Shown: one piece after another, positions 1 through 64,000 of the stretch | Layout of the letters: each line of letters opens with the position of its first letter | Numbering within the stretch: position 1 is the stretch's first letter | Virus record (IMG/VR): IMGVR_UViG_3300028738_000014 | Source: a virus | Reading direction: 5' to 3' (one strand) | Length of the DNA: 64,000 nt | Translations under genes and position numbers: made by a program | The notes under the pieces: generated by a model | Seen by the model: the letters and a program-made list of their open reading frames with translations, nothing else | Databases searched by the model: none | Told to the model about the DNA's origin: nothing

Positions 1-1
1 G

Positions 2-138
2 GTTCTAGGGAGAAGAGTGGAATTTCTCAGGGCTCATGGATCGGTTTTAACACTGAAAATTAGTACAATAACCTGTTTAAAAACATCTTTCTACTGGAAA
101 AGTCTGAGATTACAACTAACTAATAAAAGGGGATAAGA
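2..138 (+). CDS. 3' end of an upstream gene entering the window (partial)
   Basis: Frame with no stop codon from nt 2 to TAA at 136-138; the stop lies inside a degenerate copy of the GGGG/CCCC linker. Confidence 0.2.
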
Positions 139-165
139 AAACCCCGGGTTATGAAATCAATTATG

Positions 166-201
166 TGTCCTTTAATCGATAATCTATGAAATCTATTTTT
201 G
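166..201 (+). promoter_or_regulatory. conserved promoter-like box TGTCCTTTAATCGATAATC ... TATTTTTG (copy A)
   Basis: Same box and 28-nt spacing as 6556..6591. Confidence 0.5.
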
Positions 202-221
202 TTTATCGATTTTGAAAAAGA

Positions 222-473
222 ATGGAAAAGCGGATACATATCAGTAAGATCTGGAAGATGATGGAAGAAAAGGACCGACTGGGAAAGCCGAAACCTTTTA
301 CTTTCAGGTATGCAAAAATGAACGGTGAAATTGAAACGTACAAAGATGCAACCATGACAAGTATTCACAGCAAGGGTGTAACGGTAAATATCATGCCGGC
401 AGGTGAGAAAGTTCCGCATACATTCCGTAAAATATTGATTCTAAGGTTTAACGAATTTAAAGTTTATCTATAA
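222..473 (+). CDS. hypothetical protein
   Basis: ORF in track; stop overlaps next start (TAATG coupling); preceded by conserved promoter-like box plus TATTTTTG. Confidence 0.45.
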   Translation: MEKRIHISKIWKMMEEKDRLGKPKPFTFRYAKMNGEIETYKDATMTSIHSKGVTVNIMPAGEKVPHTFRKILILRFNEFKVYL

Positions 474-1879
474 TGGCTAAGAATACAAAGGGTGCTTCTG
501 AGGTTTTTGATTTTGGTGAAAGTGCATTCCTGGCGGGTGGTGCTGCCATGGTGATCATGACCGACAGCCGGGATATGGTGGGCGATGTGAATACTCCTAC
601 CCAGGACTTTACTTTCAAAAGTGCTAAGGAACCGGTGAAGTTTGTACGACGTGGTGCAAACAATAAACTCCCCATTGAAGTGATGGAGAAAGTTTATGCC
701 CAGACTACCGTTGGTGCCAACATAGAATTTAATTCTAAGATGGCGTATGGTGATGGGATAATGGTGATGAAGAAAGTCAAGGATCCCATAACCGGTGACA
801 TAAAGCTTCAGGAACAATTGCCATCCGATTACCCTGAGATATTTAAATTTCTTGAGGACAATAATTATATCAACAGCCAACAGGAATGGGCGAATGATCT
901 ATCCGTATTTTATGAAAGTTTCTGTGAAATCATTCTGGAAGCCGGTAGCAATAAGATTTATTCTATACAACCGGTTGAATCAATAAATAGCCGTGTATCG
1001 CTGGTAAGTCCTACAAGTGGTAAAATAGAGTATCATGGGTTTTGCCTGGACTGGCCAAATGCGTCTGCAGAAAAAATAAAACTTACACCCCTGTTGGATC
1101 GTCGTATTTTCCTAATGGATTTAAAACGCCGGTTGGGATTAGAACTGGATCCTACAACGAAAAAGAAATCGGTAGTAAAGGATAAATCTTTTATGCTTCA
1201 GCTGATGCTTCCAACTCCGGGACGGTATTACAATGGTAAACCATATTGGTGGAGCATATTTACTGACTGGTATGATTTTGCATGTGCTATCCCGGCATTT
1301 AAAAAGGCATTGCTTAAGAATCAAATGGTACTGAAGTATGATGTGAAGATCAATATCACCTTCTGGGATAAACTCTTCAAACAGGAAGCAATTACTGAAC
1401 CTGAAGCAAAGAAAGTACGACGTGCAAAGTTCCTGACCGATATGAATAACTTTCTGTCAGGTGGTGAAAATGCCGGTAAATCGTTCGTCTCTCATTTTGA
1501 ATACGATAAAATTAAGGGCTATGAAATCAATGATATCATTATAAAAACCATTGATAGTTTTTTCAAAGGTGGTGAATATATTGATGACTCTGAAGAGGTG
1601 ACTAACATTATCAGTGGTGCCATGGGTGTACATCCTTCTATTGTTGGTGCCACTCCGGGCAAAGGTAAATCAATCAACGGTACTGAAGCCCGGGAACTGT
1701 TTATCATTAAACAAGCTATGATGAAACCTATTCGTGACCTGTTGGTGGCACCGCTTTACCTGGTTAAGGCAATCAATGGTTGGGATCCGGATGTATTTTT
1801 TATTATTCCGAATATAATGCTCACCACATTGGATCAGGGAACCGGGGCGGTGAAGGCAATAGGAAATCAAAAAGTTTAA
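473..1879 (+). CDS. hypothetical virion structural protein (468 aa)
   Basis: Large ORF in the co-oriented structural cluster; no recognisable motif. Confidence 0.5.
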   Translation: MAKNTKGASEVFDFGESAFLAGGAAMVIMTDSRDMVGDVNTPTQDFTFKSAKEPVKFVRRGANNKLPIEVMEKVYAQTTVGANIEFNSKMAYGDGIMVMKKVKDPITGDIKLQEQLPSDYPEIFKFLEDNNYINSQQEWANDLSVFYESFCEIILEAGSNKIYSIQPVESINSRVSLVSPTSGKIEYHGFCLDWPNASAEKIKLTPLLDRRIFLMDLKRRLGLELDPTTKKKSVVKDKSFMLQLMLPTPGRYYNGKPYWWSIFTDWYDFACAIPAFKKALLKNQMVLKYDVKINITFWDKLFKQEAITEPEAKKVRRAKFLTDMNNFLSGGENAGKSFVSHFEYDKIKGYEINDIIIKTIDSFFKGGEYIDDSEEVTNIISGAMGVHPSIVGATPGKGKSINGTEARELFIIKQAMMKPIRDLLVAPLYLVKAINGWDPDVFFIIPNIMLTTLDQGTGAVKAIGNQKV

Positions 1880-1917
1880 TTATTTACTATTTATTCATTT
1901 ACTATTTACTATTTACC

Positions 1918-2865
1918 ATGGGCGCAATCATTTCGACAATTGATCAGTTATGTAAGACTGTAAAGATAAATAAGAGTATTCCGTTTGATGTTGTGGAACC
2001 TTTCCTGACTACGGCGCGTGATATTTATCTGGTTCGGTACCTGGGTGTAGAGATGGTGGAAATACTTGAATCGGAAGAGACTCCGGAACGGGCAGTAAAA
2101 TTACTGAAGCTCGTTCAAAATGCATTGGGACCATTGGCCATTTGGTTGGGAACGGCAGAGTTATCGATACGGTTTAGTGATTCAGGGTTTACAGTATCAA
2201 AGAGTGATGCTGCAACCGGGTTTGTTCCGGCCAGTGATACAAAAATAAGCAAGGTGGAAGAAAGCCTGGAGCGTCGTGGTTTTCAATATCTGGATGCAGT
2301 GCTTGAATATCTCGAAACGAATGCAGACCTGTTTCCGGAATGGAAAGAAAGCCGGTATTATACGCTCCGGGGTGGTAACTACATTATCACTGCTACTCAG
2401 TTTCAGGAAATCGGACTGGTGGATATCGATTACAGCCGGTTGACTTTTGAAAGCCTTAGGTCAGTAATGGGAATGATTGAACTACGGTTCGTCAAAGAAC
2501 TATTGAGTGATACACTGGATACTTCTCTTCGCAGTAAATTGAACGGACTGCCTACTCCTGCAGAAATACAACTGATTGCATCCGTTCGCCGGTTCGTGGC
2601 CTGCAAAACAGCTCAGATCATAACCAGTGAAGCGAGTAAGGCTAACCGATCGGGTAGTGATGTGAAAGAATATAAACCAATTATCCGGCCATTGTATGCG
2701 GATCCGAATGATAACGGGAATTTTTTCGCTGAACAATCGGGATATTATTTCAGTAAAATACAACAGTGCCTGGTGATTTATGGTGTGGAGTTTGGAATTG
2801 TTCCCCCGGAACCGGCAATGAATTGGAATGTGTTGGAGAATAAAATTTTTAATATGGAGGGTTAA
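1918..2865 (+). CDS. hypothetical structural protein (315 aa)
   Basis: Track ORF 1780..2865 trimmed to first ATG after previous stop; followed by GC-hairpin linker. Confidence 0.5.
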   Translation: MGAIISTIDQLCKTVKINKSIPFDVVEPFLTTARDIYLVRYLGVEMVEILESEETPERAVKLLKLVQNALGPLAIWLGTAELSIRFSDSGFTVSKSDAATGFVPASDTKISKVEESLERRGFQYLDAVLEYLETNADLFPEWKESRYYTLRGGNYIITATQFQEIGLVDIDYSRLTFESLRSVMGMIELRFVKELLSDTLDTSLRSKLNGLPTPAEIQLIASVRRFVACKTAQIITSEASKANRSGSDVKEYKPIIRPLYADPNDNGNFFAEQSGYYFSKIQQCLVIYGVEFGIVPPEPAMNWNVLENKIFNMEG

Positions 2866-2867
2866 CA

Positions 2868-2920
2868 CCTCACCCCCTAACCCCCCTTTCCCAAGGGAGA
2901 GGGGGACAAGACGCAGTATC
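2868..2920 (+). repeat. GC-hairpin linker copy 1 (extended stem CCCCCC...GGGGG)
   Basis: TCACCCCCTAACCCCCCTTTCCCAAGGGAGAGGGGGACAAGACGCAGTATC. Confidence 0.7.
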
Positions 2921-2948
2921 TTTTATTTATCAACTTTAAATTATTTAT

Positions 2949-3233
2949 ATGATAGTTGCAAATGTTTCCGGAAATGAAGTTCTTTATAATGAAATTACGA
3001 AACAGTGGCATTTTATAGATGGTACAATTTCAGATAAAAATAATATTCGAGGTTGTGTTCGATGTGGAAAACTACCTACTGTTGATGGTCATGATTCGTG
3101 TATTGCAAATTTACCTGGAGTTAAAAATGCTTGTTGTGGACATGGTGTAGAGGATGGATATATTCAATTTGAAAATGGATTGGTATTAAGAGGCAGATTT
3201 TCTGTAGATCAAGATATAAAAACAATATCATAA
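2949..3233 (+). CDS. small Cys-rich protein, CxRCG...ACCGHG family (paralogue 1 of 3)
   Basis: Motif C-x-RCG-x-PT...D-x-C...ACCGHGV, near-identical to the 48577..48798 product and similar to 20177..20488. Confidence 0.55.
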   Translation: MIVANVSGNEVLYNEITKQWHFIDGTISDKNNIRGCVRCGKLPTVDGHDSCIANLPGVKNACCGHGVEDGYIQFENGLVLRGRFSVDQDIKTIS

Positions 3234-3243
3234 TCAACCAATC

Positions 3244-4071
3244 ATGAGAATATTACATATTGAAAATTATAACTATCCGCTTCCGGAGAGCCTGAATGAG
3301 ATGACAACTGATCAGTTGATATTTCTTTCGAAGTTGGTGGATAAGGTGATTCCTATTCAGGAGGTAAAGGTGAAGATGTTGTTTTGCTGTCTGGGTGCGA
3401 AGGTGAAGCGAATGAAGAATGCAGGGTATTACCGTATCCGGATTGAAAAGTTCGTATTTGCCATGACGGTGGAACAGGTGGCTGAAGTATCCGGTGCGTT
3501 TGATTATTTGTTTACTGATCCGGATAAAGAGGGACGTTGTTTTTTTGACTGCCGGTTAACGGTGAATCCATTCCCGAAAGTGAAGTTAGGATACAGAATA
3601 ATATTTGGTCCTGCCGATGCATTGACTGACATTTGCTATAACCGGTATATTTATCTGGAATCGTATCATTCGGTCATGGAGAATAAACCGGAGGCTGTAT
3701 ATGCTTTTTTGGGATGCTTGTTTACCGACCCGCTCGCGAAAAAGCGAACGGGTCGAAATGAGTTTGATCCGAACAATCTACGCCTGGAACTTATGCAGAA
3801 AATAAAGCCGGAGGTAGTAGTATTGATGTGTTGGTATTACCTGGGAAGTATCCGGTTTATTGCGGATAAGTTTCCACGGATATTTAGTGGTGACGGTGAA
3901 GTAAGTACCGGAAGTGCATACGATGGACAACAGAAACTTATTGACTTTATTGCCAAAGGTGATCCGGCAAAGAAGAGAATGAATAAAGAAGATAATCTAT
4001 ATGATATATTGTATTCGTTGGATTATATGCTGGAGAAAGAGGAAGAGAAGACAACGACCCCCAACCCCTAA
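3244..4071 (+). CDS. hypothetical structural protein
   Basis: ORF; C-terminus TTTPNP is encoded by the hairpin linker, TAA stop = hairpin loop. Confidence 0.5.
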   Translation: MRILHIENYNYPLPESLNEMTTDQLIFLSKLVDKVIPIQEVKVKMLFCCLGAKVKRMKNAGYYRIRIEKFVFAMTVEQVAEVSGAFDYLFTDPDKEGRCFFDCRLTVNPFPKVKLGYRIIFGPADALTDICYNRYIYLESYHSVMENKPEAVYAFLGCLFTDPLAKKRTGRNEFDPNNLRLELMQKIKPEVVVLMCWYYLGSIRFIADKFPRIFSGDGEVSTGSAYDGQQKLIDFIAKGDPAKKRMNKEDNLYDILYSLDYMLEKEEEKTTTPNP

Positions 4072-4095
4072 AGGGGGGTAAGACAAGAGAATAGT
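4052..4095 (+). repeat. GC-hairpin linker copy 2
   Basis: ACGACCCCCAACCCCTAAAGGGGGGTAAGACAAGAGAATAG. Confidence 0.7.
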
Positions 4096-4116
4096 TTGTA
4101 TAGTTTGATTTTTTTC

Positions 4117-4160
4117 GCCCTGTACTGGTCTGTGAAGATAGGTACAGGGTCTTTTTTTTT
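4117..4160 (+). terminator. intrinsic terminator
   Basis: 8-bp stem CCCTGTAC/GTACAGGG followed by T9. Confidence 0.7.
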
Positions 4161-4218
4161 GTTGTTAATAAATTTACATATCTTTGCAGAATAATATTTA
4201 TTAACCCTATAAAATAAA

Positions 4219-4581
4219 ATGTTTATGAAAAAAATTATGTTAGTGGCTGTAATGGTGATGTTTTATTTAAGTATTTTTTCTCAATCACCAACTGATTCGA
4301 TTAAGGCTAAATTTATGTATTGCGAAATTGTAGGCACTGGAAGTTTATTTAGTACTAAAGTAAAGATTGAAATTGATTATGGTCAGGAAGTAAGTTTTTG
4401 GAATCAAGCTAATGGAAGAACATTGAAAGATGAAACGGGAAATTCTATTAAATTTAATTCAATGGTTGATGCGTTGAATTTTATGGGGACTAAAGGATGG
4501 GAGTTTGTTCAGGCATACAACGTGCTTAAATCTAATCAGGATGTATATCATTGGTTATTAAAACAAGAGATAAAAAAATAA
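4219..4581 (+). CDS. secreted/exported small protein (moron)
   Basis: N-terminal hydrophobic signal peptide MKKIMLVAVMVMFYLSIFSQ; own TATCTTTG promoter box at 4181-4188; terminator upstream. Confidence 0.55.
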   Translation: MFMKKIMLVAVMVMFYLSIFSQSPTDSIKAKFMYCEIVGTGSLFSTKVKIEIDYGQEVSFWNQANGRTLKDETGNSIKFNSMVDALNFMGTKGWEFVQAYNVLKSNQDVYHWLLKQEIKK

Positions 4582-4601
4582 ACTTTTAATCATAAAAAAC
4601 T

Positions 4602-5087
4602 ATGATTTGGATTATCATTATCATTACTGTAGCTATGCTTTTTCTTTTTATACAATCAAAAAAACCAGTTTATACAAATGAACCAGAACCGGAACCTTAT
4701 GTCCATCGTGATTTTAGAACTGAGGCTATATTGAGAAATATAGAGTATATGGGTGACCCTGCCAAAGAGGTTGGTGATTTTACTATTGATGTTAAAGGTT
4801 TATTTTATAGAACCAAGAAAGCTCAGTTACGTGCATGTGAACTTGCTGAAACAGAAATATTGTTTTTAGAAATAGACAATAGAAATCAGCATGATAAAAA
4901 TGCTATAAAAGTAAAAACGTTTGATGATATTTTTATTGGATATGTAGATGAATTTTATTCAAAGAAAGTTCGTCAAATGATTGATTCTAATTTTGAAATA
5001 GATTGTTTTGTAAGTTCTGTTTCATTGGATGATATACCATATGTCTCTATGCAATTATATTATTCTGGAAATAAACAACTAATTTAA
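4602..5087 (+). CDS. membrane-anchored protein
   Basis: N-terminal TM segment IWIIIIITVAMLFLFI. Confidence 0.5.
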   Translation: MIWIIIIITVAMLFLFIQSKKPVYTNEPEPEPYVHRDFRTEAILRNIEYMGDPAKEVGDFTIDVKGLFYRTKKAQLRACELAETEILFLEIDNRNQHDKNAIKVKTFDDIFIGYVDEFYSKKVRQMIDSNFEIDCFVSSVSLDDIPYVSMQLYYSGNKQLI

Positions 5088-5167
5088 AAAATAATTGTAT
5101 TTTTATTTGGTAGATAAAAAAAAGTTTCGCACTTTTGCATCGCTGAATACAATTATAGGGCTTTAGG

Positions 5168-5191
5168 CCCACCAAACGAGGTGGTTTTTTT
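5168..5191 (+). terminator. intrinsic terminator
   Basis: CCACC-AAACGA-GGTGG followed by T7. Confidence 0.6.
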
Positions 5192-5277
5192 ATGCCAAAA
5201 AATGAAACTTATTTAAAATATGGCGATGCCATATATCGAGCCGCTTAGAACGGTAATTGCCCTATGGTGTATTCAGC

Positions 5278-5302
5278 AGCGATATATGAGCATCGCTTTT
5301 TT
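5278..5302 (+). terminator. intrinsic terminator
   Basis: AGCGAT-ATATGAGC-ATCGCT followed by T6. Confidence 0.6.
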
Positions 5303-5334
5303 ATGCTCTAAAACTAAATGCTGAATACACCAAA

Positions 5335-5571
5335 ATGACAACAACCACCATCCGCAGGCTACGTCCTGCAAAGCCTGTCAAGGGCAAAACAGTAAGCAGT
5401 GTAGAATCACTTGCCTTTCTGCGTGAATTTTATCTGGAAGTAAAACGCGAAATCAAAAAGCGCGAAACAATTATGATGAATGGCAGTCGTACCCCTGATT
5501 GTGATTCTGTGTCTTTTCTTGGTGAGAACTTTAGCCTGACTATTGATTTTAAAGAAAAATTCAGAGTATGA
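5335..5571 (+). CDS. hypothetical small basic protein
   Basis: ORF; 4-nt overlap with next ORF. Confidence 0.4.
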   Translation: MTTTTIRRLRPAKPVKGKTVSSVESLAFLREFYLEVKREIKKRETIMMNGSRTPDCDSVSFLGENFSLTIDFKEKFRV

Positions 5572-5849
5572 CAATTATCAATGGAATGGAAGTACGCGAC
5601 GAATTGATCGACTTACTTAAGAACTGGGCACCTTATAACGAAGATTGTGAAAGCCATGTTGATTCGGCTATTGAAAGTCTGTTTGAATTAAATGATTATC
5701 TGATCGGTGCCCTGACAGAGGTAGTGACTGATGATATTGTACGAATGAGAGAAATCAGTAATTACCTCATTAACGTGAAATCACTCAAGGATGATTTGAA
5801 AGAATTGAACGGAATATTGAAAGTTTGTAAAATTGAAAGGAAAAAATGA
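5568..5849 (+). CDS. hypothetical protein
   Basis: ORF translationally coupled to 5335..5571. Confidence 0.45.
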   Translation: MTIINGMEVRDELIDLLKNWAPYNEDCESHVDSAIESLFELNDYLIGALTEVVTDDIVRMREISNYLINVKSLKDDLKELNGILKVCKIERKK

Positions 5850-5958
5850 TGATTGAATAGTTAATCATTTATAAATATAAATTGTATATACTTGATTAAC
5901 AATTGATTACATTATCTTTATATCGAAATTAAACTATAAATCTTTTAAATCAATCAAA

Positions 5959-6504
5959 ATGGAAACAAAAATTATTTCATTTGAAGAAAACAACATTACC
6001 TTTTTACTTTCAAAAGATAATGGAATGATGATTAATGCCACCGAAATGGCAAAGATATTTGGTAAACAAGTTAATGAATTCATGTCAAATGAAAGTACAA
6101 TTCTATTTGTTAAAGAAGCTTTAAATAACGGGAATTCCCGTTATATTAACATTTCAAATCAAGATGAATTGTATCGTACGAATCAAAAATCTGGAACATT
6201 TATGCACCGAATTTTAGCTTTGAAATTTGCAGCCTGGTTAAGTCCTAAATTTGAATTATGGATCTATTCCACCATTGAAAAATTACTATTCGGTAAACAC
6301 GTTGACAGGGAACAATCTTTTGAAAGAACATTATCCTTACAGAAGGAATTAGATATTCTGAGAGATAAGCCGAATAAAACAGGTGCAGATTTTGAAAGAT
6401 ACTTAGAAATTCAAACATTGATCCGGAGAGAAAAAACAGTCAGATCGTTGCTTACAAAAGAAAGTATAAATGAAATGGCAGATTTATTCAAAGAACAAGA
6501 ATGA
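5959..6504 (+). CDS. KilA-N/ORF6N-like domain protein (antirepressor-like)
   Basis: N-terminal NATEMAKIFGKQVNEFM resembles the ORF6N/KilA-N motif; followed by terminator. Confidence 0.45.
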   Translation: METKIISFEENNITFLLSKDNGMMINATEMAKIFGKQVNEFMSNESTILFVKEALNNGNSRYINISNQDELYRTNQKSGTFMHRILALKFAAWLSPKFELWIYSTIEKLLFGKHVDREQSFERTLSLQKELDILRDKPNKTGADFERYLEIQTLIRREKTVRSLLTKESINEMADLFKEQE

Positions 6505-6527
6505 AAAATAACTGACGATAATGAAAG

Positions 6528-6554
6528 GCCTTACAGCAATGTAGGGCTTTTTTT
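6528..6554 (+). terminator. intrinsic terminator
   Basis: GCCTTACA...TGTAGGGC stem with one G-U, then T7. Confidence 0.6.
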
Positions 6555-6555
6555 A

Positions 6556-6591
6556 TGTCCTTTAATTGATAATCGGTAGATTATATTTTTG
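6556..6591 (+). promoter_or_regulatory. conserved promoter-like box TGTCCTTTAATTGATAATC ... TATTTTTG (copy B)
   Basis: Near-identical to copy A; about 27 nt upstream of ATG 6618. Confidence 0.5.
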
Positions 6592-6617
6592 TATTCATAA
6601 ATTGATACATAAAATTT

Positions 6618-7115
6618 ATGGAAGAATATAATCATTTTGCATATGGCCTACAGATGGCTACGCGGTTGAAGGCGGTGAAGCATACGGACCAGGACAGGCG
6701 TTGGTATGAATGTGCTGAGAGCGATAACCTGATAAGCCTGATGCAACGACTGAGTAGTGTTACCGGTACGGTGATGATCGGGCTGGATGGTAAGAATTCG
6801 GATTTCGGGTATAATGATGCTGAGTCGCTGAGAAAGAAACCGCAATACTTTTTTATGATCCTGACCACTGCCCGGGCAGATGATTCGGCGGCTATACTTG
6901 CGGGTCAGGAAATGTGCGAAGGAATTGCCCTTCAGATACAGGCGCGCATGATGTTGGATAGCCGGAATTATGATAATGGATTGACAGGGTTTATTCCGGA
7001 ATCGGTAACCATTCGCGGGATTGGTCCAATGGGAGATAATCTGTTTGGGGTGATTATGGGATTTAATGAGGAACATGGAGTGGATTATCAGATTAAGGAT
7101 GAATACTGGACATAA
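6618..7115 (+). CDS. hypothetical structural protein
   Basis: ORF; conserved promoter-like box upstream; hairpin linker downstream. Confidence 0.5.
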   Translation: MEEYNHFAYGLQMATRLKAVKHTDQDRRWYECAESDNLISLMQRLSSVTGTVMIGLDGKNSDFGYNDAESLRKKPQYFFMILTTARADDSAAILAGQEMCEGIALQIQARMMLDSRNYDNGLTGFIPESVTIRGIGPMGDNLFGVIMGFNEEHGVDYQIKDEYWT

Positions 7116-7157
7116 GAACCCCCGGCCCCTAAAGGGGAGGAAGAAAAGACCAAGTTT
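7116..7157 (+). repeat. GC-hairpin linker copy 3
   Basis: GAACCCCCGGCCCCTAAAGGGGAGGAAGAAAAGACCAAGTTT. Confidence 0.7.
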
Positions 7158-7190
7158 ATGAAAAAGAATATAATTTCCAATACTAATATT

Positions 7191-7220
7191 TCTTACTCCC
7201 CTTTAGGGGATGGGGGTAAA
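7191..7220 (-). repeat. GC-hairpin linker copy 3b (inverted)
   Basis: Reverse complement reads ACCCCCATCCCCTAAAGGGGAGTAAGA. Confidence 0.6.
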
Positions 7221-7222
7221 TT

Positions 7223-7897
7223 ATGAGGCCGGAATTAACGGATATGACCGTAAGCGACTGGATAGACGCTAAGACGGGAATGAATAACAGTGCTTTCACC
7301 AGGTTGGTGAGAACTGCTAAGGCCGGGGGTATTGAGGTCCCTTCTGTCGTAGTGGCTAACTTTAATCCACGAATTACTTTTGGATCATACTCCGGTAGTG
7401 ATACAGAGGCCTACATGCGTGTAAAGGATGTGGACGCGGTGAATCTGTTTAACACAAAAGTAAAAGCGTGGGCAACAAAGGTAGAAGGCGAACTGAAACA
7501 ATCGGCAGATTCACGGTTCGGGCACCGGGTGAGTGAACTGATAACAACAGAGTTTCCCCGGTTGAGCGATTCGATTAAAACAAACCTGAGATTTGACAAA
7601 CAGTATAAACTTGAAACGCGGTCGGTAGGGTTCTCCATGGCACGACATGGTGTTTATCTCCATGAAGGAGCTGGACGTGGATTCGGAGGATTGACAGGAA
7701 GTAAGTGGACGGATAAGTACGGAACTTTGAAAACAACTGCTTCTGCCAGTGAGGGTAAAATGGGAACGGGATCCAGAAAAGCGGAACCATGGTTTAATGA
7801 TATTATCCGGAATAACGAGGAAGAACTGGCGGATATATTAGCGGAATATAGTTTGGATCTGGTACTTAATATGAATAGTATCTTTTTGCCGGAATGA
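7223..7897 (+). CDS. hypothetical structural protein
   Basis: ORF flanked by hairpin linkers. Confidence 0.5.
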   Translation: MRPELTDMTVSDWIDAKTGMNNSAFTRLVRTAKAGGIEVPSVVVANFNPRITFGSYSGSDTEAYMRVKDVDAVNLFNTKVKAWATKVEGELKQSADSRFGHRVSELITTEFPRLSDSIKTNLRFDKQYKLETRSVGFSMARHGVYLHEGAGRGFGGLTGSKWTDKYGTLKTTASASEGKMGTGSRKAEPWFNDIIRNNEEELADILAEYSLDLVLNMNSIFLPE

Positions 7898-7943
7898 AGA
7901 ACCCCCGACCCCTAAAGGGGAGGAAGAAAAGAAAACCAAGTAT
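7898..7943 (+). repeat. GC-hairpin linker copy 4
   Basis: GAACCCCCGACCCCTAAAGGGGAGGAAGAAAAGAAAACCAAGTAT. Confidence 0.7.
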
Positions 7944-9593
7944 ATGAGAATAATAGCTGCTAAAGGAGAATTTAAATTGCCAACGGGCTTTGATGCGGAG
8001 ATGACACGAAATAATGTGTTGTTGACGGATACGGGCGATATGACGGCACCGATCACGCTACCGGGACTTCCGGAAAATTTGGCACTGGTGAAACATAGCA
8101 ATCGGGCAGATGCGTATTATAAACCGTTGACTGACCTGGACGTGATGGTGAATGATGGACTTATGAACCGGAGTTGTAACCTGGGTATTCATTCGGCGGA
8201 TGAAGAGGATGGGATATCGGCAACCATATACCTGGCAACGGGTGACTTTTATAGCCGAATTGGGAATACACGGTTGAACTGGTTGGGATGGCCAGTGTAT
8301 CATCACCAGGAATGGAGCCTGCAGAATATGCATGTTCAGTATTTGATTGATATGCTGAAACTGGAATACGATACTCCAACGGATGCAGCAATATTTTCTG
8401 TTCGACCGGTTGCCACTACTCAGGACACTACCTGGATCATGCCGGTTACCGGTGAGGAAATTCCGGGACTGTTTATATTGAATGGATTTGAAAAAGTGCA
8501 ACATGTACTTGATTTCAGTATTGACGGTACTGAATATTTAAATAGGTTCCAGGGTGAATTTACTCAACAAATTAAAGGAACTGATTCGGTGAATGCTATC
8601 GCGATCGGGTATGGAATGACTCCTTTTTTGAAACTCAGGTTTATGATGGACTTTATATTTGGAAAGTTTGGATATACAACTGATATGAGTTTTGTTACAT
8701 CCATTATTCCTGATTATTCAAACAGAATTGTATGCCTGAATAATGTAGCAGATGCTATCTATAGCGGTTCGTTGGATTTTAAACAGTTGGTACCCGACGT
8801 GACTATCAAGGAATTTATAACTCAGATAGAAAAGTTTCTGGGCGGTAAATTCGTGATTAATGAAGTTACCAAAATTGCTACATTTTATCGGTTTGAAAAA
8901 CAGCTTACCGAAGTGCCCGAGATAGACCTGACCAAGTACTTATCTTCTAAACCAAAATTAGGGAGTACGGAATTTACCACCATAAAGATTAATGATAGTG
9001 CTGACAGTTCTACCACTTCCAGCGATACTCAGGAAAGCGCTACAACCATTGATTTTGATTTTGTAAAAGAAGTATTGATTAAGGATTGGTACCTAAATAC
9101 GGACAATGAACGGGTTGATTGCGTGATTGGAATGGTGACTGTTGACGGGGTTATTAATGTGAAAAGTCAGATTGTGGTACCCGACAAAACGATAACTACC
9201 GAAAAACCTGCGACCTCAAGTTTGATACAATTAATGAATGTTGCAAACGGATGGGAGACTAAAGGTGTAGGTGATGCTCAAAATCATATCTGGTACATGA
9301 ATTTTAAACGGAGTTTCAGACTATTTACCGGAATGGGAGTATCGACCAAGGAAACTGTTGACAGTTTTTATATGGCATATAAGGATTTTAGAAAAAACAG
9401 CAATATCCCTCAAACGGCAGAAATGAATATTCCGACACCTGTATTGGATAATTTGATTCTTCCCGCTCCTGTGTTGTTGAACAATCAACCGGTAATGATT
9501 GAGAGTATAAAGTATTCAATGGGAAAGAGGGATAAACAAACGGTTGGTGTGAGGACGTTGAGACCTTTTTTTGAAAGAACCCCTAACCCCTAA
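7944..9593 (+). CDS. baseplate/tail structural protein (549 aa)
   Basis: Large ORF in tail region; C-terminal TPNP plus stop supplied by the linker. Confidence 0.5.
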   Translation: MRIIAAKGEFKLPTGFDAEMTRNNVLLTDTGDMTAPITLPGLPENLALVKHSNRADAYYKPLTDLDVMVNDGLMNRSCNLGIHSADEEDGISATIYLATGDFYSRIGNTRLNWLGWPVYHHQEWSLQNMHVQYLIDMLKLEYDTPTDAAIFSVRPVATTQDTTWIMPVTGEEIPGLFILNGFEKVQHVLDFSIDGTEYLNRFQGEFTQQIKGTDSVNAIAIGYGMTPFLKLRFMMDFIFGKFGYTTDMSFVTSIIPDYSNRIVCLNNVADAIYSGSLDFKQLVPDVTIKEFITQIEKFLGGKFVINEVTKIATFYRFEKQLTEVPEIDLTKYLSSKPKLGSTEFTTIKINDSADSSTTSSDTQESATTIDFDFVKEVLIKDWYLNTDNERVDCVIGMVTVDGVINVKSQIVVPDKTITTEKPATSSLIQLMNVANGWETKGVGDAQNHIWYMNFKRSFRLFTGMGVSTKETVDSFYMAYKDFRKNSNIPQTAEMNIPTPVLDNLILPAPVLLNNQPVMIESIKYSMGKRDKQTVGVRTLRPFFERTPNP

Positions 9594-9615
9594 AGGGGGA
9601 TAAGACCAAGTATAG
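9576..9615 (+). repeat. GC-hairpin linker copy 5
   Basis: GAACCCCTAACCCCTAAAGGGGGATAAGACCAAGTATAG. Confidence 0.7.
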
Positions 9616-9619
9616 TTTT

Positions 9620-9656
9620 TGTCCTTTACATTGAAATTAAGAATTTATATTTTTAC
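9620..9656 (+). promoter_or_regulatory. degenerate copy C of TGTCCTTTA box
   Basis: TGTCCTTTACATTGAAATTAAGAATTTATATTTTTA upstream of 9660 gene. Confidence 0.35.
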
Positions 9657-9659
9657 ATC

Positions 9660-9887
9660 ATGATTTTAAAGCAGCAACATAATACACCGGTGACGGCTCC
9701 GCAATTTGATAATATGACGGGGGCGTTGTTGAAGTATCGCAATTTCCGGGATGATCAGATTATCGGAATGGCTGATTTTTTGAAATTTGTAACAATGCCG
9801 AGTTCTGATAGGGATGAGTTTCTGAATTTATTTGTGGGAGAAGTGGTAGTGAGAAATAATATGTATGTGAAGGTGGTTTATAGATAA
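9660..9887 (+). CDS. hypothetical small protein
   Basis: ORF between two hairpin linkers; degenerate promoter box upstream. Confidence 0.45.
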   Translation: MILKQQHNTPVTAPQFDNMTGALLKYRNFRDDQIIGMADFLKFVTMPSSDRDEFLNLFVGEVVVRNNMYVKVVYR

Positions 9888-9890
9888 AGA

Positions 9891-9932
9891 AAGAACCCCA
9901 AGCCCCTAAAGGGGATGTGAAGACGCAGTATC
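9891..9932 (+). repeat. GC-hairpin linker copy 6
   Basis: GAACCCCAAGCCCCTAAAGGGGATGTGAAGACGCAGTATC. Confidence 0.7.
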
Positions 9933-9977
9933 TGATTTTTTGGATAAATAGTAAATAATTAAATAGTAAATATCTTA

Positions 9978-11495
9978 ATGGGATCGAACGATACATTGAA
10001 TTACCTGGCGGGAAATCCGATACTGATAAATATATTTACCGGGGTGAATGCTTCGGGTAGATATCGTATTTATTCGGGTATCAATTATACTGATTTGATC
10101 TATGATGGATGTGTATTTTCGATATCCGGAACGGCAACGATCGATGTATCAGAATTATTTAAATCTATGCAAATGAATGCCGGGGTAACGATTGGTAAGA
10201 TGGTGACTGTGGATGGAAATGGTGTGGAATATGTGGATACCAATAACAACGGGAATAGTACGAAACTGTTTAAATTTAAAGTTTTTGGAGGAGGTATCAG
10301 TAAGGCGTTACAACGTAAACTAACAGCATTGAATACGGATATTTTTGCATACAAATTGAAAGTAAGTAATAAGAACTTCTTTTTGACAACTCGTACCAAT
10401 GGACCAGTGATATCCATTCCGGAAGATGAATTATTACCACTTTATTATTATGCTCCTACCGGAAAGTTTTATGTAACCGCGGATGGGATCACACTCGAGA
10501 CTCATGATTTCACTGTATTGCCTCACTTGATTGGTGAAGATCTACAAGGGGGTAAGATAACCTATATTTATGGAATTGATAAATTTATTGTTGCTTATAA
10601 ACTGCCTGATTCAACCTGGGATGCTGCTATTGCTGCCTGTGATGCATTGAGTAACGCAGGATATAATGACTGGAGACTTCCAACGCTGGACGAGTTGGAA
10701 TTATTTGTTCTAAATGCGTTTAATGTAGGATTAGCATATGGACTTGATATGTGGAGCTCGACAGTAATGCCAGGAGATGCAACCCACGCCAGAACAGTTC
10801 GGTTCAGTCAGGGTGGAAATACCGGTAACCCCTTAAAGTCAGAAATCAATACAGTTTGGGCTATAAGGGATGTAGAAATTCGAGATTCGGCTGAGAGTTT
10901 GCAGAGTATTGATTTTGCAGCATTGCGATCGGAACTGGTAACTTCAGACAATAAACTGGTGAGTGTATTTGATATTACGACCGATACAAGTTATTCCTGT
11001 TCGGTTATGATTATTGAAAGTCAGAAGCGGACGGAGTACTTTGTAAAATTCCGGAACTCCTGGGGAAGTTGGGAGAAAATTGCCCTTCAGGGAGATGTCA
11101 GTTTTACCCCGGCATTTAGTGAAGTTACTCAGGTAGCAGAATGGGACACGGTGGTGAATGATTTTGTAACGAAGAATAAAAGGAAGGAAGTACTGAATTC
11201 ATTTAATGCAGGTGTGGGGTATCGATCGGAAGCGGAACGGCTATTCGTGATTGATATGATGATAAGCGAAACAGTAATATTGATTGCTAACGGACTTGAA
11301 TATCCGGTGAATGTGAGCGGTGAACTTCCGACCCTGGTAAGTACTACAGGAGTTCCGACGGATGTGACCTTGAAAATTGATTTTGTGGATAAGGAAACGA
11401 ATTTTAGTGACCTTACGATAGAGAGTGAATATGAAGTATTGGCGACAATGACTTTGGAAGATATAACGAGTGGTGAAGCGGATATAATAGTATAA
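9978..11495 (+). CDS. tail fibre protein with Lcl C-terminal (DUF1566)-like domain
   Basis: GYNDWRLPTLDELELFV motif typical of DUF1566. Confidence 0.55.
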   Translation: MGSNDTLNYLAGNPILINIFTGVNASGRYRIYSGINYTDLIYDGCVFSISGTATIDVSELFKSMQMNAGVTIGKMVTVDGNGVEYVDTNNNGNSTKLFKFKVFGGGISKALQRKLTALNTDIFAYKLKVSNKNFFLTTRTNGPVISIPEDELLPLYYYAPTGKFYVTADGITLETHDFTVLPHLIGEDLQGGKITYIYGIDKFIVAYKLPDSTWDAAIAACDALSNAGYNDWRLPTLDELELFVLNAFNVGLAYGLDMWSSTVMPGDATHARTVRFSQGGNTGNPLKSEINTVWAIRDVEIRDSAESLQSIDFAALRSELVTSDNKLVSVFDITTDTSYSCSVMIIESQKRTEYFVKFRNSWGSWEKIALQGDVSFTPAFSEVTQVAEWDTVVNDFVTKNKRKEVLNSFNAGVGYRSEAERLFVIDMMISETVILIANGLEYPVNVSGELPTLVSTTGVPTDVTLKIDFVDKETNFSDLTIESEYEVLATMTLEDITSGEADIIV

Positions 11496-11534
11496 AGAAC
11501 CCCTAACCCCTAAAGGGGGATAATATAAGATAAT
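11496..11534 (+). repeat. GC-hairpin linker copy 7
   Basis: GAACCCCTAACCCCTAAAGGGGGATAATATAAGATAAT. Confidence 0.7.
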
Positions 11535-13715
11535 ATGGAAGGCGATAAAAAAAGATTTTCGGAGGATTTTGAGCATTGGATACAAACTATTGCTAACGGT
11601 ACCAGGTTGATGATTGAAGATCCAGTCAGCGGCGTGGAATATTGGGTAACTCGTGAACAAATCTTATCTGGAATCAATCAACAACTGATTGACACGACTC
11701 AGGATATCACCGATCTTGAAACCAAAATCACTCAGGAAACTACCGCCCGCGAACAGGATGATGAAACACTTTCTGAAAGGATCACTATTAATTCACAAAA
11801 TATTGTAACTGAAGGAAATTCAAGATTACAAGCAGATGCCTTACTAACTACTCAAATAGCTAATAAAGTAACCCGTCAGCCTCTTATTTCCATTACCGGA
11901 ACTATACAAGCCACAGCAGGCGATCAAATGGCCTATGATCCTTCAATAAAAAAAATATGGCTTTCAAACGATAGTCTAATGTGGAGGGGAACAATTAATC
12001 CTTCAAATGGAATAATCTATACCTTTAACGGGACTAACTACGTTTGGGACGGAACGGCGTTAATAGAAATAGGTACAGGCGGTGGAGGAACAGGAATAAA
12101 AACCATTGCAGCCGACTACCTGACTTTTTTTGATACCTTTTTGAATTCCGGATTTTACGAAAATACTGGAAATTTAGGAGGAACTTACACGGGATTATTC
12201 ACATCGCCTTTTTTAAAACAGAGGATAGATGCAATCGACAAGATTTATATACGAACGATTGATGTAAGTGTACCAGGCGCACCTAAACCTAATTTTACAA
12301 TATATGGATCTACCACTCCCGCTCCTGTAGTTGTAGAGGCATCGGAACTAAAATTGATTTTAGGACATTTATCCTATACGATTAAAGCCGATGACCCGGA
12401 CAATTGGAAAATCAGCGCCGATACTGATGGTGGCAGTATAATCTTTCCGTCATTAGGAGGAATAACGAAATCAATGACGTTCATTGTTCCAGCAACCTCG
12501 TATCCTATACTTTTTAACGGTGTATCCATTGCAGCCGGGAATACAGTCTTTGCGATTTATACGCTGAACGCGTGGACAATAGATTCAACTATTGTAGAAA
12601 TACCTATTATTCCAAATTATTCGGACATATCAGTTCAAAAAAAAATAGATATCGATGCATACTTATCATATAGAGCAGATGGTACGTTTATGTGTCTCGT
12701 TCCATCAGTGGTGGCTAGCGCACAGAATGATAAGATATTTCTTTCTGCACAAGATAATAAGTTACAAATTGGTATTTATCAGGTAGTTCTTAAACGAAGC
12801 AACTACGTCATTTTAAAATTAATCGTAAGCGGATCTTCTTTAAATACTATTCGTGTTGCAGGGAGTGGAACATGGGAGAATAAATATGACGGTTTTGATT
12901 TGGCGACAATAGCGTTTGAGAAGATAGGATCGGTTAATATACCCGATAATTTGATAACGTACAACCCTATTCATTATGTGGTTGGTCAGATTGTTGACGG
13001 CGTTAAAAAAGTAGCATATGTTTTCAAAGATGGAGATGTAGGGTATGATGTAAATATTCAAAAAGGATTCATGATGCATACCCCTGCTAGTATGCTTACA
13101 CGTACGTGGCAGGACGCAATGAATCTGACTTTCGCAGATAAAAGTTGGAGACTACCCACTCAAACAGAGTTGCTTTTAATTTATGAAAACAAGGTTGCAG
13201 TAGGTGAATTTGACGCTGCACCTTATTGGACTTCGACACAAGACAGTGGAAGTACTGCTATATGTATTAATATGGGTACGGGAGCGGTTGAGTCGCATCT
13301 GCAAGGTTCAGCGTATCAAAGCCGGAATGTATTCTTTTTTGAAAATTATGTGGGTGGAGTCAAAGAGGGTGAAATTGCCACTTATTCAGACGAAACAGGC
13401 GAAAGTATTAAGGGATCAGGGGTAAAATTGAGCGATTTGGTTACAAAGAATAGTTTGAAGATAGGAATTTCAAAGAATGGTGCAAACGGACTTGTTAACC
13501 CTCAACTTATTCCCGCAGAAATTTATGAACGAAAAGTTTCTACAATTAATTTAGCTTCTAATTGTTCTGATTTTTCTATAACAATCGGAGGTACTGCATA
13601 CGGCAAATCATCACTATTAAATATTATAGTTCCAATCGATACAGAGATAATAATTAACGACATAACTCCTAAGGCTGGATTAAACAACGCTAACGCAATA
13701 ATCATATTATCATGA
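11535..13715 (+). CDS. tail fibre protein with coiled-coil N-terminus and DUF1566-like domain
   Basis: DKSWRLPTQTELLLIY motif; N-terminal heptad-rich segment. Confidence 0.55.
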   Translation: MEGDKKRFSEDFEHWIQTIANGTRLMIEDPVSGVEYWVTREQILSGINQQLIDTTQDITDLETKITQETTAREQDDETLSERITINSQNIVTEGNSRLQADALLTTQIANKVTRQPLISITGTIQATAGDQMAYDPSIKKIWLSNDSLMWRGTINPSNGIIYTFNGTNYVWDGTALIEIGTGGGGTGIKTIAADYLTFFDTFLNSGFYENTGNLGGTYTGLFTSPFLKQRIDAIDKIYIRTIDVSVPGAPKPNFTIYGSTTPAPVVVEASELKLILGHLSYTIKADDPDNWKISADTDGGSIIFPSLGGITKSMTFIVPATSYPILFNGVSIAAGNTVFAIYTLNAWTIDSTIVEIPIIPNYSDISVQKKIDIDAYLSYRADGTFMCLVPSVVASAQNDKIFLSAQDNKLQIGIYQVVLKRSNYVILKLIVSGSSLNTIRVAGSGTWENKYDGFDLATIAFEKIGSVNIPDNLITYNPIHYVVGQIVDGVKKVAYVFKDGDVGYDVNIQKGFMMHTPASMLTRTWQDAMNLTFADKSWRLPTQTELLLIYENKVAVGEFDAAPYWTSTQDSGSTAICINMGTGAVESHLQGSAYQSRNVFFFENYVGGVKEGEIATYSDETGESIKGSGVKLSDLVTKNSLKIGISKNGANGLVNPQLIPAEIYERKVSTINLASNCSDFSITIGGTAYGKSSLLNIIVPIDTEIIINDITPKAGLNNANAIIILS

Positions 13716-13975
13716 ATATAACAAATACAATACAATTTAATGAAAGTAAAATGCTTTCTGAACAATCACAGGAATTTCAAACATGGTATAACAAGAATGT
13801 AAATGTGTTGATCAATGATAAACTTATACCTGATTCACTGGATCGTTTTAAACGACCATTTTCATATACGGTAAAAGTTGAATCATTTACTATTGTGATT
13901 TGCCCTCAATATATTTATTGCGATCAATCCAATTGGGCTTGTTCTGACTTTTTTATAACGATTAAAACTGTTTAA
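13712..13975 (+). CDS. hypothetical small protein
   Basis: ORF with 4-nt overlap. Confidence 0.4.
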   Translation: MNITNTIQFNESKMLSEQSQEFQTWYNKNVNVLINDKLIPDSLDRFKRPFSYTVKVESFTIVICPQYIYCDQSNWACSDFFITIKTV

Positions 13976-13977
13976 AG

Positions 13978-15711
13978 ATGGCAAATTTATTTAAGACAAG
14001 ATTTGTACCCAATCCCGATGGTACTGATTCAGCTAGAGCTATAACAAATGCTAATACAGTTTTTGTGCATACGTATGTGGGAGATGATTTTTCAGGTGAT
14101 GGAACTCGTGAATATCCATTTAAAAGTATGTTTAAAGCTGTTCAAAAAAGTGGTATTAGTAATATCGTTTTTAGAGGAGTTATAAATGAATATTTTAGTA
14201 TATCTAGTGTAAGATTAATAGGAGATGATATAAATCAACGGTTTTTATTCCTTAATTATAATCCTAGTCTTTATTTATATGAAGTTTCTGATGCGGGATG
14301 TTATAATATGACTGTTGACAGTGTTAATGGTACTGCTAATAGTAGATGTTGGTATCGATCTATAATACAAAAATATAATATTGGTGCTTTAGATAGATTT
14401 GATTATTTATTGGTTAAAGATATAATTCATGGTTCTTCTGATGATGGTAGAAGAGATCATTATCTTCACCAATCAACGTTTTTTGGTAATGAAATAACTA
14501 CTTGTACCGTAAGGAATAGTATACAAATAGTTGAATTTAATTATATGAACTCAAATTTTGGGTATAATCTTTATACTATCTTCCCATCAACATGTATTTT
14601 TAAATACTTCTCAACTCCTATTATTCAACCCATTTGGACTAATGACTCAAAAGCTAATATACAATTATTAAGGGATGCTTATGTAGTTGCAGGAATGCCT
14701 ATTGATGATTCTACATCATTATTTGTAAAAGACTCTTTTGGAAATGAAACATGTCGAGTTATTAAAGAACAAAAAAACGGAGGAACATCTGCAAATATAT
14801 TTAACGCTTATAATGAAGATGGTACAGTTCAAGACTATTCTTTAAATCCTGCTTCAAATAATGAAGCACTTTATGCTTCCGACTTAGGAGGCTACGTAGG
14901 CTGTTTTAAACCTGCTGCAAAAATAGATTTAATTAATGATTTAAGCGAAGCGATTAATGTAAATGCAGATGGTACAGATTCTTCAGAGCAAGGGCTTCTA
15001 TTAATGCGTAAAATGATTAGTGGAGTTAAGTCTATTGAATTTGACACTACGTCTAATCAAATATGGAATCGTTGTACTTCTAATACCGTTAATATTCCTA
15101 ACGGAGTTAAGTATAACGGAAGTAACATAATGTCGGATGATGGATCAGCTTTTGGATATTATTTTGGGAAACATCAAAATCTAATGAATCCACTTTCTTT
15201 ACTTCCTACAGACATTTTAGAGCCTAATACGATTTACAAAGTTTGTAATTTGAATCGAGATATTTATTCGGCTGTAGTTTTTAATGGTACTCAATATCTA
15301 CCTGATTATTTTTTTAAGACAGGTTCGGATGTTCTTAATTTTACATTACTCAATGGAGATTCAGGAACTAATGTAAAAAAAGTTTTAGCAACCCCACTTG
15401 AAAGTATAGAAATTCTTCCATTTGATAATATGGATACACCATCAATTGATTTTCCAAGGTACAGTGCACCGCTTTTTGGAAATGTTCAAATGTTATACCA
15501 TAAGATAGGAGTTAATATTGATAAACCAGTTCTATTTAGTGAGGTAACAAATGACAAGATTTCTTATTATGATAATTGGGCTGTAACTAATGCAGATCAG
15601 GAATTTGTAACCCTTGCTAATGATACTGCGAATTACTATTATAAGATTCCTGTACTTAAATTTATGCGTGTCGAATTGAATGCTCATTTTAATGCGGATT
15701 ACGATCAATAA
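13978..15711 (+). CDS. tail spike-like protein (possible beta-helix/depolymerase)
   Basis: N-terminus DGTDSARAIT...VFVHTYVGDDFSGDGTREYPFKSMFKAV resembles pectate-lyase-fold tailspike openings. Confidence 0.4.
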   Translation: MANLFKTRFVPNPDGTDSARAITNANTVFVHTYVGDDFSGDGTREYPFKSMFKAVQKSGISNIVFRGVINEYFSISSVRLIGDDINQRFLFLNYNPSLYLYEVSDAGCYNMTVDSVNGTANSRCWYRSIIQKYNIGALDRFDYLLVKDIIHGSSDDGRRDHYLHQSTFFGNEITTCTVRNSIQIVEFNYMNSNFGYNLYTIFPSTCIFKYFSTPIIQPIWTNDSKANIQLLRDAYVVAGMPIDDSTSLFVKDSFGNETCRVIKEQKNGGTSANIFNAYNEDGTVQDYSLNPASNNEALYASDLGGYVGCFKPAAKIDLINDLSEAINVNADGTDSSEQGLLLMRKMISGVKSIEFDTTSNQIWNRCTSNTVNIPNGVKYNGSNIMSDDGSAFGYYFGKHQNLMNPLSLLPTDILEPNTIYKVCNLNRDIYSAVVFNGTQYLPDYFFKTGSDVLNFTLLNGDSGTNVKKVLATPLESIEILPFDNMDTPSIDFPRYSAPLFGNVQMLYHKIGVNIDKPVLFSEVTNDKISYYDNWAVTNADQEFVTLANDTANYYYKIPVLKFMRVELNAHFNADYDQ

Positions 15712-15713
15712 TT

Positions 15714-15920
15714 ATGATACGAATAAACTCAATAGGAATTGCTTTAGACACTGGAATTATACCTCCCGTAAGTCGTGTAAGGAGTAAAATTTACTCTATA
15801 GGACTGAACTTGGAATATGGAGTGATACCTCCTAAAAATTATTATAGAACTAAAATTTCAAGTATAGGAATCAGTTTAGAATCAGTTGAGGATAGTGAAT
15901 TTAATTATCAAATAATGTAA
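15714..15920 (+). CDS. small protein with three tandem SIG-x-L-x-GIIPP repeats
   Basis: Internal repeats IGIALDTGIIPP / IGLNLEYGVIPP / IGISLES. Confidence 0.4.
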   Translation: MIRINSIGIALDTGIIPPVSRVRSKIYSIGLNLEYGVIPPKNYYRTKISSIGISLESVEDSEFNYQIM

Positions 15921-15929
15921 AATAAAACC

Positions 15930-16121
15930 ATGATACAATTTATAAAAAATGTATTCTCTGCAGAAAGCCCGACATCTTCAAAAAGATTTTTTGGTTCAAT
16001 AGGGTTTATTTGTGCGATTGTATTTATTGCTATCTGGGCACATAATTTAATTGATGAATTGCTTTACGTTTCAGCGGGTTTGATAGGATTAGGTATTTTA
16101 GACCGATGGATTAAAAAATAG
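15930..16121 (+). CDS. holin-like small membrane protein
   Basis: 63 aa, two hydrophobic segments, directly upstream of lysozyme gene. Confidence 0.45.
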   Translation: MIQFIKNVFSAESPTSSKRFFGSIGFICAIVFIAIWAHNLIDELLYVSAGLIGLGILDRWIKK

Positions 16122-16157
16122 AATTAAACTACCTCGAGAGAGGATAAATGAATTATT

Positions 16158-16628
16158 ATGTTAGAAGCATTTTACAATTACATGAAGCCATTCATTCTGT
16201 TTGCAATAACAGGAGTAATAGGGGCATTCAGCCCACTACGGGATACAATAATTGTCTTAAACATTGCTTTTGCTACTAACATAGCAATGGGAGTAATAGC
16301 AGATTTTCATGTAAACAAAGCAAAATTCAACATGAAAAAATTCTGGGAAGCATTCTTACACATCACACTTTTTATCCTGTTTATTTTTATTGTAAATGAA
16401 ACGACAACCCGAATGGGTGACCTTGCATCCGGTAGGTTGTGTGTAAAATGGACTACTTACATTGTCGTAACCGGTTATCTTATTAATATATTGCGAAATG
16501 CTCATGATACTTGGCCGAATAACGCTACAATTTCATTTTTATACATGATTGTTAGCACGGAGGTAGTGACTAAGATTAAAGATATGATAGGAATAAAAAA
16601 AGAGACTGTTACACCATTTGATAAATAA
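16158..16628 (+). CDS. multi-pass membrane protein (holin/antiholin candidate)
   Basis: About four hydrophobic segments. Confidence 0.4.
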   Translation: MLEAFYNYMKPFILFAITGVIGAFSPLRDTIIVLNIAFATNIAMGVIADFHVNKAKFNMKKFWEAFLHITLFILFIFIVNETTTRMGDLASGRLCVKWTTYIVVTGYLINILRNAHDTWPNNATISFLYMIVSTEVVTKIKDMIGIKKETVTPFDK

Positions 16629-16646
16629 AATTTGATAAATAAAATT

Positions 16647-17060
16647 ATGGCAGACTATAGAAAAGCAATTGCAAAAGTACTTCTTATCGAGGGCGGGTAC
16701 GTCAATGATAAGGACGATAACGGAGGTGAAACTTACAAAGGTATTGCACGTAAATTTTGGCCTAAATGGTCAGGATGGGTAATTATAGATATCTGTAAAA
16801 AAGATTCAAAGAATTTTCCAAAAAACTTGAAATTAAATCCAACTTTGAATGAACTGATCATTGGTTTTTACAAACTCAATTTTTGGGATAAAATAGGCGG
16901 TGATGGCATAAAGTCCGAATCTATTGCTTCGATCTTAGTTGATACTGCAGTTCTCGAGGGTATTAAACCGGGAGTAAGGAAAGCACAGGAAATCGTAGGG
17001 TTAGCTCAAAATGGAATTGTAGATATTAATTTAGTAACCAAATTAAATTTATTAGCATGA
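16647..17060 (+). CDS. GH108-family lysozyme (endolysin)
   Basis: LLIEGGYVNDKDDNGGETYKGI matches the GH108 EGGY...D.GG.T..GI signature; track start 16632 is TTG, ATG at 16647 used. Confidence 0.65.
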   Translation: MADYRKAIAKVLLIEGGYVNDKDDNGGETYKGIARKFWPKWSGWVIIDICKKDSKNFPKNLKLNPTLNELIIGFYKLNFWDKIGGDGIKSESIASILVDTAVLEGIKPGVRKAQEIVGLAQNGIVDINLVTKLNLLA

Positions 17061-17332
17061 AAAAAATACTCTTATTACTGGTTTTTATACCGGTATTTTG
17101 TTTTTCGCAAATGGATGTCACTAAACAAGTAAATGAAAGCGTTCTTAGGCTTAAAGTACTTGTACTTCAGGATTCAATTGCAAGGCTAAATAACAGACCT
17201 GTTATGACAGAAAAACAATTTATAATTCTTTACAAGTACAGCCGACTTTTAAAGTACTATAAAATCTGCAAAAATAAACCCTCTCAGTGGAAATATTACA
17301 AAGGTTGGTCAACAAGAGTCTTTGAAAACTAA
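17057..17332 (+). CDS. signal-anchored periplasmic protein (i-spanin-like?)
   Basis: N-terminal hydrophobic segment then predicted helical region. Confidence 0.35.
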   Translation: MKKILLLLVFIPVFCFSQMDVTKQVNESVLRLKVLVLQDSIARLNNRPVMTEKQFIILYKYSRLLKYYKICKNKPSQWKYYKGWSTRVFEN

Positions 17333-17384
17333 ACACAATTTAATTCAAATATTATATACAATTTCATCTATAAATTATATAATT

Positions 17385-17993
17385 ATGAAAAAGCTAATTT
17401 ACATCCTATTTACGCTATTATTTATTATTAGTTGTTCAAGTCTTAAGAAAACTAATCAAACGTCCTTAAAAACGTCCGTGGATAGCAAAGCGAGTCTTTC
17501 AAAGGATATAAAACAATCTACTGATTCATCTTTGACCGATAAATCGAAAACAAACAAAGAAAAGGAGATTGTAAAAACATTTGATCAGGTAAGTTCACAA
17601 TCTGGAAATATAACAGGCACGCTGAAAACCTACGATCCAACATTACCCATTGATCCAAGTACGGGCAAACATCCGTTAGTTTCTGAGTTAGATTTTACAA
17701 ATAAAACGGTTTCGGATAATAAAGTAAATAATACAGAGAAAATAAATGTCAATTCCGGTATTGTAAACGATATTAAAGTAGCTGTAAAAAAGGGGTTAGA
17801 TGTAAAAGTAGACAGTTCAGCAGAGGTTAAAGCAATAGTAGATCAAAAGGTCTTAACTACAAAATCACGAACTTCGAGTTGGTGGTGGATTGCGATAATA
17901 GTAGCCGGGGGAGTTGGTGCTGGAACGTTTTTATTGAAGAAATTCCCTTTAGTAGTTATTTGGGATAAAATAAAGGGGTTATTTAAAAAGTAA
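17385..17993 (+). CDS. lipoprotein with C-terminal TM helix (unimolecular-spanin-like)
   Basis: Lipobox LLFIISC at N-terminus, C-terminal WWWIAIIVAGGVGAGTFLL; track start 17322 is TTG. Confidence 0.45.
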   Translation: MKKLIYILFTLLFIISCSSLKKTNQTSLKTSVDSKASLSKDIKQSTDSSLTDKSKTNKEKEIVKTFDQVSSQSGNITGTLKTYDPTLPIDPSTGKHPLVSELDFTNKTVSDNKVNNTEKINVNSGIVNDIKVAVKKGLDVKVDSSAEVKAIVDQKVLTTKSRTSSWWWIAIIVAGGVGAGTFLLKKFPLVVIWDKIKGLFKK

Positions 17994-18198
17994 CACCATG
18001 AAAGCACTTAATCTTATAGCTGAATTAGAGGAATTAATCAACTCATTTGGCCCTCAATGGAATTTATTCGGGGTTTTAGATAAAATTAAATCGCTGCTAA
18101 AGGATTTAAGGGCAGAAATTGAAAGTATTTGATATATATTAAGGTGGTTAGTTGAATTCATAATGTGATTTTTTCATAGTATTAGGTTTAATTGTAAG

Positions 18199-18228
18199 AA
18201 AAGCCCCGTTGTGAAACGAGGCTTTTCT
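18199..18228. terminator. bidirectional terminator between convergent modules
   Basis: Hairpin AGCCCCGTT-GTGA-AACGAGGCT flanked by A4 and T4. Confidence 0.5.
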
Positions 18229-18232
18229 GTAT

Positions 18233-18538
18233 TTATAAATTCAATAACGCTAACAATCTCTCTAAATACTTATCCGGTATTGGTCTATGACCATTTAGAT
18301 ACTTTGTTAAACTATTATTATCATATCCTAAAAAAATGGCTACTTCGCGAATAGATAACTTTTCTTTATAAATTGCCTCTTTGATTTCTTTACGTAGGTC
18401 CCTGGCAACAAAGTATTTTTCAAGTTTTGTATCATAAATAATCCTGTATCCTTCCTTATCTAATTCAGCCGAAACGCTGATAAAAGTATCCGGTGAATCA
18501 ATTTCTTGTAATTTATTTATTAAATCTATTGTTTTCAT
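18233..18538 (-). CDS. HTH (XRE-like) domain protein
   Basis: C-terminal LSIREVAIFLGYDNNSLTKYLNGHRPIP helix-turn-helix. Confidence 0.5.
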   Translation of the reverse strand: MKTIDLINKLQEIDSPDTFISVSAELDKEGYRIIYDTKLEKYFVARDLRKEIKEAIYKEKLSIREVAIFLGYDNNSLTKYLNGHRPIPDKYLERLLALLNL

Positions 18539-18678
18539 AAAATAATTATTTATATTTGTCGCTCTAATTGAACCGTTTGGAATTGAAATAAATTTAATTG
18601 TTAGACGCTTTTTAATTATTTCGTCTGAATCTTCAAAATTGTAAGGGAACCGGTGTAAATCGGTTCCCTTTTTTTGGC

Positions 18679-19533
18679 TTAATTTTCTTCATCACGTTCA
18701 CTTACGGTTGCAATTTCCCAACTTGTTGCCCAAGCTGATTTTACAAATCCGTATTTTTCGCCTTTATAATATATGAAACCGTTTGATTCGCTTTCAGAAC
18801 TGCAATTTTCATAATCTTCAAGTATTTCATCTTCTAATTCTGAATCAATTCTTTCCAAATCGGTTGGGTAATCAGTATCTAATGTAACGGTCTGATGATT
18901 GTTCCCATTCCAATAATTGTAGGTCTCTGAAATTTCTGTATGAGTTTCGTTTTCTTCTTTCCAGTTTTCAAAGAATTCAACCATTTTCCCAAATTCAGGG
19001 AATATACCGGAATCTTCATTATCTGACAACAATTCCACTAAATCACGACTTGTTAAATCATTGTCATCCATCAAAGATCCAATTCCAAAATTACCGGATA
19101 AAGCGATATAAAAATCTAAGTGAATATCGCATGATGAATTTTCAAAAGCATAGCAACCTGCATTATAGCAACCTACTTGTTGACCGTTATTATCATAAGT
19201 TTCGCATAATTTTTTTGTTTCAAACCATCCTTCTCTTACTAATAGTAATTCGTCTGACATTGTATTACGAATTATCATTAAATCATCACTTTTAAGTTTA
19301 TAATTGAAATTTGAATTTACAAAGTCTCTAATTTCTTGAATGTAACGTTTTCTTGCATCTTTATTTTCTTCAAAATCGGTTATTTCTTCGTCAGATAAGA
19401 ACCATAACCATCCCTGGTCCTGTGCTTCTGTGTCAGCTAAAATATACTCAGCAGCATTACCACCATTTTCAATAATTGACTTTTTGTTATCAGATACGTA
19501 AGAATTCAATAATGTTTCGATTGAAGTTTTCAT
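18679..19533 (-). CDS. highly acidic protein (D/E-rich, 284 aa)
   Basis: Own promoter box (TATCTTTG on - strand at 19582-19589) and flanking terminators. Confidence 0.5.
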   Translation of the reverse strand: MKTSIETLLNSYVSDNKKSIIENGGNAAEYILADTEAQDQGWLWFLSDEEITDFEENKDARKRYIQEIRDFVNSNFNYKLKSDDLMIIRNTMSDELLLVREGWFETKKLCETYDNNGQQVGCYNAGCYAFENSSCDIHLDFYIALSGNFGIGSLMDDNDLTSRDLVELLSDNEDSGIFPEFGKMVEFFENWKEENETHTEISETYNYWNGNNHQTVTLDTDYPTDLERIDSELEDEILEDYENCSSESESNGFIYYKGEKYGFVKSAWATSWEIATVSERDEEN

Positions 19534-19691
19534 AATGTTTATTTTTTAATTGTTAGACGTTTAATTTCTTTTTGATGATACAAAGATAGTCATATTTGAC
19601 TATATAAACCAAATTATTTGTGTTAAATCTTAGTTAAATCTTTCAATAAGCTATATAAAACAAAAAAAACCGCCATTTCTGACGGTTTCAC

Positions 19692-20174
19692 CTATTTTAA
19701 ATACTCTTTCATCTCGTCAATCGCATTTCCAACGCTCCGAACAATTACATACTTACTACCACAACTCTCTGCCTGTTGTTGAAATAATAGTTGTTCATCC
19801 GATTGATTGCCTTGTTGAGTTTTAAACTCCATTAGAAGGCTTGCAAATCCTTTTTTAGGTATAAGAAGGATTACGTCGGGAACTCCTGGCTTCAATCCTT
19901 GCCTTTTAAGATTCTTAGCTTCAATCGGATTCCTGGATCCACCATTCGGAACGGAAAAAAGTAACTTATCTGGTAATTTCGGGAAGAACGTCGGAACAAC
20001 TTTAAAAAACTCTGATTGGATATCCGCTTCTTCATGACCTATTTTTCTTTTTCCTTTCTTTGGTTCTGCAGCATCCTTTTTATTTGTATAACAAAGATAA
20101 CAAACAAATCCTTCAGGAGTTTCAATGACCGATACTTTCGGTTTATGGCAATGTATGCAAATTTCTTCTTTCAT
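19692..20174 (-). CDS. VRR-NUC domain nuclease
   Basis: GVPDVILLIP...LLMEFKTQQGNQSDEQ matches the VRR-NUC (PD-(D/E)XK) core. Confidence 0.6.
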   Translation of the reverse strand: MKEEICIHCHKPKVSVIETPEGFVCYLCYTNKKDAAEPKKGKRKIGHEEADIQSEFFKVVPTFFPKLPDKLLFSVPNGGSRNPIEAKNLKRQGLKPGVPDVILLIPKKGFASLLMEFKTQQGNQSDEQLLFQQQAESCGSKYVIVRSVGNAIDEMKEYLK

Positions 20175-20176
20175 AG

Positions 20177-20488
20177 TTATAAATTAAATGTATCTTCAGC
20201 AGTTGGTCTACATGGATTAAATTGGACAGTGTAACCAAGTGCTTTCATTTTTAGAATATCAGTTTCGATTACTCCGACAAATGCAGGGAATTTATTATGT
20301 CCACAACAGCACCCCGTTGTTATAATACCCATCTTCCATAACTCCTGAATTTCTTCCAATATGCAGGAGTCGATACAAATTGTATGAGATGAGGTTCCTT
20401 CGCATCGACCTATCATATGTTTAGGTCGATTGACTTCGATTTGATTGGCATAACTGCCTGATTCAACGTTTTTACAATTGCACATCAT
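20177..20488 (-). CDS. Cys-rich protein, CCGH family (paralogue 2 of 3)
   Basis: DSCI...GCCCGHN shared with the 2949 and 48577 products. Confidence 0.45.
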   Translation of the reverse strand: MMCNCKNVESGSYANQIEVNRPKHMIGRCEGTSSHTICIDSCILEEIQELWKMGIITTGCCCGHNKFPAFVGVIETDILKMKALGYTVQFNPCRPTAEDTFNL

Positions 20489-20489
20489 A

Positions 20490-21038
20490 TTATTTACTTG
20501 TTTGCTTATTCATATTCATGCCCTCACTCATCCAACTCTGATCCTGGATAAGTCTAAAAGTCTTTACCTCCGCCCATGAAGTTATTCTCACCGTCAAATC
20601 GCCAAGACCGTAATTTTTTTCAATCAACTTATCCAAAATATTTTGCTCCATTTTGATTGTATCTACGACATCTGAATTAGTTATTCGAATATACCCGGAT
20701 ATTTCACTCATTACAATTCCGGCCAATGTTAGTTCCGGATGCGAAATTGTATTATAAAGAGTAAATATATCTACGATTGAATACGTCATTACCGATTTGA
20801 CTGTTATTGTTTTATTATCCAACGTAGAAATGGTCTGAATGGGTAAATCTACAGTTCTTAATCTTATTTGCTGAACATATATTTGATCAATAAACGGAAT
20901 TTTAAAGTAGAACCCCTCTTTCAAAACCTTACAGTTTTTACCAAATCGAATAAATACAGCTTGCTCCCATGGAGTGACGGTAAACCACCAAGAAAATATT
21001 TCTTTTATAAACGAAATCAATTGTCCAAATACTTCCAT
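20490..21038 (-). CDS. SPFH/band-7 domain protein
   Basis: PWEQAVFIRFGK...VLKEGFYFKIPFIDQIYVQQIR resembles the SPFH (HflK/C, stomatin) N-terminal core. Confidence 0.5.
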   Translation of the reverse strand: MEVFGQLISFIKEIFSWWFTVTPWEQAVFIRFGKNCKVLKEGFYFKIPFIDQIYVQQIRLRTVDLPIQTISTLDNKTITVKSVMTYSIVDIFTLYNTISHPELTLAGIVMSEISGYIRITNSDVVDTIKMEQNILDKLIEKNYGLGDLTVRITSWAEVKTFRLIQDQSWMSEGMNMNKQTSK

Positions 21039-21059
21039 AATTTATTTGTTTATAGTTAT

Positions 21060-21296
21060 TTACTCTTCGTCATTTAATGATTTAAACTTACCAAATACAG
21101 TCTCACAAACTTTTTTCATTCCGGAAATTAATCCGGATCCACCTTCTTTACATCTTGAAAGAAATATCCATTTATTTCCATCATCATAAACCAACATAGC
21201 TGCTTTAGTTTGCAATCTATCGACAGCTGCTTTAAGTATTTCTTCATCTGTTAGTTGAGATACAGGTAAATCTCTTATTTCACGAATGTTTCTCAT
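21060..21296 (-). CDS. hypothetical protein
   Basis: ORF. Confidence 0.4.
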   Translation of the reverse strand: MRNIREIRDLPVSQLTDEEILKAAVDRLQTKAAMLVYDDGNKWIFLSRCKEGGSGLISGMKKVCETVFGKFKSLNDEE

Positions 21297-21823
21297 AATG
21301 CTCTCCTTAGTGAGTGATAACGATAATATGTGCTTTCAAGTAGCTTTAAAATTATTCTATCAGTAGCTTTTTCCTTTGAAAGTTTAGGAGCGACCTTGAC
21401 AACTTTAAAATATGGATTTACATAAGAAGTATCGATATAAATTAATCCGGCGAACTCCGGAACTTCATCGACTGAAATAAGATCTTTCGGAACTATATAA
21501 TAAAAGTAATTCACGCGGGATCCGGATTGAAGGATATCATATTTTACATGTTTGCAAGGCTGCCATACACCATCTATTTCTTTGTTTCCAGATCGTTGTT
21601 TCTTTGCATCGGCTTTAAAATCCGCCCGGGTAATTTTCACCTCATATTCGTACAAATATCCGGACTTAGTCAGTTCAACGATATCACACTCCCAACTACC
21701 AATGTATGTATTCGGGAAAACCTTCGTTTGAGGCTTATTCCGTAGCACGTCATTGATATACGATTGTATGATATCGTTAGCTGAAAGCTTTTGATCTACA
21801 AATAGATTAGGTTGATTGTTCAT
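21293..21823 (-). CDS. putative PD-(D/E)XK-like nuclease
   Basis: ECDIVELTKSGYLYEYEVKITRADF suggests a D...E.K catalytic motif. Confidence 0.35.
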   Translation of the reverse strand: MNNQPNLFVDQKLSANDIIQSYINDVLRNKPQTKVFPNTYIGSWECDIVELTKSGYLYEYEVKITRADFKADAKKQRSGNKEIDGVWQPCKHVKYDILQSGSRVNYFYYIVPKDLISVDEVPEFAGLIYIDTSYVNPYFKVVKVAPKLSKEKATDRIILKLLESTYYRYHSLRRAL

Positions 21824-22337
21824 TGTTATTCACATAATTAATTATGGATTCATGAGAAAAAGTATTCAAATATGCTTCTTCGCTTAATTCATAATCCCAA
21901 AAACTTAGTTTTCCTTTTACGTTTTCAATTGGATTATCGAAAAGGATAGGATTTGCAAGTACCCAATTATAAACAGGGACTTCAACCATGAATATTTCGC
22001 CAGCAATCTTTTTTTTCTTAATGGCTGTATGTTGAGCCCAAATAGATTCATGATTGGGTACGCAATCAACTATTTCAACCGAACCGATAATTCGAGAAGT
22101 TTGTTTATATGAATCAAATACATGGATCATAGTATCTACATCCTCCCCTTCAAAGATTAATTCGGCTTGATCTCCTGTAAATATTTTATATGGTTCTTTA
22201 TCTGGTATTCCGCTCGAATGAATAAGTATACGTTGTCCTATATACTTTTCAGGGCATTTCCAAGTACGGTTTTCAATAGGTTTGATATTAGCACAGATTA
22301 ACCATGCCCAGGGATTTTTTACTGATAGTACTTTCAT
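21807..22337 (-). CDS. ASCH domain protein
   Basis: VLSVKNPWAWLICANIKPIENRTW...ILIHSS matches the ASCH/PUA-like opening. Confidence 0.55.
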   Translation of the reverse strand: MKVLSVKNPWAWLICANIKPIENRTWKCPEKYIGQRILIHSSGIPDKEPYKIFTGDQAELIFEGEDVDTMIHVFDSYKQTSRIIGSVEIVDCVPNHESIWAQHTAIKKKKIAGEIFMVEVPVYNWVLANPILFDNPIENVKGKLSFWDYELSEEAYLNTFSHESIINYVNNNEQST

Positions 22338-22341
22338 AGTC

Positions 22342-22476
22342 TTAATTATAACGCCCGTTAGAGTTAACGTGGTGGGTCTTCACGTGTTGTCTGTGTTGAG
22401 GTTTACCGTATAAACCATGATCAACACACCCGGAAAGGAATAAGGATATTACAGCCAAAAGAATTAGTTTTTTCAT
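22342..22476 (-). CDS. small lipoprotein (44 aa), not in ORF track
   Basis: MKKLILLAVISLFLSGC lipobox; ATGA overlap with upstream small ORF. Confidence 0.3.
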   Translation of the reverse strand: MKKLILLAVISLFLSGCVDHGLYGKPQHRQHVKTHHVNSNGRYN

Positions 22477-22605
22477 ATTTTATTTATTAAATCGTAAATA
22501 AATGCGAGAAGTAGTAGTACAATTACGAATAAACCAAGAAAAATGGCTTTTAAATTACCCAAAGAATTCTGTTTCCTTAGTTCTTCGTTTTCAAATCGAT
22601 ATTGA

Positions 22606-22857
22606 TCAGGTGTTTTCATTTTGTATTATTTTGTAACCCATTTCTTTTAAAAATTGATCAACAGGTACCGGGTTAAATCGCAATAACCCTTTTGGATTAG
22701 ATTTTAAATTTTCCGGATACGCGCTTACTTTATGTTCTTCAGCCCACTTTATGAATTGAGCAGTTTTTGAAAACTCAATTTTAAGAGCGAAAAACTCCCA
22801 ATTAAATAAATCCTTCGATTGTCCGGTCGGATTAATTAGAGTGATTGATTTAGCCAT
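22606..22857 (-). CDS. hypothetical protein
   Basis: ORF; 8-nt overlap with upstream gene. Confidence 0.4.
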   Translation of the reverse strand: MAKSITLINPTGQSKDLFNWEFFALKIEFSKTAQFIKWAEEHKVSAYPENLKSNPKGLLRFNPVPVDQFLKEMGYKIIQNENT

Positions 22858-23839
22858 TTTTTAAAGATTCTTCATATTCAGTTCTCATAACCGGTTCGAG
22901 CACTTTCCAACATTCCGGACAAAACCAATTACCAGCTGAGTCGCTTTCCATATCTTCAATATCAAATTCTTTGTTGCATGAAGTACATTCTTCAAGGCAT
23001 TCATCCCCGCCAGTGAATATGTTGTACTTTCGAGTTACATTACATCTGGCATCGGGAAATATCCCAAAATGCTTTTGAATTGATTCTTTCCAATATACTT
23101 TTGCAGGAAAGTGAGCGAGCGTATTCACTACTTGTAAATTGAAAGATCTAAGTTTATTATAGAAGTGTTTATCTACTTTTTGACCTGACATAAGGCCTAT
23201 TTTGTATAAATCACAATATCCCAACGATAGACGAATCATTTCGTAGCTTCTTTCAAAATCAATGATAGGTTCAATACTTGCAAAGGTCTTGAAACCCGCT
23301 TCATGTAACAGTTTCATGCCTTCAATCCGTTCCTGATTAGTTGATGCTCCCCTTTCAAGTTCATCATACCCTGTAAGAGTAAACCCAAATGCAATAAGTT
23401 TTCTCCATTCCCGATCGGCATTATCAGAATTGGAATGATTAAAATAATTCAAAGTACTTTCGACCCAACCGGCTAGTTTTGTAAGTACTTTAACTGGAAT
23501 TTCGTGTGCATTACAAAACATAATTGCCTTCCAGGTTAAATCCCAAAATTCAGTCAACATCGGATCTGTTGTAAAAGAAAAGAAAAGACCGTGTTTTTGA
23601 AGTTCTGTTTTATTGATTAATACCTCTTTTTTAAATATTTCAAAAGCGGTTATTTCATTAACCAAACATTTTTTAAGTTGAGGTCTATCCATTCCCATAA
23701 CACCTTTAAGAATACCTTTTTTGCAATAACAGTATTCACATCCATTTGAGCAACCTACTACTAAATTACAACCCCAATAACTATATTCCCTCGCTGCTCC
23801 GCTTGGATTATATATCGCCTTACCATTGAATTTTTTCAT
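22850..23839 (-). CDS. Cys-motif enzyme, radical-SAM-like / phage Gp37-Gp68 (DUF5131)-like
   Basis: NPSGAAREYSYWGCNLVVGCSNGCEYCY gives NP..GC...GCxxxCxxC; C-terminal CxxC zinc ribbon. Confidence 0.5.
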   Translation of the reverse strand: MKKFNGKAIYNPSGAAREYSYWGCNLVVGCSNGCEYCYCKKGILKGVMGMDRPQLKKCLVNEITAFEIFKKEVLINKTELQKHGLFFSFTTDPMLTEFWDLTWKAIMFCNAHEIPVKVLTKLAGWVESTLNYFNHSNSDNADREWRKLIAFGFTLTGYDELERGASTNQERIEGMKLLHEAGFKTFASIEPIIDFERSYEMIRLSLGYCDLYKIGLMSGQKVDKHFYNKLRSFNLQVVNTLAHFPAKVYWKESIQKHFGIFPDARCNVTRKYNIFTGGDECLEECTSCNKEFDIEDMESDSAGNWFCPECWKVLEPVMRTEYEESLKNG

Positions 23840-24057
23840 ACTATTTTTCCTTTTGATTTTTGAAAATAAACACTTTCCAGGTCTTCTCTTTCAGTTGCGA
23901 AACAAAGCGGGTCTTTTACTCCTTGAGGGCAGTTTTCACCCTTCTCTTTGAAATAGCACACTCCGCAATGAAATCTATCATACGTTCGTCTACAAGTTAG
24001 TTTGATTCCTTGTAAAACTGTGAGTTTATCGATCTGCAAATTCCTTAAATTTTTCAC
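23836..24057 (-). CDS. small Cys-rich protein (tandem paralogue A)
   Basis: C...VC...F...G..C......C..TER.D...YF pattern shared with 24054..24272. Confidence 0.45.
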   Translation of the reverse strand: MKNLRNLQIDKLTVLQGIKLTCRRTYDRFHCGVCYFKEKGENCPQGVKDPLCFATEREDLESVYFQKSKGKIV

Positions 24058-24272
24058 GCTTCCTGATGTATTAGTTCAAAATAAATCCTTTTACCGTCTT
24101 TTCTTTCAGTTGGCATACAATTTACTTTATCACAGGTTTCGCCCATTCCAGTGTGATCAAAACAACACTTGCGGCACACTGGCAAGTGATTATTTCCTAC
24201 ATGTTCCTTACATACGACATTTTCGCCTCCAATTTGACCCTGTTGATCAATTATAAATTCTTGCTTTCCCAT
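24054..24272 (-). CDS. small Cys-rich protein (tandem paralogue B)
   Basis: Same Cys/TER motif; translationally coupled. Confidence 0.45.
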   Translation of the reverse strand: MGKQEFIIDQQGQIGGENVVCKEHVGNNHLPVCRKCCFDHTGMGETCDKVNCMPTERKDGKRIYFELIHQEA

Positions 24273-24292
24273 TTTAGATTAAGATTAGTGAT

Positions 24293-24478
24293 TTAAACTG
24301 TAGTTGCTTCAATGGGTTCCGGTACTTTTTCTTCAAATACAAATAAAATACTGGTGCAAACATGCTTTGCGTGTAGTTCTGCTCTGTAAATCTCGATATC
24401 CTGAGTCTCAATTCTTTCTTTAAGGACTAATTTGTCCCCGTTTACCATTTTTAAAGTAGCTTTTGTAATTACGTACAT
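24293..24478 (-). CDS. hypothetical small protein
   Basis: ORF. Confidence 0.35.
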   Translation of the reverse strand: MYVITKATLKMVNGDKLVLKERIETQDIEIYRAELHAKHVCTSILFVFEEKVPEPIEATTV

Positions 24479-24490
24479 AATTTTATTATT

Positions 24491-26119
24491 TTAGTTAAAC
24501 ATATCTGCTAATAAATCGAGAGTACTTTCACTTACTTCATCACTTCCACCCATAACGGCGTTGGCGATTCCTTTTTTTGTTTGAATTATTTGATAAACAC
24601 GTTCGTCAATTGTATTTCTACCTGAGAAATACCGTGCTGTAACACTGTCCTTCTGTCCCATACGGTGTGCCCGGTCCTCGCATTGGCAACAATCTGCATC
24701 AGTCCAGGGAAACTCAACAAACGAAACATCTGAACTGGCGGTAAGCGTTAGACCGACTCCGGCAGCTTTAATCGAGCAAATGATAATATTTGTTTTAGAA
24801 CTATTTTGAAAACTATCAACGGCTCTCTGTTTTTGTTCTTGATTTTCCCTTCCTGTTACACATACGGACGATGGAAAAGCGTGTTTAAGTTGATCAACTA
24901 CGATATGAAGAGAGCAAAATATAATCATCTTTTTTCCACTTAGCTGGAAGTCCTTTACGCAGTCTATAACCTCTTTTACTTTCCCTCTTGCAGTAATTTG
25001 TCTAAGTAGAGTTAACCGGACCATTGCAGCACTTTTGAGTGCATTTTTTATATTTTTATCAGTTGCTTCTTTATACTTCTTAAGATATTCTTTCAAATTA
25101 TTTTCAGCGAACTGGTATTCTTCACGGTTACTAATCTCAACTGTTACAAGTTGTCGAACTTTTGCGGGCAACTCTTTTAATACTTTTGCTTTTTCCCTTC
25201 GGAACATGCAATTTTCGTAAAGCATTGCGCTCAATACTTTCAAATTTGATGATTCGGTAGGACCGGCACAGAATTGTTTTTGAAAATTAATGGATCCACC
25301 AAAATCATTAAGCCGGCCAATGATTGAAAGTTGTGGTACCAGGTCCTTTGGTTTATTTACAATCGGGGTTCCTGTTAATCCGATTACATAATCTTTCCCT
25401 TGTGCTATTCCTTTGCAATAATTACTTTGTTGAGTAGAAGAAGATTTACAGCGGTGTATTTCATCAATAATGACCGACTTAAAAATCTTCACATTCTCCT
25501 TAAAAATCACATTTTTGAGTGAAAAATGCTCTGATTGTTTTTCATGCAATACAAAGTATTTCTTCAAAGATTCGTAATTGACTATGAAAACCTGATAAAT
25601 ACCCTGGTTAAAGTAATAAGGCCAATTATCACGCATTTCATCGGTTAATATCATTGCCTTTTTATCGGTAAACTTTGACCATTCACGCTCCCAATTGATC
25701 TTTAAAGAACTTGGACAAATAATAAGACAAGGGAATGATTGCGCTATGTTGATTGTTGCAATGCTTTGCATACTTTTTCCAAGGCCAGGCTCATCGGCAT
25801 TAATGCACCTCTTTAAAACAAGTCCTCTTGCTATTCCTTTGAGTTGATAGTCGCGCGGCTTTAGCTTTAATTGATGCGGAACCAATAAATCTGGCATTTC
25901 AGACTCAATACTTTTCTTTTGCCAATCAACCGGTCCAAATCCTTTAGCACATTCAGCGTAATGTTGAAGTTGAGCTAAAGAGGAGCGGGGTACATTCCAG
26001 GTCTTTAAACTTGGAATGTATTTTGCCCCCTCAATCTTCTTTATTTCACTTGACAATCTTGGATGAAAGTCAAATTCAACAATATATAAATCCGTTGATA
26101 TGTCAAGTTGTATAGTCAT
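24491..26119 (-). CDS. SNF2-family helicase (paralogue 1)
   Basis: Motif I DEPGLGKSMQSIA, motif II DEIHRCKS, C-terminal helicase motifs (QCEDRAHRMGQ). Confidence 0.8.
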   Translation of the reverse strand: MTIQLDISTDLYIVEFDFHPRLSSEIKKIEGAKYIPSLKTWNVPRSSLAQLQHYAECAKGFGPVDWQKKSIESEMPDLLVPHQLKLKPRDYQLKGIARGLVLKRCINADEPGLGKSMQSIATINIAQSFPCLIICPSSLKINWEREWSKFTDKKAMILTDEMRDNWPYYFNQGIYQVFIVNYESLKKYFVLHEKQSEHFSLKNVIFKENVKIFKSVIIDEIHRCKSSSTQQSNYCKGIAQGKDYVIGLTGTPIVNKPKDLVPQLSIIGRLNDFGGSINFQKQFCAGPTESSNLKVLSAMLYENCMFRREKAKVLKELPAKVRQLVTVEISNREEYQFAENNLKEYLKKYKEATDKNIKNALKSAAMVRLTLLRQITARGKVKEVIDCVKDFQLSGKKMIIFCSLHIVVDQLKHAFPSSVCVTGRENQEQKQRAVDSFQNSSKTNIIICSIKAAGVGLTLTASSDVSFVEFPWTDADCCQCEDRAHRMGQKDSVTARYFSGRNTIDERVYQIIQTKKGIANAVMGGSDEVSESTLDLLADMFN

Positions 26120-26760
26120 TAGATAACAGGTTCGAGTACTAAACCTGATCCTTCAAGTACCGTTTCAAGTTCTTCAAGTTTTTTCTTTCTCTTGCCATGA
26201 CCTTTAATGATAAGATTACCATTAATCCCTGAAGCAGCATTAGAAAGTTCAATAGTCGCTTCGTTGGCTTTATCAAATTCAAATTCCTGTTGTTTTATAC
26301 CGAACTTATCATGAAAAAGATATTGATCTACTTCGTACGAACACATTTGAACATCCTGTCCAAGTTCTTCAGAGAATTCATAATCATCCTCGTACTTTGT
26401 AAAAGGAGCGATAAGATTCAGCACTTTTCCTGACTTGAGCAATTTTTGACCGATAATTGTCACACCTTCATGTTCGTCAGTTCCACCAATCACATAACCT
26501 GTGATCACATAATTATCCAATTGACTGATATCAAAATCACTGATTGTAGCGTGAGAGATTAAACTCATTTCAGGCTGCTCACATAACATTACTAAATGCA
26601 CTTTCATGCGATTAAACGAAGCGAGAAGATCAGCATGAATAATTCCGCTACAATCCTTGTTAACGGTATTAATATCAGTTGCTGTGTTCTCTTTAAAGAT
26701 CACGTTACAACGATCGTTTTTGATAGTCGCTTTACTAATTTCATTTTTTGTTACTTCCAT
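26119..26760 (-). CDS. hypothetical protein
   Basis: ORF; start overlaps helicase. Confidence 0.45.
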   Translation of the reverse strand: MEVTKNEISKATIKNDRCNVIFKENTATDINTVNKDCSGIIHADLLASFNRMKVHLVMLCEQPEMSLISHATISDFDISQLDNYVITGYVIGGTDEHEGVTIIGQKLLKSGKVLNLIAPFTKYEDDYEFSEELGQDVQMCSYEVDQYLFHDKFGIKQQEFEFDKANEATIELSNAASGINGNLIIKGHGKRKKKLEELETVLEGSGLVLEPVI

Positions 26761-26788
26761 AAAATTTATTTTGTTTAAAATTGAATTG

Positions 26789-26912
26789 TGGTGTGTACAG
26801 GATTCGAACCTGCACGTGTTCCTTTTCCAGTTTATTACGAGGGCTCGAACCTCGTCACACGTTAGCTATATTTCAAGCCTACTGTTGCGTCTACCAATTC
26901 CGCCAACACACC
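26789..26912 (-). ncRNA. 124-nt tRNA-like gene (type-II Leu/Ser-like arms with about 50-nt internal insertion)
   Basis: Minus-strand transcript has a perfect 7-bp acceptor GGUGUGU/ACACACC, D-arm GCGGAAUUGGUAGACGC identical to bacterial tRNA-Leu, T-arm GCAGG-UUCGAAU-CCUGU and a second GGUUCGAGCC hairpin; no canonical anticodon arm found. Confidence 0.5.
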
Positions 26913-26918
26913 GATTTA

Positions 26919-27152
26919 CTAAATATCTAACCACATTGCATTTGAAAAAGCAGATCGACCACAGACAGTACAGCATACACTACCACCACGTATCTCTTTT
27001 TCATACTTAACTTGATTATCGGGGGTATCAGGAACTTCTTCTTCATCTGAAAGAATTAGTACTAATCCATCCTCATTGCAAGTATGATCGGTAGGTTGTC
27101 CACCACACATGAAAGCTGTAGATGTTTCGCTTAATTGAATTATTTCACACAT
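26919..27152 (-). CDS. small Cys-rich protein
   Basis: C-x3-C...CC-x2-CG motifs. Confidence 0.4.
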   Translation of the reverse strand: MCEIIQLSETSTAFMCGGQPTDHTCNEDGLVLILSDEEEVPDTPDNQVKYEKEIRGGSVCCTVCGRSAFSNAMWLDI

Positions 27153-27162
27153 AATTTTATTT

Positions 27163-27543
27163 TTAAAATTGAGCCCCCGATAACTTCATTTCTTCTTTTG
27201 CATAACTAAGTAAAGTTATCATAGATGCTGATTGATGTGTACAGCTTGCGTTTAACCGGTCCAACCAATCAACTAAATAACTTTCTTCAATACAGATACT
27301 TTTTAATAGCGCGCTTTGAACAGCAGCCGCTAAATGAGCCTCTTTTGCGATGCTAATAATAGTCTTTTGAATCTCTGAAGTTTTCTTTGTGTTCAAAACC
27401 ATTTTTGCATCTGCCAACATTTTTCCTGTGCGTGCCGTATATACAGCCAGTTCCCGAATTCGTTGTTGAATTTCTGCCGGATTATCCGAACAATGGATTT
27501 CAAGATAATCTTGTATTTGCGTTGCTTCTTCGTTAAGTGTCAT
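27163..27543 (-). CDS. hypothetical protein
   Basis: ORF. Confidence 0.45.
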   Translation of the reverse strand: MTLNEEATQIQDYLEIHCSDNPAEIQQRIRELAVYTARTGKMLADAKMVLNTKKTSEIQKTIISIAKEAHLAAAVQSALLKSICIEESYLVDWLDRLNASCTHQSASMITLLSYAKEEMKLSGAQF

Positions 27544-27666
27544 TTATAATTTGTTTATTTGTGTCTGACATTAAAATATCGATTACTTTAAAAATACTCT
27601 GATCTCCAGTGTCGCAAAAAGCTGAGTCGAGATGAAGCATTATCTGATCAAGTTCGCCGGTTGTAA

Positions 27667-27930
27667 TTAGTATCGTATTATCTGAATTTTTGACCATGTG
27701 AGCTGTTTTTCAAGATCCTTGTTCTTATTCGTTACTTCTACTATTTCACGCTGTAAACGCTCGCATTGACGTTTGTAATAGGCTTCATTCGTCTTGTGAA
27801 TTTTACACTCTTTTTCAGCCTGATCAACTCTTGCAGTTACTGGATCGGTGAACTTTCCGTCTCCGGCTTTATAGAACTTCTTTTTCTTTGTTGAAATTTC
27901 CTGAATTTCGAATGGGAATAGATCGCTCAT
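27667..27930 (-). CDS. hypothetical coiled-coil protein
   Basis: ORF. Confidence 0.4.
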   Translation of the reverse strand: MSDLFPFEIQEISTKKKKFYKAGDGKFTDPVTARVDQAEKECKIHKTNEAYYKRQCERLQREIVEVTNKNKDLEKQLTWSKIQIIRY

Positions 27931-27936
27931 AGGATT

Positions 27937-29625
27937 TTATTTTAATGAAAATAAATTTATAATTGAGTCAATAGTAGATTCTTCAGTATTATCAACAGCC
28001 CCCGTACATGCTGAACTCATTTCGCGCTTATCATTTATAACCTGGTAAATATCTTCATCAATCGTATTTTTACCTAAGAAATAAGATATCTGTACAGCGT
28101 TTTTCTGACTAATACGGTGACAACGGTCTTCACATTGATCGGTATCGGCTGAATGCCATGGAAGCTCAATAAATGCCACGCGTGAAGCTGCTGTAAGGGT
28201 AATACCAACACCACCGGCTTTGTAGTTTACGAATATCAAATTATGATCGGTGGGAACAAATTCATGATCAGAATTAGAATGCCTTTCATATCGAGTATCA
28301 CAGACAGTACAGCGTTGGAATTTATGTATATTAGTATTCCTTTTTTCTGAACTTTCCGAACCGGTATAAAATAATGCAGTTGGATAGTAGCTTCTTAGTA
28401 CATCGGCCACCTCATTAAGATAGATGAACACGACAATCTTTTCACCGGATTCAAGTACATCATCAATATATTCCTTCACATCAGCAAGTTTTCCACGTGC
28501 CGAAATGTTTTTAAGTACTCCTATCTGAACCATTATTTTACCCTTCATACTTTTTGCAATCTGAGGTTCAGTTGCTTTTCGATATTCTCTCAAATAACTT
28601 TCAAGATCTGCCATTGCAGCATCGTATTCAGGTTGATTTGAAATATTGCAAAATACCTTTTGTCGAAATTTATCAGGTAACTCTTTGAGTACATCTTTCT
28701 TTTCTCTTCTGAAATAGCATTTATTCCGGAGTATTGAATTAATTTCCGGCCAACGCTCTTCATCGGCACACATTTCACGAAATGCAACGGATCCACCAAA
28801 CTCTTTCAGTTTATCAATGATCATAAGTTGAAACATTAGATCAACCGGTTTATTTACAATCGGGGTACCGCTGAGTAACTGGGTGAACTTACCTAATGCT
28901 ATCCCGTAGGATAATTTACTTTGTCGTGTTGTTTTATCTTTTACCCTGTGACTTTCATCGATAATTACCGATTTGAAAACATTTATACTTGGAAGAAAAT
29001 TAATGTGTTTAAGTAGCATTGTTTCCCCTTTTGGGGTCTCAATATTCAAAACGAAATACTTCTGTATTGATTCATAGTTGACGATAAATACATCATATAC
29101 ACCCATGTTATAAAATGTTTCCCAGGTGTGCTTTATTGAATCCGTAAGTATAACCGGTTTATGATCGGAGCAAAGTTTCCATTCCATTTCCCAGTTCAAT
29201 TTTAAAGAAGCCGGGCAAATAATAAGACAGGGAAATTCATTTTTAGCTATAACCGTTGCGATGCTTTGAAGAGTCTTTCCAAGTCCAGGAGCATCCCCAT
29301 TGATACAGCTACCGTGTTCAATCCCGTAAGCAATACCTTCTTTTTGATAATCGTAAGGTTTTAGCTTAAGATCAATATTTTGATTAAGCTTTGGCATTTC
29401 AGCAGGTGCATCGAAAACACGACGTTTTGAAATCTTTCCAGTCATATCAAAAGCATATTTCTGAGCGAACATCTGAACTTCAAATTCCCAACGGCGTGGA
29501 AGTTCCCAACGCTTCAATTTCGAATCATAATTTACATCCGGAAGTTTGGCTACAGCTGCCGATATCTTCCGATCGTAATCAAACTGAATTAAATACTTAT
29601 TTTCTTTTTCAACTACTATTCTCAT
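27937..29625 (-). CDS. SNF2-family helicase (paralogue 2)
   Basis: GDAPGLGKTLQSIA, DESHRVKD, QCEDRCHRISQ; start set at MRIVVEK by alignment with paralogue 1; track extends to 29655. Confidence 0.75.
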   Translation of the reverse strand: MRIVVEKENKYLIQFDYDRKISAAVAKLPDVNYDSKLKRWELPRRWEFEVQMFAQKYAFDMTGKISKRRVFDAPAEMPKLNQNIDLKLKPYDYQKEGIAYGIEHGSCINGDAPGLGKTLQSIATVIAKNEFPCLIICPASLKLNWEMEWKLCSDHKPVILTDSIKHTWETFYNMGVYDVFIVNYESIQKYFVLNIETPKGETMLLKHINFLPSINVFKSVIIDESHRVKDKTTRQSKLSYGIALGKFTQLLSGTPIVNKPVDLMFQLMIIDKLKEFGGSVAFREMCADEERWPEINSILRNKCYFRREKKDVLKELPDKFRQKVFCNISNQPEYDAAMADLESYLREYRKATEPQIAKSMKGKIMVQIGVLKNISARGKLADVKEYIDDVLESGEKIVVFIYLNEVADVLRSYYPTALFYTGSESSEKRNTNIHKFQRCTVCDTRYERHSNSDHEFVPTDHNLIFVNYKAGGVGITLTAASRVAFIELPWHSADTDQCEDRCHRISQKNAVQISYFLGKNTIDEDIYQVINDKREMSSACTGAVDNTEESTIDSIINLFSLK

Positions 29626-30269
29626 GGTCTTCCGTTTCCAAAAAATAAATGCCATTTGTAGGCTAATTCTAAATACTTTTGTTTCCCTTCTAAGTAGAAG
29701 TCTGATTCTTTATTTATAAATATTTTGAAGACTTTGTGATTTTTCTTCGAAATTCCTATTATCACATCTCTATCAGCTCCTTCAATGTCCATATACCATG
29801 CACGTGAGCGATCGTATTGAAAGAATTTACAAGCTGCTTCAAACTGCATCTGTGTTTCGGCAGCCGTACTCTTTATATCGCCTCCCCATTTCCAGTCATC
29901 CCGCCAAATATCCCACTTACATCTCCGATCGAGTTCAAATTCAACACCATTAAAATTCATTAACGCATTGCGCTGGATACTTATTTTTTGTGCATTTGCT
30001 CCACTCATTAGGTCAGAACAGAAAGGATCCCGCCAAAAGGCTTGTTTCATTTTAATGGTATTCTCAAAAGTTGCCTTTTTATAAATCACATCTTCCCGGG
30101 TTCTTTTGAAATAATCAACCTTATAAGATTCGGTTATCATGGCATCAAGAAGATTTCCATCGGCAAAGGCTTGTGTAGGATCCATCGGGTTTGATTTCGG
30201 ATTGAGTTGGTCCAATAACCAACCCAAATCCGAATTTGATACTTCAGGACGTTTAAAATAAGCGTCCAT
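29622..30269 (-). CDS. putative PD-(D/E)XK recombination nuclease
   Basis: GGDIKST (D-x-K) and upstream Asp residues; position next to RecT-like gene. Confidence 0.4.
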   Translation of the reverse strand: MDAYFKRPEVSNSDLGWLLDQLNPKSNPMDPTQAFADGNLLDAMITESYKVDYFKRTREDVIYKKATFENTIKMKQAFWRDPFCSDLMSGANAQKISIQRNALMNFNGVEFELDRRCKWDIWRDDWKWGGDIKSTAAETQMQFEAACKFFQYDRSRAWYMDIEGADRDVIIGISKKNHKVFKIFINKESDFYLEGKQKYLELAYKWHLFFGNGRP

Positions 30270-30532
30270 TACTCAGTTGCTTTTTTGATTGCTTTATCAA
30301 TAATGTTGTACGTGCTTGCGTTATCGTAGTTTACCCCAACTTTAAGCATTTCTGTCCTTGCAGACTTTAAAGCTTCAAGCAATTCAGGTGCAGCAGCGAT
30401 AAGCTTTGCGTTGGCTTCCATTTCTTCTTTATCCATCCAATCTGACATCTCGCAGATTCCTGACAAACCATCAGCAATATCTACATCGACTCTATAGCCT
30501 AGATTAATCCAATCTCCTTGTGTGTGTTTCAT
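30269..30532 (-). CDS. hypothetical protein
   Basis: ORF. Confidence 0.4.
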   Translation of the reverse strand: MKHTQGDWINLGYRVDVDIADGLSGICEMSDWMDKEEMEANAKLIAAAPELLEALKSARTEMLKVGVNYDNASTYNIIDKAIKKATE

Positions 30533-30534
30533 AG

Positions 30535-32082
30535 TTATTTCGCTTTATAAACCGGTTCGTAAACAAGTAATTTACTTTCAATTGTCACATCGTTTTTGAC
30601 AGCATACTTTTCGCAGAATGCCTTAATACGAGTGATTGACATGGATTCTATTTTGTCGTTGGTAAGGTTTTTACCTTCGTTTTCGAACCAAAAAGATATA
30701 AGTTGAAGATAACCGGCCGGATTCAGTACTTTGATATCATATCCCTCTTTTACTTTTGGTGCTTCAGTAAATAAATCAGCCTGAGTATCAACCATTGCAT
30801 TTACTGATTGTCCGGTTGCCTGAACAGTGGCAGCAGCTTCAGCTTTTAATTGTGATAACCTGGCTTCTTCCTTAAGTTTTTGCTTCTCCTCTTCTTTCCG
30901 AATACGTTCATTTTCTTCGTTTTCAGAAACAATACGTTGGCGTTCTTTTTCAGCGTTTATTGATTCAATACGTTCGGATTCTTTTTTTTCCATTGATTTT
31001 GCAAATTCAATCAAAGAAGGTATTTCTTTACATTCTTCTTTAATTGAAATAAAATCATTTTCGAGTTCCGGAATTGATTTTGTAGGCGTTACAAATAGTT
31101 CCAAATTATTTGATTCACTCGGAATGACATATCCAGTTCTTGCATAAACAAGCTGTTCAAAAGCAATTTTTAATTTCTCAGTTTTTTCTTTTTGTTCTGT
31201 TTCTGCCTTCTGTCTTGCCTGTTCGGATGCTAAATCTGCGAGCCGTTGACGTTCTTTTTCTTCCTCTTTTGCCTTTATATCGGCTAGACGTTGACGTTCC
31301 ACTTCTTCCAGTTGGTTTTTTTTCGAAGGAATCATATCGAGTAGTTCACGTTTGAATTCGGTAATTGATTTTTTAAAATCATCCATTGCCGTGTAGCAAA
31401 GTTGTTGAGCGATTTTTCCGGTAATCAATACTTTTTCTTCAGCAGTATGATGCCGAATAGCTAATTCTATTTGGACATAGAAAACAAATTGAGCATCGCT
31501 AAGATTATTATCAAATTTTTCTATTTCACTAGATGCAGTTTCGATATTGGAAAGAATAAGACCATTAAACCAGGCATTTTTTGTATTTTTAAAATTCATG
31601 ATATATTCAGAACTTGCCTGAGCATATCCAATACGATAAAGTCTTTCGATTTCGATAGCTTCCTGTTCTTTGGCAAGCTTCAATTGAGCCTGTTTTTCTG
31701 CTTCCTGTCGTTCTTTCATGATCTTAGTTGCATAATCGTTCCGGAGTGATTGGAGCGTGTCAATAGGAGTGTTTAAATCATTTTCCAATGATGTAAATTC
31801 CTTAGCAACTAATGTCATCATTTGAGTAAATGAAGAACGTTTATCGTTCATTGCCTTTTTTGTCTTCTTTACCTTATCAATATAGGATGCAAGTTGAGCA
31901 TCGATAATATCATTCATTCCCTGTTTTGCTAATGCAATTAACTCATTCCCTTTTTCAAGTGCTTTGGAGTATGATGTTTTGTTTTCTGCAAGAACTATTG
32001 GGGCTTGAGTCATAAGAGTTTTAAACTCTTCAATTTTTACTACGGATGTAGTTTCTGCGGGTAATGTTTGTGTTGTTTCCAT
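30535..32082 (-). CDS. large coiled-coil protein with internal KERQRLAD tandem repeats
   Basis: E/K/Q-rich; ERQRLADIKAKEEEKERQRLADL repeat. Confidence 0.5.
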   Translation of the reverse strand: METTQTLPAETTSVVKIEEFKTLMTQAPIVLAENKTSYSKALEKGNELIALAKQGMNDIIDAQLASYIDKVKKTKKAMNDKRSSFTQMMTLVAKEFTSLENDLNTPIDTLQSLRNDYATKIMKERQEAEKQAQLKLAKEQEAIEIERLYRIGYAQASSEYIMNFKNTKNAWFNGLILSNIETASSEIEKFDNNLSDAQFVFYVQIELAIRHHTAEEKVLITGKIAQQLCYTAMDDFKKSITEFKRELLDMIPSKKNQLEEVERQRLADIKAKEEEKERQRLADLASEQARQKAETEQKEKTEKLKIAFEQLVYARTGYVIPSESNNLELFVTPTKSIPELENDFISIKEECKEIPSLIEFAKSMEKKESERIESINAEKERQRIVSENEENERIRKEEEKQKLKEEARLSQLKAEAAATVQATGQSVNAMVDTQADLFTEAPKVKEGYDIKVLNPAGYLQLISFWFENEGKNLTNDKIESMSITRIKAFCEKYAVKNDVTIESKLLVYEPVYKAK

Positions 32083-32942
32083 TAAAATATTTCCTCCTCA
32101 TCTGTTTGGTTAGTAATTTGAATTGTTGCTGTTTTTTGTATTTCCTCAACGAATGTTTTTGGCTGTATTTCTTCCTGCTCATCGCCTTCGAAAGATATAT
32201 TCTCAGATACCTTCAGTTTGGTATAGGCCCTCATAGCATGTTTAATGCATTTTGCTTCCAAAAACCCAGGATCTATTTGGCCGTCATTCGCTTTGTAAAG
32301 AGAATTACCATCCTTTTGAGTTTTGGTTTTTGAGTAATTTGCTAACCTGGTAATATCATCTTCTAATAGCCATTTAAAATCAAGTCCATTGTGAGGAAGG
32401 ACAATACAGACATAAGCTCCAATAATTTTATTTGTCTTTCTTGGAATTGCAGGTAAGTAATCAACTTTAAGTTCTCCTCGTTCATTTGTACATGGTTGAA
32501 ATTTATCTCCATCATAAATAACTATTGGATTATTCATTCGGATGATTTGTCCTGACTTGATCCTGAGATTAAGCTCTCCGTAAGCAGTTACTACCAACCG
32601 AGCCACTTTTACCCAATTATCACGACCTTCTTTAGGTTGGTTTGCGGCTCTTGCTTCGAGATAGGAATCTGACTTACTTCCAGGTTGTAGAGAAAGTCCG
32701 GTAATAGCAACTTCGAAAAAAGCGGAACACAATGAAATTCCGGTGCTTTCTTTTAACCAGTCATTTTGAGATACCAGTCTTTTGAAATACCTGGATTCGC
32801 GTTCGTATGTTGCTTCAGAATCTTCCGGAGTAAACCGGTGCATTCTTACCAGTGTATCAATGAATGAATCTTTGATTGGTTGCTGATCCACGAGCGTGGT
32901 TTTGTCGACTACATTAAAGTCGGGTTTTAATTTTTCTGACAT
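32082..32942 (-). CDS. RecT-like single-strand annealing protein
   Basis: GISLCSAFFEVAITGLSLQPG...YLEA...VTAYGELNLRIKSGQI...IYDGDKF resembles the RecT core layout. Confidence 0.45.
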   Translation of the reverse strand: MSEKLKPDFNVVDKTTLVDQQPIKDSFIDTLVRMHRFTPEDSEATYERESRYFKRLVSQNDWLKESTGISLCSAFFEVAITGLSLQPGSKSDSYLEARAANQPKEGRDNWVKVARLVVTAYGELNLRIKSGQIIRMNNPIVIYDGDKFQPCTNERGELKVDYLPAIPRKTNKIIGAYVCIVLPHNGLDFKWLLEDDITRLANYSKTKTQKDGNSLYKANDGQIDPGFLEAKCIKHAMRAYTKLKVSENISFEGDEQEEIQPKTFVEEIQKTATIQITNQTDEEEIF

Positions 32943-32969
32943 GACTTTATTATTAGGTAAATTGTTGAT

Positions 32970-33194
32970 TTAATTTTTTGAAGTATTTTCGTAAAAACTG
33001 ATCAGTCGATCTACTGATATTTGTTTGATCTGCATGGTTTTGTAATTTTGAGAAGTATTGAAGAAGAAATATATTTGACGGGCATCTTGAAGTCTGTTTA
33101 TCGCTCCAACTATCATTTCTGATATGCATCGTAATTTTATTGCTTTATTACGCATTACAGAATTTATGTCTTTGTATTCATCAACTGATTTCAT
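32970..33194 (-). CDS. hypothetical protein
   Basis: ORF. Confidence 0.35.
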   Translation of the reverse strand: MKSVDEYKDINSVMRNKAIKLRCISEMIVGAINRLQDARQIYFFFNTSQNYKTMQIKQISVDRLISFYENTSKN

Positions 33195-33284
33195 TATATT
33201 ATATGAATTTAGTGTGCTGTTAGTTGAAGTAATATAAGCGTTAAAAATCCGAGAAAAAACAATGCGATAAGCGCATATTTAAGA

Positions 33285-33572
33285 CTATCTTTTTTCATTT
33301 TCAACTATTTTAGGTGATTTTATAAAAAGTCCTTTTTCATCCCGGTACCGGTGAAGCTTTGCTTCGAGATTCTCATTGACCTTAGTGAGCATTTTAGCTT
33401 TAAATTCCAGCGTTTTAATTTCGCTATTTACTTTGATAATCATTTTATCTCGAATACTGATTTGCTCTTCCAGTTTCTCAATAATTGATTTTGATTCTTT
33501 AGCCAGGGACTTTTCAATAATTACAAAACAAACGATTAATAAAATTACTGATAGTACGTAGATTGCTGTCAT
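33285..33572 (-). CDS. membrane-anchored coiled-coil protein
   Basis: N-terminal TM then heptads. Confidence 0.4.
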   Translation of the reverse strand: MTAIYVLSVILLIVCFVIIEKSLAKESKSIIEKLEEQISIRDKMIIKVNSEIKTLEFKAKMLTKVNENLEAKLHRYRDEKGLFIKSPKIVENEKR

Positions 33573-33576
33573 ACGA

Positions 33577-33819
33577 TTAGTTTTGAATTGAATAACTAAC
33601 AGGGATTAAAGATCCGTTTTTGGCGAAATTGGTGAGTAGTTGCTCATAGGTTTCAAGCAACATTCCAGTAGTAGTAAATGAACCGGTTGTTTTACCGTCT
33701 ACCATGGTCGTGGCTTGATTATTTGTCTTGTCTAATACAATTACACGATTCTTCTCAAAAGTGTGAATCATGCGGGTGTCTGTGTGAATTGTTGTCCACT
33801 GAAAATTAGGTTTTGCCAT
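33577..33819 (-). CDS. hypothetical protein
   Basis: ORF. Confidence 0.4.
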   Translation of the reverse strand: MAKPNFQWTTIHTDTRMIHTFEKNRVIVLDKTNNQATTMVDGKTTGSFTTTGMLLETYEQLLTNFAKNGSLIPVSYSIQN

Positions 33820-33916
33820 TGTGATTAAGTTTATGTGAGTTTAATTGATTTTGGTAGGTTTGAAACTGACTTTGCGAGTTATATTTCAACACCCTGCAAC
33901 ACTTTGCCGGGGTACC

Positions 33917-34111
33917 TTATTTATTTTGTCTTCTTAATTGTTTTTTATCGAAATTATTAGAAAGTCTGGCGAATAGTTCATCTCTTTTGCTTACTTTCTT
34001 TATTTTTTCAGGAGCGTTGATAATTGAGTTTAATTCACCCATTATGCCTTGTAGTTGAGATCCTAATTCCTGAAGTCGGATAGCTGCTATTTTTTCCTTA
34101 TCTACTGTCAT
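33917..34111 (-). CDS. hypothetical protein
   Basis: ORF. Confidence 0.35.
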   Translation of the reverse strand: MTVDKEKIAAIRLQELGSQLQGIMGELNSIINAPEKIKKVSKRDELFARLSNNFDKKQLRRQNK

Positions 34112-34284
34112 GATCTAAATGAAATGAGAATAACATCGATTGCAAAATGCTTCATAAGATTCTCCATTTTCAGAGTTCTTTTCAAAGTCTTCTTTTTGCA
34201 TTACTGAAGCTATTGCGATAGGTCCGAAAACACATAATAAAATGAATGCTAAGAATAATAAGAATAGTATCATAGAAGTAGTAT

Positions 34285-34719
34285 TTAAGAGTATATTAGA
34301 TAATCGATTAATAACTCACTTTCCATTTCCTTTAGTCTTCCGGATGTCCTTGTCCGGCTTGTTTTTTCAGTTCGGTTTTCTTTTGCTGAAATAGATCTTC
34401 TTCTATTCATTTTGCAATCCGAAAAGTAAAGTTGTGCTGAAAACAGGAAGAGAAGAGCGATACATCCAAGTTGTCGCTTAAGTGGGGAAAGATCCATTGA
34501 TATATTGAATTCGTGGCAGAAAAACCATGCTGATAATTCATTTACTTTCGTGACTCCTGTTTTTTCAAATACCTTTCTAAAAGTATTTTCAACCGTTCTG
34601 ATTGATACGTGGAGTAGATTAGAAATATCCTTCTTAGTCGCTCCCCATGCAGCATATTTCGTCATTTCAAATTCACGCTTACCAAGCTTAGCTGTCATAT
34701 TCATATTTACACCCCCCAA
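34285..34719 (-). CDS. LuxR-type HTH regulator
   Basis: GATKKDISNLLHVSIRTVENTFRKVFEK resembles LuxR/sigma region-4 HTH. Confidence 0.45.
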   Translation of the reverse strand: MGGVNMNMTAKLGKREFEMTKYAAWGATKKDISNLLHVSIRTVENTFRKVFEKTGVTKVNELSAWFFCHEFNISMDLSPLKRQLGCIALLFLFSAQLYFSDCKMNRRRSISAKENRTEKTSRTRTSGRLKEMESELLIDYLIYS

Positions 34720-34919
34720 ATAGATTTAATCCCATGTGCTTTAAAGATCCTTTCGATTGCTTCAGCTTCAGAAACTCTAGGTTCAATTTCACCTTTTAGC
34801 CTCATACCCCATGCATAGCGGGTTGTGATACCCAATGCTTCCATAATTTCGGTCTTGACAATTTTAATGTCTTTCTGTTGTACTTGACCGAATCCTTTTT
34901 TAAATGAATACTTGTTCAT
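34707..34919 (-). CDS. Cro-like small regulator
   Basis: 70-aa first gene of the leftward operon, divergent from CI-like gene. Confidence 0.45.
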   Translation of the reverse strand: MNKYSFKKGFGQVQQKDIKIVKTEIMEALGITTRYAWGMRLKGEIEPRVSEAEAIERIFKAHGIKSIWGV

Positions 34920-35126
34920 ATATTTTGTAGTTTTTATTTTAATTTTTCGTTGTTATATTCAAATAATAGCGTATTTTTGCTATTTCATATTGTTTGTAGC
35001 TGCATTACATTTGCATATTCATTTATTACATGGTGCAAATATATACTAATGCTATGTAACTACAAAATAATACATAGTATATCTATGCACGTTTAACTTT
35101 ATTTATACTTCTGAAAATTTTAAAAA
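34920..35126. promoter_or_regulatory. divergent promoter/operator region of the lysogeny switch
   Basis: TATTTTTG (+) at 34969-34976; CAAATATA (= TATATTTG on -) at 35035-35042; direct repeats TTACATTTGCATAT / TTACATGGTGCAAATAT; TGTA-N-TACA palindromes. Confidence 0.5.
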
Positions 35127-35789
35127 ATGGAAACTACAGTGAAACAAAGACTTATAATTTTTTTGGCCTATAAGAAAATAGGCCAAAAAACGTTTGCTTT
35201 GTCATGTAATTTATCAGGAGGCTTTGTAAATAGTATAAGAAGCTCAATTCAACCAAAAACTATGCATGCAATTGCCATGCAATATCCGGACTTAAATTCC
35301 GGTTGGTTATTGACTGGTGAGGGTGAAATGCTTAAAGAAAAATTAACCGATAATTTATTAATAAGTGAACCTAAATTAAACTATGAAAAAAAAGGTGTTC
35401 CGTATTACGATGTTGACTTTATAGGAGGGTATGATATGGTAATAAATGACAAGACAACAACTCCATCTTATTATATAGATTTTCAACAATATAATAAAGC
35501 TGATCACTGGGTAAATATAACCGGTCATTCAATGGAACCACTGATCTCACATGGTGACATGATAGCTATCAGAGAGCTTCAGGATTGGAATACATACTTG
35601 TTATCCGGTGAAATATATGTTGTGGTTACGGATGAGTATAGAACCGTTAAGAAGGTGCGAAAATCAGGAAAGGGAGATGATTACATCAGACTTGTACCCC
35701 TTAACTTGGAATTTGATGAACAGGATATTCCGAAATCAATTATAAGAAAGGTATTCCAGGTTCTTGGAACGGCAAAGAAGATATTCTAA
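35127..35789 (+). CDS. CI-like repressor (HTH plus S24 LexA-type peptidase)
   Basis: C-terminal ITGHSMEPLISHGDMIAI (G-x-SM-x-P...GD) and a basic serine/lysine region. Confidence 0.7.
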   Translation: METTVKQRLIIFLAYKKIGQKTFALSCNLSGGFVNSIRSSIQPKTMHAIAMQYPDLNSGWLLTGEGEMLKEKLTDNLLISEPKLNYEKKGVPYYDVDFIGGYDMVINDKTTTPSYYIDFQQYNKADHWVNITGHSMEPLISHGDMIAIRELQDWNTYLLSGEIYVVVTDEYRTVKKVRKSGKGDDYIRLVPLNLEFDEQDIPKSIIRKVFQVLGTAKKIF

Positions 35790-35912
35790 TGTATAAGCCC
35801 TCAAAATTAAACTGGATCCCGGATAGGTTATTTAAAATACTTATTGCAGTATTAGCAATTGGGGCGATAATCAGATTAATATACGAATTAATTAAACTAA
35901 TGATATAGACCT

Positions 35913-36083
35913 ATGTCAGATAATATCGAGAATTTAAAAATCATTGCTCTTCAGAAAAAACTAATTGAAGATCAAAATAGTGAAATATCAGTTCTCGAGC
36001 AAGAAGTTGCACTTCTAAATTTCGAGTTAAATTCCGTACATGCACCAGTACATAAAGTACATGAATACTCAGCATCTATATAA
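35913..36083 (+). CDS. small coiled-coil ORF (56 aa), excisionase candidate, not in track
   Basis: ATG at 35913; overlaps GTACAT repeat cluster upstream of int. Confidence 0.2.
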   Translation: MSDNIENLKIIALQKKLIEDQNSEISVLEQEVALLNFELNSVHAPVHKVHEYSASI

Positions 36084-36220
36084 AAATTAGTTATTGATAA
36101 TCAATCAATTAAAAATTGAAAAATACGCTTTGTGAAGTCTCATCCTGCGTACTTTTACATATTTAGGTCTGATTATCAATGCATAAATAAAAAAAGTACA
36201 TAAAACAGTACATAATTATT

Positions 36221-37348
36221 ATGATTAATCGGAATTATACCACACCTAAATTAAACAATTGCAAGGGCGATCTATCTAAATCCTGGTATATCTATTTTGT
36301 TTTCGAATACGAAGGAGAAAAGAAACAATTTCGAGTTAAAGATGGGATTAATTTTCTTAAGACAAAAAAAGAGCGAGAAGAATTTGCCTCCGTCTTAATT
36401 AATATATACGTCTTACGACTAAAAGAGGGATGGAACCCATTCACCAAAGAAATAAAGGAAGAAATACCTGATATTACCATCTCTCAGGCTCTTGATGATA
36501 TACTATCAGTAAAGAAGAGCTATATAACCCCCCGGTCCTATAAGACCTATAAGGATGAAATAAACCTTTTCAAGAAATGGCTTGTAATTGCCAAATTCGA
36601 TAAACTATTTGTTCACAATTTTACTAATAAGCAGGCCCGGGGGTACTTCGATTGGCTACTTAAAGTAAAAAAATATTGTGGTAAAACTCACAACGGTCAT
36701 TTAAGTATTCTCAGCACTTTTTTTAATTCTTTTGTTGAACGTCAGCTTATAACTGAAAGCCCTATAAAAGGAATTAAGAAAGTCAGACAGGATACTGGGA
36801 AAAACATTACTTACTCACCGGTAGAAGAACAGAAGTTCATTAAATACACTTATACAAATGATAAACCATTTTACTACGCAACCCGTTTTGTTAAATATGG
36901 GTTCTTTCGTCGTACAGAATTAGGGTTACTTCAAATTAAACATATCAAATGGGAAAATAAAACCATTGTTATTCCTTCAGAGAACTCAAAGGGGAGGGAT
37001 CAAAACAGCGTTACAATTCCGGAGTCGTTGGAAAAGATTATTATTGAAATGAATATACTTGAGTTGGATCCGGAACTTTATATTTTTGGCGAATATTTTA
37101 AACCAAATACGGAACCTATTAAAATGATCGAGTATTTTTCTAAAACTCAACGAGAAATTAATAAACTTATCGAAGTTCCATCAAAAGGATTCTATGCGTG
37201 GAAGCATACGGGCTGTATAGAACTTTATAATATTGTAAAAGATCCTTATGTTATTATGAGGCAATGTAGACATTCAAATATTAAAGATACAATGACATAT
37301 TTACGATCATTGGGTTGTGGAGTAAATGAAGAAGTTAGGAGATGGTAA
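36221..37348 (+). CDS. int: tyrosine site-specific integrase
   Basis: C-terminal WKHTG...RQCRHSNIKDTMTYLRS (R, H-x-x-R, Y). Confidence 0.75.
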   Translation: MINRNYTTPKLNNCKGDLSKSWYIYFVFEYEGEKKQFRVKDGINFLKTKKEREEFASVLINIYVLRLKEGWNPFTKEIKEEIPDITISQALDDILSVKKSYITPRSYKTYKDEINLFKKWLVIAKFDKLFVHNFTNKQARGYFDWLLKVKKYCGKTHNGHLSILSTFFNSFVERQLITESPIKGIKKVRQDTGKNITYSPVEEQKFIKYTYTNDKPFYYATRFVKYGFFRRTELGLLQIKHIKWENKTIVIPSENSKGRDQNSVTIPESLEKIIIEMNILELDPELYIFGEYFKPNTEPIKMIEYFSKTQREINKLIEVPSKGFYAWKHTGCIELYNIVKDPYVIMRQCRHSNIKDTMTYLRSLGCGVNEEVRRW

Positions 37349-37420
37349 AAAAATAATTTAAAAATAATTGCGTGAATGTTTGGTGAATAAAAAATAACCT
37401 CTATCTTTGCAAAATCAAAT

Positions 37421-37463
37421 GCGAGTTATATTTCTTAGAAATAAGAGGTGTAACTCGCTTTTT
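37421..37463 (+). terminator. hairpin plus T5 downstream of int
   Basis: GCGAGTTA...TAACTCGC followed by TTTTT; TATCTTTG promoter box just upstream (37392-37399). Confidence 0.4.
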
Positions 37464-37644
37464 GCGTTATATCTACCTCTGTTTTTCTACATAACACCCT
37501 CACACTAAGCCGGGAATCATAATAATGATTCCATGAAAGCGACTAAAATTCTTAAATTACATTCACTTATAGGACAAAATAACCACCTCAATTTTACAGA
37601 ACGTCAAAACCGATGCTCTGTCATTCTTATGTCAAAAAATTAAT

Positions 37645-37827
37645 ATGAATACACGACTATTAATCAGAGCTCTTTGTAGATATCGAAAGAGCAAACAAGA
37701 AGCTTTAAAAATTAACATAAAGCACGGAAGAACTGATTTATCTGATAAAAATATACGTCAGATTTTAGAGATAGACACTTCTATTGATGAGTTGGAAAAT
37801 CAGCTAATCGAAGAAAGATTAAATTAA
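37645..37827 (+). CDS. hypothetical small protein
   Basis: ORF. Confidence 0.35.
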   Translation: MNTRLLIRALCRYRKSKQEALKINIKHGRTDLSDKNIRQILEIDTSIDELENQLIEERLN

Positions 37828-37828
37828 T

Positions 37829-38104
37829 ATGAATCTAAACTTTAATAATCCAATTTCTATCACGGGTACCCGGTTAACTCCATTACCAAAACAAAACATT
37901 TCAGCAGTCAATTACAATAAGAAATTTACTTTATGGTTAATCGAAAATGCAAAATTAGAGTGTAAAGGTAAGGATCATTTGACGCTTTTACTCAGCTTTA
38001 TAAAGCCGAATAAGCGTGGTGAAATTACAGTTTTTGATAAAGACAATTTAAACATGGTCCTATTTGGATCAGTAAACATTAAAATAGATTATGAAAATAT
38101 GTAG
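37829..38104 (+). CDS. hypothetical protein
   Basis: ORF. Confidence 0.4.
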   Translation: MNLNFNNPISITGTRLTPLPKQNISAVNYNKKFTLWLIENAKLECKGKDHLTLLLSFIKPNKRGEITVFDKDNLNMVLFGSVNIKIDYENM

Positions 38105-38474
38105 TAGTTGTGGAGAACCAAAAGCGGACTCCGAATTTATAAGAAGATGTGGTCGATGTAAACATTGTCTATACCTTGAAAATCTAGCCTGGAGAGAAAA
38201 GAACAAAGATAAGGTGAGCAAATTTAATGCTTCTCGTTATAAAACCAATCACTCCGTAACAATCAATAAAATTTCAAAGATACCGGTTAAAGAAAAACCG
38301 ATCAAAGAAATAAAAGTGAAAATTATAAAACCTGAACGCCCAAAATCTAAAAAGGTGACCATGGTACGAGTTCATTCAACAGAGAATAGGAGCGTAAAGC
38401 TCGTAAATAACCATTGGGAAAAACAGTTACTTGAAATTAAGAACAGGGTAAAAGTTTGGGAGGATCAGCAATAA
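38091..38474 (+). CDS. zinc-finger protein
   Basis: CSSCG...CGRCKHC. Confidence 0.4.
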   Translation: MKICSSCGEPKADSEFIRRCGRCKHCLYLENLAWREKNKDKVSKFNASRYKTNHSVTINKISKIPVKEKPIKEIKVKIIKPERPKSKKVTMVRVHSTENRSVKLVNNHWEKQLLEIKNRVKVWEDQQ

Positions 38475-38785
38475 TGAGACAAATATCAGTAAAACAAGCT
38501 TCAAAAAATTATACGCTTGCAAAAATAAAAAAAAGATTAATAGCAAAGAACGGATGTACATGCGTGATATGTCAGAGACGCGGAGAAGACTTAATGCATT
38601 TATTACCTAAAAGTATTTACCCTGAATACTATTTAAAGCCTGAAAATTTAGTTATTGGCTGTCGATCATGTCATAATCAGTTTGACGATCAACAGAACTT
38701 TAGAAAGCTTCAAATTGACCTTTATGAGCAGGTGTGCACGTTTGATGTACTTAACGCTTCCCGATATTTTGGATTTAATAACTAA
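38456..38785 (+). CDS. HNH endonuclease
   Basis: CVICQRRGEDLMHLLPKS...NLVIGCRSCHNQ. Confidence 0.6.
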   Translation: MGGSAIMRQISVKQASKNYTLAKIKKRLIAKNGCTCVICQRRGEDLMHLLPKSIYPEYYLKPENLVIGCRSCHNQFDDQQNFRKLQIDLYEQVCTFDVLNASRYFGFNN

Positions 38786-38803
38786 CAATTAAAAATAAAC
38801 ACA

Positions 38804-39907
38804 ATGAAAATTACAGTTTCTAAAAATGAGCTACTAAAAAAGCTCCTGATGGTTAGAAAAATCATCACAACGAGTAAAACAACTCCTGATCTTGAATTTT
38901 TCAAGTTTGATTGTGGTGAGCATCTCAGAGTAACCGGTTCGGATATCAATGGATCAATTACTGCTTCGATAGATTGCAAAATTGAGAACCTTGAACTATT
39001 CACACTTCTTATCGATGCAAAGATCATGATTGATGCATTAAAAGAATTATCTGAACAACCGATCGAAATTGATGTAAAAGGTTCTAAGGTGACTGTAATC
39101 TACCATAACGGTACATTTGAACTCATTGGAGGTAATGCGAACTCTTATCCTGTTGTTACCATTCCTGAAGATGCTTTTCCTATCGTAATCGAAAAACAAA
39201 AGTTAATCGATGGAATTAAATCAGTCTCTTTATTCACGGCTACCGATGAACTTCGCCCGGTTATGTCAGGAGTAAACATTCAATCAAAAGATGGTGTCCT
39301 TACTTTTGTTGCCACCGATGCAACGAAATTAGGAATCCATGAATACGAATCGGATTATCCGGATTTCAGTTCAATTATTCCTAAAAAAACTGCTAAACTG
39401 ATTTGCGATCTGATTTCTGAAATGAAAGAAGATACACTCACCCTCACCATTTCCTCTAAAAATATTTCTCTAAACACCGGTGTATACTCCCTTATTTATA
39501 GACTCATTGAGGGTCGTTATCCTAACTTTAGAGGCGTAATACCTCAGAATAATCCTATCGAGTTACAAACGAATCGAAGTGATTTAATGGGATGTATTCG
39601 CCGTATATCGGTATTCTCAAACAAAAATACATCACTTATAAAACTTGATCTAAGTTCTGACAGTTTGAAAATCAATTCTCAGGATATCGATTTTAGTTTG
39701 GCAGCTGAAGAACTATTGAAAGTAGATTATTCCGGAGATCCACTGACTATCGGGTTTAGTGGAACTGCGCTTCTCGAGGTGCTTGGATCAATTAGCTCCG
39801 AGGAATGTTTACTCACGTTCTCAACACCTGGAAAGGCGGCTCTAGTCACTCCTATGGGAGTTGAAGGAATTACTTTACTTATTATGCCAACTCTCGTAAA
39901 TAACTAA
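38804..39907 (+). CDS. dnaN: DNA polymerase III beta sliding clamp
   Basis: 367 aa; opening MKITVSKNELLKKLLMV...LRVTGSDINGSITASID parallels DnaN. Confidence 0.7.
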   Translation: MKITVSKNELLKKLLMVRKIITTSKTTPDLEFFKFDCGEHLRVTGSDINGSITASIDCKIENLELFTLLIDAKIMIDALKELSEQPIEIDVKGSKVTVIYHNGTFELIGGNANSYPVVTIPEDAFPIVIEKQKLIDGIKSVSLFTATDELRPVMSGVNIQSKDGVLTFVATDATKLGIHEYESDYPDFSSIIPKKTAKLICDLISEMKEDTLTLTISSKNISLNTGVYSLIYRLIEGRYPNFRGVIPQNNPIELQTNRSDLMGCIRRISVFSNKNTSLIKLDLSSDSLKINSQDIDFSLAAEELLKVDYSGDPLTIGFSGTALLEVLGSISSEECLLTFSTPGKAALVTPMGVEGITLLIMPTLVNN

Positions 39908-39911
39908 AATT

Positions 39912-40298
39912 ATGTCAAAAGCAACTAACCCTTTTAAAAATACTATTAAATTATTTCTTGAAAATAAAGCGCAAACAGACACCCTGTTTGCGCCAAAATT
40001 CAAGAATACCGCAAAGAATATTGAAGATTGCGTAACATATATCCTCAATACCGTACAGAAAAGTGGAAATAACGGATTTACAGACGATGAAATCTTTGGA
40101 ATGGCAATTCATTACTATGACGAGGAATCAATCGAAGTAGGAAAGCCGGTTAACTGTAAGGTAGTAGTTAATCACTCAGTGGCTAATGAAGAAAAAGAGT
40201 CGAGGAATGAAGAAATTAAATCCATTAAAAAGAAAATGGGTAAAAAAGACTCAGGAATAATCAAGTTAAGTTTATTTGACGATGAAAGCGAAGACTAA
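39912..40298 (+). CDS. hypothetical protein
   Basis: ORF. Confidence 0.4.
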   Translation: MSKATNPFKNTIKLFLENKAQTDTLFAPKFKNTAKNIEDCVTYILNTVQKSGNNGFTDDEIFGMAIHYYDEESIEVGKPVNCKVVVNHSVANEEKESRNEEIKSIKKKMGKKDSGIIKLSLFDDESED

Positions 40299-41697
40299 AC
40301 TCCAGGTTGAGGTTATGAGCCTCACTAAACAATTACCTTATATCGAGGATAAAGTCCTTTCATGGGCCAAGGTTGAATGTTTGAAGCACATAGGTTATGC
40401 AACCAAGAACCGAGTTATTTGCATGGATTGCGGACAAAAATTCTCTACTGAATTAGTGAGTCGCAATAAGGCCGTTTGTCCTTATTGCAAAACAAAACTA
40501 GTTATTGAACAATCTAAATGCAGAACCAATAAGCAGGATATCTATGTAGCCTACGCACAAGTTTGCGGTGAATTTCAGGTTATAAGGAATTTTGAACTTA
40601 TTTCATATCATAAATCTGATAATCAGGTCTATTATTATTTTATCGAAGTACTTCAACATTGGATCAAGTCAGATAAAAAACGTGAAGTAGTTGCACTGAA
40701 CCATACGCAAAATGGATACATTGATTCCTGGAATGGAACTATGGAAATAAGAAAGAATTATCGTAATAATTACTATTACAATGCGGACAAATACGATATC
40801 TATCCTGTAAAACTTCATCCGAGTTCGAAATTCAAACCGGAATATGTCAAATATGGTATTGATAGAAATTTAAGTGGAATAACTTCACTGGAAGCTATCA
40901 GTTATATTTCTAAAAATCCAAAGTGCGAAACTCTTTTAAAAGCTAAACAGTATTCTTTACTCTCGTTATCTCTTGACAGAAGTTTTACAACAACTAAAAC
41001 AAATACTTATTGGGACTCAATTAAAATTTGCATGAGAAACAAGTATATAGTTAAGGATGCTAATATATGGTTCGATTACCTGGATTTGCTCAAGTACTTT
41101 AAAAAAGATCTTAATAACGCTTATTATGTTTGTCCAAAAGACCTGAATAAACAACATGATATTTATGTCAAGCGCAAAGGTAAGATCATGGATTTCGAAC
41201 GAATGCAGCGTGATTACCTGTCACTACTAAAATATTATGGTAAACCGGCTGGTAAAGACTTTATTTATCCAAGAAATTTAAAGGCGGAATATAAGATTTT
41301 AAACGACAGGAAAAAACTTGAAGGACTAGAAAAAAAGAAAAAGGAATTATCGAAATTGGATATCAAATATAAGAAATTTATTGAAAAGTTTTTGAATATC
41401 GAAATGCTCGATAAGGAAATTGAAATTAGTCCTTTGAAATCAGTCGAAGAATTTTACACAGAAGGCTTAACAATGAATCATTGCGTATATACCAATTCAT
41501 ATTATGAAAAACCAGAATCGCTCATTTTAAGTGCTCATATCAAAAACGAACCTATTGAAACCGTAGAAGTATCGCTAAAGAGCTTTAAAGTTGTACAGAG
41601 CCGTGGAAAGTTCAATAAAGATACTAAATATCACGATCGGATTATAAAGCTTGTAAATCGTAATATAAGTAAAATTAAAAAACTTCAAATCGCTTAA
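40276..41697 (+). CDS. PcfJ-like protein
   Basis: N-terminal Zn ribbon CMDCG...CPYC then large domain; layout typical of PcfJ-like proteins. Confidence 0.35.
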   Translation: MTMKAKTKLQVEVMSLTKQLPYIEDKVLSWAKVECLKHIGYATKNRVICMDCGQKFSTELVSRNKAVCPYCKTKLVIEQSKCRTNKQDIYVAYAQVCGEFQVIRNFELISYHKSDNQVYYYFIEVLQHWIKSDKKREVVALNHTQNGYIDSWNGTMEIRKNYRNNYYYNADKYDIYPVKLHPSSKFKPEYVKYGIDRNLSGITSLEAISYISKNPKCETLLKAKQYSLLSLSLDRSFTTTKTNTYWDSIKICMRNKYIVKDANIWFDYLDLLKYFKKDLNNAYYVCPKDLNKQHDIYVKRKGKIMDFERMQRDYLSLLKYYGKPAGKDFIYPRNLKAEYKILNDRKKLEGLEKKKKELSKLDIKYKKFIEKFLNIEMLDKEIEISPLKSVEEFYTEGLTMNHCVYTNSYYEKPESLILSAHIKNEPIETVEVSLKSFKVVQSRGKFNKDTKYHDRIIKLVNRNISKIKKLQIA

Positions 41698-41800
41698 CAA
41701 TGGATGATTTAAGCGGTCCTCAAAGAGTGGGTGATGTAATACTCACTTTATATCCTGAATTAAAAAATAAAAAGAAATTTAATACTCTAAAATAAACAAA

Positions 41801-41992
41801 ATGGTAACAACGATTTTAAGATTTGAAGACGACGTGGATTATTTAGAAATAAAAAAATCAGAAAATGGTATTGAAATAGGAACTGGTTCTCTTGATGATT
41901 TTCAAGCTTGGTCGTCAGTGGAATTAAATCCTGACCAAATAAAAGATTTGATTCTATTTTTGAAAAAAGAACTTGATAACTTAGATAAATAA
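41801..41992 (+). CDS. hypothetical small acidic protein
   Basis: ORF. Confidence 0.35.
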   Translation: MVTTILRFEDDVDYLEIKKSENGIEIGTGSLDDFQAWSSVELNPDQIKDLILFLKKELDNLDK

Positions 41993-41994
41993 TA

Positions 41995-42795
41995 ATGGCT
42001 CTAAGAGATCAACCATATTTACCTTTATTTATTCAGGACTTTCTAACCGATGAAAAACTTGCTGAATGTTCAGCGAGTGCTACCGGCGTTTATATCCGGC
42101 TTATGTGTTTAATGCATAAGTCGGATGATTACGGTAAAATTTTGCTTAAGCAAAAATATAAAAAGAGTAATAATCCGGTAATGAATTTTGCTTCACAAAT
42201 TGCAAAACAAATGCCTTACGATTTCCAAACTGTGACTAACGCACTTGTGGAATTATTAGATGAAAAAGTTCTAATAATGGAGGGTGAAGTTATAATCCAA
42301 AAGAGAATGGTTAAAGACAATGCATTAAGTGAAAAACGATCTTCAGCAGGTAAAAAAGGAGGAGATAAAACTCTTGGTAAACATGAAAATTTTGCTCAAG
42401 CAAATGCTCAAGCAAAAGTGCAAGCAAACTCTGAATATGAATATGAAGATGAAAGTATTATTAAAAGTAAAGAAAGTAATAGTATTGCGGAAAATTTAAT
42501 TTTTCAACAATATCAAGTAATTCCAATTGATAAATTACTCGATTGTATGCTATCAGATGATCAATGGGTACAGGATATTGCAAGAATTCATCATCTATCA
42601 ACGGATTACGACAAAGCAATTAAATATTCTAAAGAGTGGATTTCTTTGTATGTTGATAAATTAAGAGGCGATAACGTAAAAGAAAAGCCTATAAATGAGT
42701 GTTTTGGACATTGTTCCAATTGGATTAAACAAGAAAAAAATAGACAAAACAATGGAAAACAACAACAGGAAAAAACGAACGTCTTCGTCGCCTAG
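41995..42795 (+). CDS. replisome organiser-like protein (DUF1376-like N-terminus)
   Basis: LPLFIQDFLTDEKL...GVYIRLMCLMHKS; overlaps the dnaB start. Confidence 0.4.
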   Translation: MALRDQPYLPLFIQDFLTDEKLAECSASATGVYIRLMCLMHKSDDYGKILLKQKYKKSNNPVMNFASQIAKQMPYDFQTVTNALVELLDEKVLIMEGEVIIQKRMVKDNALSEKRSSAGKKGGDKTLGKHENFAQANAQAKVQANSEYEYEDESIIKSKESNSIAENLIFQQYQVIPIDKLLDCMLSDDQWVQDIARIHHLSTDYDKAIKYSKEWISLYVDKLRGDNVKEKPINECFGHCSNWIKQEKNRQNNGKQQQEKTNVFVA

Positions 42796-44227
42796 CCCGG
42801 TATCGGCAAATGAATTTGGTAAACTTCCACCTCAAGCAACGGAATTAGAGGAATTGATATTAGGCGCTGTAATGCTTGAAAAAGAAGCTATAGAACGAAT
42901 TGAGTTAGTTCCGGATGATTTCTATAGAGTTGCTCACCAAAAGATATATTCAGCCGTGTTGAGGCTTAAAAACAGCCATAATCCGGTTGATATGTTCACG
43001 GTAACCGACGAACTTCGTAAATCAGGTGAAATTGACGAGGTGGGAGGTCCATATTTCATTTCAATTCTTACATCAAAAGTAAGTTCTGCAGCACATATCG
43101 AATTTCATGCACAGATTGTGAAACAGAAATCAATTGCCAGGAACTTAATTCACATGGCTTCTGAAATTCAGAGCATGGCATACGATGACAAGGTTGATGT
43201 TTCGGATGTGATTGAGTATACAGAACAGGCGTTTTCTGATATAAGTACATTTAGTCAGGATTCTGATTATTCGGATATGCCGGAATCAATACAGGAAACG
43301 ATAGAGTATTTACAAGAACAGCAACGGAAAAGAGAAGCCGGTGAAAATGTTGGTATTCCAACAGGATTAGATGCTCTTGATAGGTCGCTAAATGGTGGAT
43401 GGTCAGCTCCGGATCTGATCATAATAGGAGGAAGACCCTCGATGGGAAAGACGCAATTTGCTGTAAGTTTTGCTAAGGCAGCCGGTGCTTCAGGTAACGA
43501 TACCCTTTTTCTATCGCTTGAAATGACTAAAAAGCAACTTATCATGCGAATGATTAACGAGCAGGACGGTATTTCATTCTATAACATGAAAAACGGGCAG
43601 CTTTCAAAAGAAGAATGGAGTCTAATCGAAAATAAAATAGCTGAATTAGAGAGATTGAATATAAAAATTGCGGATAGTGTGAAGTCCAGGTACTTACATA
43701 ATATTAAATCCAATGCCCGTAAACTTCATAGACAAGGAAAATTAAAGTTAATGATTATCGATTACCTGCAGTATATCAAAACAAATTTAAAGTTTGGTAC
43801 CCGGGACTTGGAAATAGGATTTATCACAAGTGAGTTAAAGGCTCTAGGAAAGGAATTGAATATTCCTATCATTTTACTCGCTCAGCTGAACAGACCACCA
43901 AAGGGACAACATATTCAAAAACCTGAACTTTCGGACCTTCGTGAATCCGGAAATATTGAACAGGATGCGGATATCGTCATTTTTCCACACCGGCCAAGTT
44001 ATTACGAAGAAAATGCAATTGATGATCAAAATCGATCCTGGACTAATCGCGGAATACTTTATATGGGAAAAAACAGAGAGGGAATGAAAAATGAAAAAGT
44101 ATTATTCCAACACGATGATCGATTTAAGAAAATATGGGATGATGGAATTACTCCTTATTTTAATAATCCCGTAACAGCTGGATTTGAAAATATCGTGAGC
44201 AAGCTTAATGATGATGAACCCTTTTAA
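42752..44227 (+). CDS. dnaB: replicative DNA helicase DnaB
   Basis: N-terminal ELEELILGAVMLEKEAIERI, Walker A GGRPSMGKTQFA, RecA-like motifs; first ATG (MENNN) used, track starts 42695. Confidence 0.8.
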   Translation: MENNNRKKRTSSSPSPVSANEFGKLPPQATELEELILGAVMLEKEAIERIELVPDDFYRVAHQKIYSAVLRLKNSHNPVDMFTVTDELRKSGEIDEVGGPYFISILTSKVSSAAHIEFHAQIVKQKSIARNLIHMASEIQSMAYDDKVDVSDVIEYTEQAFSDISTFSQDSDYSDMPESIQETIEYLQEQQRKREAGENVGIPTGLDALDRSLNGGWSAPDLIIIGGRPSMGKTQFAVSFAKAAGASGNDTLFLSLEMTKKQLIMRMINEQDGISFYNMKNGQLSKEEWSLIENKIAELERLNIKIADSVKSRYLHNIKSNARKLHRQGKLKLMIIDYLQYIKTNLKFGTRDLEIGFITSELKALGKELNIPIILLAQLNRPPKGQHIQKPELSDLRESGNIEQDADIVIFPHRPSYYEENAIDDQNRSWTNRGILYMGKNREGMKNEKVLFQHDDRFKKIWDDGITPYFNNPVTAGFENIVSKLNDDEPF

Positions 44228-44789
44228 TATGAGCACCGAAATAAATAATTACATAACAAAAAGATATCTTAAATGGCTTGATTATGCAAAGTATCATTGT
44301 TCTCTTGCCGGGATTGTAGATGAAAGCGAGGATGTACTCAATGAAGTTATTCTTTCTTTATTGCAAAAGGAAGAAGAGGTGCTTATGAACTTATTAAATT
44401 CAAAATCCGGGCAATATACAGAATTAGATTACTACGTGCTACGAATGATTAAACTAAATGCAAGTTCACCCACTTCACCTTATCAGAGTAAATACAAACC
44501 TATTCCCTCAGATACTAACGTGGATTATTCAACGCTTGAAATCGAAGATCAGGGGAACGATGATCCGGACCGATCGGGATATATTTTGGAACGTATGCAC
44601 GAGATCCGTTCAACAATTGAAGAACTAGGATTCAGCGAAAAAGCAATGCAAGTATTTGAATTCAGGTTCTTCAATGATGGTGTTTTCAAAGAGTGGGACG
44701 GGGATGAAAGTACAAAAGAACTTTACGATCTTTACTCCAGGATTATCAAAGTACTTAGAAAAAAAATAAAAGGAGAATTAATATTTTAA
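44208..44789 (+). CDS. hypothetical protein
   Basis: ORF. Confidence 0.4.
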   Translation: MMMNPFNMSTEINNYITKRYLKWLDYAKYHCSLAGIVDESEDVLNEVILSLLQKEEEVLMNLLNSKSGQYTELDYYVLRMIKLNASSPTSPYQSKYKPIPSDTNVDYSTLEIEDQGNDDPDRSGYILERMHEIRSTIEELGFSEKAMQVFEFRFFNDGVFKEWDGDESTKELYDLYSRIIKVLRKKIKGELIF

Positions 44790-44794
44790 AAGCT

Positions 44795-45055
44795 ATGAAG
44801 CCATTAATCACAACGAAAATTATTAAAGATAACGGGGATATTCATACGCTTGAGCTATTTTCATATAAAAGTGCATTTGTATTACACAAACACCTGATAA
44901 CCTCAGATGATAAGAAAGCAGAATTATTTCAAAAAATGAGAAAGTTCTGGGGAAAATGGTATTGTAAACAGGAAATAGTAATTTCAAAAGAGGAATACCG
45001 GGCTATCGTTGGATTTTATGAGAGTAAAAAATGTAAAACATATAAAAACAATTAA
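44795..45055 (+). CDS. hypothetical protein
   Basis: ORF. Confidence 0.4.
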   Translation: MKPLITTKIIKDNGDIHTLELFSYKSAFVLHKHLITSDDKKAELFQKMRKFWGKWYCKQEIVISKEEYRAIVGFYESKKCKTYKNN

Positions 45056-45058
45056 GAT

Positions 45059-45427
45059 ATGAACAAACAACAATTTATGGCAATGAGTTTGCGTTATGGG
45101 TTAAAAGTAATTCAAAAGGATTTAATTGGAACTTTATTTTCAATTGATATAGAAGAAAATTCAATTGGAGTTAGATTTAATGAAAAGGAATGCAGCTTCC
45201 ACAGTATATCAAATAACTTTTGTAAACCTATCCTTCACCCACTTTCTGACCTCACAAAAGAGATTGAGCATGACGGGGAAAAGTTTGTACCGATGGACTC
45301 AATTAAAAAAGAATTTGGAGACTTAAAGTTAACTATTGATAACAACAAGGATTTAAGAGTGTCAATAGCTCCTTTTGCATATTTAGATTTAGAAGTTATT
45401 CCATTTATTCAAAAACTTATTTCTTGA
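45059..45427 (+). CDS. hypothetical protein
   Basis: ORF. Confidence 0.4.
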   Translation: MNKQQFMAMSLRYGLKVIQKDLIGTLFSIDIEENSIGVRFNEKECSFHSISNNFCKPILHPLSDLTKEIEHDGEKFVPMDSIKKEFGDLKLTIDNNKDLRVSIAPFAYLDLEVIPFIQKLIS

Positions 45428-45501
45428 CATTTTGACATTGCCGGATTAATCGAAAAAGGAGAAGCAATTGACGTTAATACTTTAGAAACAAACCCATACT
45501 T

Positions 45502-45771
45502 ATGAAAACAAAATTATATAGGATAATTGCTGAGGAATATAATATATTTTGGTCTAAAAAATCACAAGAGTGGGTAATGTCAAAGAAATACGAAATTCGT
45601 GCTTCAGATGTATTGTTTCGACATCCTAATCTTGCATGGATTTTAGCAAGGGTGTTTGAGGGTATATTTAGCTACAAAAAAGCTAAACGATTAGGTAATA
45701 GGTTTTGGGAACGAACCAAATGCAAATCAAGCAGACGAATACACAGGAGTAAAGCTCTTTGTCGATTTTAA
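45502..45771 (+). CDS. hypothetical protein
   Basis: ORF. Confidence 0.4.
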   Translation: MKTKLYRIIAEEYNIFWSKKSQEWVMSKKYEIRASDVLFRHPNLAWILARVFEGIFSYKKAKRLGNRFWERTKCKSSRRIHRSKALCRF

Positions 45772-45861
45772 GAATAACAAATGATTATAATTAATTAAAA
45801 GGGAGCAGAAATGTTCCCTTTTCTTATATTTTAAAGGTAATTGAATCAGGTTTATACACGT

Positions 45862-46431
45862 ATGGAAAATACCGAGGTAGTTGTAGAAGAGAAGAGGCTC
45901 ACAGCAAAACAAGAGCTATTTTGTTATGAGTATTGCATTGATTATAACGCTACTAGAGCAGCCATAAAGGCTGGGTATAGTGAAAAGAGTGCAACGTCAG
46001 CGGCTAGTAGGATGTTAACATTTGTCAATATTAAAGCCGAAATAACCCGATTAAAGGCGAATTTATCCGAAACATCCGGTATTTCTGCGCTGCGAGTATT
46101 GAACGAACATGCAAAGATTGCCTTTTCGAGTGCTTCAGATCTTCGTGACGGATGGATAACCCTTAAACAGTTTGATAGCCTATCAGAAGAACAAAAGTCC
46201 TGCATACAAGAGATATCAACTAAAAAAGAGAGTAGAGTTCAAAAACGAATGAATCCCGGAGATGATGATATCGTTGTCGAAGAGGAATGGGTGAAGATTA
46301 AACTCTACGATAAGCAGAAATCACTTGATAGTATCAGTAAAATGCTTGGTTATGATGCCCCACAAAAGATTGAGGTAGGATTATCTGAAGGTTTGGAGCT
46401 TGAAATAGGTTTTAGAACTAAAAAACAATAG
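45862..46431 (+). CDS. terminase small subunit
   Basis: LTAKQELFCYEYCIDYNATRAAIKAGYSEKSA matches the P27-type TerS HTH; track start 45841 is TTG. Confidence 0.6.
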   Translation: MENTEVVVEEKRLTAKQELFCYEYCIDYNATRAAIKAGYSEKSATSAASRMLTFVNIKAEITRLKANLSETSGISALRVLNEHAKIAFSSASDLRDGWITLKQFDSLSEEQKSCIQEISTKKESRVQKRMNPGDDDIVVEEEWVKIKLYDKQKSLDSISKMLGYDAPQKIEVGLSEGLELEIGFRTKKQ

Positions 46432-46531
46432 CATTTTGATAGTAAAATGATAGGTATTTACCAACATTATTAAAAACTCTCTCTGGGAGAATAAAAACAA
46501 ACGAACAAAAATAGCTGAAAATACTGTCATA

Positions 46532-48580
46532 ATGTCAAAACAAAAAATTAAATTCAGCTACAAACTTTTTAATCCAAACTTTTGGCATGTTCTTGACTCA
46601 TTTTTAAATACTGCATTACGTTTTATTTTCCTGGTCGGTGGATCCAGTAGTTCAAAAACATATTCGGTTGTCCAGGCTATTATCTTCTCAGCACTCAAAG
46701 GAAGAGAAGACACAATCATATTCCGTAAGGTAGGAGCTAGTATAGAAAATTCGATCTATAAGGATTTTAAAACAGTAATCAGAGATTGGAACCTGAATCA
46801 TTTATTTGAATTCAAAAGAAATAAGATTGTATGCATTGCTAATGGGTCTGAGATCGATTTTGCGGGACTCGATGATAGTGAAAAGATAAAAGGTATTACC
46901 GGATACAAGCGTGTTGTTCTTGAAGAGGTAAGTGAGTTTGAGCTTTCCGATTGGAAACAGATTAAAAAGCGACTTCGTGGAATGTCTGGCCAACAGATCA
47001 TCGCCCTACTAAATCCTATTTCTGAACTTCACTGGGTGAAAACCGAGGTATTAGATAAAGAGGTTCTACTTAATGCACAAACTTATCTTGATTGCGTGTA
47101 CGATGATCAGGGTAACATTCTGCCTCCGGAGTACTCGCAAGTAAAAGAGAAGTGGTATAACGAAAGCAAAACGGTTTTCAATCCACAAACGGGAGAATAT
47201 GAGACTAACCCACCTGATACGGTTGTCATAAAGTCAACATATTTAAATAACTTTTGGATTGTCAGTTCTCCTGATGGTTTATACGGTTTTTATGACCGGC
47301 AAGTAGTAGCTGATTTCGACAGGGATAAGACGAATGATCCGGATTATTACGAGATATACGCTTTAGGAAATTGGGGATCTATTAAAACAGGTGGTGAGTT
47401 TTGGAAGAAGTTCAATATAGGCAAACATACCGGTAAGACAGTCACGGATTGTGCTCCTGTGCATCTTACGATCGATAATAACGTATTGCCCTATATTTCG
47501 GTTGCAGTGTGGCAAATCGAAGAACATGCAGAATTCGAGGTAACAAAGTATTTAGCTAAACAAATCGGAGAAGTGCCGGCCCGCGATCCTTACAATACCG
47601 TAACCAGTGCTTCAAAACTTACAGCAAAATATCTTAAAGATATCGGTCACACTGATAAGGTTTTTATATACGGCGACCAGACAACAACAGCTAATAATAC
47701 GATTGATGAAGAAAAGCGGTCATTCTTCGATAAGTATTGCCAGGGAATTGAAGAAGCCGGGTTTATAATTGAGAAACGCATGCCCTCTGTTAATCCTTCT
47801 GTAGCGCTATCCGGTGAGTTTGTGAATGAAATCTATGCTGACAACATTCCGACTCTTGAGATCGTGATAGATGAATGTTGTAAGGTATCTGTCAAGGATT
47901 ACATGATTACTAAACAGGATGCAAACGGTGGGATTCTGAAGAAAAGAATTAGAGATAAGCGAACCGGGCAAACTTATGAAGAATCCGGCCACTATTCAGA
48001 CACAAAAAGATACTTCCTATGTGAGGTGTTTAAAGATAAATATACAGACTTTTCACTCAGGCGTAACCGTTCCAATTTTAAAGATGATCAAATGAAGTTT
48101 TATACTGATATCGATTTTAAAGATGCTCTAATTAACGTCCGGATTGTTCCGGATGTGAATGGGGTGTTTAGTTTAGTAGTTTCTAAACTGATCGAAGACC
48201 GGGTTTATATTACTGATGTGATTTTCAATAAGGATGCCGGGGATAGCTTTAATCGGTCTGTTGAACTCATTAAGCAATCAGATCCTGAAGAAGTAACTTT
48301 TGAATCAATCCCAGTATGGTATGAATACGGGCGAAATATCCGAACCGAATGTGATAGTAGTTCAATCAGAATACTTACCGAACCAACGAAGAAAGAAAGT
48401 CGAATACTCGTTATGTCAGGATTTATTAAAAGCAATTTATATTTTAAAAAAGATTACGACTCTGATCCGGAATATACGGCCTTTATTGAGAATTTACTCG
48501 ATAATTACAAAGGAATAAGCATTGAGGCTTCAAATATCCTATCAGGAGTTGCAGAGTATTTTAAAAAACAAATTGAATGA
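46532..48580 (+). CDS. terminase large subunit
   Basis: 682 aa; deviant Walker A LVGGSSSSKT, Walker B-like VVLEE, Asp-rich C-terminal nuclease region. Confidence 0.65.
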   Translation: MSKQKIKFSYKLFNPNFWHVLDSFLNTALRFIFLVGGSSSSKTYSVVQAIIFSALKGREDTIIFRKVGASIENSIYKDFKTVIRDWNLNHLFEFKRNKIVCIANGSEIDFAGLDDSEKIKGITGYKRVVLEEVSEFELSDWKQIKKRLRGMSGQQIIALLNPISELHWVKTEVLDKEVLLNAQTYLDCVYDDQGNILPPEYSQVKEKWYNESKTVFNPQTGEYETNPPDTVVIKSTYLNNFWIVSSPDGLYGFYDRQVVADFDRDKTNDPDYYEIYALGNWGSIKTGGEFWKKFNIGKHTGKTVTDCAPVHLTIDNNVLPYISVAVWQIEEHAEFEVTKYLAKQIGEVPARDPYNTVTSASKLTAKYLKDIGHTDKVFIYGDQTTTANNTIDEEKRSFFDKYCQGIEEAGFIIEKRMPSVNPSVALSGEFVNEIYADNIPTLEIVIDECCKVSVKDYMITKQDANGGILKKRIRDKRTGQTYEESGHYSDTKRYFLCEVFKDKYTDFSLRRNRSNFKDDQMKFYTDIDFKDALINVRIVPDVNGVFSLVVSKLIEDRVYITDVIFNKDAGDSFNRSVELIKQSDPEEVTFESIPVWYEYGRNIRTECDSSSIRILTEPTKKESRILVMSGFIKSNLYFKKDYDSDPEYTAFIENLLDNYKGISIEASNILSGVAEYFKKQIE

Positions 48581-48798
48581 TAACAGGGACTTCACGCGGT
48601 TGGTCAATTGTATTTGAAAATGATTGCTGGCTATGGTCAGATAATAAAGAACCAATAACTATTGAAAGACCATGCAAACGCTGTGGGCGCATACCTACTA
48701 AAGAGGGTTATGATGCATGTATGGGATTTGTTAATGGTGCAACGTCCGCCTGTTGTGGTCATGGAGTAAGTGAAAAAATAATTGTAATGAACGTATGA
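48577..48798 (+). CDS. small Cys-rich protein, CxRCG...ACCGHG family (paralogue 3 of 3)
   Basis: RPCKRCGRIPTKEGYDACMGFVNGATSACCGHGV. Confidence 0.5.
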   Translation: MITGTSRGWSIVFENDCWLWSDNKEPITIERPCKRCGRIPTKEGYDACMGFVNGATSACCGHGVSEKIIVMNV

Positions 48799-48971
48799 TT
48801 CAACTTAAATATATTCGATGTCCTAACTGTAGTCGCGTTAATGGTGCGATGTCAGAAAGCAAAGGAGTTCAGCAATTCATTTGTAAGGATTCCAGGTGCC
48901 GGCATGAATTCTATGTAGTCGATGGAGTGGTTGACAAGTCGTTTGATAAATCATCGGTAAAATTGATTTGA
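48795..48971 (+). CDS. zinc-ribbon small protein (58 aa), not in track
   Basis: CPNC...CKDSRCRHEF; ATGA overlap with previous stop. Confidence 0.35.
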   Translation: MIQLKYIRCPNCSRVNGAMSESKGVQQFICKDSRCRHEFYVVDGVVDKSFDKSSVKLI

Positions 48972-48994
48972 TACTTATATTTTAATTTAAAGTT

Positions 48995-49067
48995 GCCTTT
49001 TTAGCTCAGTTGGTAGAGCGATTGCCTTGTAAGCAATAGGTCGTACGTTCGAATCGTACCGGAGGCT
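48995..49067 (+). tRNA. tRNA-Thr (anticodon UGU)
   Basis: Cloverleaf: D-arm GCTC-AGTTGGTAG-AGCG, anticodon arm ATTGC-CTTGTAA-GCAAT, T-arm GTACG-TTCGAAT-CGTAC; acceptor has two G-U pairs and one mismatch. Confidence 0.65.
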
Positions 49068-49228
49068 CAAAACCAAAAGAAAAGGGGATTTTGAAAGTAG
49101 TTGAAATTTATTGGTATCTGATCAATACCTTTGAATTAATATTATTTTTTGTAAAGCTAACAAAATAGGAATCCCCGCCGAACTACTGCCAACATGCAGA
49201 CGAACTGTAATAAAAGAGCTTTAAACAA

Positions 49229-49262
49229 GCCGAAACGGACTAATTATCTGTTTCGGCTTTTT
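49229..49262 (+). terminator. intrinsic terminator (GAGCTTT-AACA-GCC family)
   Basis: GCCGAAAC...GTTTCGGC then T5. Confidence 0.6.
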
Positions 49263-49272
49263 AATTTATACT

Positions 49273-50700
49273 ATGAGCATAATTAAAGATTTACAACTAA
49301 GTATTGCAAAGAAGTGGATGGGATCTGCCACCATTACCCGCGATAATACGGGTAAGGTAACCGGTGCAACAAATGGGTATAAATCGACCATGTACGATGT
49401 AGACCGGTACCTGGCTGCATTTAATTCTATTTACGCTGCGAAGAACTTTATTACTTTATTTCATAGTATTTCAGAACTTCAATTTCCGGTTGTAGAGATT
49501 GCTAAACGAGTGCTAAAGGCTGAATTCAGGTTGAAATCATATGATACAGATTCAATTATATGGGATAACAAACAGATCAATAAATTTTTGACTCAACCTA
49601 ACGAGTTACAAGGATTCAAGGACTTTATTACTCAGCTGATCATCTATCTTCTTATCGTTGGAGATGCACATATATATTCTGCCGTTCCAAGTACACTTGC
49701 TTCATGGGAGAGATGGAAAGCTTGTGATAACTACTATGTGTTACCTTCTGACTGCATAGAGCCTCAATATCCTTTCGACGTAAAGCTTTTCGCAAATACT
49801 CCGAAAGATCAAATAATAAAATCCTATAAGCTTATTTCAGGAATGGGTAACCGGGACTTCGAACCAAATAACGTACTTCATTTCAAAGAAACAAATCTGC
49901 TGTTTGATCATTGGTACTTAAGGGGTCGTAGTAAGCTCACGGCGCTTGAATATCCTCTTAGTAACTTATGTGCAGTATATGAGGCTCGAAATGTGATTTA
50001 CGTCAAACGTGGGGCTCTTGGTGCGATTGTGAGCAATAAGACCGATAACGCGGGAACTGTTGCTCTGTCCAAAAAAGAAAAGGAAAGTTTACAGAAAAAC
50101 TTTAATGAGAATTACGGTCTTGAAAAAGAAAAAGGGCAATTTGTTTTATCAGATGTTCCTGTGAGTTTCGTCAAGTTTGGTATGTCAATTACCGAGCTCG
50201 AACCTTTCGATGAAACGTTGGCCGATGCCGTTGCCATTGCCGGTGCTTTTGGAATGCCGGCAATATTAATCCCTAGAAAGGATATGAGCACTTACGCGAA
50301 TATGGACACTGCTGAGAAGAGTTTCTACACAAATACGGTAATTCCACTGACTGAAAAGATACTCGAACAAATCAACCGTTTTTTAGGACTCAATCAAGGC
50401 CCGGGAGGAATGTATATCGATGCTGATTTCTCAAAGGTCGAAGTACTTCAGGACAATAAGAAAGATGAAGCCACTACAGATAATCTGAAGACCACTACGG
50501 CACTTTTAAAGTATAACCAAGGACTTATTACATTTAATATGATGTTAGTTCAATGTGGAGAGGAAAAACTCACTACCGGAGGAGACTATTATATCTGGGC
50601 TGATCCGAACATTTCTAAAATTCCCGCAATGAATGTAAATCTTCATAGCGGTACACAACCGAATAATAACTCTCAAAATACAACTCAAAATGCTAATTAA
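49273..50700 (+). CDS. portal protein (candidate)
   Basis: 475 aa, first gene after terminase and tRNA, directly upstream of HK97-type protease. Confidence 0.5.
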   Translation: MSIIKDLQLSIAKKWMGSATITRDNTGKVTGATNGYKSTMYDVDRYLAAFNSIYAAKNFITLFHSISELQFPVVEIAKRVLKAEFRLKSYDTDSIIWDNKQINKFLTQPNELQGFKDFITQLIIYLLIVGDAHIYSAVPSTLASWERWKACDNYYVLPSDCIEPQYPFDVKLFANTPKDQIIKSYKLISGMGNRDFEPNNVLHFKETNLLFDHWYLRGRSKLTALEYPLSNLCAVYEARNVIYVKRGALGAIVSNKTDNAGTVALSKKEKESLQKNFNENYGLEKEKGQFVLSDVPVSFVKFGMSITELEPFDETLADAVAIAGAFGMPAILIPRKDMSTYANMDTAEKSFYTNTVIPLTEKILEQINRFLGLNQGPGGMYIDADFSKVEVLQDNKKDEATTDNLKTTTALLKYNQGLITFNMMLVQCGEEKLTTGGDYYIWADPNISKIPAMNVNLHSGTQPNNNSQNTTQNAN

Positions 50701-51736
50701 GGAACGTAATAAGAAAGGCAATCAGTGGCGAACAAAAGTAGCTAACGTTGATGAAAACGGGGTTGTAGTAATCGCCGTTAACGCATTTGGTAATAAGGAT
50801 TCAGATGGTGATATTTCTATGCCTGGATCATTTACTAAGACGCTTAATGAGAATTTTGATCGTTGTAAATGGTTTTTAAATCACAACAAGGCTCAACTGT
50901 TAGGTGTACCATTGTTCGGAGAAGAGACTCCTGAATATCTTCAAATGACTTCTAAATTTAATATGAAGAAACAGTTGTCGCTTGATATCTATTACGATTA
51001 CCAACTCTATGCAGAAAATAATAAAACACTCGAGCACTCGATCGGGGTTGATATCATGCAACGAAATCCTGCAAATTTAGCCGAGGTAACAGAATATAAG
51101 ATGTGGGAATACTCAACACTTACCAATTGGGGTGCAAACGAAAATACACCTCTTATCTCTCTTAAGGATATGGGAGGGATGTCCGTGGATCAAATGCAGG
51201 AACAACTTGAATTCATAACTAAGTCGATTAAGCTTCCATATTCGGATGAACGCCTTGCTAAGATTGAGAAATCAATCAGTACTCTTACTAAGATCATAAC
51301 CAAAGACCTAACAGACGGTTCTTGTATGGTTTGTTGCCCTACCTGTGGAGAAACATTCGATTACAATGACTGTGATGAATCCACTTTCGAACAACAGGTA
51401 ATGGAGGCTGCCAATCAGTACGCACGTTGGATGATTGACGGTATCGTTTATATCGAAATGCAGAAATTAAAACCTGAATTTCAGGTCCAGGTTGAAGCGA
51501 TCATCAACTCTCAAAAATCACTTTCAAAAGGTCTTACCGAAAAGGAAATGACCACAAAAGGCATTGAGAACTTTACCAATTACGTGCGCTGTAACAAATG
51601 CTATTCACGAGTTTATAAATGCAATGCCATTGAGCCGGCTCCGTCCACTCAGGAAGCATGTGATAATACTCCTATTGAGAAGGCCGGTTTGTCCACCTTC
51701 AGTTTCAAAACACTAGGAGGTTTAATTATCAAATAA
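50690..51736 (+). CDS. HK97-family prohead protease with C-terminal Cys-rich extension
   Basis: NAFGNKDSDGDISMPGSFTKTL resembles the prohead protease D.DGD....GAF motif; C-terminal CCPTCGE...CNKCYS. Confidence 0.55.
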   Translation: MLIKERNKKGNQWRTKVANVDENGVVVIAVNAFGNKDSDGDISMPGSFTKTLNENFDRCKWFLNHNKAQLLGVPLFGEETPEYLQMTSKFNMKKQLSLDIYYDYQLYAENNKTLEHSIGVDIMQRNPANLAEVTEYKMWEYSTLTNWGANENTPLISLKDMGGMSVDQMQEQLEFITKSIKLPYSDERLAKIEKSISTLTKIITKDLTDGSCMVCCPTCGETFDYNDCDESTFEQQVMEAANQYARWMIDGIVYIEMQKLKPEFQVQVEAIINSQKSLSKGLTEKEMTTKGIENFTNYVRCNKCYSRVYKCNAIEPAPSTQEACDNTPIEKAGLSTFSFKTLGGLIIK

Positions 51737-51780
51737 ATTAAATACCGATTTATATTTTAAATCGAAAGAGCTTTTAACAG

Positions 51781-51818
51781 GCCGAAATAAGGATTCAGAT
51801 CTTTATTCCGGCTTTTTA
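51781..51818 (+). terminator. terminator-like hairpin (GAGCTTTTAACAGGCC family)
   Basis: GCCGAAATAAGG...CTTTATTCCGGC then T5. Confidence 0.5.
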
Positions 51819-51843
51819 TTTAACCCATTTATCAAATTAAAAA

Positions 51844-53565
51844 ATGAAAAAGAATTTAAGAAATCAGGACAGTATTGCGGGTATAAAAGCTCGACAATCT
51901 TTTAAGTTGAAAATCTTCGGATTTTCCATTATAGCAATTATTGCTGTAATGTGTTTTGTGATTCATCCGACCGTAACATCCGTTTTGGCTGTTGCTCCTA
52001 TCGCGATGATAGTAGGTGGAAACGTTAAGAAAGATTCTGAAATGAATCAGGAAGAAAAAGATGTAATGGCTACCATTGTTAGTAAAATGAATGAAGCCCT
52101 GGAGCAATTTCAAACTAAAAACAACGATCCTGAAATTCTGACCAAAGCGTTAGAAAGTATTTTAAAGGAGGTTGATGAAGGAAAAATAAATGAAAAGTCC
52201 GGGGAGTTTGCAAAGCGACTGAAAGAAATTAGTACCTGGGGTGATTCTATTAAACAAATGGCTATAAAATTAGAAACTTTAGAAACCAAGGGGCTGAATA
52301 TGGAACCCGGAGAATCTCAGATTCAAAAAGCAGTCAAAGAAGTATTAGACAGCGAAAAGTTCAAAGAATTTGCTTCCGGAAGAACACGTAAAACATCTGG
52401 TAAAATAAAGATTACTACCAAGGCACTGTCTTTAGGCAGTAATTATACCGGTGGTACTACCAATATCAGTATGCAAACTGATCGTGTATCAGAAAATCCA
52501 CAACCTCGTAAGATTGGTGTTCGTGATATTCTGATGACCGAAACGAGTGAAGAACCTTTTTTGACCTATCAACAGATTACCGATTTAGATCGAAATGCGG
52601 CTGCCGTATCTGAAAATGGTGTATTACCTGAAAGTGCATTCAAGGTAACTGAAATCACTGACGGAACACATAGAATTGGTACTATAATGTTTATCAGTAA
52701 ACGAATGTTGAAATCAGTAAAATGGATGCAAAGTTGGTTGTCTAACCGTATCCCTGCAATGATTCGTTTGGCTGAAGATTTTCAAATTCTAAAAGGGGAT
52801 GGAACCGGTGATAATATCAAAGGTATCTGGAAACTGGCTAAGAATGCAAAGGATGTTCTTGGTACTCTGATCACCGGTGCTGCAACTGCTGTATTGCATG
52901 TTACTTCGTACGATGGAGGTACAAAAACCATGATTGAATTCTTGGCTCCTCAGTCAAAAATCAATAACGGATCTTATATCACATTTGCCGGATTTACCAA
53001 TGCTGCTTACAATGCGAAATTTGTTGCTAACAAGGTAAATGATCGTCAAATCGTAATTGATTGCGCTTATACTGCCGAAACCGATGCTCATGCTGCTGCT
53101 GCAACATTTGTTGCTGGTGGTGAATTTGCCGGTACTGTTGTTGCTCCAACTATTGCCGATGCTATCATGGCAGTTCAGGCTTATTTAACATACGGAGAAT
53201 ACACACCTAACAGTGTTTCTATCAATCCGATTGACGTATTCAAATTGCGTATGTTGAAAGATACCCAGGACCGTTATTTGGATATCATTAAATTTATAAA
53301 CGGAGTTTGGTACATAGGTAATTTACCTATCACAGAAACAACTGCCGTTGTGCCGGATGAATTCTGTATGGGAGACTTCCTTATGGGTGCTTCGCTTGTT
53401 GATTTCACCTCTTTGGAGTTGGAATTCGCTGAAGACGTTAGTACCAAACGTGCCAATCAAGTGGCTGTAATCGCTCAGGAAGAAGTTATTTTCCCTGTTT
53501 ATAATCCTTACGCATTCTTAGTAGGAAAATTCTCTGAAGTGATTACATTAATCACAAAAGCGTAG
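51844..53565 (+). CDS. major capsid protein (HK97-fold candidate with N-terminal coiled-coil delta region)
   Basis: 573 aa, position after protease; N-terminal helical segment. Confidence 0.5.
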   Translation: MKKNLRNQDSIAGIKARQSFKLKIFGFSIIAIIAVMCFVIHPTVTSVLAVAPIAMIVGGNVKKDSEMNQEEKDVMATIVSKMNEALEQFQTKNNDPEILTKALESILKEVDEGKINEKSGEFAKRLKEISTWGDSIKQMAIKLETLETKGLNMEPGESQIQKAVKEVLDSEKFKEFASGRTRKTSGKIKITTKALSLGSNYTGGTTNISMQTDRVSENPQPRKIGVRDILMTETSEEPFLTYQQITDLDRNAAAVSENGVLPESAFKVTEITDGTHRIGTIMFISKRMLKSVKWMQSWLSNRIPAMIRLAEDFQILKGDGTGDNIKGIWKLAKNAKDVLGTLITGAATAVLHVTSYDGGTKTMIEFLAPQSKINNGSYITFAGFTNAAYNAKFVANKVNDRQIVIDCAYTAETDAHAAAATFVAGGEFAGTVVAPTIADAIMAVQAYLTYGEYTPNSVSINPIDVFKLRMLKDTQDRYLDIIKFINGVWYIGNLPITETTAVVPDEFCMGDFLMGASLVDFTSLELEFAEDVSTKRANQVAVIAQEEVIFPVYNPYAFLVGKFSEVITLITKA

Positions 53566-53624
53566 TATAATCTAAATAGTAGGTAATCAAATACCGATTA
53601 CCTACTATTTATAAAACTAAAGCA

Positions 53625-53879
53625 ATGAGAACAATAACCATAACCGGAGAAGACCGGCATATTGAGAATGTTGTGAAAGAGAATAGGGGAAGAGTTGATC
53701 GAGGATTCATTACTGTTTCTGAAGGTACTGAAGCGAAAGCATTAATACCGGAAAAGAAAAAAGTAAATAAACCTGCTAAAGCGAAAGCTCCTAAATCTGC
53801 AAAGAAAGAAGTTGTAAAACCGGATACAAAGGTAACTCAAACAACAGATACAAAGAATGTCAATCCTGAAAGTAAATAA
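53625..53879 (+). CDS. lysine-rich small protein
   Basis: ORF. Confidence 0.4.
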   Translation: MRTITITGEDRHIENVVKENRGRVDRGFITVSEGTEAKALIPEKKKVNKPAKAKAPKSAKKEVVKPDTKVTQTTDTKNVNPESK

Positions 53880-54393
53880 TAGTTTTTTCACCGGAGATGA
53901 TCTGAATATACCAAATGTCAGTTCAACTGGTGTAGGAGCATCCGGAGCACTTGCTCAGGCCAATGCAGATAAACTAACTCGATTAATTGAGAAACGTGAA
54001 CCTGAATTCCTGAAAAAAGTACTTGGAAACGACTTATATCTATTATTCAAAATGGGAATGACAGTTGTGGATCCTGCAACTCCTGATCCAAAATGGACAA
54101 CGCTTGCAGGATATCTGGTTGATCCGGTTTTAAAAGTATCTGTTTTTGCAAATTATGTTTGGTGGAACTGGTCCAGGAGTAATGCAAGTTCTACAACCGG
54201 AAACGGCGAAGCAATATCCTCTAAGGAGAATGCAAAATCTGTTTCGCCCATTGATCATCAGGTCGGAGTATGGAATGAAATGGTTTACTCACTTACTGAA
54301 CTTCGTTCTTTCGTTCAGCTTAATTCAGATATCTATCCGGGATATTTACCCGACGAGGATGTTTATACCGATCAAAATACCTTTAATTTCTAA
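53857..54393 (+). CDS. head-tail joining protein candidate
   Basis: Position. Confidence 0.35.
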   Translation: MSILKVNNSFFTGDDLNIPNVSSTGVGASGALAQANADKLTRLIEKREPEFLKKVLGNDLYLLFKMGMTVVDPATPDPKWTTLAGYLVDPVLKVSVFANYVWWNWSRSNASSTTGNGEAISSKENAKSVSPIDHQVGVWNEMVYSLTELRSFVQLNSDIYPGYLPDEDVYTDQNTFNF

Positions 54394-55097
54394 TGAAAAA
54401 GCATTTATACATAGTAGATATGTTCCGTGATGTGGTTCAAAAAGTAAATGAAGCCCTTGCTGGAGAATTTACGGACTGGAAAAACATTAATTCACTTCCT
54501 AAAAAGGATGGGATGTATCGTGTAAGCTATACAGATAAGGGGTATAAGATAATTGAGGGTCTTCAAATAAAAGACGGTGATATCATTGAATTTAAAGACG
54601 GGTATTGTCACTTGGCGAATGTGGTTAATTACAACTACGGGCATCCTATCGAGATCGCCAATACATTAATCGAACTGTCAAAGGCTACAATTACTCAAGA
54701 TAAGAGATTTCCGTTATTAGCCCTGATTACTGACTTTTCAGAGAAAAAAGATTCACCCGATTACTATTGTTCTGCTTCACTATATTTCTTGATTGCAAAT
54801 CTAACTGATCCGAATTTAAAGGCCGATGAACGAACTGAGGTAAATTTTAGACCGGTTCTTCACCCAATTTATGAGGAATTTATAAGGCAGATACAGCGAT
54901 CAAAACATTTCATGATCCAGTATGACCAGAACATACCTCATACGCAAACAGATCGCTATTATTGGGGTCGTACAGGCACATTCGATAATACGATGTGGGG
55001 TAAATCAGGATTGTATGCAGGTGAGGGAAATATCTTAAATGATAAAGTAGATGTGATTGAGATATCGGGTTTAGAAATCAAAGTAAAAAACATTTAA
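54393..55097 (+). CDS. head-tail joining/tail completion candidate
   Basis: Position. Confidence 0.35.
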   Translation: MKKHLYIVDMFRDVVQKVNEALAGEFTDWKNINSLPKKDGMYRVSYTDKGYKIIEGLQIKDGDIIEFKDGYCHLANVVNYNYGHPIEIANTLIELSKATITQDKRFPLLALITDFSEKKDSPDYYCSASLYFLIANLTDPNLKADERTEVNFRPVLHPIYEEFIRQIQRSKHFMIQYDQNIPHTQTDRYYWGRTGTFDNTMWGKSGLYAGEGNILNDKVDVIEISGLEIKVKNI

Positions 55098-55110
55098 TAA
55101 AATAAGTAAA

Positions 55111-56049
55111 ATGAACAAATACGTAAACTTACCGATCGCAGTGGTCGGAGGTGGAAACACCGGAAATTCTTCGTATGCAGTTGTACCCCGGCTTATTGTG
55201 GGGGCAATTCTGACATCAAAGAATAAAAAATTTACTGAAGCCGATATGCTCGACTTCCAAAAAACGCTACAGGATGCTACACTTGCATCAGGAGCTGAAC
55301 GGATTTATCCGATGTTCCGGTTTAAGGAAATTGCTGATGGTTCGGGTGACGTAACGAAGAATACTTCAGGATATGGAGTAAATGAAATCGTTCGTGAAGG
55401 AAAATACGACTGGACATTTACATTTAGTCAGTCAACGGGTCTTTATAACCTTCAACAACTTCGTATGTTGAATGGTGGTCAGTATCGCGCATTCTTTATC
55501 GACGACAATGGTGTTATGATAGGAACTACTGATGATGCCGGGAACTTTATGGGTGCTTCCTTAGAATATTTCTATGCAAAACCTTGGAAAGTAAACGAAG
55601 GAACGAAACCGGCTGTTATCTCTGCTGAATTTGCTCATAGTAATATGAAGGATTTGAATGATAATATCGCAATCTATACCCCTTCTTTCGAAGTGGAAGA
55701 TACGATCAAAGGATTATTGAATCTTCAACTTCACAGCATTTTAGTAGCTGCCGGAAAAGTGACTGTAGGCATTCGTACTGAAGGCGATAAAGTAGACGTG
55801 TATCCGCTTTATTCTACTGAACTTGCTGTTGTTACTTTATGGAAAGTAACAAATGTTGCTACCGGTCTTGCCGTTGTACCTACCACAGTTGCTATCAATG
55901 CCGCTAAAAGTGGTTGGGATGTGACTTTACCTGTAGGGACTTATCAGATTGGTCTTGCTTCTCCGGAAGCTCTCAGCGTTGCCACAATTGGCGGTGCTCC
56001 TGAAAATGGTTACGAAGGTGTTCCTATTACTGTTACAATAACAGCATAA
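55111..56049 (+). CDS. major tail (tube) protein candidate
   Basis: 312 aa, two genes upstream of chaperone pair and tape measure. Confidence 0.4.
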   Translation: MNKYVNLPIAVVGGGNTGNSSYAVVPRLIVGAILTSKNKKFTEADMLDFQKTLQDATLASGAERIYPMFRFKEIADGSGDVTKNTSGYGVNEIVREGKYDWTFTFSQSTGLYNLQQLRMLNGGQYRAFFIDDNGVMIGTTDDAGNFMGASLEYFYAKPWKVNEGTKPAVISAEFAHSNMKDLNDNIAIYTPSFEVEDTIKGLLNLQLHSILVAAGKVTVGIRTEGDKVDVYPLYSTELAVVTLWKVTNVATGLAVVPTTVAINAAKSGWDVTLPVGTYQIGLASPEALSVATIGGAPENGYEGVPITVTITA

Positions 56050-56261
56050 TGAATCATATCACTCAGAACGGGGCCAGTTTTTCACCTGGCTTCGTTAAGG
56101 GTTTCAAGAATTCAGGAGCCTTTATAAAAGCAATGGAAGGTAACATACCAGATTGGACCGGAGAAGAGCGTGATAAGCGTTTAAAATCGATTTGGAACGA
56201 AGCCAACGGGAAGTCAGAAGATCCGGTTAAAGAAGAGATTCAAGATATACAAAAAATTTAA
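56049..56261 (+). CDS. hypothetical small protein
   Basis: ORF. Confidence 0.35.
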   Translation: MNHITQNGASFSPGFVKGFKNSGAFIKAMEGNIPDWTGEERDKRLKSIWNEANGKSEDPVKEEIQDIQKI

Positions 56262-56319
56262 TCTGATAACAAATAAATAAAAGAGTACTTGTGTTTCGCG
56301 GGTACTCTTTTTTGATATT

Positions 56320-56784
56320 ATGACAATATCCGAAAAACTTCAACAGGTCCGTTCAACTAAGGAAAACGTAAAGACTATCATCGCTGATTCAATTATGGAT
56401 AACGAGCGTGATATCGTTTACGCGATCCAGGCTCAACTATGGGATGGACGGGATGGAACCGGAAAGGACTTAACTCCATCGTATTTAGATGATCCATATT
56501 TCCTAACCAAGAAAGCCGCTCAACAATATGCAGAATGGAAGGATAGAATCACACATAATTCAGCACGTAACTTCTATGCTCCTAATCTTTATATAAATGG
56601 GTACTTCTGGTCAACTATGAAGATTGACCGAAATAGTATGAGGATGGTAAGTAATGGATTCGGAACACCCATTATTTCAAAGTACGGTGAAAATACATTT
56701 ACGTTGGATCCGAACGACAAAGATGTGGTTGATAAGATTCGAAACTCGTTAATTGGTAATTCAAAAAAATCTCTCAGTCTATGA
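56320..56784 (+). CDS. tail assembly chaperone (G-like)
   Basis: Position; slippery A_AAA_AAA near 3' end. Confidence 0.45.
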   Translation: MTISEKLQQVRSTKENVKTIIADSIMDNERDIVYAIQAQLWDGRDGTGKDLTPSYLDDPYFLTKKAAQQYAEWKDRITHNSARNFYAPNLYINGYFWSTMKIDRNSMRMVSNGFGTPIISKYGENTFTLDPNDKDVVDKIRNSLIGNSKKSLSL

Positions 56785-57413
56785 AAATTATATCCCTACT
56801 ACTTAAAAACGTAAATAAGGCCTGTGACAAGGTTTTACTCTCTGATTTTATCGAATGTACTACTTATAAGAGTTATTTCAAATTAAAGCGGTTAAAATGG
56901 CTCTACGTTCCTAAATTCATACTACAGAAAGCTTGGACAATCCTTTTTGAGGAATATTGCACGCTTTCCCGAAATTCAGGTTATGAGGCATTTTATGAAG
57001 GGATGCAAAAAGTTTATAGACTCGACGCAAAGCTGCTGGCTATTACTTGTGCTGTAAATTGCCTTTCTCAGAAATATGATAGTAGTTGTGTTGATATCCT
57101 ACGGTCGTTCGGATACACCTATAGGTTCAACTGGAAAGACAAAAAAGAGTATAACCAAAATCTGAATAAGGTAATTAGTAAATGTAAATCGATCGCTATC
57201 GAACGCGATCGTGAAAAACTAAAATTCGAAGCACTGGCCAAACAAGGAAAAAATCAGGATCCCGGAGTTGATTATTTTCAAACCTCACTAATTACCCTAT
57301 CTAAATACATGGGATATCGACTCAATCCTAAAGAAATTACAGTCGCTGAATTTTGCGGGATGACAACCGGTTACGAAAAAGAAATTGAACAACTTTTAAA
57401 ACAGAAATCATGA
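56781..57413 (+). CDS. tail assembly chaperone T-like (likely expressed as -1 frameshift fusion)
   Basis: In the -1 frame relative to 56320..56784, directly upstream of tape measure. Confidence 0.45.
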   Translation: MKIISLLLKNVNKACDKVLLSDFIECTTYKSYFKLKRLKWLYVPKFILQKAWTILFEEYCTLSRNSGYEAFYEGMQKVYRLDAKLLAITCAVNCLSQKYDSSCVDILRSFGYTYRFNWKDKKEYNQNLNKVISKCKSIAIERDREKLKFEALAKQGKNQDPGVDYFQTSLITLSKYMGYRLNPKEITVAEFCGMTTGYEKEIEQLLKQKS

Positions 57414-60400
57414 GTGAATTAATTGATAAAGTCATTGACGAACAGGCAATCACTAAACAAATAACATTTTTAGACTCTCAACTTATTAAGGCCGGGACCA
57501 GTCTCGGAACATGCGCCGATGCTGCTAAAAAGTTCATGGATCAATTCGCAAACGCAAAGGGAGTAAGTGATGTCGTATCAATAATGTCCGAATATAATAA
57601 AACTTTGCTTCAGGCTCAAAAGGCACAAACAGAAATCAGTGTAGCTGAAAAAAACAGAGCAGATAAGTTACTGGTTCTTCAAAAAGTCCAGGAGTCAAAT
57701 GCAAAAACTGAATTAATAAATGCACAAGCAATAGCTGCCACTCAAAAAGCACAAGAAGCAACTACCAAGGCAGAACAAACCCGGGCAGATGCCGCTGCTA
57801 AAGTTGCTGCAGCAGCTGAAAAAGAAACAAAAGCCGAACAGGAATTAATGTCCGCCAAGCAGATGATGATCAATATCCTGACAAAAGAGGGTGTTTCGGT
57901 CGATAAGATGAATATGACAAAATCACAAGCATCCACAATCAATAAGCTTGTAGCCACCGCCAATGGAGCAGAGAAGGGTTCACACGAACAGCTTGCCGCT
58001 CAATATGACTTGAATTATAAAGCATATAATAAACTTTCCGCAGTTCAAAAAGATACAACCGCCGGAAAAGCGATGTTAGCAAGTATTGGCGAACAATCGA
58101 AGGCATTAAAAGGAATGGAAGGTCCGATGGGTAACTTTACCCGGGATGTAGGTAACTATAAGAATAATATACTTAGCGCTCTTGGAGCTAATCAGGGATT
58201 TATCGGAAACCTGGCTAATATGGCAATGGGAGCAGAGAAAACAGGAACTTCATTTGCTACCGCCGGAGTTGGAGGCATTAAAGCTTTTGGTACTGCAATG
58301 TTAGAGTTATTGGCTAATCCAGTAGTTGCTATTTTAGCGGCTATTGCTGCAGCGATTATGTTAGTAAAGGCTGCCATTGAAAGTAACGGAGAAGCAACAA
58401 ATAAACTCAACCAAGTATTGGCTCCATTCAAAGAATTACTCACCTTTATCATGAGCATATTCTCTCAATTGGTTACTGTCATACTTTCCGGAGTGCTTGA
58501 GTTGGAAAAGTTTGCTAATGTGATTATGTCCGTTATTCCTGGACTTGACAAATTAGCAGAAAAGAATTTACAGGCGATTGAACTTGAGAAACAAAAACAG
58601 AAATTGGCAGCTGACATGCGTGCTGACATTCTCCGGGATGCAAAAGAAGAGGTTGTAATAATGGAAAACCGTAATAAGGCACGTCAAAAGGATAAATATT
58701 CAATTGCTGATAGACTTACGTTCTTAAAAACTGCTGACGCTATGGAATTGGCACTTTCTCAGGATCATGTTGAGTTGGCTACACGTGCATTTAATCTTAA
58801 GAAACAACAAATGGAAGAAGAGGGCAGAACCTATGAAATGTTGACTAAAGATGAAAAGGATGCTTATGTTAATATGGAAGCTGAAATATACAAAGCAAAA
58901 TCTGAATACTTTCAGAAAACAACACGATTAAAGAGTATGCAAGCTACTTTGGTGATGGAAGATCAGCAAGATCAAATAGCAGTAGTAGAAAGCAGTAATA
59001 AATTAAAATTAGAACAATTAAAAACAAATGCGAATTTTGATAATTTAAATTCCAAACAAAAAATTGCATTTAATAAAAAATATTCTGATCAAGATATAAA
59101 AGATCAAATGAGTTTAATTAAAGCCAAAGAAAATCTAGCCGGCGCTAATGTAGAAGATTTACAAGGTCAATACGACATTTTACTTACGCAATTAAAGCAA
59201 AATAACCAAAAGATGAGTGCAGAGATATCTTCTTATAATATTCAAATGTTGCAAAAACAAAATGATTCAAATCTTTTAAAATTTCAATCGGATCACAATT
59301 ATGATACAATGACTTTTGAAGAAAAAGTAAAGTATGATAATGATTATTTTGCATGGGATCAACAGGGAAAACAAAAAGTACTTGATTTACAAAAAAAATA
59401 CAATAAAATTACAAGTGATGAATACCGAATTGCAAATGAAAATTTAAAATCAGAAAAAAAGATATTCATTACTCAGCAGGCAAATACTATGATTCAACAA
59501 TCTGAACTGCTATTGAGTGAACAAAAATCATATCTTGATTCTCAAGTGAAATTGGACCAGGATTATGGAAATAAAAGTGTAGGATATCAACAGGAAATTA
59601 CTCGTAAATTGTTCGAAATACAAGCGGATCTTGATACCCGATTGGCTGAAGAACAATATAAAAATAATCAGATCGATATTGTCGCATTTCAAACAAAACT
59701 GAGTAATATTAAGGCTCAAAGAGCTGCGTTATTGGAGGCACAAAAAACAGGTTCAGAAAATGATGAACGAACTCGTATTATAGCATTAGAATCTGATACA
59801 TCTGTAAAACGTCGTAAAATTCAGGATGATCTTTATTTATCAGGTAAAATATCATCATTAGAATATCAAACATCAATATTAAAAATAAATAAAGATGGAT
59901 CAGACAATCAATTAGCAATTGAAATTTGGTTAGATAAAGAAAAACTGGCAACATTGCGTGAAGGATCAGAAGAACAAATTAAATTACAACAAAAAATTAA
60001 TAATGAAGAGGAAAATCTTGAGGAGAAAAAAGCAAATAGAAAAATACATGCAGAAAAAGAACTTCAAAAGAAAATAATTGAGCTTATTAAAGCCAGCGCT
60101 TCGGCTATTCAAACAATAGGTGATGATCAGTATCAAGATAAGCTTGATAAGATTGATGCACTTAAAACAGCTAATAGTGATGCAGCAACAAAAGAAAATG
60201 ATGAAATAACTAAAAAACTTAATTCAGGAATTCTATCTCAAAAAGAAGCCGATGCACAAAGTGCTGCTATCGATGCCCAAAAAACAGAAAGAGATAAACA
60301 ACTAACAGCTCAAGAGAATGAAATTAAAACTAAACAGGCTATTTTTGACAAGGAATCATCAGCTTTTAATATTATTCTTTCTACAGGAGAAGCTATAATG

Positions 60401-60919
60401 GCGTCGGTTGCGGCGTTTCCGCTAACTGCCGGTATGCCATTTGCAGGTATTGATGCTGCTATCGGAGCGGTTGAATTAGCCGCCGTACTTGCTAAACCTC
60501 TTCCTGCATATGCTTTTGGTACATTAGACCATCCGGGAGGTCCAGCTTTAGTGGGAGAAGTAAAACCGGAAATGATACAAACTCCTGATAATAAAATAAT
60601 GAAAGTTGATGTTCCTACAATTATGAGTTTACCGGCGCACACGAAGGTATTCCCTGACTATGACAAAGCGTTACAGGAAATGGCATTTAATGCTTCGATA
60701 AGATCAATGTATGATAGTGTCCCAGATATCGAAATAAGTACGTACAACGATGCAATGATGCGTAAATATATGGGTTCGTTGGTTGGTCAGACTGAGAAAC
60801 AAAATAGTAAACTTGATAAATTAAATAATTTAGATAAACACCTTGGAGATATAGCCAATAATACAAGAAATTTAGAAGGCGTATTAAAAGGTTTGAAAAA
60901 AAATCCATGGTTTTCATAA
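57410..60919 (+). CDS. tail tape measure protein
   Basis: 1169 aa, long coiled coils, internal hydrophobic segments. Confidence 0.7.
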   Translation: MSELIDKVIDEQAITKQITFLDSQLIKAGTSLGTCADAAKKFMDQFANAKGVSDVVSIMSEYNKTLLQAQKAQTEISVAEKNRADKLLVLQKVQESNAKTELINAQAIAATQKAQEATTKAEQTRADAAAKVAAAAEKETKAEQELMSAKQMMINILTKEGVSVDKMNMTKSQASTINKLVATANGAEKGSHEQLAAQYDLNYKAYNKLSAVQKDTTAGKAMLASIGEQSKALKGMEGPMGNFTRDVGNYKNNILSALGANQGFIGNLANMAMGAEKTGTSFATAGVGGIKAFGTAMLELLANPVVAILAAIAAAIMLVKAAIESNGEATNKLNQVLAPFKELLTFIMSIFSQLVTVILSGVLELEKFANVIMSVIPGLDKLAEKNLQAIELEKQKQKLAADMRADILRDAKEEVVIMENRNKARQKDKYSIADRLTFLKTADAMELALSQDHVELATRAFNLKKQQMEEEGRTYEMLTKDEKDAYVNMEAEIYKAKSEYFQKTTRLKSMQATLVMEDQQDQIAVVESSNKLKLEQLKTNANFDNLNSKQKIAFNKKYSDQDIKDQMSLIKAKENLAGANVEDLQGQYDILLTQLKQNNQKMSAEISSYNIQMLQKQNDSNLLKFQSDHNYDTMTFEEKVKYDNDYFAWDQQGKQKVLDLQKKYNKITSDEYRIANENLKSEKKIFITQQANTMIQQSELLLSEQKSYLDSQVKLDQDYGNKSVGYQQEITRKLFEIQADLDTRLAEEQYKNNQIDIVAFQTKLSNIKAQRAALLEAQKTGSENDERTRIIALESDTSVKRRKIQDDLYLSGKISSLEYQTSILKINKDGSDNQLAIEIWLDKEKLATLREGSEEQIKLQQKINNEEENLEEKKANRKIHAEKELQKKIIELIKASASAIQTIGDDQYQDKLDKIDALKTANSDAATKENDEITKKLNSGILSQKEADAQSAAIDAQKTERDKQLTAQENEIKTKQAIFDKESSAFNIILSTGEAIMASVAAFPLTAGMPFAGIDAAIGAVELAAVLAKPLPAYAFGTLDHPGGPALVGEVKPEMIQTPDNKIMKVDVPTIMSLPAHTKVFPDYDKALQEMAFNASIRSMYDSVPDIEISTYNDAMMRKYMGSLVGQTEKQNSKLDKLNNLDKHLGDIANNTRNLEGVLKGLKKNPWFS

Positions 60920-60956
60920 TTATTATTAACTTTGCCGAATAAATAAATTTAAAACT

Positions 60957-61406
60957 ATGAAAAAAATAATTTTATTATTTCCTATTTTTATTATTATATT
61001 ATCATCGTGCGGTTTAAGTAATCAACAAAAGGCAGAAAAGGAAGTAAAAAGATATTTACTTACAACATTGAAAAATCCGGATTCATATAAGTCTGTGAGT
61101 TATTCTGAAATAAAACCTTATACCCTAGATTTTAAAAATACAAAAATAGGAGAATCAATGTATGAAATGTTGAGTTCTGAAATTGAAAGCATATCTTCTT
61201 CAGGTGAATCTTTTTCAAATGATCCAACCTATATTAAAGATAAATCCGAATTTGATAAAAAAGATAAGGAATATAAAAATTCAACAGAATCAAATGGTTG
61301 GATTATAATACATAAATATAGTGGAACAAATGGAGAAGGTGCTATTATTACAGAAGTAACGACATTTTATTTAGACTCTTCATTTTATTGTGTTTACAGT
61401 AAATAA
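60957..61406 (+). CDS. lipoprotein (moron)
   Basis: Lipobox IIILSSC; own TAACTTTG promoter box (60930-60937) and strong downstream terminator. Confidence 0.5.
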   Translation: MKKIILLFPIFIIILSSCGLSNQQKAEKEVKRYLLTTLKNPDSYKSVSYSEIKPYTLDFKNTKIGESMYEMLSSEIESISSSGESFSNDPTYIKDKSEFDKKDKEYKNSTESNGWIIIHKYSGTNGEGAIITEVTTFYLDSSFYCVYSK

Positions 61407-61431
61407 ATACGATCCATTATTCCCTTTTCAA

Positions 61432-61468
61432 ATAGCCTCTACAGAAATGTAGAGGCTATTTATATTTT
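61432..61468 (+). terminator. intrinsic terminator
   Basis: 12-bp stem ATAGCCTCTACA/TGTAGAGGCTAT, GAAA loop, T-rich tail. Confidence 0.7.
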
Positions 61469-61474
61469 AAGGGT

Positions 61475-63811
61475 ATGGAAAACCATATTACACCACCTAA
61501 GATTCAATACATTTTACAGTATACGGATTCAAATAACGTACTGCAGAATATCGATGTTACCCCTGATTTCAGCACCTGGGATGCGTTTGAAACTGATATA
61601 GTTCGGGATGACCTATCCGGGGCTTTTATTCAGATTCAGGACGGGGGTATAACATTCACCGGTGAATCATTTGAACTTGTACGCTCTATCTATGAAACAC
61701 AGGGATTCAGAGCGATTGCTAGACTCATTGTAAACCTCCGTAAAGATACATTTCCCGATTTATGGACGTACGTTCAAAAGGTATCCTTGGATCTCAATTT
61801 TGCAAAGTACGTTCGAGATAATACAACAGTGAGTTTGACCGCGAACGAGAATGGTTTAAAGGCGATGGTTAAAGCAAACGCCTCTCAGAAATATGATATA
61901 CCGGTTACTGATCTAAATCCTGATACATTGGATTATGATGGGCTAGATATTAAAGAAACTCTTTCATGGTTTCCGGCACCGATAACCGGAGTGCCCGTAC
62001 TTACAACTTTAACCGGATCCGTTGGAGATACGAAAACGTTTGAATTTGCGCCTGGAATACAAGCGTCAGATCAAGATGTTAATGCCAATTACCTAAACTA
62101 TTTAGAACAAAAGAGTCAGGTTCTGAGCAAGGTGTATAAATCAACACCTGGTTCATGGATCACTACTGATGGCTATCAAAATTGGAACGGAACGTCGTGG
62201 GTAAATAACCTACCCATTACCGGACCTTATTTCCCTGAATTAATTCTAAGCCCAGGATATAAAGGTTACGACCTAACCATAAAAGCACATTTAACGGCTG
62301 ATTTTGGCTATCCTATTCAAAACGCTTCTTTATATTGGGTGGAGGCGTGGGTTGATGCTCCTTCTCCTGGTCTTGATTTAGGATTTAATAGAATGAAGAT
62401 ATGTGATCTTCCAACAAGTTCAACCGGAATCGATACTATTATTGATTCTACGATCGCATGTTATCCTAACTCACAAGGTAAATATCATTATCTTACAATC
62501 GTATTCGATCGCGTTCTTGCTTCTACATCTGAAGATATAGTACTTAATAAATTCGAATTTGAAACCGGTGGATTAATTCAGGCAAGTTGGACAGCAAAAG
62601 TGAGAAATAACATAAGTATTCCGATCGTATCCGAACAGAAGTTATGCCAGGATCTGATCAATAAGATAACGGGTACAAAATATGTTTATAAGGCAGTTGT
62701 AGACGAACACTTAGAGACTATCCGTATTGCAGCAGGTGAGTCTGTGCGTAACTTCCCAAAGCAGTATGTACATACCTCGCTAAGTGACTTTGCAAATTAT
62801 ATGAAATCATGCTGGGGTTATGAATATGAGATAACCAATAATGAGAATCTTGTAATTAATACCTACGATTTTAAAGGGGTATGGAGTGTTTTAACTCCAT
62901 ATTTAAAAGATAATGCAGTCAGTTTTCAAGGATCGACCTATGCCGCAATTTCCGACGTGACAGGTGGAGACTATCCATCCGGCTCAGCAAGTTGGAAAAA
63001 GATAACAGAATACATTGTAAATGGAAATACATACACTGAATATGTAGGAGGTATAAGTATTATTCATTTTGCGCCCCGTGATAGATTCTTTGTCCCTGAA
63101 ACTGTAATAACTATCCCGGAGATAAATAATATCAAGCTATCGGTCAACGAGACCTATATTTATACAGGGGTCAAGATCGGAATCGCACTCGTTCAATATC
63201 TTTCAATTAACGGAACTGATGAGTTTAGATTTTTAGAGGAATGGTCAACCGGCGTTCAAAATGTGGTTAACGTACTGGATCTTACATCACCTTATCGAAC
63301 GGATAGTTACGGTTTTCAGCTTCTTAGTGAAAAACAATTTGTAAGTAATTCAACCGATGATCAATCCGACAACGGGATATTTGTACTTCACGTCAAACTA
63401 AGTGGTGATAATTACATACTAGATAGGACTGCAGTTCTTACAGGTGTGGCTAGTCCACTAACGATGTTTAATGCGATATTTTCACCTCGACAATGTTTAA
63501 TTCGGAATAAAAGTCTTTTGGGTATATCCACCAGTCTACTCAAATTTACCTCAACTGCCGGACAGGCAGATATAACCATAAATGGGATAGAAGAAAAGGC
63601 GGATATTTCAATCACAGAATCATTATTTTCCCCCGATGTACTTGATATGGATGTAGGACAGATATTAGACTTACCGGCTCTTCAAAATGGGTTGGTTAGT
63701 TGTCAGTATAGAGGCGAACAATTTACAGGATATATTAAAAAACTATCTCACTTTTGGGGTTCAGATCAAAAAACAAGTTGTACGCTGTTTCTCAAGAAAT
63801 TAGTATTATAA
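61475..63811 (+). CDS. distal tail/hub protein (778 aa)
   Basis: Large ORF after tape measure. Confidence 0.45.
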   Translation: MENHITPPKIQYILQYTDSNNVLQNIDVTPDFSTWDAFETDIVRDDLSGAFIQIQDGGITFTGESFELVRSIYETQGFRAIARLIVNLRKDTFPDLWTYVQKVSLDLNFAKYVRDNTTVSLTANENGLKAMVKANASQKYDIPVTDLNPDTLDYDGLDIKETLSWFPAPITGVPVLTTLTGSVGDTKTFEFAPGIQASDQDVNANYLNYLEQKSQVLSKVYKSTPGSWITTDGYQNWNGTSWVNNLPITGPYFPELILSPGYKGYDLTIKAHLTADFGYPIQNASLYWVEAWVDAPSPGLDLGFNRMKICDLPTSSTGIDTIIDSTIACYPNSQGKYHYLTIVFDRVLASTSEDIVLNKFEFETGGLIQASWTAKVRNNISIPIVSEQKLCQDLINKITGTKYVYKAVVDEHLETIRIAAGESVRNFPKQYVHTSLSDFANYMKSCWGYEYEITNNENLVINTYDFKGVWSVLTPYLKDNAVSFQGSTYAAISDVTGGDYPSGSASWKKITEYIVNGNTYTEYVGGISIIHFAPRDRFFVPETVITIPEINNIKLSVNETYIYTGVKIGIALVQYLSINGTDEFRFLEEWSTGVQNVVNVLDLTSPYRTDSYGFQLLSEKQFVSNSTDDQSDNGIFVLHVKLSGDNYILDRTAVLTGVASPLTMFNAIFSPRQCLIRNKSLLGISTSLLKFTSTAGQADITINGIEEKADISITESLFSPDVLDMDVGQILDLPALQNGLVSCQYRGEQFTGYIKKLSHFWGSDQKTSCTLFLKKLVL

Positions 63812-63840
63812 TTATATTTTAAATTAAACGAGCTTTTCCA

Positions 63841-63872
63841 AGCCATCATCTAACCAGTGATGGCTTTTATTT
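63841..63872 (+). terminator. terminator (GAGCTTTTCCAAGCC family)
   Basis: AGCCATCA...TGATGGCT then T4AT4. Confidence 0.5.
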
Positions 63873-63873
63873 T

Positions 63874-64000
63874 ATGGGACAATTTATACACATATCAAAG
63901 TTTTCTTCACTCAATTTTGAACCTACAAACGTAAAAAGTTGGGAGGATCAAGTAAGTTATTGTCAGAAAGTATTCGTTAATGATCCAATTTTAATTCAAT
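63874..64000 (+). CDS. 5' end of next tail gene (partial)
   Basis: ATG at 63874, open to window end. Confidence 0.3.
   Translation, partial: MGQFIHISKFSSLNFEPTNVKSWEDQVSYCQKVFVNDPILIQ

Follow-up and report, generated by a model that had tools for sequence, protein, structure and literature searches.

A Hairpin Repeat Between Tail Genes of a Temperate Phage: A Probable Mobile Repeat of the Host Type, Common to Bacteroidota Chromosomes and Their Phages

Copies of the Element in the Phage and in a Close Relative

The window, that is, the whole 64,000-nucleotide stretch of viral DNA analyzed here, belongs to a temperate phage (it encodes an integrase and an S24 repressor) and carries a short hairpin element at gene borders of its baseplate/tail-fibre module. 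There are six canonical direct copies (at 4055, 7113, 7896, 9574, 9890, and 11494, plus strand) and one inverted copy (7189–7219), in addition to a long-stem variant and a remnant; the inventory is best read as one doublet, five sense solo units, the variant, and the remnant, as follows:

121–150, no strand assigned: what is left of a decayed inverted doublet, TAAAAGGGGATAAGAAAACCCCGGG, found by repeat search upstream of a promoter-like site (166–201); in the relative L034, the orthologous position is occupied by an intact doublet
2866–2920, plus strand: long-stem variant, CACCTCACCCCC-TAA-CCCCCCTTTCCCAAGGGAGAGGGGG-ACAAGACGCAGTATC, directly 3′ of the stop codon 2863–2865 and followed by gene 2949–3233
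4055–4094, plus strand: solo copy, CAA..GGT subfamily; ORF 3244–4071 ends at the loop TAA (4069–4071); kept in L034
7113–7149, plus strand: left-hand unit of the inverted doublet (CGG..AGG subfamily), beginning right after the stop codon 7113–7115
7150–7188, plus strand: doublet spacer with AAGACCAAGTTT-ATG and CCAATACTAA, inner motifs that also occur in chromosomal doublets
7189–7219, minus strand: right-hand unit of that doublet (CAT..AGT subfamily), whose end is 3 nt short of the ATG at 7223
7896–7943, plus strand: solo copy, CGA..AGG subfamily, occupying the entire spacer from stop codon 7897 to the ATG at 7944
9574–9615, plus strand: solo copy, TAA..GAT subfamily; ORF 7944–9593 ends at the loop TAA, and a conserved promoter-like sequence lies directly 3′
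9890–9932, plus strand: solo copy, AAG..ATGTG subfamily, flank AAGACGCAGTATC; not in L034
11494–11534, plus strand: solo copy, TAA..GAT subfamily, flank GATAATATAAGA; not in L034, where the downstream gene differs too

No copies are expected by chance, and the remaining 52 kb of the window contain none. The motif CCCCTAAAGGGG with at most one mismatch gives eight matches in the window against 0.13 expected, and GAACCCCNNNCCCCTAAAGGGG with at most three mismatches gives seven against 0.00. A repeat search of the window aligns seven direct copies in a single family (D1) and recovers the inverted pair 7118–7146/7189–7217 (29 nt, 90% complementarity), and an nhmmer profile of the element run over the 64-kb window finds exactly seven copies, all within 4057–11526, with none in the head, tail-tube, and early regions. 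A sequence-only reading of this DNA had described a repeated element with conserved flanks between the tail genes, with one inverted copy between 7115 and 7223 and with positions at gene boundaries of the host-range module, and all three points hold. Its count of seven direct copies holds for the six canonical ones; the seventh (2866–2920) is the long-stem variant, which has diverged. Its stem is 10 bp long (CCCCCCTTTC/GGGAGAGGGG, −22 kcal/mol), and its likeness to the 9890 copy is confined to the prefix with the C-run and to the 3′ flank AAGACGCAGTATC. This variant type is also present in L015, L029, L036, and L060, and one copy flanking a DUF559 gene has the stem TCCCCCTCTCC/GGAGAGGGGGA. The partial copy reported at 121–150 exists and is more exactly a degraded doublet. 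The genes concerned are not consecutive, as had been thought, and 2949–3233, 4219–4581, 4602–5087, 5335–5571, 5568–5849, and 5959–6504 intervene without an element. Most copies do follow a stop codon, except those at 4055 and 9574, where the upstream ORF enters the element and terminates at the hairpin-loop TAA (..TPNP-stop); a direct run into an ATG, supposedly frequent, occurs in three of the seven copies (ATG at 7158, 7944, and 11535) and not in the others. The first of these ATGs opens a 22-codon ORF (7158–7226) that lies mostly in the doublet spacer, continues across the right-hand unit, and overlaps the following ATG; it is partially conserved in L034.

L034 is syntenic with the window, with 75–88% amino-acid identity over most shared genes, and copies have been gained or lost between the two. 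Of the seven orthologous junctions, five have no element in L034 (those after the orthologues of 1918–2865, 7223–7897, 7944–9593, 9660–9887, and 9978–11495), and a sixth, after the orthologue of 6618–7115, bears a different subfamily there. The 9574 copy accounts for a clean indel, about 42 nt in length, ATGATATGAT-type repeats stand in place of the element at the 7896 junction, and gene 2949–3233, which follows the long-stem variant, is extra in the window and missing from L034. The intact doublet of L034 occupies the position at which the window has only the remnant.

These differences bear on the proposal that the element is a recombination linker, i.e., that gene borders retain identical stretches, each some 30 nt long, so that tail and accessory modules can be swapped through homologous exchange between co-infecting phages or prophages, in analogy with PeSL/boundary sequences. 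The copies cluster in the host-range module, and variable accessory genes adjoin or separate them. Moreover, the T-tract terminator 3′ of the 4055 copy is followed by an accessory block that is wholly different in L034, yet element and terminator are conserved; the gene 3′ of the 11494 copy has no homologue at that place in L034; related phage contigs have inverted copies with SufE and Tad2-like accessory genes between them; and the different subfamilies at orthologous sites suggest conversion or replacement. However, the sharp mosaic breakpoint at 15922, defined against three contigs at least 99.5% identical, is free of the element, and the variable block 4084–6550 is bordered on its right side by a promoter-like repeat rather than by the element. 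Ordinary genes sit between doublets (42 cases of "−...+") and are not enriched within "+...−" brackets (11 cases), and linkage of phage modules leaves the copies beside chromosomal housekeeping genes unexplained. Exchange is, besides, expected of any dispersed repeat and is not proof of selection for exchange. Modular swapping, suggested in the sequence-only reading, retains its neighborhood of variable genes and loses its breakpoint, and as the reason for the element it seems improbable.

A Repeat Family of Bacteroidota Chromosomes

The element is a member of an apparently undescribed interspersed repeat family that is native to Bacteroidota chromosomes, especially those of Paludibacter, Chitinophagaceae, and Saprospiraceae, and common to their phages. 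Sixty viral stretches and at least 120 genome contigs or stretches (Paludibacter, Chitinophagaceae, Saprospiraceae, and other MAGs) contain its exact 22-nt core, GAACCCC-NNN-CCCC-TAAA-GGGG; among the 80 genome matches listed, 40 are from Paludibacter/Paludibacteraceae/Bacteroidales and 20 are of Chitinophagaceae type, the rest including Saprospiraceae, Emticicia, Aequorivita, and Fulvivirga. Chromosomal copies adjoin housekeeping genes such as those for ABC transporters, an NADH dehydrogenase subunit, ALAD, MraW, and LGT.

The fetched loci (1.39 Mb) contain 436 copies, mostly intergenic or at gene ends. The unit, of about 32–45 nt, has the consensus (A)AAGAA - CCCC - YRR - [CCCC-TAAA-GGGG] - ARTAAGA, whose 5′ and 3′ sides come from a position profile. 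Neighboring pairs at most 200 nt apart comprise 98 in "+ −", none in "− +", and 44 in tandem order, and thus the complete element is an inverted doublet whose cores form outward-facing ends. There are 89 non-redundant doublets of this form (54–213 nt), that of the window being 7113–7219, and about 45% of copies belong to doublets. Copies also occur in tandem or nested, and some are inserted into an older copy behind its CCCCTAA(A).

The chromosomal dispersal of the core, together with its absence at five of the seven L034 junctions, speaks against the idea of a phage-specific cassette, whether a late-regulator target or an attenuator setting stoichiometry. A phage-specific promoter or target of a late-transcription regulator might explain why copies are co-oriented with late genes and why three run into start codons, but it is close to refuted: an identical core is spread through bacterial chromosomes, inverted copies and doublets are common, and the element is missing from the head, tail-tube, and early regions and from the close relative. 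Furthermore, the promoter-like sites of the Bacteroidota type (TGTCCTTTA..TAnnTTTG) are sequences separate from the element, sites of the sigma-70 type are not enriched (55 found, 58 expected), and the element contains no promoter consensus.

Folding, Orientation, and a Possible Role in RNA

Another explanation is that the element acts in cis as an RNA signal on the late transcript and tunes the expression of adjacent genes in host operons as well as in phages, be it as a 3′ protective or processing hairpin, a termination-coupled structure, or a block to antisense transcription, recognized by a conserved Bacteroidota factor. Its positions agree with such a role, as they are transcribed and either inter-cistronic or 3′, and copies are scarce in divergent promoter regions: in the genome loci, 159 copies are in co-directional, 23 in convergent, and 4 in divergent contexts, the divergent class making up 11.5% of intergenic spacers and 17% by length. 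Copies also abut or overlap stop codons; for 64 copies preceded by a long ORF in the same orientation, the stop lies at most 5 nt upstream in 28 and within the element in 19. Solo copies are mostly in the sense direction in phages (sense:antisense, 52:15) and entirely so in the window (5:0), but approximately 40% of chromosomal solos are antisense (52:37). The sense bias in phages and the proximity to stop codons hint at transcript-level selection. The copies at 121–150 and 9574 are positioned just upstream of promoter-like sites.

The stem is kept in divergent subfamilies through compensatory CG→UA changes at the fourth and fifth pairs (8 cells; 1 of 500 shuffles matches or exceeds this). The three inner pairs show no variation or drift and therefore carry no information on structure; the core is letter-identical across bacterial orders, which would equally fit a conserved host-factor binding site. 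Folding of each copy, suggested by the sequence-only reading, singles out the doublet (7105–7235), the sole strong hairpin among the window copies (−56.4 kcal/mol, z = −6), whereas the solos, which have a stem of 4–5 bp and an unpaired C-run, give folding scores in the range of shuffled sequence (z from −1.1 to +0.65). The earlier judgment that the element is not a classical T-tract terminator holds for the sense direction, in which copies run into the A/G-rich ARTAAGA and have no U-tract. Weak terminator-like matches occur only on the antisense strand, where minus-strand solos score as weak terminators, and at some doublet ends, the long doublet hairpins often ending in the terminator-like GGGGTTCTTTT. 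Searches of Rfam 15 return tRNA alone at the gathering threshold and, at an E-value threshold, sub-threshold miRNA-like noise on the doublet. With a solo hairpin no more stable than shuffled sequence, frequent antisense copies in chromosomes, no Rfam match, and five of seven orthologous junctions empty in L034, an RNA signal is an unlikely reason for the presence of the element.

Likeness to Mobile Repeats and the DUF559 Association

REP sequences and REPINs are repetitive extragenic palindromes and their inverted doublets, which are mobilized by RAYT tyrosine transposases. The present family resembles them in its short GC-rich hairpins, its many extragenic copies in mostly 3′ or inter-cistronic positions, its inverted doublets and tandem or nested arrays, its subfamilies within one genome, and its occasional in-frame insertion at coding ends. 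However, it has no GTAG or CGTC tag, its 5′ side being (A)AAGAA-CCCC-YRR by position profile; its stem of 4–5 bp, atypical for REPs, follows a direct repeat of its own 5′ arm; its core is identical across orders, whereas REPs are usually lineage-specific; and it is also found in phage genomes. The structures that flank Bacteroidetes RAYTs of subclass 2.6 are reportedly atypical and lack GTAG (PMC6006769). None of the loci shows a transposase or RAYT gene, a motif search of all six-frame ORFs in 181 sequences finds no HUH..Y protein, and Y1_Tnp is not among the neighboring families, although a RAYT gene, being single-copy per genome, may lie outside these loci; the recurrent gene associated with the element encodes a DUF559 PD-(D/E)xK nuclease rather than an HUH enzyme.

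MITEs, such as the Correia elements of Neisseria, and the "vMITEs", host-shared viral MITEs catalogued in bioRxiv 10.1101/2024.01.18.576219, are similar in having doublets of about 100–140 bp with terminal inverted repeats, intergenic positions, long RNA hairpins, and a distribution common to a host clade and its phages. The element differs from them in that it has no target-site duplication (no direct repeat recurs outside the doublet ends, and the enrichment of stop-like triplets upstream of copies is modest, 63% vs. 45% in the control) and no identified related IS or transposase, DUF559 being no known transposase. In addition, its solo half-units of 35–45 nt are common and apparently insert alone, as the indel at 9574 illustrates, and its doublet ends are often of different subfamilies. 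The PeSL cassettes of T4-type phages, likewise short conserved stem-loops at gene borders in variable regions beside accessory genes that differ between relatives, are phage-specific and consist of a strong early promoter and a stem-loop that works as a terminator (PMC2839356, PMC4122927); the element, in contrast, has no promoter or sense U-tract, lies in the late tail module, and is chromosomal in hosts. Integron attC sites were rejected: solos are about 35 nt against 55–140 bp, CCCTAAC/GTTAGGG merely approximates the RYYYAAC/GTTRRRY core sites, and no IntI-type integrase is nearby, the window integrase (36221) being a tyrosine recombinase of the Phage_integrase family at least 25 kb from the copies.

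DUF559 is the joint commonest Pfam family among the neighbors (6 of 122) and the only recurrent gene inside chromosomal doublets, being enclosed by four of the five "+ gene −" brackets in the genome loci. The association also appears in 80 metagenome loci collected through the DUF559 protein alone, independently of the element: 32 have a plus-strand element upstream and a minus-strand element downstream within 200 nt, 53 have at least one element, and element density is about 18-fold greater near the DUF559 gene than far away. In the genome-collection locus L159, the flank GATAATATAAGA of the 11494 copy recurs in a sense copy that overlaps the DUF559 stop codon. The proteins in doublets are single-domain, about 120 aa long, and Vsr-like PD-(D/E)xK, and by profile they match PDB 3hrl as well as the homing endonuclease I-Bth0305I (3r3p, E = 3e-5). 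They share the nuclease fold of this Vsr-like (EDxHD) enzyme, and their genes are embedded in repeated sequence, a candidate target. Unlike free-standing homing endonucleases, they have no intron or intein context, and both activity and target are putative. The window and the viral loci contain no DUF559 gene. The untranslated regions that surround DUF559 genes do not clearly resemble the doublet spacers, which leaves derivation of doublets by internal deletion conjectural.

The best explanation, to which we give a probability of roughly 60%, is that the supposed linker consists of copies of a mobile or selfish host-type hairpin repeat, REP/MITE-like, that colonized a temperate phage. Copies would spread via nuclease- or hairpin-dependent copying, by homing or transposition, possibly assisted by recombination between copies, and the phage as a prophage would meet the repeat dynamics of the chromosome. 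All window copies lie at gene 3′ ends or overlap them, and because the element carries stop codons in all three frames, insertions there are tolerable. Any effect on phage mRNA, through a 3′ hairpin or by obstructing antisense transcription, and any effect on module exchange would be a by-product and not the cause of its presence.

It can be suggested more tentatively that the repeat is the end or target of a new class of selfish element, in which the DUF559 nuclease within the doublet drives the copying of doublets and solo units. This Vsr-like, EDxHD-related enzyme might act by homing or by hairpin nicking, with insertion into stop-codon-proximal sites. If this is true, the phage copies would be non-autonomous passengers of a DUF559-driven system operating across Bacteroidota chromosomes and temperate phages.

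Copies in the window and the unit they share

The hairpin repeat that the sequence-only reading took for a linker between tail genes constitutes a real family, since CCCCTAAAGGGG with at most one mismatch is matched 8 times in the window, against 0.13 expected, and the 22-nt pattern GAACCCCNNNCCCCTAAAGGGG with at most three mismatches 7 times, against 0.00 expected. A repeat search of the window aligned seven direct copies as one family (D1), and a profile made from 181 distinct copies found exactly seven in the 64 kb, with none past 11.5 kb. Of the nine copies announced earlier, seven match the profile, and the remaining two are a long-stem variant and a degraded doublet (a doublet being two inverted units).

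Element copies and variants in the window
4057, + strand, element copy (profile)
7113, + strand, element copy (profile)
7217, - strand, element copy (profile)
7896, + strand, element copy (profile)
9574, + strand, element copy (profile)
9890, + strand, element copy (profile)
11494, + strand, element copy (profile)
2866-2920, long-stem variant (-22 kcal/mol), with nothing in common with other copies beyond C-run prefix and 3' flank
121-150, degraded doublet

The genes bearing the element had been described as consecutive, but six intervening + strand genes lack it, and the description of copies running straight into an ATG applies to three of them and not to the rest. ORFs 3244-4071 and 7944-9593 terminate at the TAA of the element loop and thus end in ..TPNP*.

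According to the position profile, the conserved unit extends from about -3 to +28 of the core start, (A)AAGAA-CCCC-YRR-CCCC-TAAA-GGGG-ARTAAGA. The core is almost invariant, with a CCCC/GGGG stem in 280 copies, no compensatory changes in this canonical family, and a TAAA loop that is replaced by TGAA in 13. The flanks and the two variable triplets sort into lineage-specific subfamilies (TAA..GAT, CAA..AGT, CGA..AGG, AAG..ATGTG, and AAA..CTT); a stem extended through the triplets was rejected, as they co-vary as subfamilies and not by base pairing. Interpreting CCCTAA/TTAGGG as telomere-like or as a G-quadruplex was also dropped because each strand holds too few G-runs.

All fetched DNA (1.39 Mb) contains 436 copies, whose neighbour pairs at most 200 nt apart comprise 98 in the order '+ then -', none in the order '- then +', and 44 in tandem, which indicates that the complete element is an inverted doublet with its GAACCCC ends outward, resembling terminal inverted repeats. 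After removal of redundancy, 89 doublets with lengths of 54-213 nt remain, including 7113-7219 in the window, and the solo copies of the window correspond to left halves of such a doublet. The inner flanks are asymmetric and conserved between phage and Paludibacter chromosomes (left, ..GCAAGTA or ACCAAGTAT; right, CCAATACTAA..), the two halves frequently belong to different subfamilies, and no target-site duplication was seen at doublets. In the window, 7118-7146 pairs with 7189-7217 (29 nt, 90% complementary), and the doublet at 7105-7235 is the sole strong hairpin among the copies (-56.4 kcal/mol, z = -6 against shuffles), whereas solo copies fold no better than shuffled sequence.

A 22-codon ORF at 7158-7226 (MKKNIISNTNISYSPLGDGGKL) begins in the spacer, continues across the right doublet half, and overlaps the start of the next gene (ATGA); its counterpart in the close relative L034 has 18 codons. 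Similar N-termini ('M..NTN..SPLGVRGS') occur where chromosomal ORFs have a reverse-complement element at their 5' end; some of them, in loci L132 and L136, are apparent signal-peptide n-regions. A conserved peptide was considered for the spacer ORF, but the conserved DNA motifs account for the similarity.

The phage module and its turnover against a close relative

The annotated genes of the window, which also encode DnaB and a sliding clamp, are those of a temperate tailed phage.

Phage genes of the window
36221, integrase
35127, S24 repressor
46532, terminase
49273, portal
51844, capsid

The copies sit in a distal late module that we take to consist of baseplate and tail-fibre genes; the genes at 9978 and 11535 carry Lcl_C/DUF1566-type domains, and a 1169-aa protein with no Pfam match is a putative tape-measure-like protein from its size and position. 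Searches of the flanking phage genes against PHROGs and Pfam returned almost nothing, only DUF6712 and Lcl_C, and blastn against the INPHARED phage records found no relative. Numerous variants of the phage occur in metagenomes, 49 collection blocks carrying the 7223-7897 protein. In the early region, two SNF2-family helicase genes (24491-26119 and 27937-29655) and a weak radical-SAM-like gene (22850-23839), all on the minus strand, bear no relation to the repeat. A 124-nt Rfam tRNA-like match (26789-26912, - strand, 37.8 bits), not called by ARAGORN, could be an intron-containing or degenerate tRNA, and a normal tRNA-Thr(TGT) lies at 48995-49068 (+ strand) between the terminase and portal genes.

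The relative L034 (IMGVR_UViG_3300031521_000547) is syntenic with window positions 1-11,500, with 75-88% amino acid identity over most shared genes, and differs in where it carries the element.

Element content of junctions in the window and L034
After the 3244-4071 orthologue, element common to both
After 6618-7115, doublet in both; left half TAA..GAT in L034, CGG..AGG in the window
After 1918-2865, 7223-7897, 7944-9593, 9660-9887, and 9978-11495, no element in L034
Upstream of the 222-473 orthologue, intact doublet in L034, remnant in the window

The L034 junctions without the element hold either nothing or unrelated ATGATATGAT-type repeats. Compared with L034, the 9574 copy amounts to a clean indel, about 42 nt long, located between the gene end and a conserved promoter-like sequence, and exchanges the C-terminus ..YSDR* of L034 for ..FFERTPNP*. 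Nested and tandem copies are common, as are copies beginning right after the CCCCTAA(A) of an older one. Such gain, loss, and nesting fit a mobile or recombining repeat and not a conserved regulatory site.

Other repeats occur in the same module. The promoter-like repeat TGTCCTTTA-N19-TAnnTTTG, of the Bacteroidota -33/-7 type, lies at 166-201 and 6556-6591 (2 exact matches in the window, against 0.02 expected), with a related sequence at about 9617-9655, closely 5' of genes 222, 6618, and 9660, which points to several promoters inside the late module. AT-rich TATTTACTATTTA-type repeats in opposite orientations (28 nt, 93% complementary) are found at 1875-1915 and 9941-9972, upstream of genes 1918 and 9978; since the same junctions in L034 carry unrelated GGTAGT or ATGATATGATTTT tandem repeats, the intergenic linkers of this phage group are hypervariable low-complexity repeats.

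The module also contains an accessory (moron-like) block at 4084-6550, with T-tract terminators of its own, two small genes of which have homologues in other element-bearing phage contigs; its equivalent in L034 consists of two other small genes within the same conserved borders.

Genes of the accessory block
Lipoprotein-like gene, 120 aa
4602-5087, HIRAN-domain gene
5959-6504, KilA-N gene

This difference in accessory content beside the copies speaks for a recombination linker that permits module swapping, as do SufE-domain and Tad2-like (anti-Thoeris) genes in two related viral contigs (L004 3258-3727 and L028 4643-5428), each between a + and a - copy. However, such bracketing is statistically unenriched for genes other than DUF559 genes, and the sharp mosaic breakpoint at 15922, up to which three contigs (L054, L005, and L032) match the window at 99.5-99.9% identity and after which they are unrelated, is a gene boundary with no repeat element. 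The linker proposal is only partly borne out, through the variability beside the copies, and as an explanation of the element it seems quite improbable.

Dispersal in bacterial genomes and placement beside genes

The exact core is present in 60 IMG/VR contig stretches, on both strands and frequently more than once per contig, and in at least 120 stretches of a one-genome-per-species collection, where the adjacent genes are ordinary housekeeping genes (ABC transporters, an NADH dehydrogenase subunit, ALAD, MraW, LGT, and homoserine O-succinyltransferase), so that the element is not phage-specific. Over 80 titles among the matches listed, 40 are Paludibacter, Paludibacteraceae, or Bacteroidales and 20 are of Chitinophagaceae type, the remainder being Saprospiraceae or Haliscomenobacter, Emticicia, Aequorivita, Fulvivirga, and unclassified Bacteroidota, with a few bins labelled Roseobacter, Chloroflexota, or Thermoflexales. 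These last include many contigs of MAG Roseobacter sp. GFS_4015 (L097, L100, L105, L114, and L134) and Chloroflexota/Thermoflexales bins (L065 and L115), and have a flank subfamily of their own, CGA..AGTCGTTGA, in short-spacer doublets; either mis-binning or a wider host range of the family may be responsible. We favour the reading that the element is a host-type interspersed repeat of Bacteroidota that colonised the tail genes of the phage. A promoter, or the late-regulator target that was also proposed, is essentially excluded, because the core is dispersed in chromosomes and missing at five L034 junctions.

Copies at genome loci lie between 159 co-directional, 23 convergent, and 4 divergent gene pairs, divergent spacers representing 11.5% of intergenic spacers and 17% by length. 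Among 64 copies with a long co-oriented upstream ORF, the stop codon is at most 5 nt from the core in 28 and within the element in 19, where stops at core positions 8, 15, or 25 close all three reading frames. Stop-like triplets precede the element in 63% of cases, versus 45% in the control; the idea that the element always includes a stop codon was rejected, positions -4 to -1 being merely A-rich. Among solo copies, the sense-to-antisense ratio is 52:37 for chromosomes and 52:15 for viral contigs; the window has 5:0. An RNA signal would agree with these biases in position and strand, and with the resemblance of doublets and the antisense strand to terminators, but this function is made unlikely by the loss of copies in L034, the weakness of the hairpin in solo copies, and the numerous antisense copies in chromosomes.

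Association with DUF559 genes and nature of the element

DUF559, a Vsr-like endonuclease family, is the joint commonest Pfam family beside copies at genome loci (6 of 122 small neighbour genes). Whereas ordinary genes fall between doublets (42 '-...+' versus 11 '+...-'), with no general enrichment of '+...-' bracketing of cargo genes, DUF559 genes fill four of the five '+ gene -' brackets (250-3500 nt long) at genome loci.

DUF559 genes within doublets
L101 3232-3658
L109 491-1056
L062 3974-4552
L135 3651-4172

The arrangement repeat(+), DUF559 gene (about 120 aa), repeat(-) recurs in many Bacteroidota chromosomes and metagenome contigs (L181-L260) and is a candidate nuclease-associated mobile unit. 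In an independent test on 80 metagenome loci fetched by DUF559 protein alignment alone, 49 had a profile match within 250 nt of the gene; a second detector, direct repeat plus hairpin, found at least one element in 53, and in 32 a (+) element upstream together with a (-) element downstream, both no more than 200 nt away. Orientation is biased (50 upstream (+) and 48 downstream (-), versus 20 and 10 opposite), and element density is about 18 times higher close to the gene than further off. In divergent DUF559-flanking subfamilies, paired changes preserve the hairpin (CTCCC/GGGAG, CCTCCC/GGGAGG, and TCCTCCC/GGGAGGA), and the 5' arm and the first C-run alter together. In 24 hand-picked sequences, the fourth stem pair is CG in 18, UA in 4, and UG in 2, and 8 cells changed on both sides, a value equalled or exceeded in 1 of 500 shuffles; we take this covariation as a hint and no more.

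The DUF559 profile matches PDB 3hrl (E = 1e-26) and 3r3p, the Vsr-like homing endonuclease I-Bth0305I (E = 3e-5). No DUF559 gene was found in the window or the viral loci, doublet spacers, compared with the untranslated regions that flank DUF559 genes, gave only marginal short matches and no clear similarity, and a literature search on DUF559 returned nothing about repeats. Thus, the association is robust, and DUF559 could be the enzyme that mobilises the element, a homing gene with doublets as its target, or mere cargo.

In its behaviour the element resembles a REP/REPIN or a small MITE, yet it departs from what defines either family: it lacks the GTAG or CGTC tag of the former, and neither the target-site duplication nor the parent IS of the latter was found. 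A RAYT/HUH motif search of 181 sequences was negative and no RAYT gene was seen; atypical REPs without the GTAG tag have been reported for Bacteroidetes RAYT subclass 2.6 (PMC6006769). It matches no Rfam family at gathering or E-value thresholds, fits neither PeSL nor attC sites and, as the sequence-only reading held, is no intrinsic terminator; a full-text literature search with the core returned no relevant paper. MITEs that viral genomes share with their hosts are already on record as a general phenomenon (bioRxiv 10.1101/2024.01.18.576219), and the family-wide properties, namely a core identical across bacterial orders, stop-codon hugging, and DUF559 within doublets, are of more interest than the phage finding.

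If our reading is true, the 'stop - hairpin - start' pattern of the tail module would be the footprint of a host-wide interspersed repeat and not a regulatory design, and would caution against taking intergenic repeats of prophages for phage signals. The family could be used as a marker that links phage to host, here to Paludibacter-like hosts, and is a possible source of homology for exchange of tail-fibre and accessory genes, while its stop-codon-proximal insertions rewrite protein C-termini (..TPNP*). Moreover, the tight, orientation-specific embedding of DUF559 in doublets offers a function that can be tested for this very large, functionally uncharacterised protein family, and the arrangement may represent a new nuclease-associated mobile element.

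Follow-up and report, generated by a model that had tools for sequence, protein, structure and literature searches.

A leader RNA with three jointly varying boxes in phages of Bacteroidota: a candidate RNA-based immunity switch

Introduction

To our knowledge, the RNA immunity systems described so far (P4 CI, P1/P7 c4, N15 and IsrK) all belong to enterobacterial phages and fall into one or two Rfam families, and we know of almost no regulatory RNAs from phages of Bacteroidota. The mature C4/CI RNA is produced by RNase P from a tRNA-like precursor that ends in CCA. The c4 RNA of P1 and P7 is transcribed from the same promoter as its target, and it prevents translation from starting at a small first ORF, to which an antirepressor is coupled. 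In P22, the immI region (Pant, sar RNA, Arc and Mnt) is a secondary-immunity antirepressor unit placed within the late structural operon. Transcription attenuation in pT181 and pIP501 is driven by an antisense RNA made from the opposite DNA strand.

In P4 immunity, the CI RNA pairs with an upstream site, seqA, and a downstream site, seqC, and the outcome is premature termination (PMC4825925). Heteroimmunity between P1 and P7 arises from co-varying changes in the c4 RNA and its target, and the sar RNA of P22 is described in the same source (PMC12197685). The Gifsy-1 locus is ordered as IsrK, STnc1160 (a processed RNA), orf45 and the antirepressor gene anrP (PMC4825925).

The locus and its parts

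The DNA analysed here, called the window throughout, is a 64,000-nucleotide stretch (IMG/VR record IMGVR_UViG_3300028738_000014) that represents a temperate phage genome, with a CI/LexA-like repressor (35127-35789) and an integrase (36221-37348). Its replication genes are on the minus strand; those for terminase, portal, capsid and tail are on the plus strand. Inside the late gene region, a gap of ~250 bases (5088-5334) is flanked by a HIRAN-domain ORF (4602-5087) and an ORF of 78 aa (5335-5571). The parts of the predicted leader, and of the transcription unit that follows it, are these:

5106-5137, plus strand: putative Bacteroidota-type promoter (-33 TTTG at 5106-5109, a 20-nt spacer, -7 box CACTTTTG at 5130-5137, then CA)
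5142-5161, plus strand: box C1, GCTGAATACAATTATAGGGC, with which the transcript is predicted to begin; pairing partner of C2
5158-5170, plus strand: hairpin H1 (GGGC-UUUAG-GCCC), in which the 3' end of C1 provides the 5' arm and the 3' arm shares 2 nt with the 5' arm of T1
5169-5191, plus strand: terminator T1 (CCACC-AAACGA-GGUGG + U7), found by terminator scan; all cells pair and 2 pairs covary
5218-5234, plus strand: palindrome ATATGGCGATGCCATAT, an alternative local hairpin that the closing stem's 5' strand adopts while C1 and C2 are paired
5222-5297, plus strand: C2 body (~100 nt), in which a 17-bp closing stem encloses hairpin P2 (5240-5254) and box C2
5259-5278, plus strand: box C2, GCCCUAUGGUGUAUUCAGCA, the antisense element, which pairs through 5259-5277 with C1 and through 5265-5278 with C3
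5288-5308, plus strand: helix GAGCAU/AUGCUC, the 3' strand of T2 re-paired with a downstream complement in the read-through RNA
5297-5302, plus strand: U-tract of T2, conserved in all variants
5319-5332, plus strand: box C3, UGCUGAAUACACCA, complementary to C2 without mismatch over 14 nt; 2 nt separate its end from the start codon at 5335
5335-5571, plus strand: first gene, 78 aa, function not assigned; its stop codon is shared in part with the start codon of the following ORF (ATGA, 5568-5571)
5354-5385, plus strand: two hairpins within the first ORF (5354-5369, GCAGG/CCUGC; 5373-5385)
5568-6504, plus strand: remainder of the transcription unit, ORF93 (5568-5849) followed by a KilA-N domain protein (5959-6504)
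6525-6556, plus strand: predicted intrinsic terminator closing the unit, read from the sequence as hairpin GCCUUACA/UGUAGGGC + U7

About 35 distinct versions of the locus, from uncultured phages and from genomes of Paludibacter (Bacteroidota), share one layout: promoter, C1, H1, T1, an A/U-rich spacer, the C2 body with T2, the complement of the T2 3' strand, C3 and the start codon. The promoter pattern (T/A)TTG-N19-20-nAnnTTTG-CA is conserved in all variants, and TTTG/TAnnTTTG is what we take to be the Bacteroides -33/-7 promoter consensus. C1 begins 2-5 nt past the -7 box in every variant, and across variants C3 ends 0-6 nt ahead of the start codon. The H1 stem varies in sequence among variants, with its pairing always kept, and the 2-nt overlap between H1 and T1 is found in all of them. 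The closing stem pairs 5222-5238 with 5280-5297, leaving A5289 bulged, and occurs in compensatory versions (ATATCG/CGATAT, ATCACG/CGTGAT and ATCTCG/CGAGAT).

A sequence-only reading of the window had already listed many of these elements, and all those it listed in the gap are present, with coordinates off by 1-2 nt. The left arm of the inverted repeat it described, GCATCGCTGAATACAATTATAGGGC, lies at 5137-5161 rather than 5139-5163; the inverse arm, GCCCTATGGTGTATTCAGCAGCGAT, at 5259-5283 rather than 5261-5285; and the palindrome at 5218-5234 rather than 5219-5235. The GGGC-TTTAG-GCCC hairpin was confirmed at 5158-5170, as were CCACC/GGTGG (stem 5169-5184 and T7 5185-5191, so that the start given as 5168 was shifted) and AGCGAT/ATCGCT (5278-5297, its T-run reaching 5302). 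The box that was said to be repeated three times, GCTGAATACA, does have three copies in 64 kb, all of them within the gap, against an expectation of 0.10 (0 of 100 shuffles reached three). The third copy is at 5320-5329, and as a perfect 14-nt complement of C2 (5265-5278) the element spans 5319-5332, which places it on the translation start. It is three boxes, not two, that build the competing helices C1:C2 and C2:C3.

Both of the intrinsic terminators that had been called were picked up by a terminator scan, and both are conserved. For T2, however, the conserved stem is not the short AGCGAT/ATCGCT hairpin, in which conservation stops at 4 bp, but the 17-bp long-range stem. The gap has no conserved ORF: candidate leader-peptide ORFs (18 aa at 5192; 34 aa at 5220) shrink to 4-8 codons in homologues and were rejected as not conserved. 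Pairing between the 3' arm of T1 and the start of the 78-aa ORF was likewise rejected, being lost in variants with a different T1.

Comparison with described systems

As in P4 immunity, an antisense element lies in the leader of its own operon and the sites follow the same order, with C1 in the place of seqA, C2 of seqB and C3 of seqC. The two loci nevertheless have no similarity in sequence or structure. Processing by RNase P yields a CCA-ended RNA in P4, whereas two predicted intrinsic terminators with U-tracts would define the ends here; and P4 controls replication genes, in contrast to the accessory/antirepressor operon and the Bacteroidota host of the present locus. The likeness to c4 of P1/P7 consists of a promoter common to the RNA and its target, matched changes in the two, a small first ORF whose start would be blocked and an antirepressor-type gene downstream, but c4 uses two short loops (a' and b') where this locus has one continuous box of 14-20 nt. 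Gifsy-1 resembles it in its promoter-proximal short RNA, which stops at its own terminator with some read-through and is followed by a further RNA, a small ORF and an antirepressor, and also in the alternative helices that hide or expose the start of the first ORF (PMC4825925). It differs in that IsrK is an activator in trans.

The position in a late operon recalls P22 immI, as does the small divergent HTH repressor found in relatives of this phage. The locus may be an immI-like antirepressor unit: the phage is temperate, a promoter-like box and the terminator at 6525-6556 bound the unit, antirepressor-type domains occur in the window and in about a third of variants, and an HTH repressor is substituted in relatives. 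The sar RNA, however, is encoded on the opposite strand, while all signals here, and the G-U bias described below, are on the plus strand. In the model that we propose, antisense binding to a nascent leader would create a terminator, as in pT181 and pIP501; the difference is that the antisense element here lies on the sense strand and is complementary to its own transcript.

No family model recognised the locus. C4 (Rfam RF01695) and IsrK (RF01394) gave no cmscan match at E <= 10 in either 4000-7000 or 5090-5345, and at the gathering threshold the whole window returned tRNAs only. The sar model (RF00262) produced only a weak alignment elsewhere (4255-4293; 17.9 bits against a gathering score of 43), and among riboswitch and leader families there were only chance-level, terminator-type alignments to Phe and Trp leaders (E = 1.7-7). 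The Rfam/Infernal scan that the sequence-only reading had proposed as a check thus matched no Rfam family. The 3' end of the C2 body is a stem with a U-tract and carries no CCA. Two properties of C4-type RNAs are found here all the same: C2 is complementary to an upstream and a downstream site of the same transcript (C1 and C3), and specificity changes are matched between relatives (the loci L019, L020 and L026, and the cognate and non-cognate runs described below). The likeness of the locus to P4/P1 RNA immunity would be one of action; its placement in the C4, IsrK or sar family finds no support.

Relatives of the locus

Relatives were gathered by three routes: IMG/VR, JGI metagenomes and Logan/ENA assemblies were searched for homologues of the 78-aa ORF; the conserved scaffold of the RNA was turned into DNA patterns for further searches; and a scaffold-type DNA pattern was run against GTDB genomes. 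The last of these gave four hits, one of them a 3.7-Mb chromosome, and since all four are Paludibacter MAGs we assign the host to Bacteroidota and take the window to come from a Paludibacter phage. The first ORF, used as a protein query, had no match in GTDB genomes, and GenBank phages yielded nothing similar in megablast and blastn searches that took the locus and 25 kb of the window as queries. A search of IMG/VR for the exact pattern of the window's own boxes gave no hit; the boxes are variant-specific, and the search with the conserved scaffold succeeded. Literature searches turned up no published description of the locus. The patterns that retrieved most of the loci require the closing stem, whose conservation is therefore partly an ascertainment effect; the boxes, H1, T1 and the promoter lie outside the retrieval patterns.

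The relatives form two sub-families. In family A, to which the window belongs, the body is closed by GCGAUGC...GCAUCGC-U6; in family B it is closed by ACGGCUGUA...UACAGCCGU-U5, with the same design. Neighbouring genes are kept, with DUF4468 upstream and the family of the 78-aa ORF downstream. Within about 1.5 kb downstream, roughly a third of loci have antirepressor-type genes (KilA-N, P22_AR_N or AntA+ANT (KilAC)), and the remaining loci have genes of unknown or structural function there. In the relatives L021-L023 the RNA locus is swapped for a divergent HTH_3 (XRE-type) gene while the flanking genes are kept; the same promoter box precedes the first gene, and repeated operator-like sequences lie over it. 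One metagenome contig carries two modules, the boxes of which differ. The samples from which these contigs come are of peat and wetland origin (JGI 3300028xxx-3300031xxx).

Covariation of the helices

A check by covariation across related phages had been proposed beforehand. The inverted repeat is kept in about 35 variants, with abundant compensatory changes and with G-U wobbles specific to the plus strand. As judged from aligned sequences, covariation establishes all of the helices, their mutual exclusivity, the strand and the joint variation of the three boxes. Together with the conserved inverted repeat and both terminators, it supports the earlier suggestion of a small structured RNA or regulatory switch (antisense or attenuator) lying between blocks of accessory genes.

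Given sequence-only MAFFT alignments, RNAalifold independently predicted C2:C3 for family A and C1:C2 for family B. In family A, two-sided changes were seen in 8 of 14 pairs of C2:C3, in 8 of 10 pairs in the 5' part of C1:C2 (MAFFT register errors under-count the centre of this helix) and in 2 of 5 pairs of T1. The closing stem of this family was paired in 95.7% of cells, with 2 covarying pairs, and the palindrome hairpin in 100% of cells, with one covarying pair, a G-C/A-U switch in 6 of 13 sequences. In family B, C1:C2 had two-sided changes in 11 of 19 pairs, and the whole structure, which is mostly C1:C2, was paired in 98.1% of cells with two-sided changes at 13 pairs.

These values were not reproduced by chance. 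For family B, none of 500 shuffles reached the observed value on any of the five measures, two conservative ones included; for family A, none of 500 reached either the covariation score or the paired-cell fraction. Slid controls paired in 26-50% of cells (36-50% for family B), against 84-98% observed. The helix GAGCAU/AUGCUC appears in both the minimum-energy fold of the full leader and the RNAalifold structure, with 2 covarying pairs (GAGCA:TGCTC against TGGCA:TGCCA); its support consists of the RNAalifold prediction and a +1 slid control. GUACAG/CUGUAC is its counterpart in family B.

The boxes as probable specificity determinants

C1, C2 and C3 always change together, and the box sequence differs even between near-identical phages. 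The loci L019 and L020 encode an identical first protein and are 100% identical in promoter, T1 and spacer, yet their C1, C2 and C3 are unrelated. L020 and L026 differ at a single box position, which is altered in all three boxes. Among the 30 pattern-derived variants, the contiguous C2:C3 run within a locus was 8-18 bp (median 15), and the sole run below 11 bp was that of L043, where one mismatch breaks the helix; non-cognate combinations gave a median of 7 and a 95th percentile of 10. Mean pairwise identity was lowest in the boxes and H1 (0.48-0.72), compared with 0.80-0.87 in the promoter and T1. There are roughly 20 distinct natural box specificities, and several co-occur within single samples. 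By analogy with P4 seqA-CI-seqC, P1 c4 and Gifsy-1 IsrK, C2 is probably a sequence-specific immunity determinant.

The boxes might instead act in the DNA itself, either as operators for a DNA-binding protein or, in the case of C1 and C2, as inverted repeats that bound an invertible segment. Invertible promoters are common in Bacteroidales, and a 10-nt box in three copies, two of them inverted and about 116 bp apart, has the appearance of such an arrangement. The mismatches, however, are asymmetric between strands: where C1 departs from the complement of C2, transitions that give G-U on the plus strand number 47, against 11 of the reverse kind, and in family B UG and GU pairs are tolerated at several positions. 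The centre of C1:C2 is always imperfect, which is unfavourable to site-specific recombination, and the inner segment was flipped in 0 of ~35 variants. Neither the position of C3 at the start codon nor the terminators would be explained. Because the mismatches are biased to the plus strand and the boxes diverge amid identical neighbouring proteins, we regard a DNA-level element as very improbable; the set of protein-binding operators that the sequence-only reading had offered as its alternative finds no support, L019 and L020 having the same first protein and flanks and wholly different boxes.

Other signals also lie on the plus strand. U-tracts follow both hairpins on that strand only, and the terminator scan found no minus-strand terminator in the gap. 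Fold energy gives no distinction between strands, the minus strand folding at z = -4.5.

Alternative folds of the leader

On the plus strand, fold z-scores relative to shuffles were -5.0 for the full leader, -5.7 for the RNA from promoter to T2 and -3.4 for the C2 body. The predicted structure changed with the length of the RNA. For the promoter-to-T2 RNA, the minimum-energy fold (-56.8 kcal/mol) contains the full C1:C2 duplex, the palindrome hairpin and the short T2 hairpin. The C2 body alone (5215-5303) folds into the 17-bp stem with C2 exposed. In the full leader (-61.1 kcal/mol), C2 is paired with C3, and the 3' strand of T2 with its downstream complement. The C1:C2 duplex has an energy of -29.8 kcal/mol, and the C2:C3 duplex one of -23.8 kcal/mol. 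The palindrome and the short terminator were presumably both noticed in the sequence-only reading because, in these predictions, they are local folds of one of two conformers.

H1 and T1 compete in a similar way. Scores were obtained for 29 variants, and in most of them the probability of the outer T1 pair was 0.0-0.3 in the free leader, where H1 out-competes it, and about 0.96 with C1 blocked. The window, in which H1 is weak (4 bp), gave 0.57 in the free leader and 0.96 with C1 blocked; its T1 forms already in the free leader.

A proposed switch

We consider it reasonably probable that the gap encodes the leader of an independent plus-strand transcription unit, and that this leader is an RNA switch that acts on both termination and translation of the accessory/antirepressor operon, with C2 proposed to act in trans. 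The transcription start, the termination efficiencies, the trans action and the assignment of the ON state are what we infer. The promoter at 5106-5137 would start an RNA at C1 that runs through H1, T1 and the C2 body to C3. C2 could form about 19 bp with C1 or 14 bp with C3, but never both helices in full. When C1:C2 forms on the same RNA, the long T2 stem would be blocked, its strands collapsing to the palindrome and the weak short hairpin; C3 would then be free, and read-through and translation would turn the operon ON. When C1 is unavailable, the long T2 stem would form and transcription would end, leaving the operon OFF. In any RNA that escapes in the OFF state, C2 would fold onto C3 and hide the start site.

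C2 RNA set free at T2, whether it stems from earlier transcripts or a resident prophage, would act on other RNAs. By binding the nascent C1 it would open H1 and allow the full T1 hairpin to form; it would also block the C1:C2 anti-terminator and could mask C3. The outcome would be box-specific repression together with negative feedback on the synthesis of C2 itself, with the box as a specificity barcode, so that repression would operate only between phages that share boxes.

No separate conserved promoter for a C2 RNA was found among homologues. The TAnnTTTG box is absent from the spacer between T1 and the C2 body, and a sigma-70-like candidate in that spacer (ATGCCA-16-TAAAAT) was rejected because its spacing is not kept in homologues. 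Every primary transcript with C2 would therefore also have C1, and synthesis of C2 would need read-through of T1, which makes the origin of free C2 the weak point of the model. Processing and kinetic partitioning are possibilities for its release. A search for further C2 targets in the 64 kb found none above chance. It also counts against the proposed switch that H1 is weak in the window, with T1 formed already in the free leader, that only about a third of downstream operons have a recognisable antirepressor, and that the KilA-N gene of the window may have a promoter of its own.

The lack of a separate C2 promoter would suit a leader that works purely in cis, in which the three boxes make up a co-transcriptional attenuator with fixed or condition-dependent read-through and without a trans-acting RNA. 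A single molecule can accommodate all of the pairings, and the two states differ little in energy. Such an attenuator has no need, however, for complete divergence of the boxes between phages with identical flanks, or for many specificities in the same samples, and the divergent repressor gene that takes the same position in relatives argues for a diffusible regulator. On balance we find a cis-only leader improbable.

A trans-acting RNA could also be an activator of the IsrK kind. An abundant RNA of ~50 nt, starting at the promoter with C1 as its 5' end and stopping at T1, would then act in trans to free C3 from C2; C2 would be a sequestering element within its own RNA only, and the operon would be activated, not repressed. 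C1, H1 and T1 do have the classic layout of a small RNA (a single-stranded 5' seed, a hairpin and a terminator), and the full-leader fold has C2:C3 paired, with translation OFF by default. Gifsy-1 IsrK supplies a precedent with the same locus order of short RNA, processed RNA, small ORF and antirepressor (PMC4825925). Yet the read-through mRNA itself carries C1, C1:C2 is favoured up to T2, and both the H1/T1 overlap and the display of C2 by the long T2 stem would be left unaccounted for. We think IsrK-like activation, the main rival, unlikely, and repression by C2 and activation by C1 could exist side by side.

Significance

Our broadest interpretation, which we advance tentatively and with more doubt than confidence, is that RNA-only immunity evolved independently in phages of Bacteroidota, with one leader serving as both sensor (C1 and C3) and source of the repressor (C2), and with a 14-20-nt barcode that can be rewritten. 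If so, this would be the first RNA-based immunity system outside phages of Proteobacteria. The barcode would sort co-occurring Paludibacter phages into many mutually blind immunity groups, and the module as a whole and a protein repressor gene would be able to replace each other. Natural modules of this kind would provide orthogonal, programmable terminator and translation switches for organisms that do not rely on Shine-Dalgarno sequences. The locus builds the three-site logic of the known systems from unrelated parts, with unusually clean covariation. Through it, one can ask directly how the temperate phages of an abundant group of anaerobes regulate their antirepressor or accessory operons and distinguish self from non-self. 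Nothing is marked in this region by current annotation, and the locus merits an Rfam entry.

Downstream genes and the extent of the module

The first ORF had no Pfam, PHROG or NCBIfam match, and a profile search against the PDB returned nothing meaningful; its AlphaFold model has low confidence (pLDDT 62), too uncertain for a fold search. The protein at 5959-6504 matched KilA-N (E = 3e-18) and PHROG 129, 'transcriptional regulator', and by this domain annotation it is a putative antirepressor. Its gene starts 110 nt past ORF93, and a promoter-like box at 5913-5920 may be a promoter of its own. The terminator predicted at 6525-6556, which gave a weak terminator-like alignment in the Rfam cmscan, is one that we grade as strong.

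The beginning of the first gene is itself structured, regardless of the encoded protein. From +10 to +60 the mean folding energy over 30 variants was -11.0 kcal/mol, compared with a mean of -4.9 kcal/mol at 45 other ORF starts in the phage (Mann-Whitney p = 6e-9). The module extends from the promoter at 5106-5137 through the hairpins within the first ORF, to about 5385.

Protein repressor genes in place of the RNA locus

Comparison of related loci showed that in three close relatives the RNA locus has been wholly exchanged for a divergently transcribed HTH_3 (XRE-type) gene, encoding 83-88 aa:

L021, 4597-5000, HTH_3 (XRE-type) gene
L022, 15-418, HTH_3 (XRE-type) gene
L023, 1531-1971, HTH_3 (XRE-type) gene

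The TAnnTTTG-CA promoter box that precedes the RNA module recurs in these three loci, where AT-rich operator-like repeats lie across it. Set against their RNA-bearing relatives, the three loci are a natural case in which protein-based and RNA-based regulators have been swapped.

Hairpins within the first ORF

The controlled operon's first ORF contains, close to its start, one or two stable hairpins:

Window, 5354-5385, hairpin region
Related loci (L001-L068), first gene, positions +19 to +58, equivalent hairpin region

These hairpins were found in nearly all variants, independent of the encoded protein, and some variants maintain the pairing despite amino-acid changes (e.g., GCAGG/CCUGC to GGCAG/CUGCC). 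The mean fold energy of the region was -11.0 kcal/mol, versus -4.9 kcal/mol at 45 other ORF starts of the same phage (p = 6e-9). They might position initiation, stabilise the RNA or bind a protein.

Module variants and the sequence following terminator T1

An AUG(C/U)CC sequence stands immediately 3' of the U-tract of T1, the first terminator of the module, in both RNA families (within 5185-5197 in the window; also in the related loci). The same sequence is found 3' of the U-tract of an unrelated terminator at 6525-6556 (within 6549-6560). In family B, it is able to pair with the 3' arm of T1 (GGGC/GCCC; paired in 98% of cells).

One 53.7-kb metagenome contig, Ga0302207_1000041, carries two family-A modules (L016 and L018) whose boxes differ; each is followed by its own homologue of ORF78, the window's first controlled ORF, with 58% and 36% identity to the latter.

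Transcription signals and neighboring genes

Further signals and genes flank the RNA-controlled unit or lie within it:

4118-4160, strong intrinsic terminator, CCCUGUAC...GUACAGGG followed by U9
4179-4186, perfect TAnnTTTG box TATCTTTG, 3' of this terminator and upstream of the ORF at 4219-4581
4602-5087, HIRAN-domain ORF (E = 5e-9), directly upstream of the RNA locus
5860-5867 and 5893-5900, 8-bp inverted repeat, GTTAATCA and TGATTAAC, in the 110-nt gap upstream of the KilA-N gene
5913-5920, near-consensus -7 box TATCTTTA, same gap

The late region of the phage appears to be split into small independent transcription units. KilA-N could be transcribed from a regulated promoter of its own as well as by read-through from the RNA-controlled unit. 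The HIRAN ORF is an unusual accessory gene within a phage late region; a HIRAN protein is likewise encoded upstream of the module in L026 and L027.

Elsewhere, between two early-region ORFs, the Rfam tRNA model matched 124 nt (26789-26912, - strand) at 37.8 bits versus a gathering score of 29; ARAGORN reported no tRNA at this position. The stretch may encode a tRNA interrupted by an insertion or intron; a tRNA-like element is the other possibility.

Follow-up and report, generated by a model that had tools for sequence, protein, structure and literature searches.

Organisation of the locus

The window, i.e. the whole 64,000-nt stretch of DNA analysed here, belongs to a temperate phage of Bacteroidia and carries, among its phage features, genes for an integrase, a DnaB-like helicase and a large terminase. 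We have identified in it two genes for HARP-SNF2 helicases, hereafter A and B, both encoded on the minus strand and separated by 1.8 kb (Table 1). Nucleotide searches with this region returned zero matches among isolate phages, and our literature searches turned up no work on a phage carrying a pair of HARP-SNF2 genes. Scans for promoters and terminators yielded no excess of sites over shuffled sequence.

Table 1 Features of the two-helicase locus and their positions in the window
Feature	Position	Strand	Basis or remark
VRR-NUC nuclease, A-lineage partner	19692..20174	-	Pfam, PHROG
Helicase A	24491..26119	-	542 aa; HARP + SNF2 ATPase, A-type clade
HARP domain of A, residues 1 to ~60	25940..26119	-	Profile matches to HARP
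p213 (phrog_9513)	26119..26760	-	Stop codon overlaps start of A
tRNA-like gene	26789..26912	-	Rfam tRNA; Leu-type acceptor, D and T arms and A73, no canonical anticodon arm
p126, small gene	27163..27543	-	tblastn in A-only and B-only phages; candidate crossover region
Helicase B	27937..29625	-	562 aa; HARP-like + SNF2 ATPase, B-type clade
B-clade insertion RCTVCDTRYERHSNSDHEFVPTDHN (CxxC...H...H), ATPase lobe 2	28240..28314	-	Alignment
HARP-like domain of B, residues 1 to ~65	29431..29625	-	Profile-profile homology to A-type N-terminal domain
PD-(D/E)XK exonuclease (DUF3799, exonuclease VIII-like)	29622..30269	-	Pfam, PHROG
p515, conserved protein between RecT-like and PDDEXK	30535..32082	-	Synteny
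RecT-like single-strand annealing protein	32082..32942	-	phrog_148; heads B-lineage recombination block

The start of B was placed at 29625 and not at 29655, because homologues begin with MRIVVEK and because this ATG shares the sequence ATGA with the stop codon of the exonuclease gene preceding it. The stop codon of p213 and the start of A overlap likewise, as TAATG. Through these overlapping stop and start codons, translation of each helicase is coupled to that of the partner gene preceding it.

The partner of B is affiliated with PD-(D/E)XK exonucleases (Pfam DUF3799, 1.6e-5; phrog_412, exonuclease VIII, 3e-12), and a gene of this type lies directly upstream of the helicase in phages with B only as well. 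The RecT-like protein (phrog_148, 5.9e-6) is syntenic in all B-type loci. No family match was obtained for p515 in Pfam and PHROG scans; its gene is syntenic in both B-type and A-type relatives. The VRR-NUC gene, recognised already in the preliminary description, was confirmed by Pfam (VRR_NUC, 25.9 bits, the cut-off being 23.8) and by matches to phrog_824 and to phrog_5702, a family of Holliday junction resolvases; it adjoins the helicase in Bacteroides phage BS-TP3 and in the related contig L005.

The partner of A, p213, is found upstream of A-type helicases, for example in the gp39-gp40 pair of BS-TP3. Its 80 homologues are all hypothetical proteins, none with a Pfam domain. An identical longest-contig figure suggests that many of them are located on the same contigs as the A-type helicase matches. 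No function could be assigned to p213 from scans against PHROG, Pfam, NCBIfam and PADLOC, from Pfam scans of the individual family members, from comparison with 5.8 billion proteins or from a profile search of the PDB.

Domain architecture of the two helicases

A and B are predicted SNF2-family ATPases, as judged from the presence of both lobes and of intact motifs I, II, III and VI. Pfam SNF2-rel_dom and Helicase_C were detected in A (2.3e-28 and 8e-13) and in B (2.7e-23 and 4.2e-9), in each case above the cut-offs for PF00176 and PF00271, and both proteins match phrog_62. The motifs read DEPGLGKS, DEIHR, TGTP and QCEDRAHRMGQ in A and DAPGLGKT, DESHR, SGTP and QCEDRCHRISQ in B; those quoted in the preliminary description (motif I, DE(I/S)HR and QCEDR(A/C)HR) were thus all found in both. 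The AF2 model of B (pLDDT 89.3) has SNF2 remodellers as top PDB matches (E ~1e-24), and this whole-protein fold search retrieved generic SNF2 remodellers only, with SMARCAL1 not singled out.

The N-terminal part of A is predicted to be a HARP domain adjoining the ATPase core. The Pfam HARP match in A itself is weak and falls below the cut-off (13.1 bits, E 0.07), which is exceeded by homologues with 61% identity to A (P0145 with 25.7 bits, P0146 with 28.3 bits), and the profile of the A family matches the HARP structure of SMARCAL1, 4o66, at E 7.6e-4. For an AF2 model of this domain (pLDDT 85) the top fold matches were the XPB DRD, 4o66, MutS and Mfd, none of them significant. The Pfam HARP scan of B itself gave no match, and the B-family profile had 4o66 as its top PDB match, but a weak one (E 0.13). 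The HARP assignment for B is a tentative one by profile-profile transitivity: the N-terminal domains of the A-type and B-type families are homologous (97.5% probability in hhalign of the two profiles), which bears out the N-terminal similarity noticed earlier.

A distinctive element of B is the insertion RCTVCDTRYERHSNSDHEFVPTDHN, which is present in all B-clade rows shown of alignment A4 and in one other row (P0041), and absent from the remaining rows, all A-type rows included. Its CxxC...H...H residue pattern suggests that it may bind zinc.

Copy number and selection in related phages

Phages carrying B only are represented by the metagenomic loci L003 and L004, each with 10 kb of flanking sequence, and L008; in all three the helicase is 56-75% identical to B; those carrying A only are BS-TP3 and L002. 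Relatives of either kind keep the same flanking genes. Both copies were found only where B is at least 91% identical (L010, L011, L012 and L016), and BS-TP3 and all other matched isolate phages have one helicase copy.

Among phages with both copies, identity is 71-83% for A against 90-93% for B; A diverges faster, with about twice the non-synonymous change of B. Between L010 and L012, dN/dS was 0.027 for A and 0.029 for B, and in comparisons of the window with its relatives pN was far below pS for both copies. By these ratios, both helicases are under purifying selection.

These data bear on whether A is a redundant passenger, in which case a recombinant would have inherited two helicases for the same job and the second copy would be slowly disappearing. 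One copy suffices in nearly all related phages, and the faster non-synonymous change of A fits such a decay. Moreover, a deletion in a sublineage of the L005 type has removed most of p213 together with ~300 N-terminal residues of A, including ATPase lobe 1, and yet this sublineage occurs in many samples; the deletion was seen in all three contigs shown, and 21 contigs carry the corresponding B protein. An intact A is evidently dispensable for such a phage, which argues for redundancy. Nevertheless, in the window and in L010, L011 and L012, A is intact with all its motifs despite saturation of synonymous sites, pN/pS is ~0.13 there, the dN/dS of A is as low as given above, and the stop/start overlap of p213 and A has been retained. 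We consider the redundant-passenger reading to be rather unlikely. A and B may be non-redundant, specialised annealing motors for different steps of phage recombination.

Origin of the pair

The preliminary description had interpreted A and B as products of an ancient duplication. The underlying observation of two full-length ORFs with shared architecture and common ancestry was sustained: BLASTP aligned them over their full length with 236/555 identities (43%, E 1e-155), the motifs are intact in both, and a HARP domain at the N-terminus is predicted for A and, tentatively, for B. The comparison with other phages, which the same description had proposed as a test, came out against duplication. 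Whereas A and B share 43% identity with each other, A shares 57-62% with more than 100 clusters of single-copy helicases from other Bacteroidales phages, and B shares 45-52% with about 95 clusters from outside its own clade.

A neighbour-joining tree of 81 sequences (100 bootstraps) led to the same result. B belongs to a clade of 25 taxa with 100% bootstrap support, and A is nested in a 40-taxon clade, also with 100% support, where it groups with BS-TP3 at 99%; the common ancestor of A and B is the root of the whole sampled family. This is a distance tree and not a maximum-likelihood one, with low support for deep nodes on the A side. When A and B were assessed as tandem in situ duplicates, the copies thus fell into separate clades and foreign helicases were closer to each than they were to one another.

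An ancient tandem duplication in this phage lineage, with the copies later diverging to 43% identity, could be read from the collinear full-length homology, the location on one strand 1.8 kb apart and the identical domain architecture. It is very improbable in view of the clade membership and the identities above. Furthermore, the phages of the B lineage at 56-75% identity have B only with the synteny unchanged, and A is accompanied by the A-lineage partners p213 and VRR-NUC, neither of which was detected in the phages with B only. As to the comparison of copy numbers suggested in the preliminary description, single-copy relatives of each type have the same flanks, and the double copy occurs in close relatives only.

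Recombination between two phage lineages is the most probable explanation of this pattern. B would be the resident helicase of the backbone lineage, in which the order is RecT-like protein, p515, PDDEXK exonuclease and B. The RecT-like and PDDEXK proteins of the window share 49-71% identity with those of the phages with B only, against 32-52% in phages outside the B clade. NinG, present in B-only and intermediate phages, is missing from the window. A would have come from another lineage of Bacteroidales phages together with its partners, p213 upstream and VRR-NUC downstream. The association of VRR-NUC with SNF2 helicases, to which attention had been drawn earlier, is real, but it belongs to the A lineage only.

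The small gene p126 is a candidate place for the junction. As detected by tblastn, it follows B in L008 and precedes p213 in L002, a phage with A only. The helicase of A-type phages is located after p126, and that of L008, the B-only phage with readable downstream genes, before it. With the helicases on opposite sides of p126, one crossover in or near this gene would yield a genome with both. With 47-48% identity, p126 is about as far from one parental type as from the other, so that the crossover site itself cannot be pinpointed.

Overall, we assign a probability of about 70% to the reading that two SMARCAL1-like helicases, acting as recombination and replication motors, were juxtaposed by recombination of two phage lineages and not by local duplication.

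The tRNA-like gene

The tRNA-like gene between the helicases, mentioned in the preliminary description, was confirmed as such: the 124-nt element scores 37.8 bits with the Rfam tRNA model (gathering score 29) and has seven of seven acceptor pairs, five of five T-stem pairs, a Leu-type D arm and A73. At the position of the anticodon arm it contains 42-51 extra nucleotides, and the distance from D arm to T loop is ~74 nt, as compared with an estimated ~38 nt in Leu tRNA. No canonical anticodon arm (5-bp stem and 7-nt loop at positions 27-43) was found, and the single hairpin of the insert that looks canonical carries the sequence of a T loop. The MFE z-score of the element is -1.73. ARAGORN with default settings reported no tRNA between the helicases; its intron mode proposed an Ile(AAT) tRNA with a 42-nt intron, which is implausible and was not trusted.

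The element is not a constant part of the arrangement. In L010, L011, L012, L017 and L005 the corresponding slot contains no tRNA according to Rfam, and the tRNAs which the intron mode of ARAGORN proposed in L029, L033 and L053 were not confirmed by Rfam. The suggestion that a structured RNA forms a unit with the two helicases thus found no support in the sister phages.

The gene resembles at least 86 distinct elements in viral metagenomes, only eight of the 86 with a canonical anticodon arm anywhere in the insert. A split anticodon stem, i.e. an intron in the anticodon loop, fits 10 of 87 elements, against 9.9 expected from shuffled sequences, and this reading was therefore rejected. No antisense targets of the insert were found within the window, the longest matches being 10 nt, and no study of phage RNAs resembling tRNA-Leu with short inserts was found in the literature. 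Tentatively, the gene may be a member of a widespread and undescribed class of phage RNAs on a tRNA-Leu scaffold, in which the acceptor stem, the D arm, the T arm and A73 show conservation and covariation and the anticodon/variable region has given way to a hypervariable segment of 60-90 nt, where crossing (pseudoknot-like) stems are frequent. RNase P and RNase Z could process such RNAs, and LeuRS, an enzyme that does not read the anticodon, might charge them, but they could not serve in decoding.

Predicted function and comparison with known systems

HARP-SNF2 helicases beside recombination nucleases are common in phages. By analogy with SMARCAL1/HARP, A and B are most likely ATP-driven annealing and branch-migration motors for recombination-dependent replication, and a recombination or fork-remodelling role, as surmised in the preliminary description, remains the best functional guess. 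Each enzyme would bind a junction of single- and double-stranded DNA via its predicted HARP domain, and ATP-driven translocation on the duplex would then re-anneal strands, regress forks or migrate branches. B would cooperate with the exonuclease to which it is coupled and with the RecT-like annealing protein in processing recombination intermediates, and A with p213 and VRR-NUC in moving and resolving branched DNA ahead of packaging; this division of labour is suggested by gene order.

Phage T4 UvsW, a fork-regression and branch-migration motor, is similar in the proposed role only, as an ATP-driven remodeller of branched DNA beside a structure-specific nuclease; it belongs to another helicase family, being neither SNF2 nor equipped with a HARP domain.

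The eukaryotic SMARCAL1/HARP (4o66) shares with the phage proteins a HARP domain, in B a putative one, N-terminal to a complete SNF2 ATPase core, and SMARCAL1-derived names are attached in JGI to many homologues. The phage proteins are much shorter (542-562 aa), no eukaryotic regulatory region such as an RPA-binding motif was recognised in them, the similarity of the HARP sequences is marginal and the phage activity is a prediction. Invertebrate HARP has a single HARP repeat (PMC4035279), as predicted for the phage proteins. For the HARP-like SNF2 ATPases of eukaryotes, an origin in prokaryotic selfish elements has been proposed (PMC3417536).

The closest arrangement in an isolate is gp39-gp40-gp41 of BS-TP3, which has the same order of p213-like gene, helicase and VRR-NUC, with A 47% identical to gp40 over its full length. 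The window differs in having ~4.3 kb of cargo genes between A and VRR-NUC and a second helicase, of the other clade, upstream of A. The B-only phages share with the window the block of RecT-like protein, p515, PDDEXK and helicase as well as the CxxC...H...H insertion; they have NinG instead of VRR-NUC, and neither an A-type copy nor p213.

A defence or counter-defence module comparable to the SNF2 proteins of Zorya, DISARM and Dpd, also raised at the outset, is highly unlikely, as the PADLOC and NCBIfam models ZorD, DpdE and DrmD do match the SNF2 cores of A and B, but with scores far under the curated cut-offs (121 vs 1100, 77 vs 1500 and 58 vs 950 bits) and over the generic ATPase core only of ~1000-aa proteins, while A and B have no nuclease or other system-specific domain, lie within a recombination/replication operon with RecT-like protein, exonuclease and VRR-NUC, and have no partner genes of these systems nearby.

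Implications

With the pair attributed to recombination between lineages, the locus is an ordinary and tidy case of phage mosaicism. The double copy is explained by modular recombination of the usual kind, and little changes for the knowledge of helicases. The locus does provide a clean worked example of how a gene at non-allelic positions in two related phages can be doubled by one crossover. The natural variants, with both copies intact or with A truncated, constitute a ready-made redundancy test of two annealing helicases. If A and B are specialised, they would represent a simple system in which SMARCAL1-like activities are separated, annealing alongside the RecT-like protein and exonuclease from branch migration alongside the resolvase. 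Should the elements on the tRNA-Leu scaffold prove to be functional RNAs, they would add a new type to the non-coding RNAs of phages.

Architecture of the two helicases

The minus-strand block from ~18000 to 34700 is the recombination/replication operon of the temperate phage and carries two full-length SNF2 helicases, A and B. They are 43% identical end to end (BLASTP, E 1e-155), both match Pfam SNF2-rel_dom and Helicase_C and PHROG phrog_62, and the complete set of catalytic motifs is intact in each, in agreement with the common architecture noticed in the preliminary description; the presence of the VRR-NUC gene reported there was likewise confirmed. B begins at the ATG of 29625, the point where its homologues begin too, and this codon overlaps the stop of the upstream gene (ATGA). 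The start of A overlaps the upstream stop as TAATG. Modelled over its full length, B shows the usual two-lobe core of SNF2 proteins (pLDDT 89.3). In ATPase lobe 2 of B-clade helicases, 25 extra residues with the pattern CxxC...H...H probably form a small zinc-binding element; A-type proteins lack this insertion.

The similar N-terminal domain described for both proteins is assigned by profile comparison to HARP, in B tentatively. The Pfam HARP match of A itself is weak (13.1 bits, E 0.07), while homologues with 61% identity to it exceed the threshold (25.7 and 28.3 bits) and the A-type N-terminal profile matches the SMARCAL1 HARP crystal structure 4o66 (E 7.6e-4). The best match of the B-type profile is also 4o66, at an E of only 0.13; its assignment comes through the A-type profile, which it matches with 97.5% probability. 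The first 75 residues of A are modelled as a beta-beta-alpha-beta-beta-alpha fold (AF2, pLDDT 85), whose best PDB matches, none of them significant, were the XPB damage-recognition domain, 4o66, MutS and Mfd. From the profile and domain matches, A has a SMARCAL1-like architecture with a single HARP repeat, and B probably has it too. Many homologues already bear SMARCAL1-derived names in source databases, and the prokaryotic origin of HARP-like SNF2 ATPases has been published (PMC3417536).

Several homologues of both helicases are ~900 aa long (P0013, P0021, P0039, P0098, P0099, P0116, P0122, P0168), most of them matching the intein/homing-endonuclease domains LAGLIDADG_3, Hom_end and Intein_splicing, and the helicase of locus L050 is interrupted by a ~1 kb insertion. 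The family seems to have been invaded by inteins repeatedly.

Coordinates of features in the window and in related phage loci
Feature	Locus	Coordinates	Strand	Remark
VRR-NUC	window	19692..20174		
Cargo	window	20177..24478	-	~4.3 kb
SPFH/Band 7 protein	window	20490..21038	-	cargo
ASCH protein	window	21807..22337	-	cargo
Radical-SAM-like protein	window	22850..23839	-	cargo
Three small ORFs	window	within 20177..24478	-	cargo; two Cys-rich
phrog_2776 protein	window	within 20177..24478	-	cargo
Cys-rich 103-aa protein	window	within 20177..24478	-	cargo
Helicase A	window	24491..26119	-	542 aa
tRNA-like gene	window	26789..26912	-	Rfam tRNA 37.8 bits
Helicase B	window	27937..29625	-	562 aa; ORF readable back to 29655
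CxxC...H...H insertion of B	window	28240..28314	-	
Integrase	window	36221..37348		
DnaB-like replicative helicase	window	42695..44227		
Large terminase subunit	window	46532..48580		
Canonical tRNA-Thr(TGT)	window	48995..49068	+	just downstream of terminase gene; Rfam 62.2 bits
NinG	L003	3983..4687		
NinG	L004	5553..6260		
NinG	L008	6225..6626		
NinG	L028-L035, L053	~9619..10017		
Deletion variant	L005	12899..13730		also L006, L007, L017, L018; B 92% identical
Interrupted helicase	L050	8378..11101		
tRNA with insertion	L001 (BS-TP3)	7778..7888		record 27702..27812
Scaffold elements	L061-L178			IMG/VR loci

Probable separate origins of A and B

The pair had been attributed to an ancient tandem duplication. 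The end-to-end similarity of A and B does not decide for this, as foreign helicases are closer to each of them: A retrieves more than 100 clusters at 57-62% identity, and B a separate group of 25 clusters at 56-100%, followed by ~95 further clusters at 44-53%, nearly all exceeding its 43% to A. A neighbour-joining tree of 81 sequences, computed from Kimura distances over 541 columns with 100 bootstraps, recovered a B clade of 25 taxa and, containing A, a clade of 40, both with 100% support; the lineages of A and B meet only at the root of the sampled family. A local tandem duplication is therefore very unlikely.

The copy number in relatives, scanned in 60 related loci, is in line with separate origins. 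B alone occurs in L003 (62% identical) and L004 (56%), each with 10 kb flanks, and in L008 (75%), a shorter contig of 8.4 kb; all three have the order RecT-like annealing protein, p515, PDDEXK exonuclease, B (p-numbers denote window proteins by length). A-type phages have only an A-type helicase, with a p213 homologue upstream and VRR-NUC downstream, and the isolates BS-TP3 and BKO1-TP3 each possess one copy, closer to A. The loci found to have both copies (L010, L011, L012 and L016) all carry a B at least 91% identical; their A is 71-83% identical.

Gene order points to how the two were brought together. The A-only locus L002 reads RecT-like, p515, PDDEXK, p126, p213, A, and the B-only L008 continues after B with p126 and, further on, NinG. 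The window reads RecT-like, p515, p87, PDDEXK, B, three small ORFs including p126, p77, the tRNA-like gene, p213, A, cargo, VRR-NUC. Its RecT-like and PDDEXK proteins share 49-71% identity with their counterparts in B-only phages and 32-52% with counterparts in phages outside the B clade. B-only phages gave no match to p213 or VRR-NUC. NinG, which those phages and the intermediate ones carry, is missing from the window. Had a B-lineage phage and an A-lineage phage recombined once near p126, the whole arrangement would follow; p126 is as far from one type as from the other, so that the point of exchange can be placed only approximately. A and B are new members of a known family, probably juxtaposed by phage mosaicism.

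The nuclease partner varies with lineage: B-only and intermediate phages have NinG, whose gene in the L028 group immediately precedes that of the helicase, and A-type phages have VRR-NUC; the window has VRR-NUC only. The cargo separates A from VRR-NUC in the window, and the two adjoin in L005 and BS-TP3.

Selection and proposed function

Between the window and relatives, synonymous sites are saturated and non-synonymous change is low (pN 0.11 and pS 0.83 for A, 0.05 and 0.70 for B), and dN/dS between L010 and L012 is 0.027 for A and 0.029 for B; selection therefore maintains both copies in the phages that keep them. Strict necessity of A is argued against by its evolution, about twice as fast as that of B, and by a widespread truncated variant. 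In this L005-type deletion the first ~20 codons of p213 are joined to about codon 303 of A, leaving an ORF of 238-242 aa that covers only the C-terminal lobe of A (91% identical), with VRR-NUC directly after. The B protein of this set of close relatives stands on 21 contigs, and all three of those shown have the deletion. Phages of this kind, which lack an intact A, occur naturally in many samples.

On the model of SMARCAL1, the motor would be placed by its HARP domain at a junction of single- and double-stranded DNA; translocating with ATP, it would go on to re-anneal strands, regress forks or migrate branches. The partners of B would be the exonuclease and the RecT-like annealing protein, and those of A p213 and the VRR-NUC junction nuclease; overlapping stop/start codons and synteny suggest two such working pairs. 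Neither the suggested anti-defence role nor one in defence is supported, as matches to the ZorD, DrmD and DpdE models are confined to the generic core and far below cut-offs.

tRNA-like elements

The gene between the helicases is indeed tRNA-like, with a perfect acceptor stem, Leu-type D arm, T arm and A73. It has no anticodon arm; ~74 nt run from the D arm to the T loop, including a second hairpin with T-loop sequence. It is not an integral part of the helicase module, because sister phages have ORFs or unrelated sequence in this slot, which may be a recombination hotspot. Distantly related phages with one helicase (L028-L035, L043, L053) have a T-arm motif or partial tRNA-like sequence, not called as tRNA by Rfam, ~400-600 nt upstream of the helicase, in the same relative slot between p126 and the NinG-helicase pair. 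The tRNA of BS-TP3 has ~37 nt extra in the anticodon region (Rfam 53.9 bits over 110 nt; Pro(AGG) in ARAGORN intron mode).

Viral contigs scanned for this tRNA-Leu scaffold with a 60-90 nt gap gave at least 118 matches and at least 86 unique elements sharing the D arm GGCGGAATTGGYAGACGC, the T loop GGTTCGAATCC and A73 with the window element. Among the 86 listed, 69 have 7/7 acceptor pairs over 37 different acceptor sequences, a pattern of covariation in the stem; the T stem is perfect in 76 and A73 present in 67. Nine of 16 sampled elements score 31-41 bits as Rfam tRNA, several lie beside canonical tRNAs, and no Rfam family besides tRNA matches. The 60-90 nt middles are hypervariable, with a canonical anticodon-type arm anywhere in just 8/86 listed elements. 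Crossing stems are enriched (42/87 versus 23.9 ± 3.1 in shuffles); a split anticodon stem was no more frequent than by chance. The candidates are three: a decayed or recombination-scarred tRNA gene, an unusual intron-bearing tRNA, or a non-decoding RNA on a tRNA scaffold. The helicase pair is of modest interest; the tRNA-Leu-scaffold elements are the one item that merits further attention.

Follow-up and report, generated by a model that had tools for sequence, protein, structure and literature searches.

The 64,000-nt stretch of viral DNA analysed here (IMG/VR record IMGVR_UViG_3300028738_000014, hereafter the window) encodes a conserved, structured, non-decoding tRNA-shaped RNA in which the top half and core of a tRNA are intact and the anticodon arm is absent. 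The element belongs to a family, confined almost entirely to phages and prophages, in which a tRNA chassis is combined with many modular and mutually unrelated centres. We consider it probable that the RNA is built on a class II, Leu-type tRNA chassis so that host tRNA enzymes cut it from an early operon, and that the variable centre is its working part.

Results

Structure of the element

The reverse complement of 26789-26912 reads GGUGUGU-UG-GCGGAAUUGGUAGACGC-(73 nt)-GCAGGUUCGAAUCCUGU-ACACACC-A, and RNA position p equals 26913 minus the window coordinate (Table 1). The first-pass annotation had proposed a minus-strand tRNA-like gene with acceptor, D and T arms at this place, which both the sequence and an end-to-end match to the Rfam tRNA model bear out. 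The match clears the gathering score (37.8 versus 29 bits), with an E value of 2.3e-4 when the 64-kb window is searched with 4,227 families and of 1.1e-6 when the region is searched alone, and its two insertions, of 51 nt and 10 nt, fall in the anticodon and variable region. Infernal with Rfam and ARAGORN had both been put forward as checks; the former thus returns the tRNA model above threshold over the full length, whereas ARAGORN leaves the element uncalled, its sole call in the window being a tRNA-Thr(UGU) elsewhere. The acceptor stem is perfectly paired, as had been claimed, the T-arm is canonical, and the proposed identity of the D-arm with that of bacterial tRNA-Leu is correct: GGCGGAAUUGGUAGACGC recurs in ordinary-looking tRNA-Leu genes of other contigs, L115, L134 and L143 among them, found in a scaffold scan, which are 78-85 nt long and have UAA or UAG at the anticodon position.

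Table 1. Coordinates of the element, its predicted parts and the two flanking open reading frames
Feature	Window coordinates	Strand	Evidence or remark
Upstream 77-aa ORF	26919..27152	-	Ends TAG TAA 6 nt before the element
Whole 124-nt tRNA-shaped RNA gene	26789..26912	-	Rfam tRNA match from end to end, 37.8 bits
Acceptor stem, 5′ strand GGUGUGU, RNA 1-7	26906..26912	-	7 Watson-Crick pairs with 26790-26796
Leu-type D-arm GCGGAAUUGGUAGACGC, RNA 10-26, preceded by U8 G9	26887..26903	-	Same as the tRNA-Leu D-arms of contigs L115, L134 and L143
Unpaired leader AACAGUA, RNA 27-33, includes CAGU	26880..26886	-	Unpaired in minimum-energy and consensus folds
Hairpin 1, GGCU-UGAAAUAU-AGCU, RNA 34-49	26864..26879	-	Minimum-energy and consensus folds
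Long helix, 5′ strand ACGUGU, RNA 51-56	26857..26862	-	Predicted pairing with 26814-26819
Hairpin 2, ACGAGG-UUCGAGC-CCUCGU, T-arm-like, RNA 58-76	26837..26855	-	Compensatory change in L146
A-rich internal segment AAUAAACUGGAAAAGGA, RNA 77-93, includes ACUG	26820..26836	-	Unchanged between the window and L146
Long helix, 3′ strand ACACGU, RNA 94-99	26814..26819	-	Consensus fold; U99 at the U48 position
T-arm, GCAGG-UUCGAAU-CCUGU, RNA 100-116	26797..26813	-	Rfam match and consensus fold; G-U pair at base
Acceptor 3′ strand ACACACC and discriminator A, RNA 117-124	26789..26796	-	Sequence
3′ trailer CAA; CCA not encoded	26786..26788	-	Sequence
Downstream 213-aa ORF, phrog_9513	26119..26760	-	Begins 28 nt past the element; used to locate the syntenic site in relatives

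The chassis carries the nucleotides on which a tRNA core depends. A14, A15, G18, G19 and A20a are present in the D-arm, the discriminator is A73 (the A at 26789), and the nucleotides for an A15-U48 Levitt pair and a U8-A14 pair are in place, as are U54, U55, C56 and A58 of the T-loop; those that belong to the leucyl-tRNA synthetase (LeuRS) recognition set would be expected to form their usual tertiary contacts. A canonical decoding tRNA can nevertheless be rejected, since the acceptor, D and T arms are accompanied by a length of 124 nt versus about 72-95 nt and no anticodon arm follows position 26. The conclusion that the central 73 nt hold no normal anticodon arm therefore stands: no arm with a 5-bp stem and a 7-nt loop fits where one is expected. 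Hairpin 1 occupies the anticodon-arm position yet has a 4-bp stem and an 8-nt loop, and the only hairpin shaped like an anticodon arm lies 31 nt after the D-stem and fits a T-loop equally well.

Predicted folds of the centre place hairpin 1 after the unpaired leader, followed by a 6-bp long helix (ACGUGU/ACACGU, RNA 51-56 with 94-99) directly next to the T-stem, with hairpin 2 lying inside it. Both strands of this helix are invariant and the window centre has a single informative relative, L146, so that the helix is a fold prediction. The internal hairpin GGUUCGAGCC described in the annotation is real, corresponding to hairpin 2 with its compensatory change, and the motif CUUGAAA is present as stated, at RNA 36-42. 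Of the proposed CAGU/ACUG helix, the complementary letters are there (RNA 29-32 and 82-85) but the pairing is absent from the minimum-energy and consensus folds, which favour the ACGUGU/ACACGU helix; the two helices would cross, and together they would make a pseudoknot. The minimum-energy fold is mildly more stable than that of shuffled sequence (z=-1.7), and the G+C content of the element is 48% versus about 35% for the region. In a permissive Rfam scan, the likeness of the A-rich segment to a preQ1 tail was at chance level (E=8.4).

Genomic setting

The element lies on the same strand as all of its neighbours. Genes for two SNF2-type helicases and a PDDEXK exonuclease border the block and identify it as a phage replication and recombination module. 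The 77-aa ORF has no family match, and the neighbouring proteins gave no PDB or PADLOC match of note. No terminator-like site was found at the element, and promoter-like sites for the element itself occur at chance frequency in a scan made without a Bacteroidota promoter model. The 213-aa protein has homologues in Prolixibacteraceae, Gaoshiqia, Proteiniphilum and Bacteroides, which makes the host of the window phage a member of the Bacteroidota.

Conservation and turnover at the site

Relatives of the 213-aa neighbour were found by an alignment-based search of viral contigs. The same phage occurs repeatedly in many samples, JGI sample 3300029983 among them, with an identical element (L312, L313), and one diverged relative, L146, carries the element at the same site beside a neighbour protein that is 79% identical. 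The window and L146 copies of the element share 95.2% identity, versus 69.8% for the adjacent gene, 54.9% for the helicase and 46% for the upstream 100 nt. The six differences within the element are all structurally neutral: a single change in the variable stretch of the D-loop, a U to G change in the loop of hairpin 1 (the sole change in that hairpin), a compensatory replacement of G60-C74 by A-U in hairpin 2, and, in the T-loop, changes at positions 57 and 59 alone. Higher identity in the element than in the adjacent gene, with changes restricted to neutral sites, indicates that the RNA is under structural selection and excludes a pseudogene. It likewise runs against the annotation's proviso that the element might be a degenerate fragment whose structure is not conserved in related phages; all stems are intact.

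Of 165 related loci, 14 have an element at the syntenic site of the window; their centres, 94-145 nt long, are of six unrelated kinds. The remaining loci, close relatives included, have no element. The centre thus acts like a cassette that is exchanged while the chassis stays the same. Searches by blastn with 900 nt around the element and with the element alone found no match among 50,697 GenBank phages (for the element, at E up to 0.01). When viral contigs were scanned for exact patterns (internal hairpin, acceptor with D-arm, A-rich segment, gapped centre), none matched.

A family of elements on a Leu-type chassis

To define the family we used a pattern consisting only of the Leu-type D-loop and the T-loop set 60-90 nt apart, a spacing too long for a normal tRNA-Leu. 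The pattern occurs at no fewer than 118 viral loci. Although it made no demand on the acceptor, about 95 of the 118 loci listed pair their acceptor strands at 7/7 positions. In an alignment of 75 distinct scaffolds plus the window, with the centres cut out, 94.5% of cells are paired versus 32-43% after shifting the partners by 1-3 columns; 7/7 acceptor pairs and three T-stem pairs outside the pattern change on both sides, and the covariation score was reached by 0 of 500 shuffles. Other tRNA-like positions outside the search pattern are also shared among the matches listed, namely U8 G9 (114/118), a U before the T-stem at position 48 (114/118) and the discriminator A73 (95/118, or 81%). Most members have a C after the discriminator, and CAA follows in 52 of the 118 matches listed. 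Genuine tRNAs of the same contigs mostly have C after the discriminator and then AA or TA, and the tRNA-Thr of the window is itself followed by CAA, so that the elements have a tRNA-type 3′ flank. The window element shows every family feature: the 7-bp acceptor, U8 G9, the Leu D-arm, U48, a GGTTCRA T-arm, a centre of at least 45 nt lacking an anticodon arm, and C after the discriminator. ARAGORN, applied to 32 family loci, called none of the elements.

The same pattern was found at 27 loci in bacteria and archaea, mostly Bacteroidota, when one genome per species was searched across 185,579 species, and the loci examined lie in prophages. In Sphingobacterium griseoflavum the element lies between a KilA-N gene and an ERF recombinase with an exonuclease, beside an S24 repressor, and in S. 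paludis it adjoins terminase and portal genes. Family elements occupy early recombination and replication modules in three unrelated settings, and Gad2 and an Apyc1-like gene, both anti-defence, are present in the same region of relatives. The commonest scaffold has no match in the 50,697 GenBank phage records. Almost no flanking proteins are shared among the 45 loci with the acceptor AGTCAGG, and no conserved protein partner was found beside the elements, the flank clusters coming predominantly from a single phage group.

Among hosts of several phyla the D-arm hardly varies, a constancy that the search pattern partly imposes, and the dominance of the Leu chassis is likewise in part a sampling effect of a Leu-type pattern. 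Chassis of other types with long inserts do exist (L005, L045, L051), and in these a closing helix at the anticodon-stem position is followed by a normal 5-nt variable loop; at L138 one centre type is found on three chassis types. More than one scaffold match occurs at 23 loci, mostly as two or three long elements with different centres, some of them only 5-17 nt apart. The acceptors of the chassis differ from those of ordinary tRNA-Leu genes in the same contigs.

The variable centres

Among the matches listed, 116 distinct elements have centres of 45 nt or more, and they sort into 92 centre classes that have no detectable similarity to one another, 76 of them singletons. A single acceptor, AGTCAGG, carries 34 of the classes, and conversely one and the same class can be found on different acceptors and in MAGs from different phyla, as with Chlorobiaceae and Desulfobulbus. 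The helices predicted for a class show 1-7 compensatory pairs and few broken ones. The common layout, to which the window element conforms, is an unpaired leader (0-22 nt across the family), sometimes a first hairpin, and finally a domain formed by a long helix or by several hairpins, which stops 0-2 nt short of the T-stem. The strand adjoining the T-stem is enriched for pairing (p=1e-4), and pairing of the leader with the interior, as in a pseudoknot, is not enriched across the family (p=0.07).

Comparison of the centres with known RNAs and with possible targets was negative in each case. A permissive Rfam search of 20 family loci returned only the tRNA model, with no centre matching a family, and a wcaG match on the opposite strand was at chance level (E=0.49). 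Hairpins resembling an anticodon arm occur in 7 of 92 centre classes versus 5.4 +/- 2.3 in shuffled centres, which is no enrichment. An antisense role was rejected because 80 centre classes show no excess complementarity to their own contigs (9.56 versus 9.42 nt) and no complement of 11 nt or more to the window centre exists anywhere in the window.

Discussion

A proposed pathway from operon to folded effector

The structural and comparative data are consistent with a pathway in which the tRNA portion of the element serves its production and the centre its function. Since the element sits inside an operon and has no signal of its own, it would be transcribed as part of that operon, together with the same-strand early genes for replication and recombination. 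RNase P would then cut the 5′ end, with 3′ trimming and CCA addition to follow, and the product would be a stable RNA of about 125 nt. That host maturation enzymes should excise the element is expected from its intact acceptor/T minihelix, its D-loop/T-loop elbow, U8, U48 and the tRNA-type 3′ flank. In the mature RNA the 73-nt centre would replace the anticodon and variable arms by a short hairpin and then a long helix around a T-loop-like hairpin and an A-rich segment, and it most likely constitutes a folded domain for binding a factor of the host or the phage. In related phages the centre is replaced by unrelated ones or is absent, in the manner of accessory or counter-defence cargo, a description that fits the diversity of the centres, their exchange as cassettes, the early accessory location and the presence of Gad2 and an Apyc1-like gene in the same region of relatives. 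The annotation had offered a tRNA-like regulatory RNA as one identity; the data sustain an RNA that is conserved, structured, tRNA-shaped and non-decoding, and lend no support to the word regulatory.

The chassis may in addition be charged. LeuRS requires A73, the A15-U48 pair, G18G19, A20a and the contacts between D- and T-loops, and E. coli tRNA-Leu variants lacking both the anticodon and the variable arm are still charged (PMC9976931). The presence of the complete set in the element, together with the dispensability of the arms it lacks, makes leucylation by LeuRS plausible. Charging is unlikely to be the universal purpose of the family, however, since 19% of members lack A73 and similar inserts are also found on chassis of other isotypes. 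Because a class II core naturally tolerates a large extra arm, that tolerance may be the reason the Leu type is used.

Alternative explanations

A stronger form of the charging argument holds that the Leu chassis exists in order to be leucylated, and that the RNA is a tRNA mimic acting in or against translation or another aminoacyl-tRNA-dependent process, whether by titrating LeuRS or EF-Tu, by delivering leucine or by entering the ribosome as tmRNA does. The full bacterial identity set, retained where the arms dispensable for charging are lost, and a D-arm nearly invariant across hosts of several phyla are what such a mimic predicts. The invariance is in part a product of the search pattern, however, the discriminator departs from A in about a fifth of members, other chassis types carry like inserts (including the single centre type found on three of them), and a class II core may simply tolerate a large extra arm. 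We regard this explanation as unlikely.

A second proposal, also raised in the annotation, is that chassis, insert or both act as a decoy that absorbs an anticodon or acceptor-stem nuclease which would otherwise cut host tRNAs during infection. Phage tRNAs are described as countering tRNA-targeting defence nucleases in work on such systems (PMC11555353, PMC10802454). The window centre contains CUUGAAA and a UUCGAGC loop with U33 and R37 geometry, and the swapping of cargo close to anti-defence genes would fit an arms race. Set against these points, the absence of any enrichment of anticodon-arm-like hairpins across the 92 classes argues against decoys as a general explanation, and the diversity of the centres far exceeds that of tRNA anticodon loops, which leaves the proposal distinctly unlikely.

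The element is wedged between two ORFs of its own strand, 6 nt from the end of the first and 28 nt from the start of the second, and has neither promoter nor terminator. Such a position would suit a purely cis-acting role, in which the tRNA shape does no more than bring in RNase P to cut the operon transcript between the 77-aa and 213-aa genes and so sets their relative stability, the excised RNA being functionless. Such punctuation has no need of a centre, yet centres are conserved with covariation within classes and recur on different chassis in different phyla, and in tandem arrays spacers of 5-17 nt leave nothing to punctuate. We consider a purely cis-acting element highly improbable.

Removal of the centre as an intron, leaving a working tRNA-Leu or tRNA-Ser, was among the identities first suggested and accords with the Rfam alignment, where the centre appears as an insertion in the anticodon region. 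No choice of cut points yields exons with a 5-bp anticodon stem and a 7-nt loop, however, ARAGORN makes no call on the element, and Rfam finds only the tRNA model on it and on 20 related loci, hence no match to a group I core. Group I introns in tRNA-Leu genes are about 250 nt long, and the 73-nt centre is far smaller. The unrelated centres of relatives likewise lack anticodon arms, and this, together with the 95% conservation of the element, leads us to give the intron reading, and with it that of an insertion-disrupted tRNA, very little credence. Least credible of all is a decaying tRNA-Leu pseudogene or a tRNA gene wrecked by insertion, which could appeal to rejection by ARAGORN and to a fold only mildly beyond shuffled sequence but is contradicted by 95% identity beside a neighbouring gene at 70%, with changes at neutral sites only, by stems that are all intact, by membership of a large family with strong covariation, and by chassis acceptors unlike those of ordinary tRNA-Leu genes in the same contigs.

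Relation to known tRNA-like RNAs

In design, the closest analogue of the element appears to be an engineered one, the tRNA scaffold for recombinant RNA described by Ponchon and Dardel (PMC3753655, PMC3401473). In both, the acceptor/D/T framework is intact and a foreign structured RNA replaces the anticodon region, and in the engineered version, as proposed for the element, this framework lets cellular tRNA enzymes process and stabilise the insert. The layout of the engineered scaffold is matched by the natural examples on non-Leu chassis. The elements differ from this laboratory design in being natural and phage-encoded, and in mostly using a class II (Leu) chassis with an insert that ends 0-2 nt before the T-stem, at the variable-arm position.

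The closest natural analogues would seem to be tmRNA, YrlA, viral tRNA-like structures and the stable RNAs of T4. Like the element, tmRNA has a tRNA-like domain whose 5′ and 3′ ends pair with each other, lacks an anticodon arm and has its D and T regions separated by a large insert, which in tmRNA is functional; it can be aminoacylated, as the element may be. It is also about 350 nt long with a degenerate D-arm, the alanine identity pair G3-U70, pseudoknots and a tag reading frame. The D-arm of the element, in contrast, is complete and Leu-type. We rejected tmRNA as an identity because position 3-70 of the element is U-A rather than G3-U70 and neither ARAGORN nor Rfam makes a tmRNA call on it.

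In YrlA, the ends of the RNA form a Ro-binding stem and the tRNA-like part is internal, a topology permuted relative to that of the element. This RNA, which is Y RNA-like, resembles the element in being non-decoding, in imitating the tRNA acceptor/D/T elbow and in carrying another functional module. The element is not a YrlA (bacterial Y RNA-like RNA, PMC4201824), for RF02553 has no match in the window at E up to 10 and the RNA ends form an acceptor stem.

Species 1 and 2 of T4 (rnaC and rnaD) are phage-encoded stable RNAs of similar size, 119-139 nt, which lie in the T4 tRNA gene cluster. We know of no function established for species 1. As in the element, a T-arm and an acceptor-like helix make up the 3′ end of rnaC; the T-arm of rnaC is GGTTCGAATCC, and CAA comes after the helix. 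Unlike the element, rnaC has no Leu-type D-arm and is tRNA-like in its 3′ portion only, which bears a 5′ extension, and the two share no sequence similarity; the Rfam tRNA model scores below threshold on both T4 RNAs. Homology to rnaC was rejected accordingly, blastn finding no match at E up to 0.01 in a collection that includes T4.

Eukaryotic systems offer a further parallel. The tRNA-like structures of plant RNA viruses can be aminoacylated, and MALAT1 mascRNA and the tRNA-miRNA units of gammaherpesviruses are tRNA-like processing signals. In these, as in the role proposed for the element, a tRNA shape recruits RNase P, the CCA-adding enzyme or synthetases for a non-decoding purpose, although they stand at transcript ends or drive Pol III and none is known to present a single chassis with many interchangeable inserts. 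In sum, the elements are tRNA mimics, a known kind of RNA, and the new aspect, within the literature searched, is a shared chassis with interchangeable inserts: we found no description of such a family in Rfam or in that literature, reviews of non-canonical tRNAs included. A 2023 survey of viral structured RNAs lists only five candidates that overlap tRNAs, and these are of other isotypes.

Implications for phage biology

These comparisons invite a broader and more tentative reading, which we rate as possible but well short of likely: that phages, mainly of Bacteroidota, carry a diverse library of small RNAs in which chargeable Leu-tRNA chassis each display a different folded domain, swapped like cassettes, and that the domains are RNA effectors, aptamer-like inhibitors or decoys directed at host defence or physiology. 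Elements are also found in phages of other phyla, and their domains sometimes stand in arrays. If true, phages would have in such a library an RNA equivalent of their hypervariable accessory protein genes, and the engineered scaffold would have a precedent in nature.

A practical consequence is that pipelines based on Infernal may label the elements as tRNAs or tRNA pseudogenes, and that ARAGORN misses them. The prophage copies in cultured Sphingobacterium strains, namely S. griseoflavum CGMCC 1.12966, S. paludis CGMCC 1.12801 and S. cellulitidis R-53603, make the family open to experiment. Mimics of tRNA have been known singly, as tmRNA, YrlA, viral tRNA-like structures and the T4 species 1 RNA, whereas here one conserved chassis is joined to at least 92 unrelated structured inserts in early accessory regions. 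The elements provide natural examples of how a folded RNA may be displayed stably in bacteria. If the inserts are effectors, they would represent a large untapped pool of RNA-based phage functions that escapes both protein-centred annotation and tRNA finders.

Tandem and nested tRNA-like architectures

The elements with acceptor GCTTTGG, one of which comes from a Prevotella MAG, share a centre class that is tRNA-like in its own right, with an additional D-arm-like segment (GTAATGGTAGCAC) and T-arm (GGTTCGAATCC), both nested within the Leu-type chassis. Another centre class is common to two cultured Sphingobacterium species, S. griseoflavum and S. paludis, whose acceptors (GGAGAGA versus GGAAAGA) differ by a compensatory pair; a related centre is carried on an AGTCAGG chassis in the viral contig L009, and the motifs GTTGAAACGC and GAATAGTATCCGAATA are common to all three. 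The array on MAG contig L138 comprises two CAU-anticodon tRNAs and a tmRNA (104.5 bits) followed by at least four long tRNA-like elements whose chassis differ in isotype, and also includes a mini tRNA-like of ~58 nt that lacks a D-arm. Six copies of the motif GAGACGAY-N8-10-GTTATC occur in this array, both within centres and between elements.

The viral contig L010 has a Leu-chassis element with a candidate tmRNA predicted ~150 nt upstream. In the tRNA-Thr(UGU) of the window, U7 and C66 are mismatched at the acceptor stem's base, the discriminator is U, and the CAA trailer is identical to that of the window's tRNA-like element.

Coordinates of elements and neighbouring genes
Feature	Locus	Position	Strand	Remarks
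GCTTTGG-acceptor elements	L007, L070, L081, L085, L114, L140			~175-184 nt; one centre class
Element	L141 (S. griseoflavum)	5271-5382		same centre class as L144
Element	L144 (S. paludis)	6458-6569		same centre class as L141
Mixed array	L138	100-2054	-	MAG contig of 2.7 kb
tRNA-Thr(UGU)	window	48995-49068	+	ordinary
Predicted tmRNA	L010	2992-3315		ARAGORN; 24-residue tag
SNF2-family helicase	window	24491-26119	-	phrog_62
SNF2-family helicase	window	27937-29655	-	phrog_62
SNF2 helicase	L146	3615-6302		downstream of element
Gad2 or metallo-beta-lactamase-fold gene	L146	915-1517		window-phage relative
Same	L315	1-84		window-phage relative
Same	L149	958-1704		window-phage relative

Gene neighbourhood of the element site

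In the window, the element belongs to a block of small genes enclosed between two paralogous SNF2-family helicases, and this paired arrangement is retained in two relatives without the element (L147 and L148). The helicase of the diverged relative L146 is 895 aa long, against 542 aa in the window, and has a faint LAGLIDADG match, which together suggest an intein or homing-endonuclease insertion in that relative. In the window phage's relatives, a gene located 1-2 kb upstream of the element site codes either for Gad2 (anti-Gabija, PF26128) or for a protein of metallo-beta-lactamase fold that weakly matches Apyc1 (anti-Pycsar), which makes this stretch an anti-defence neighbourhood in some of these phages.
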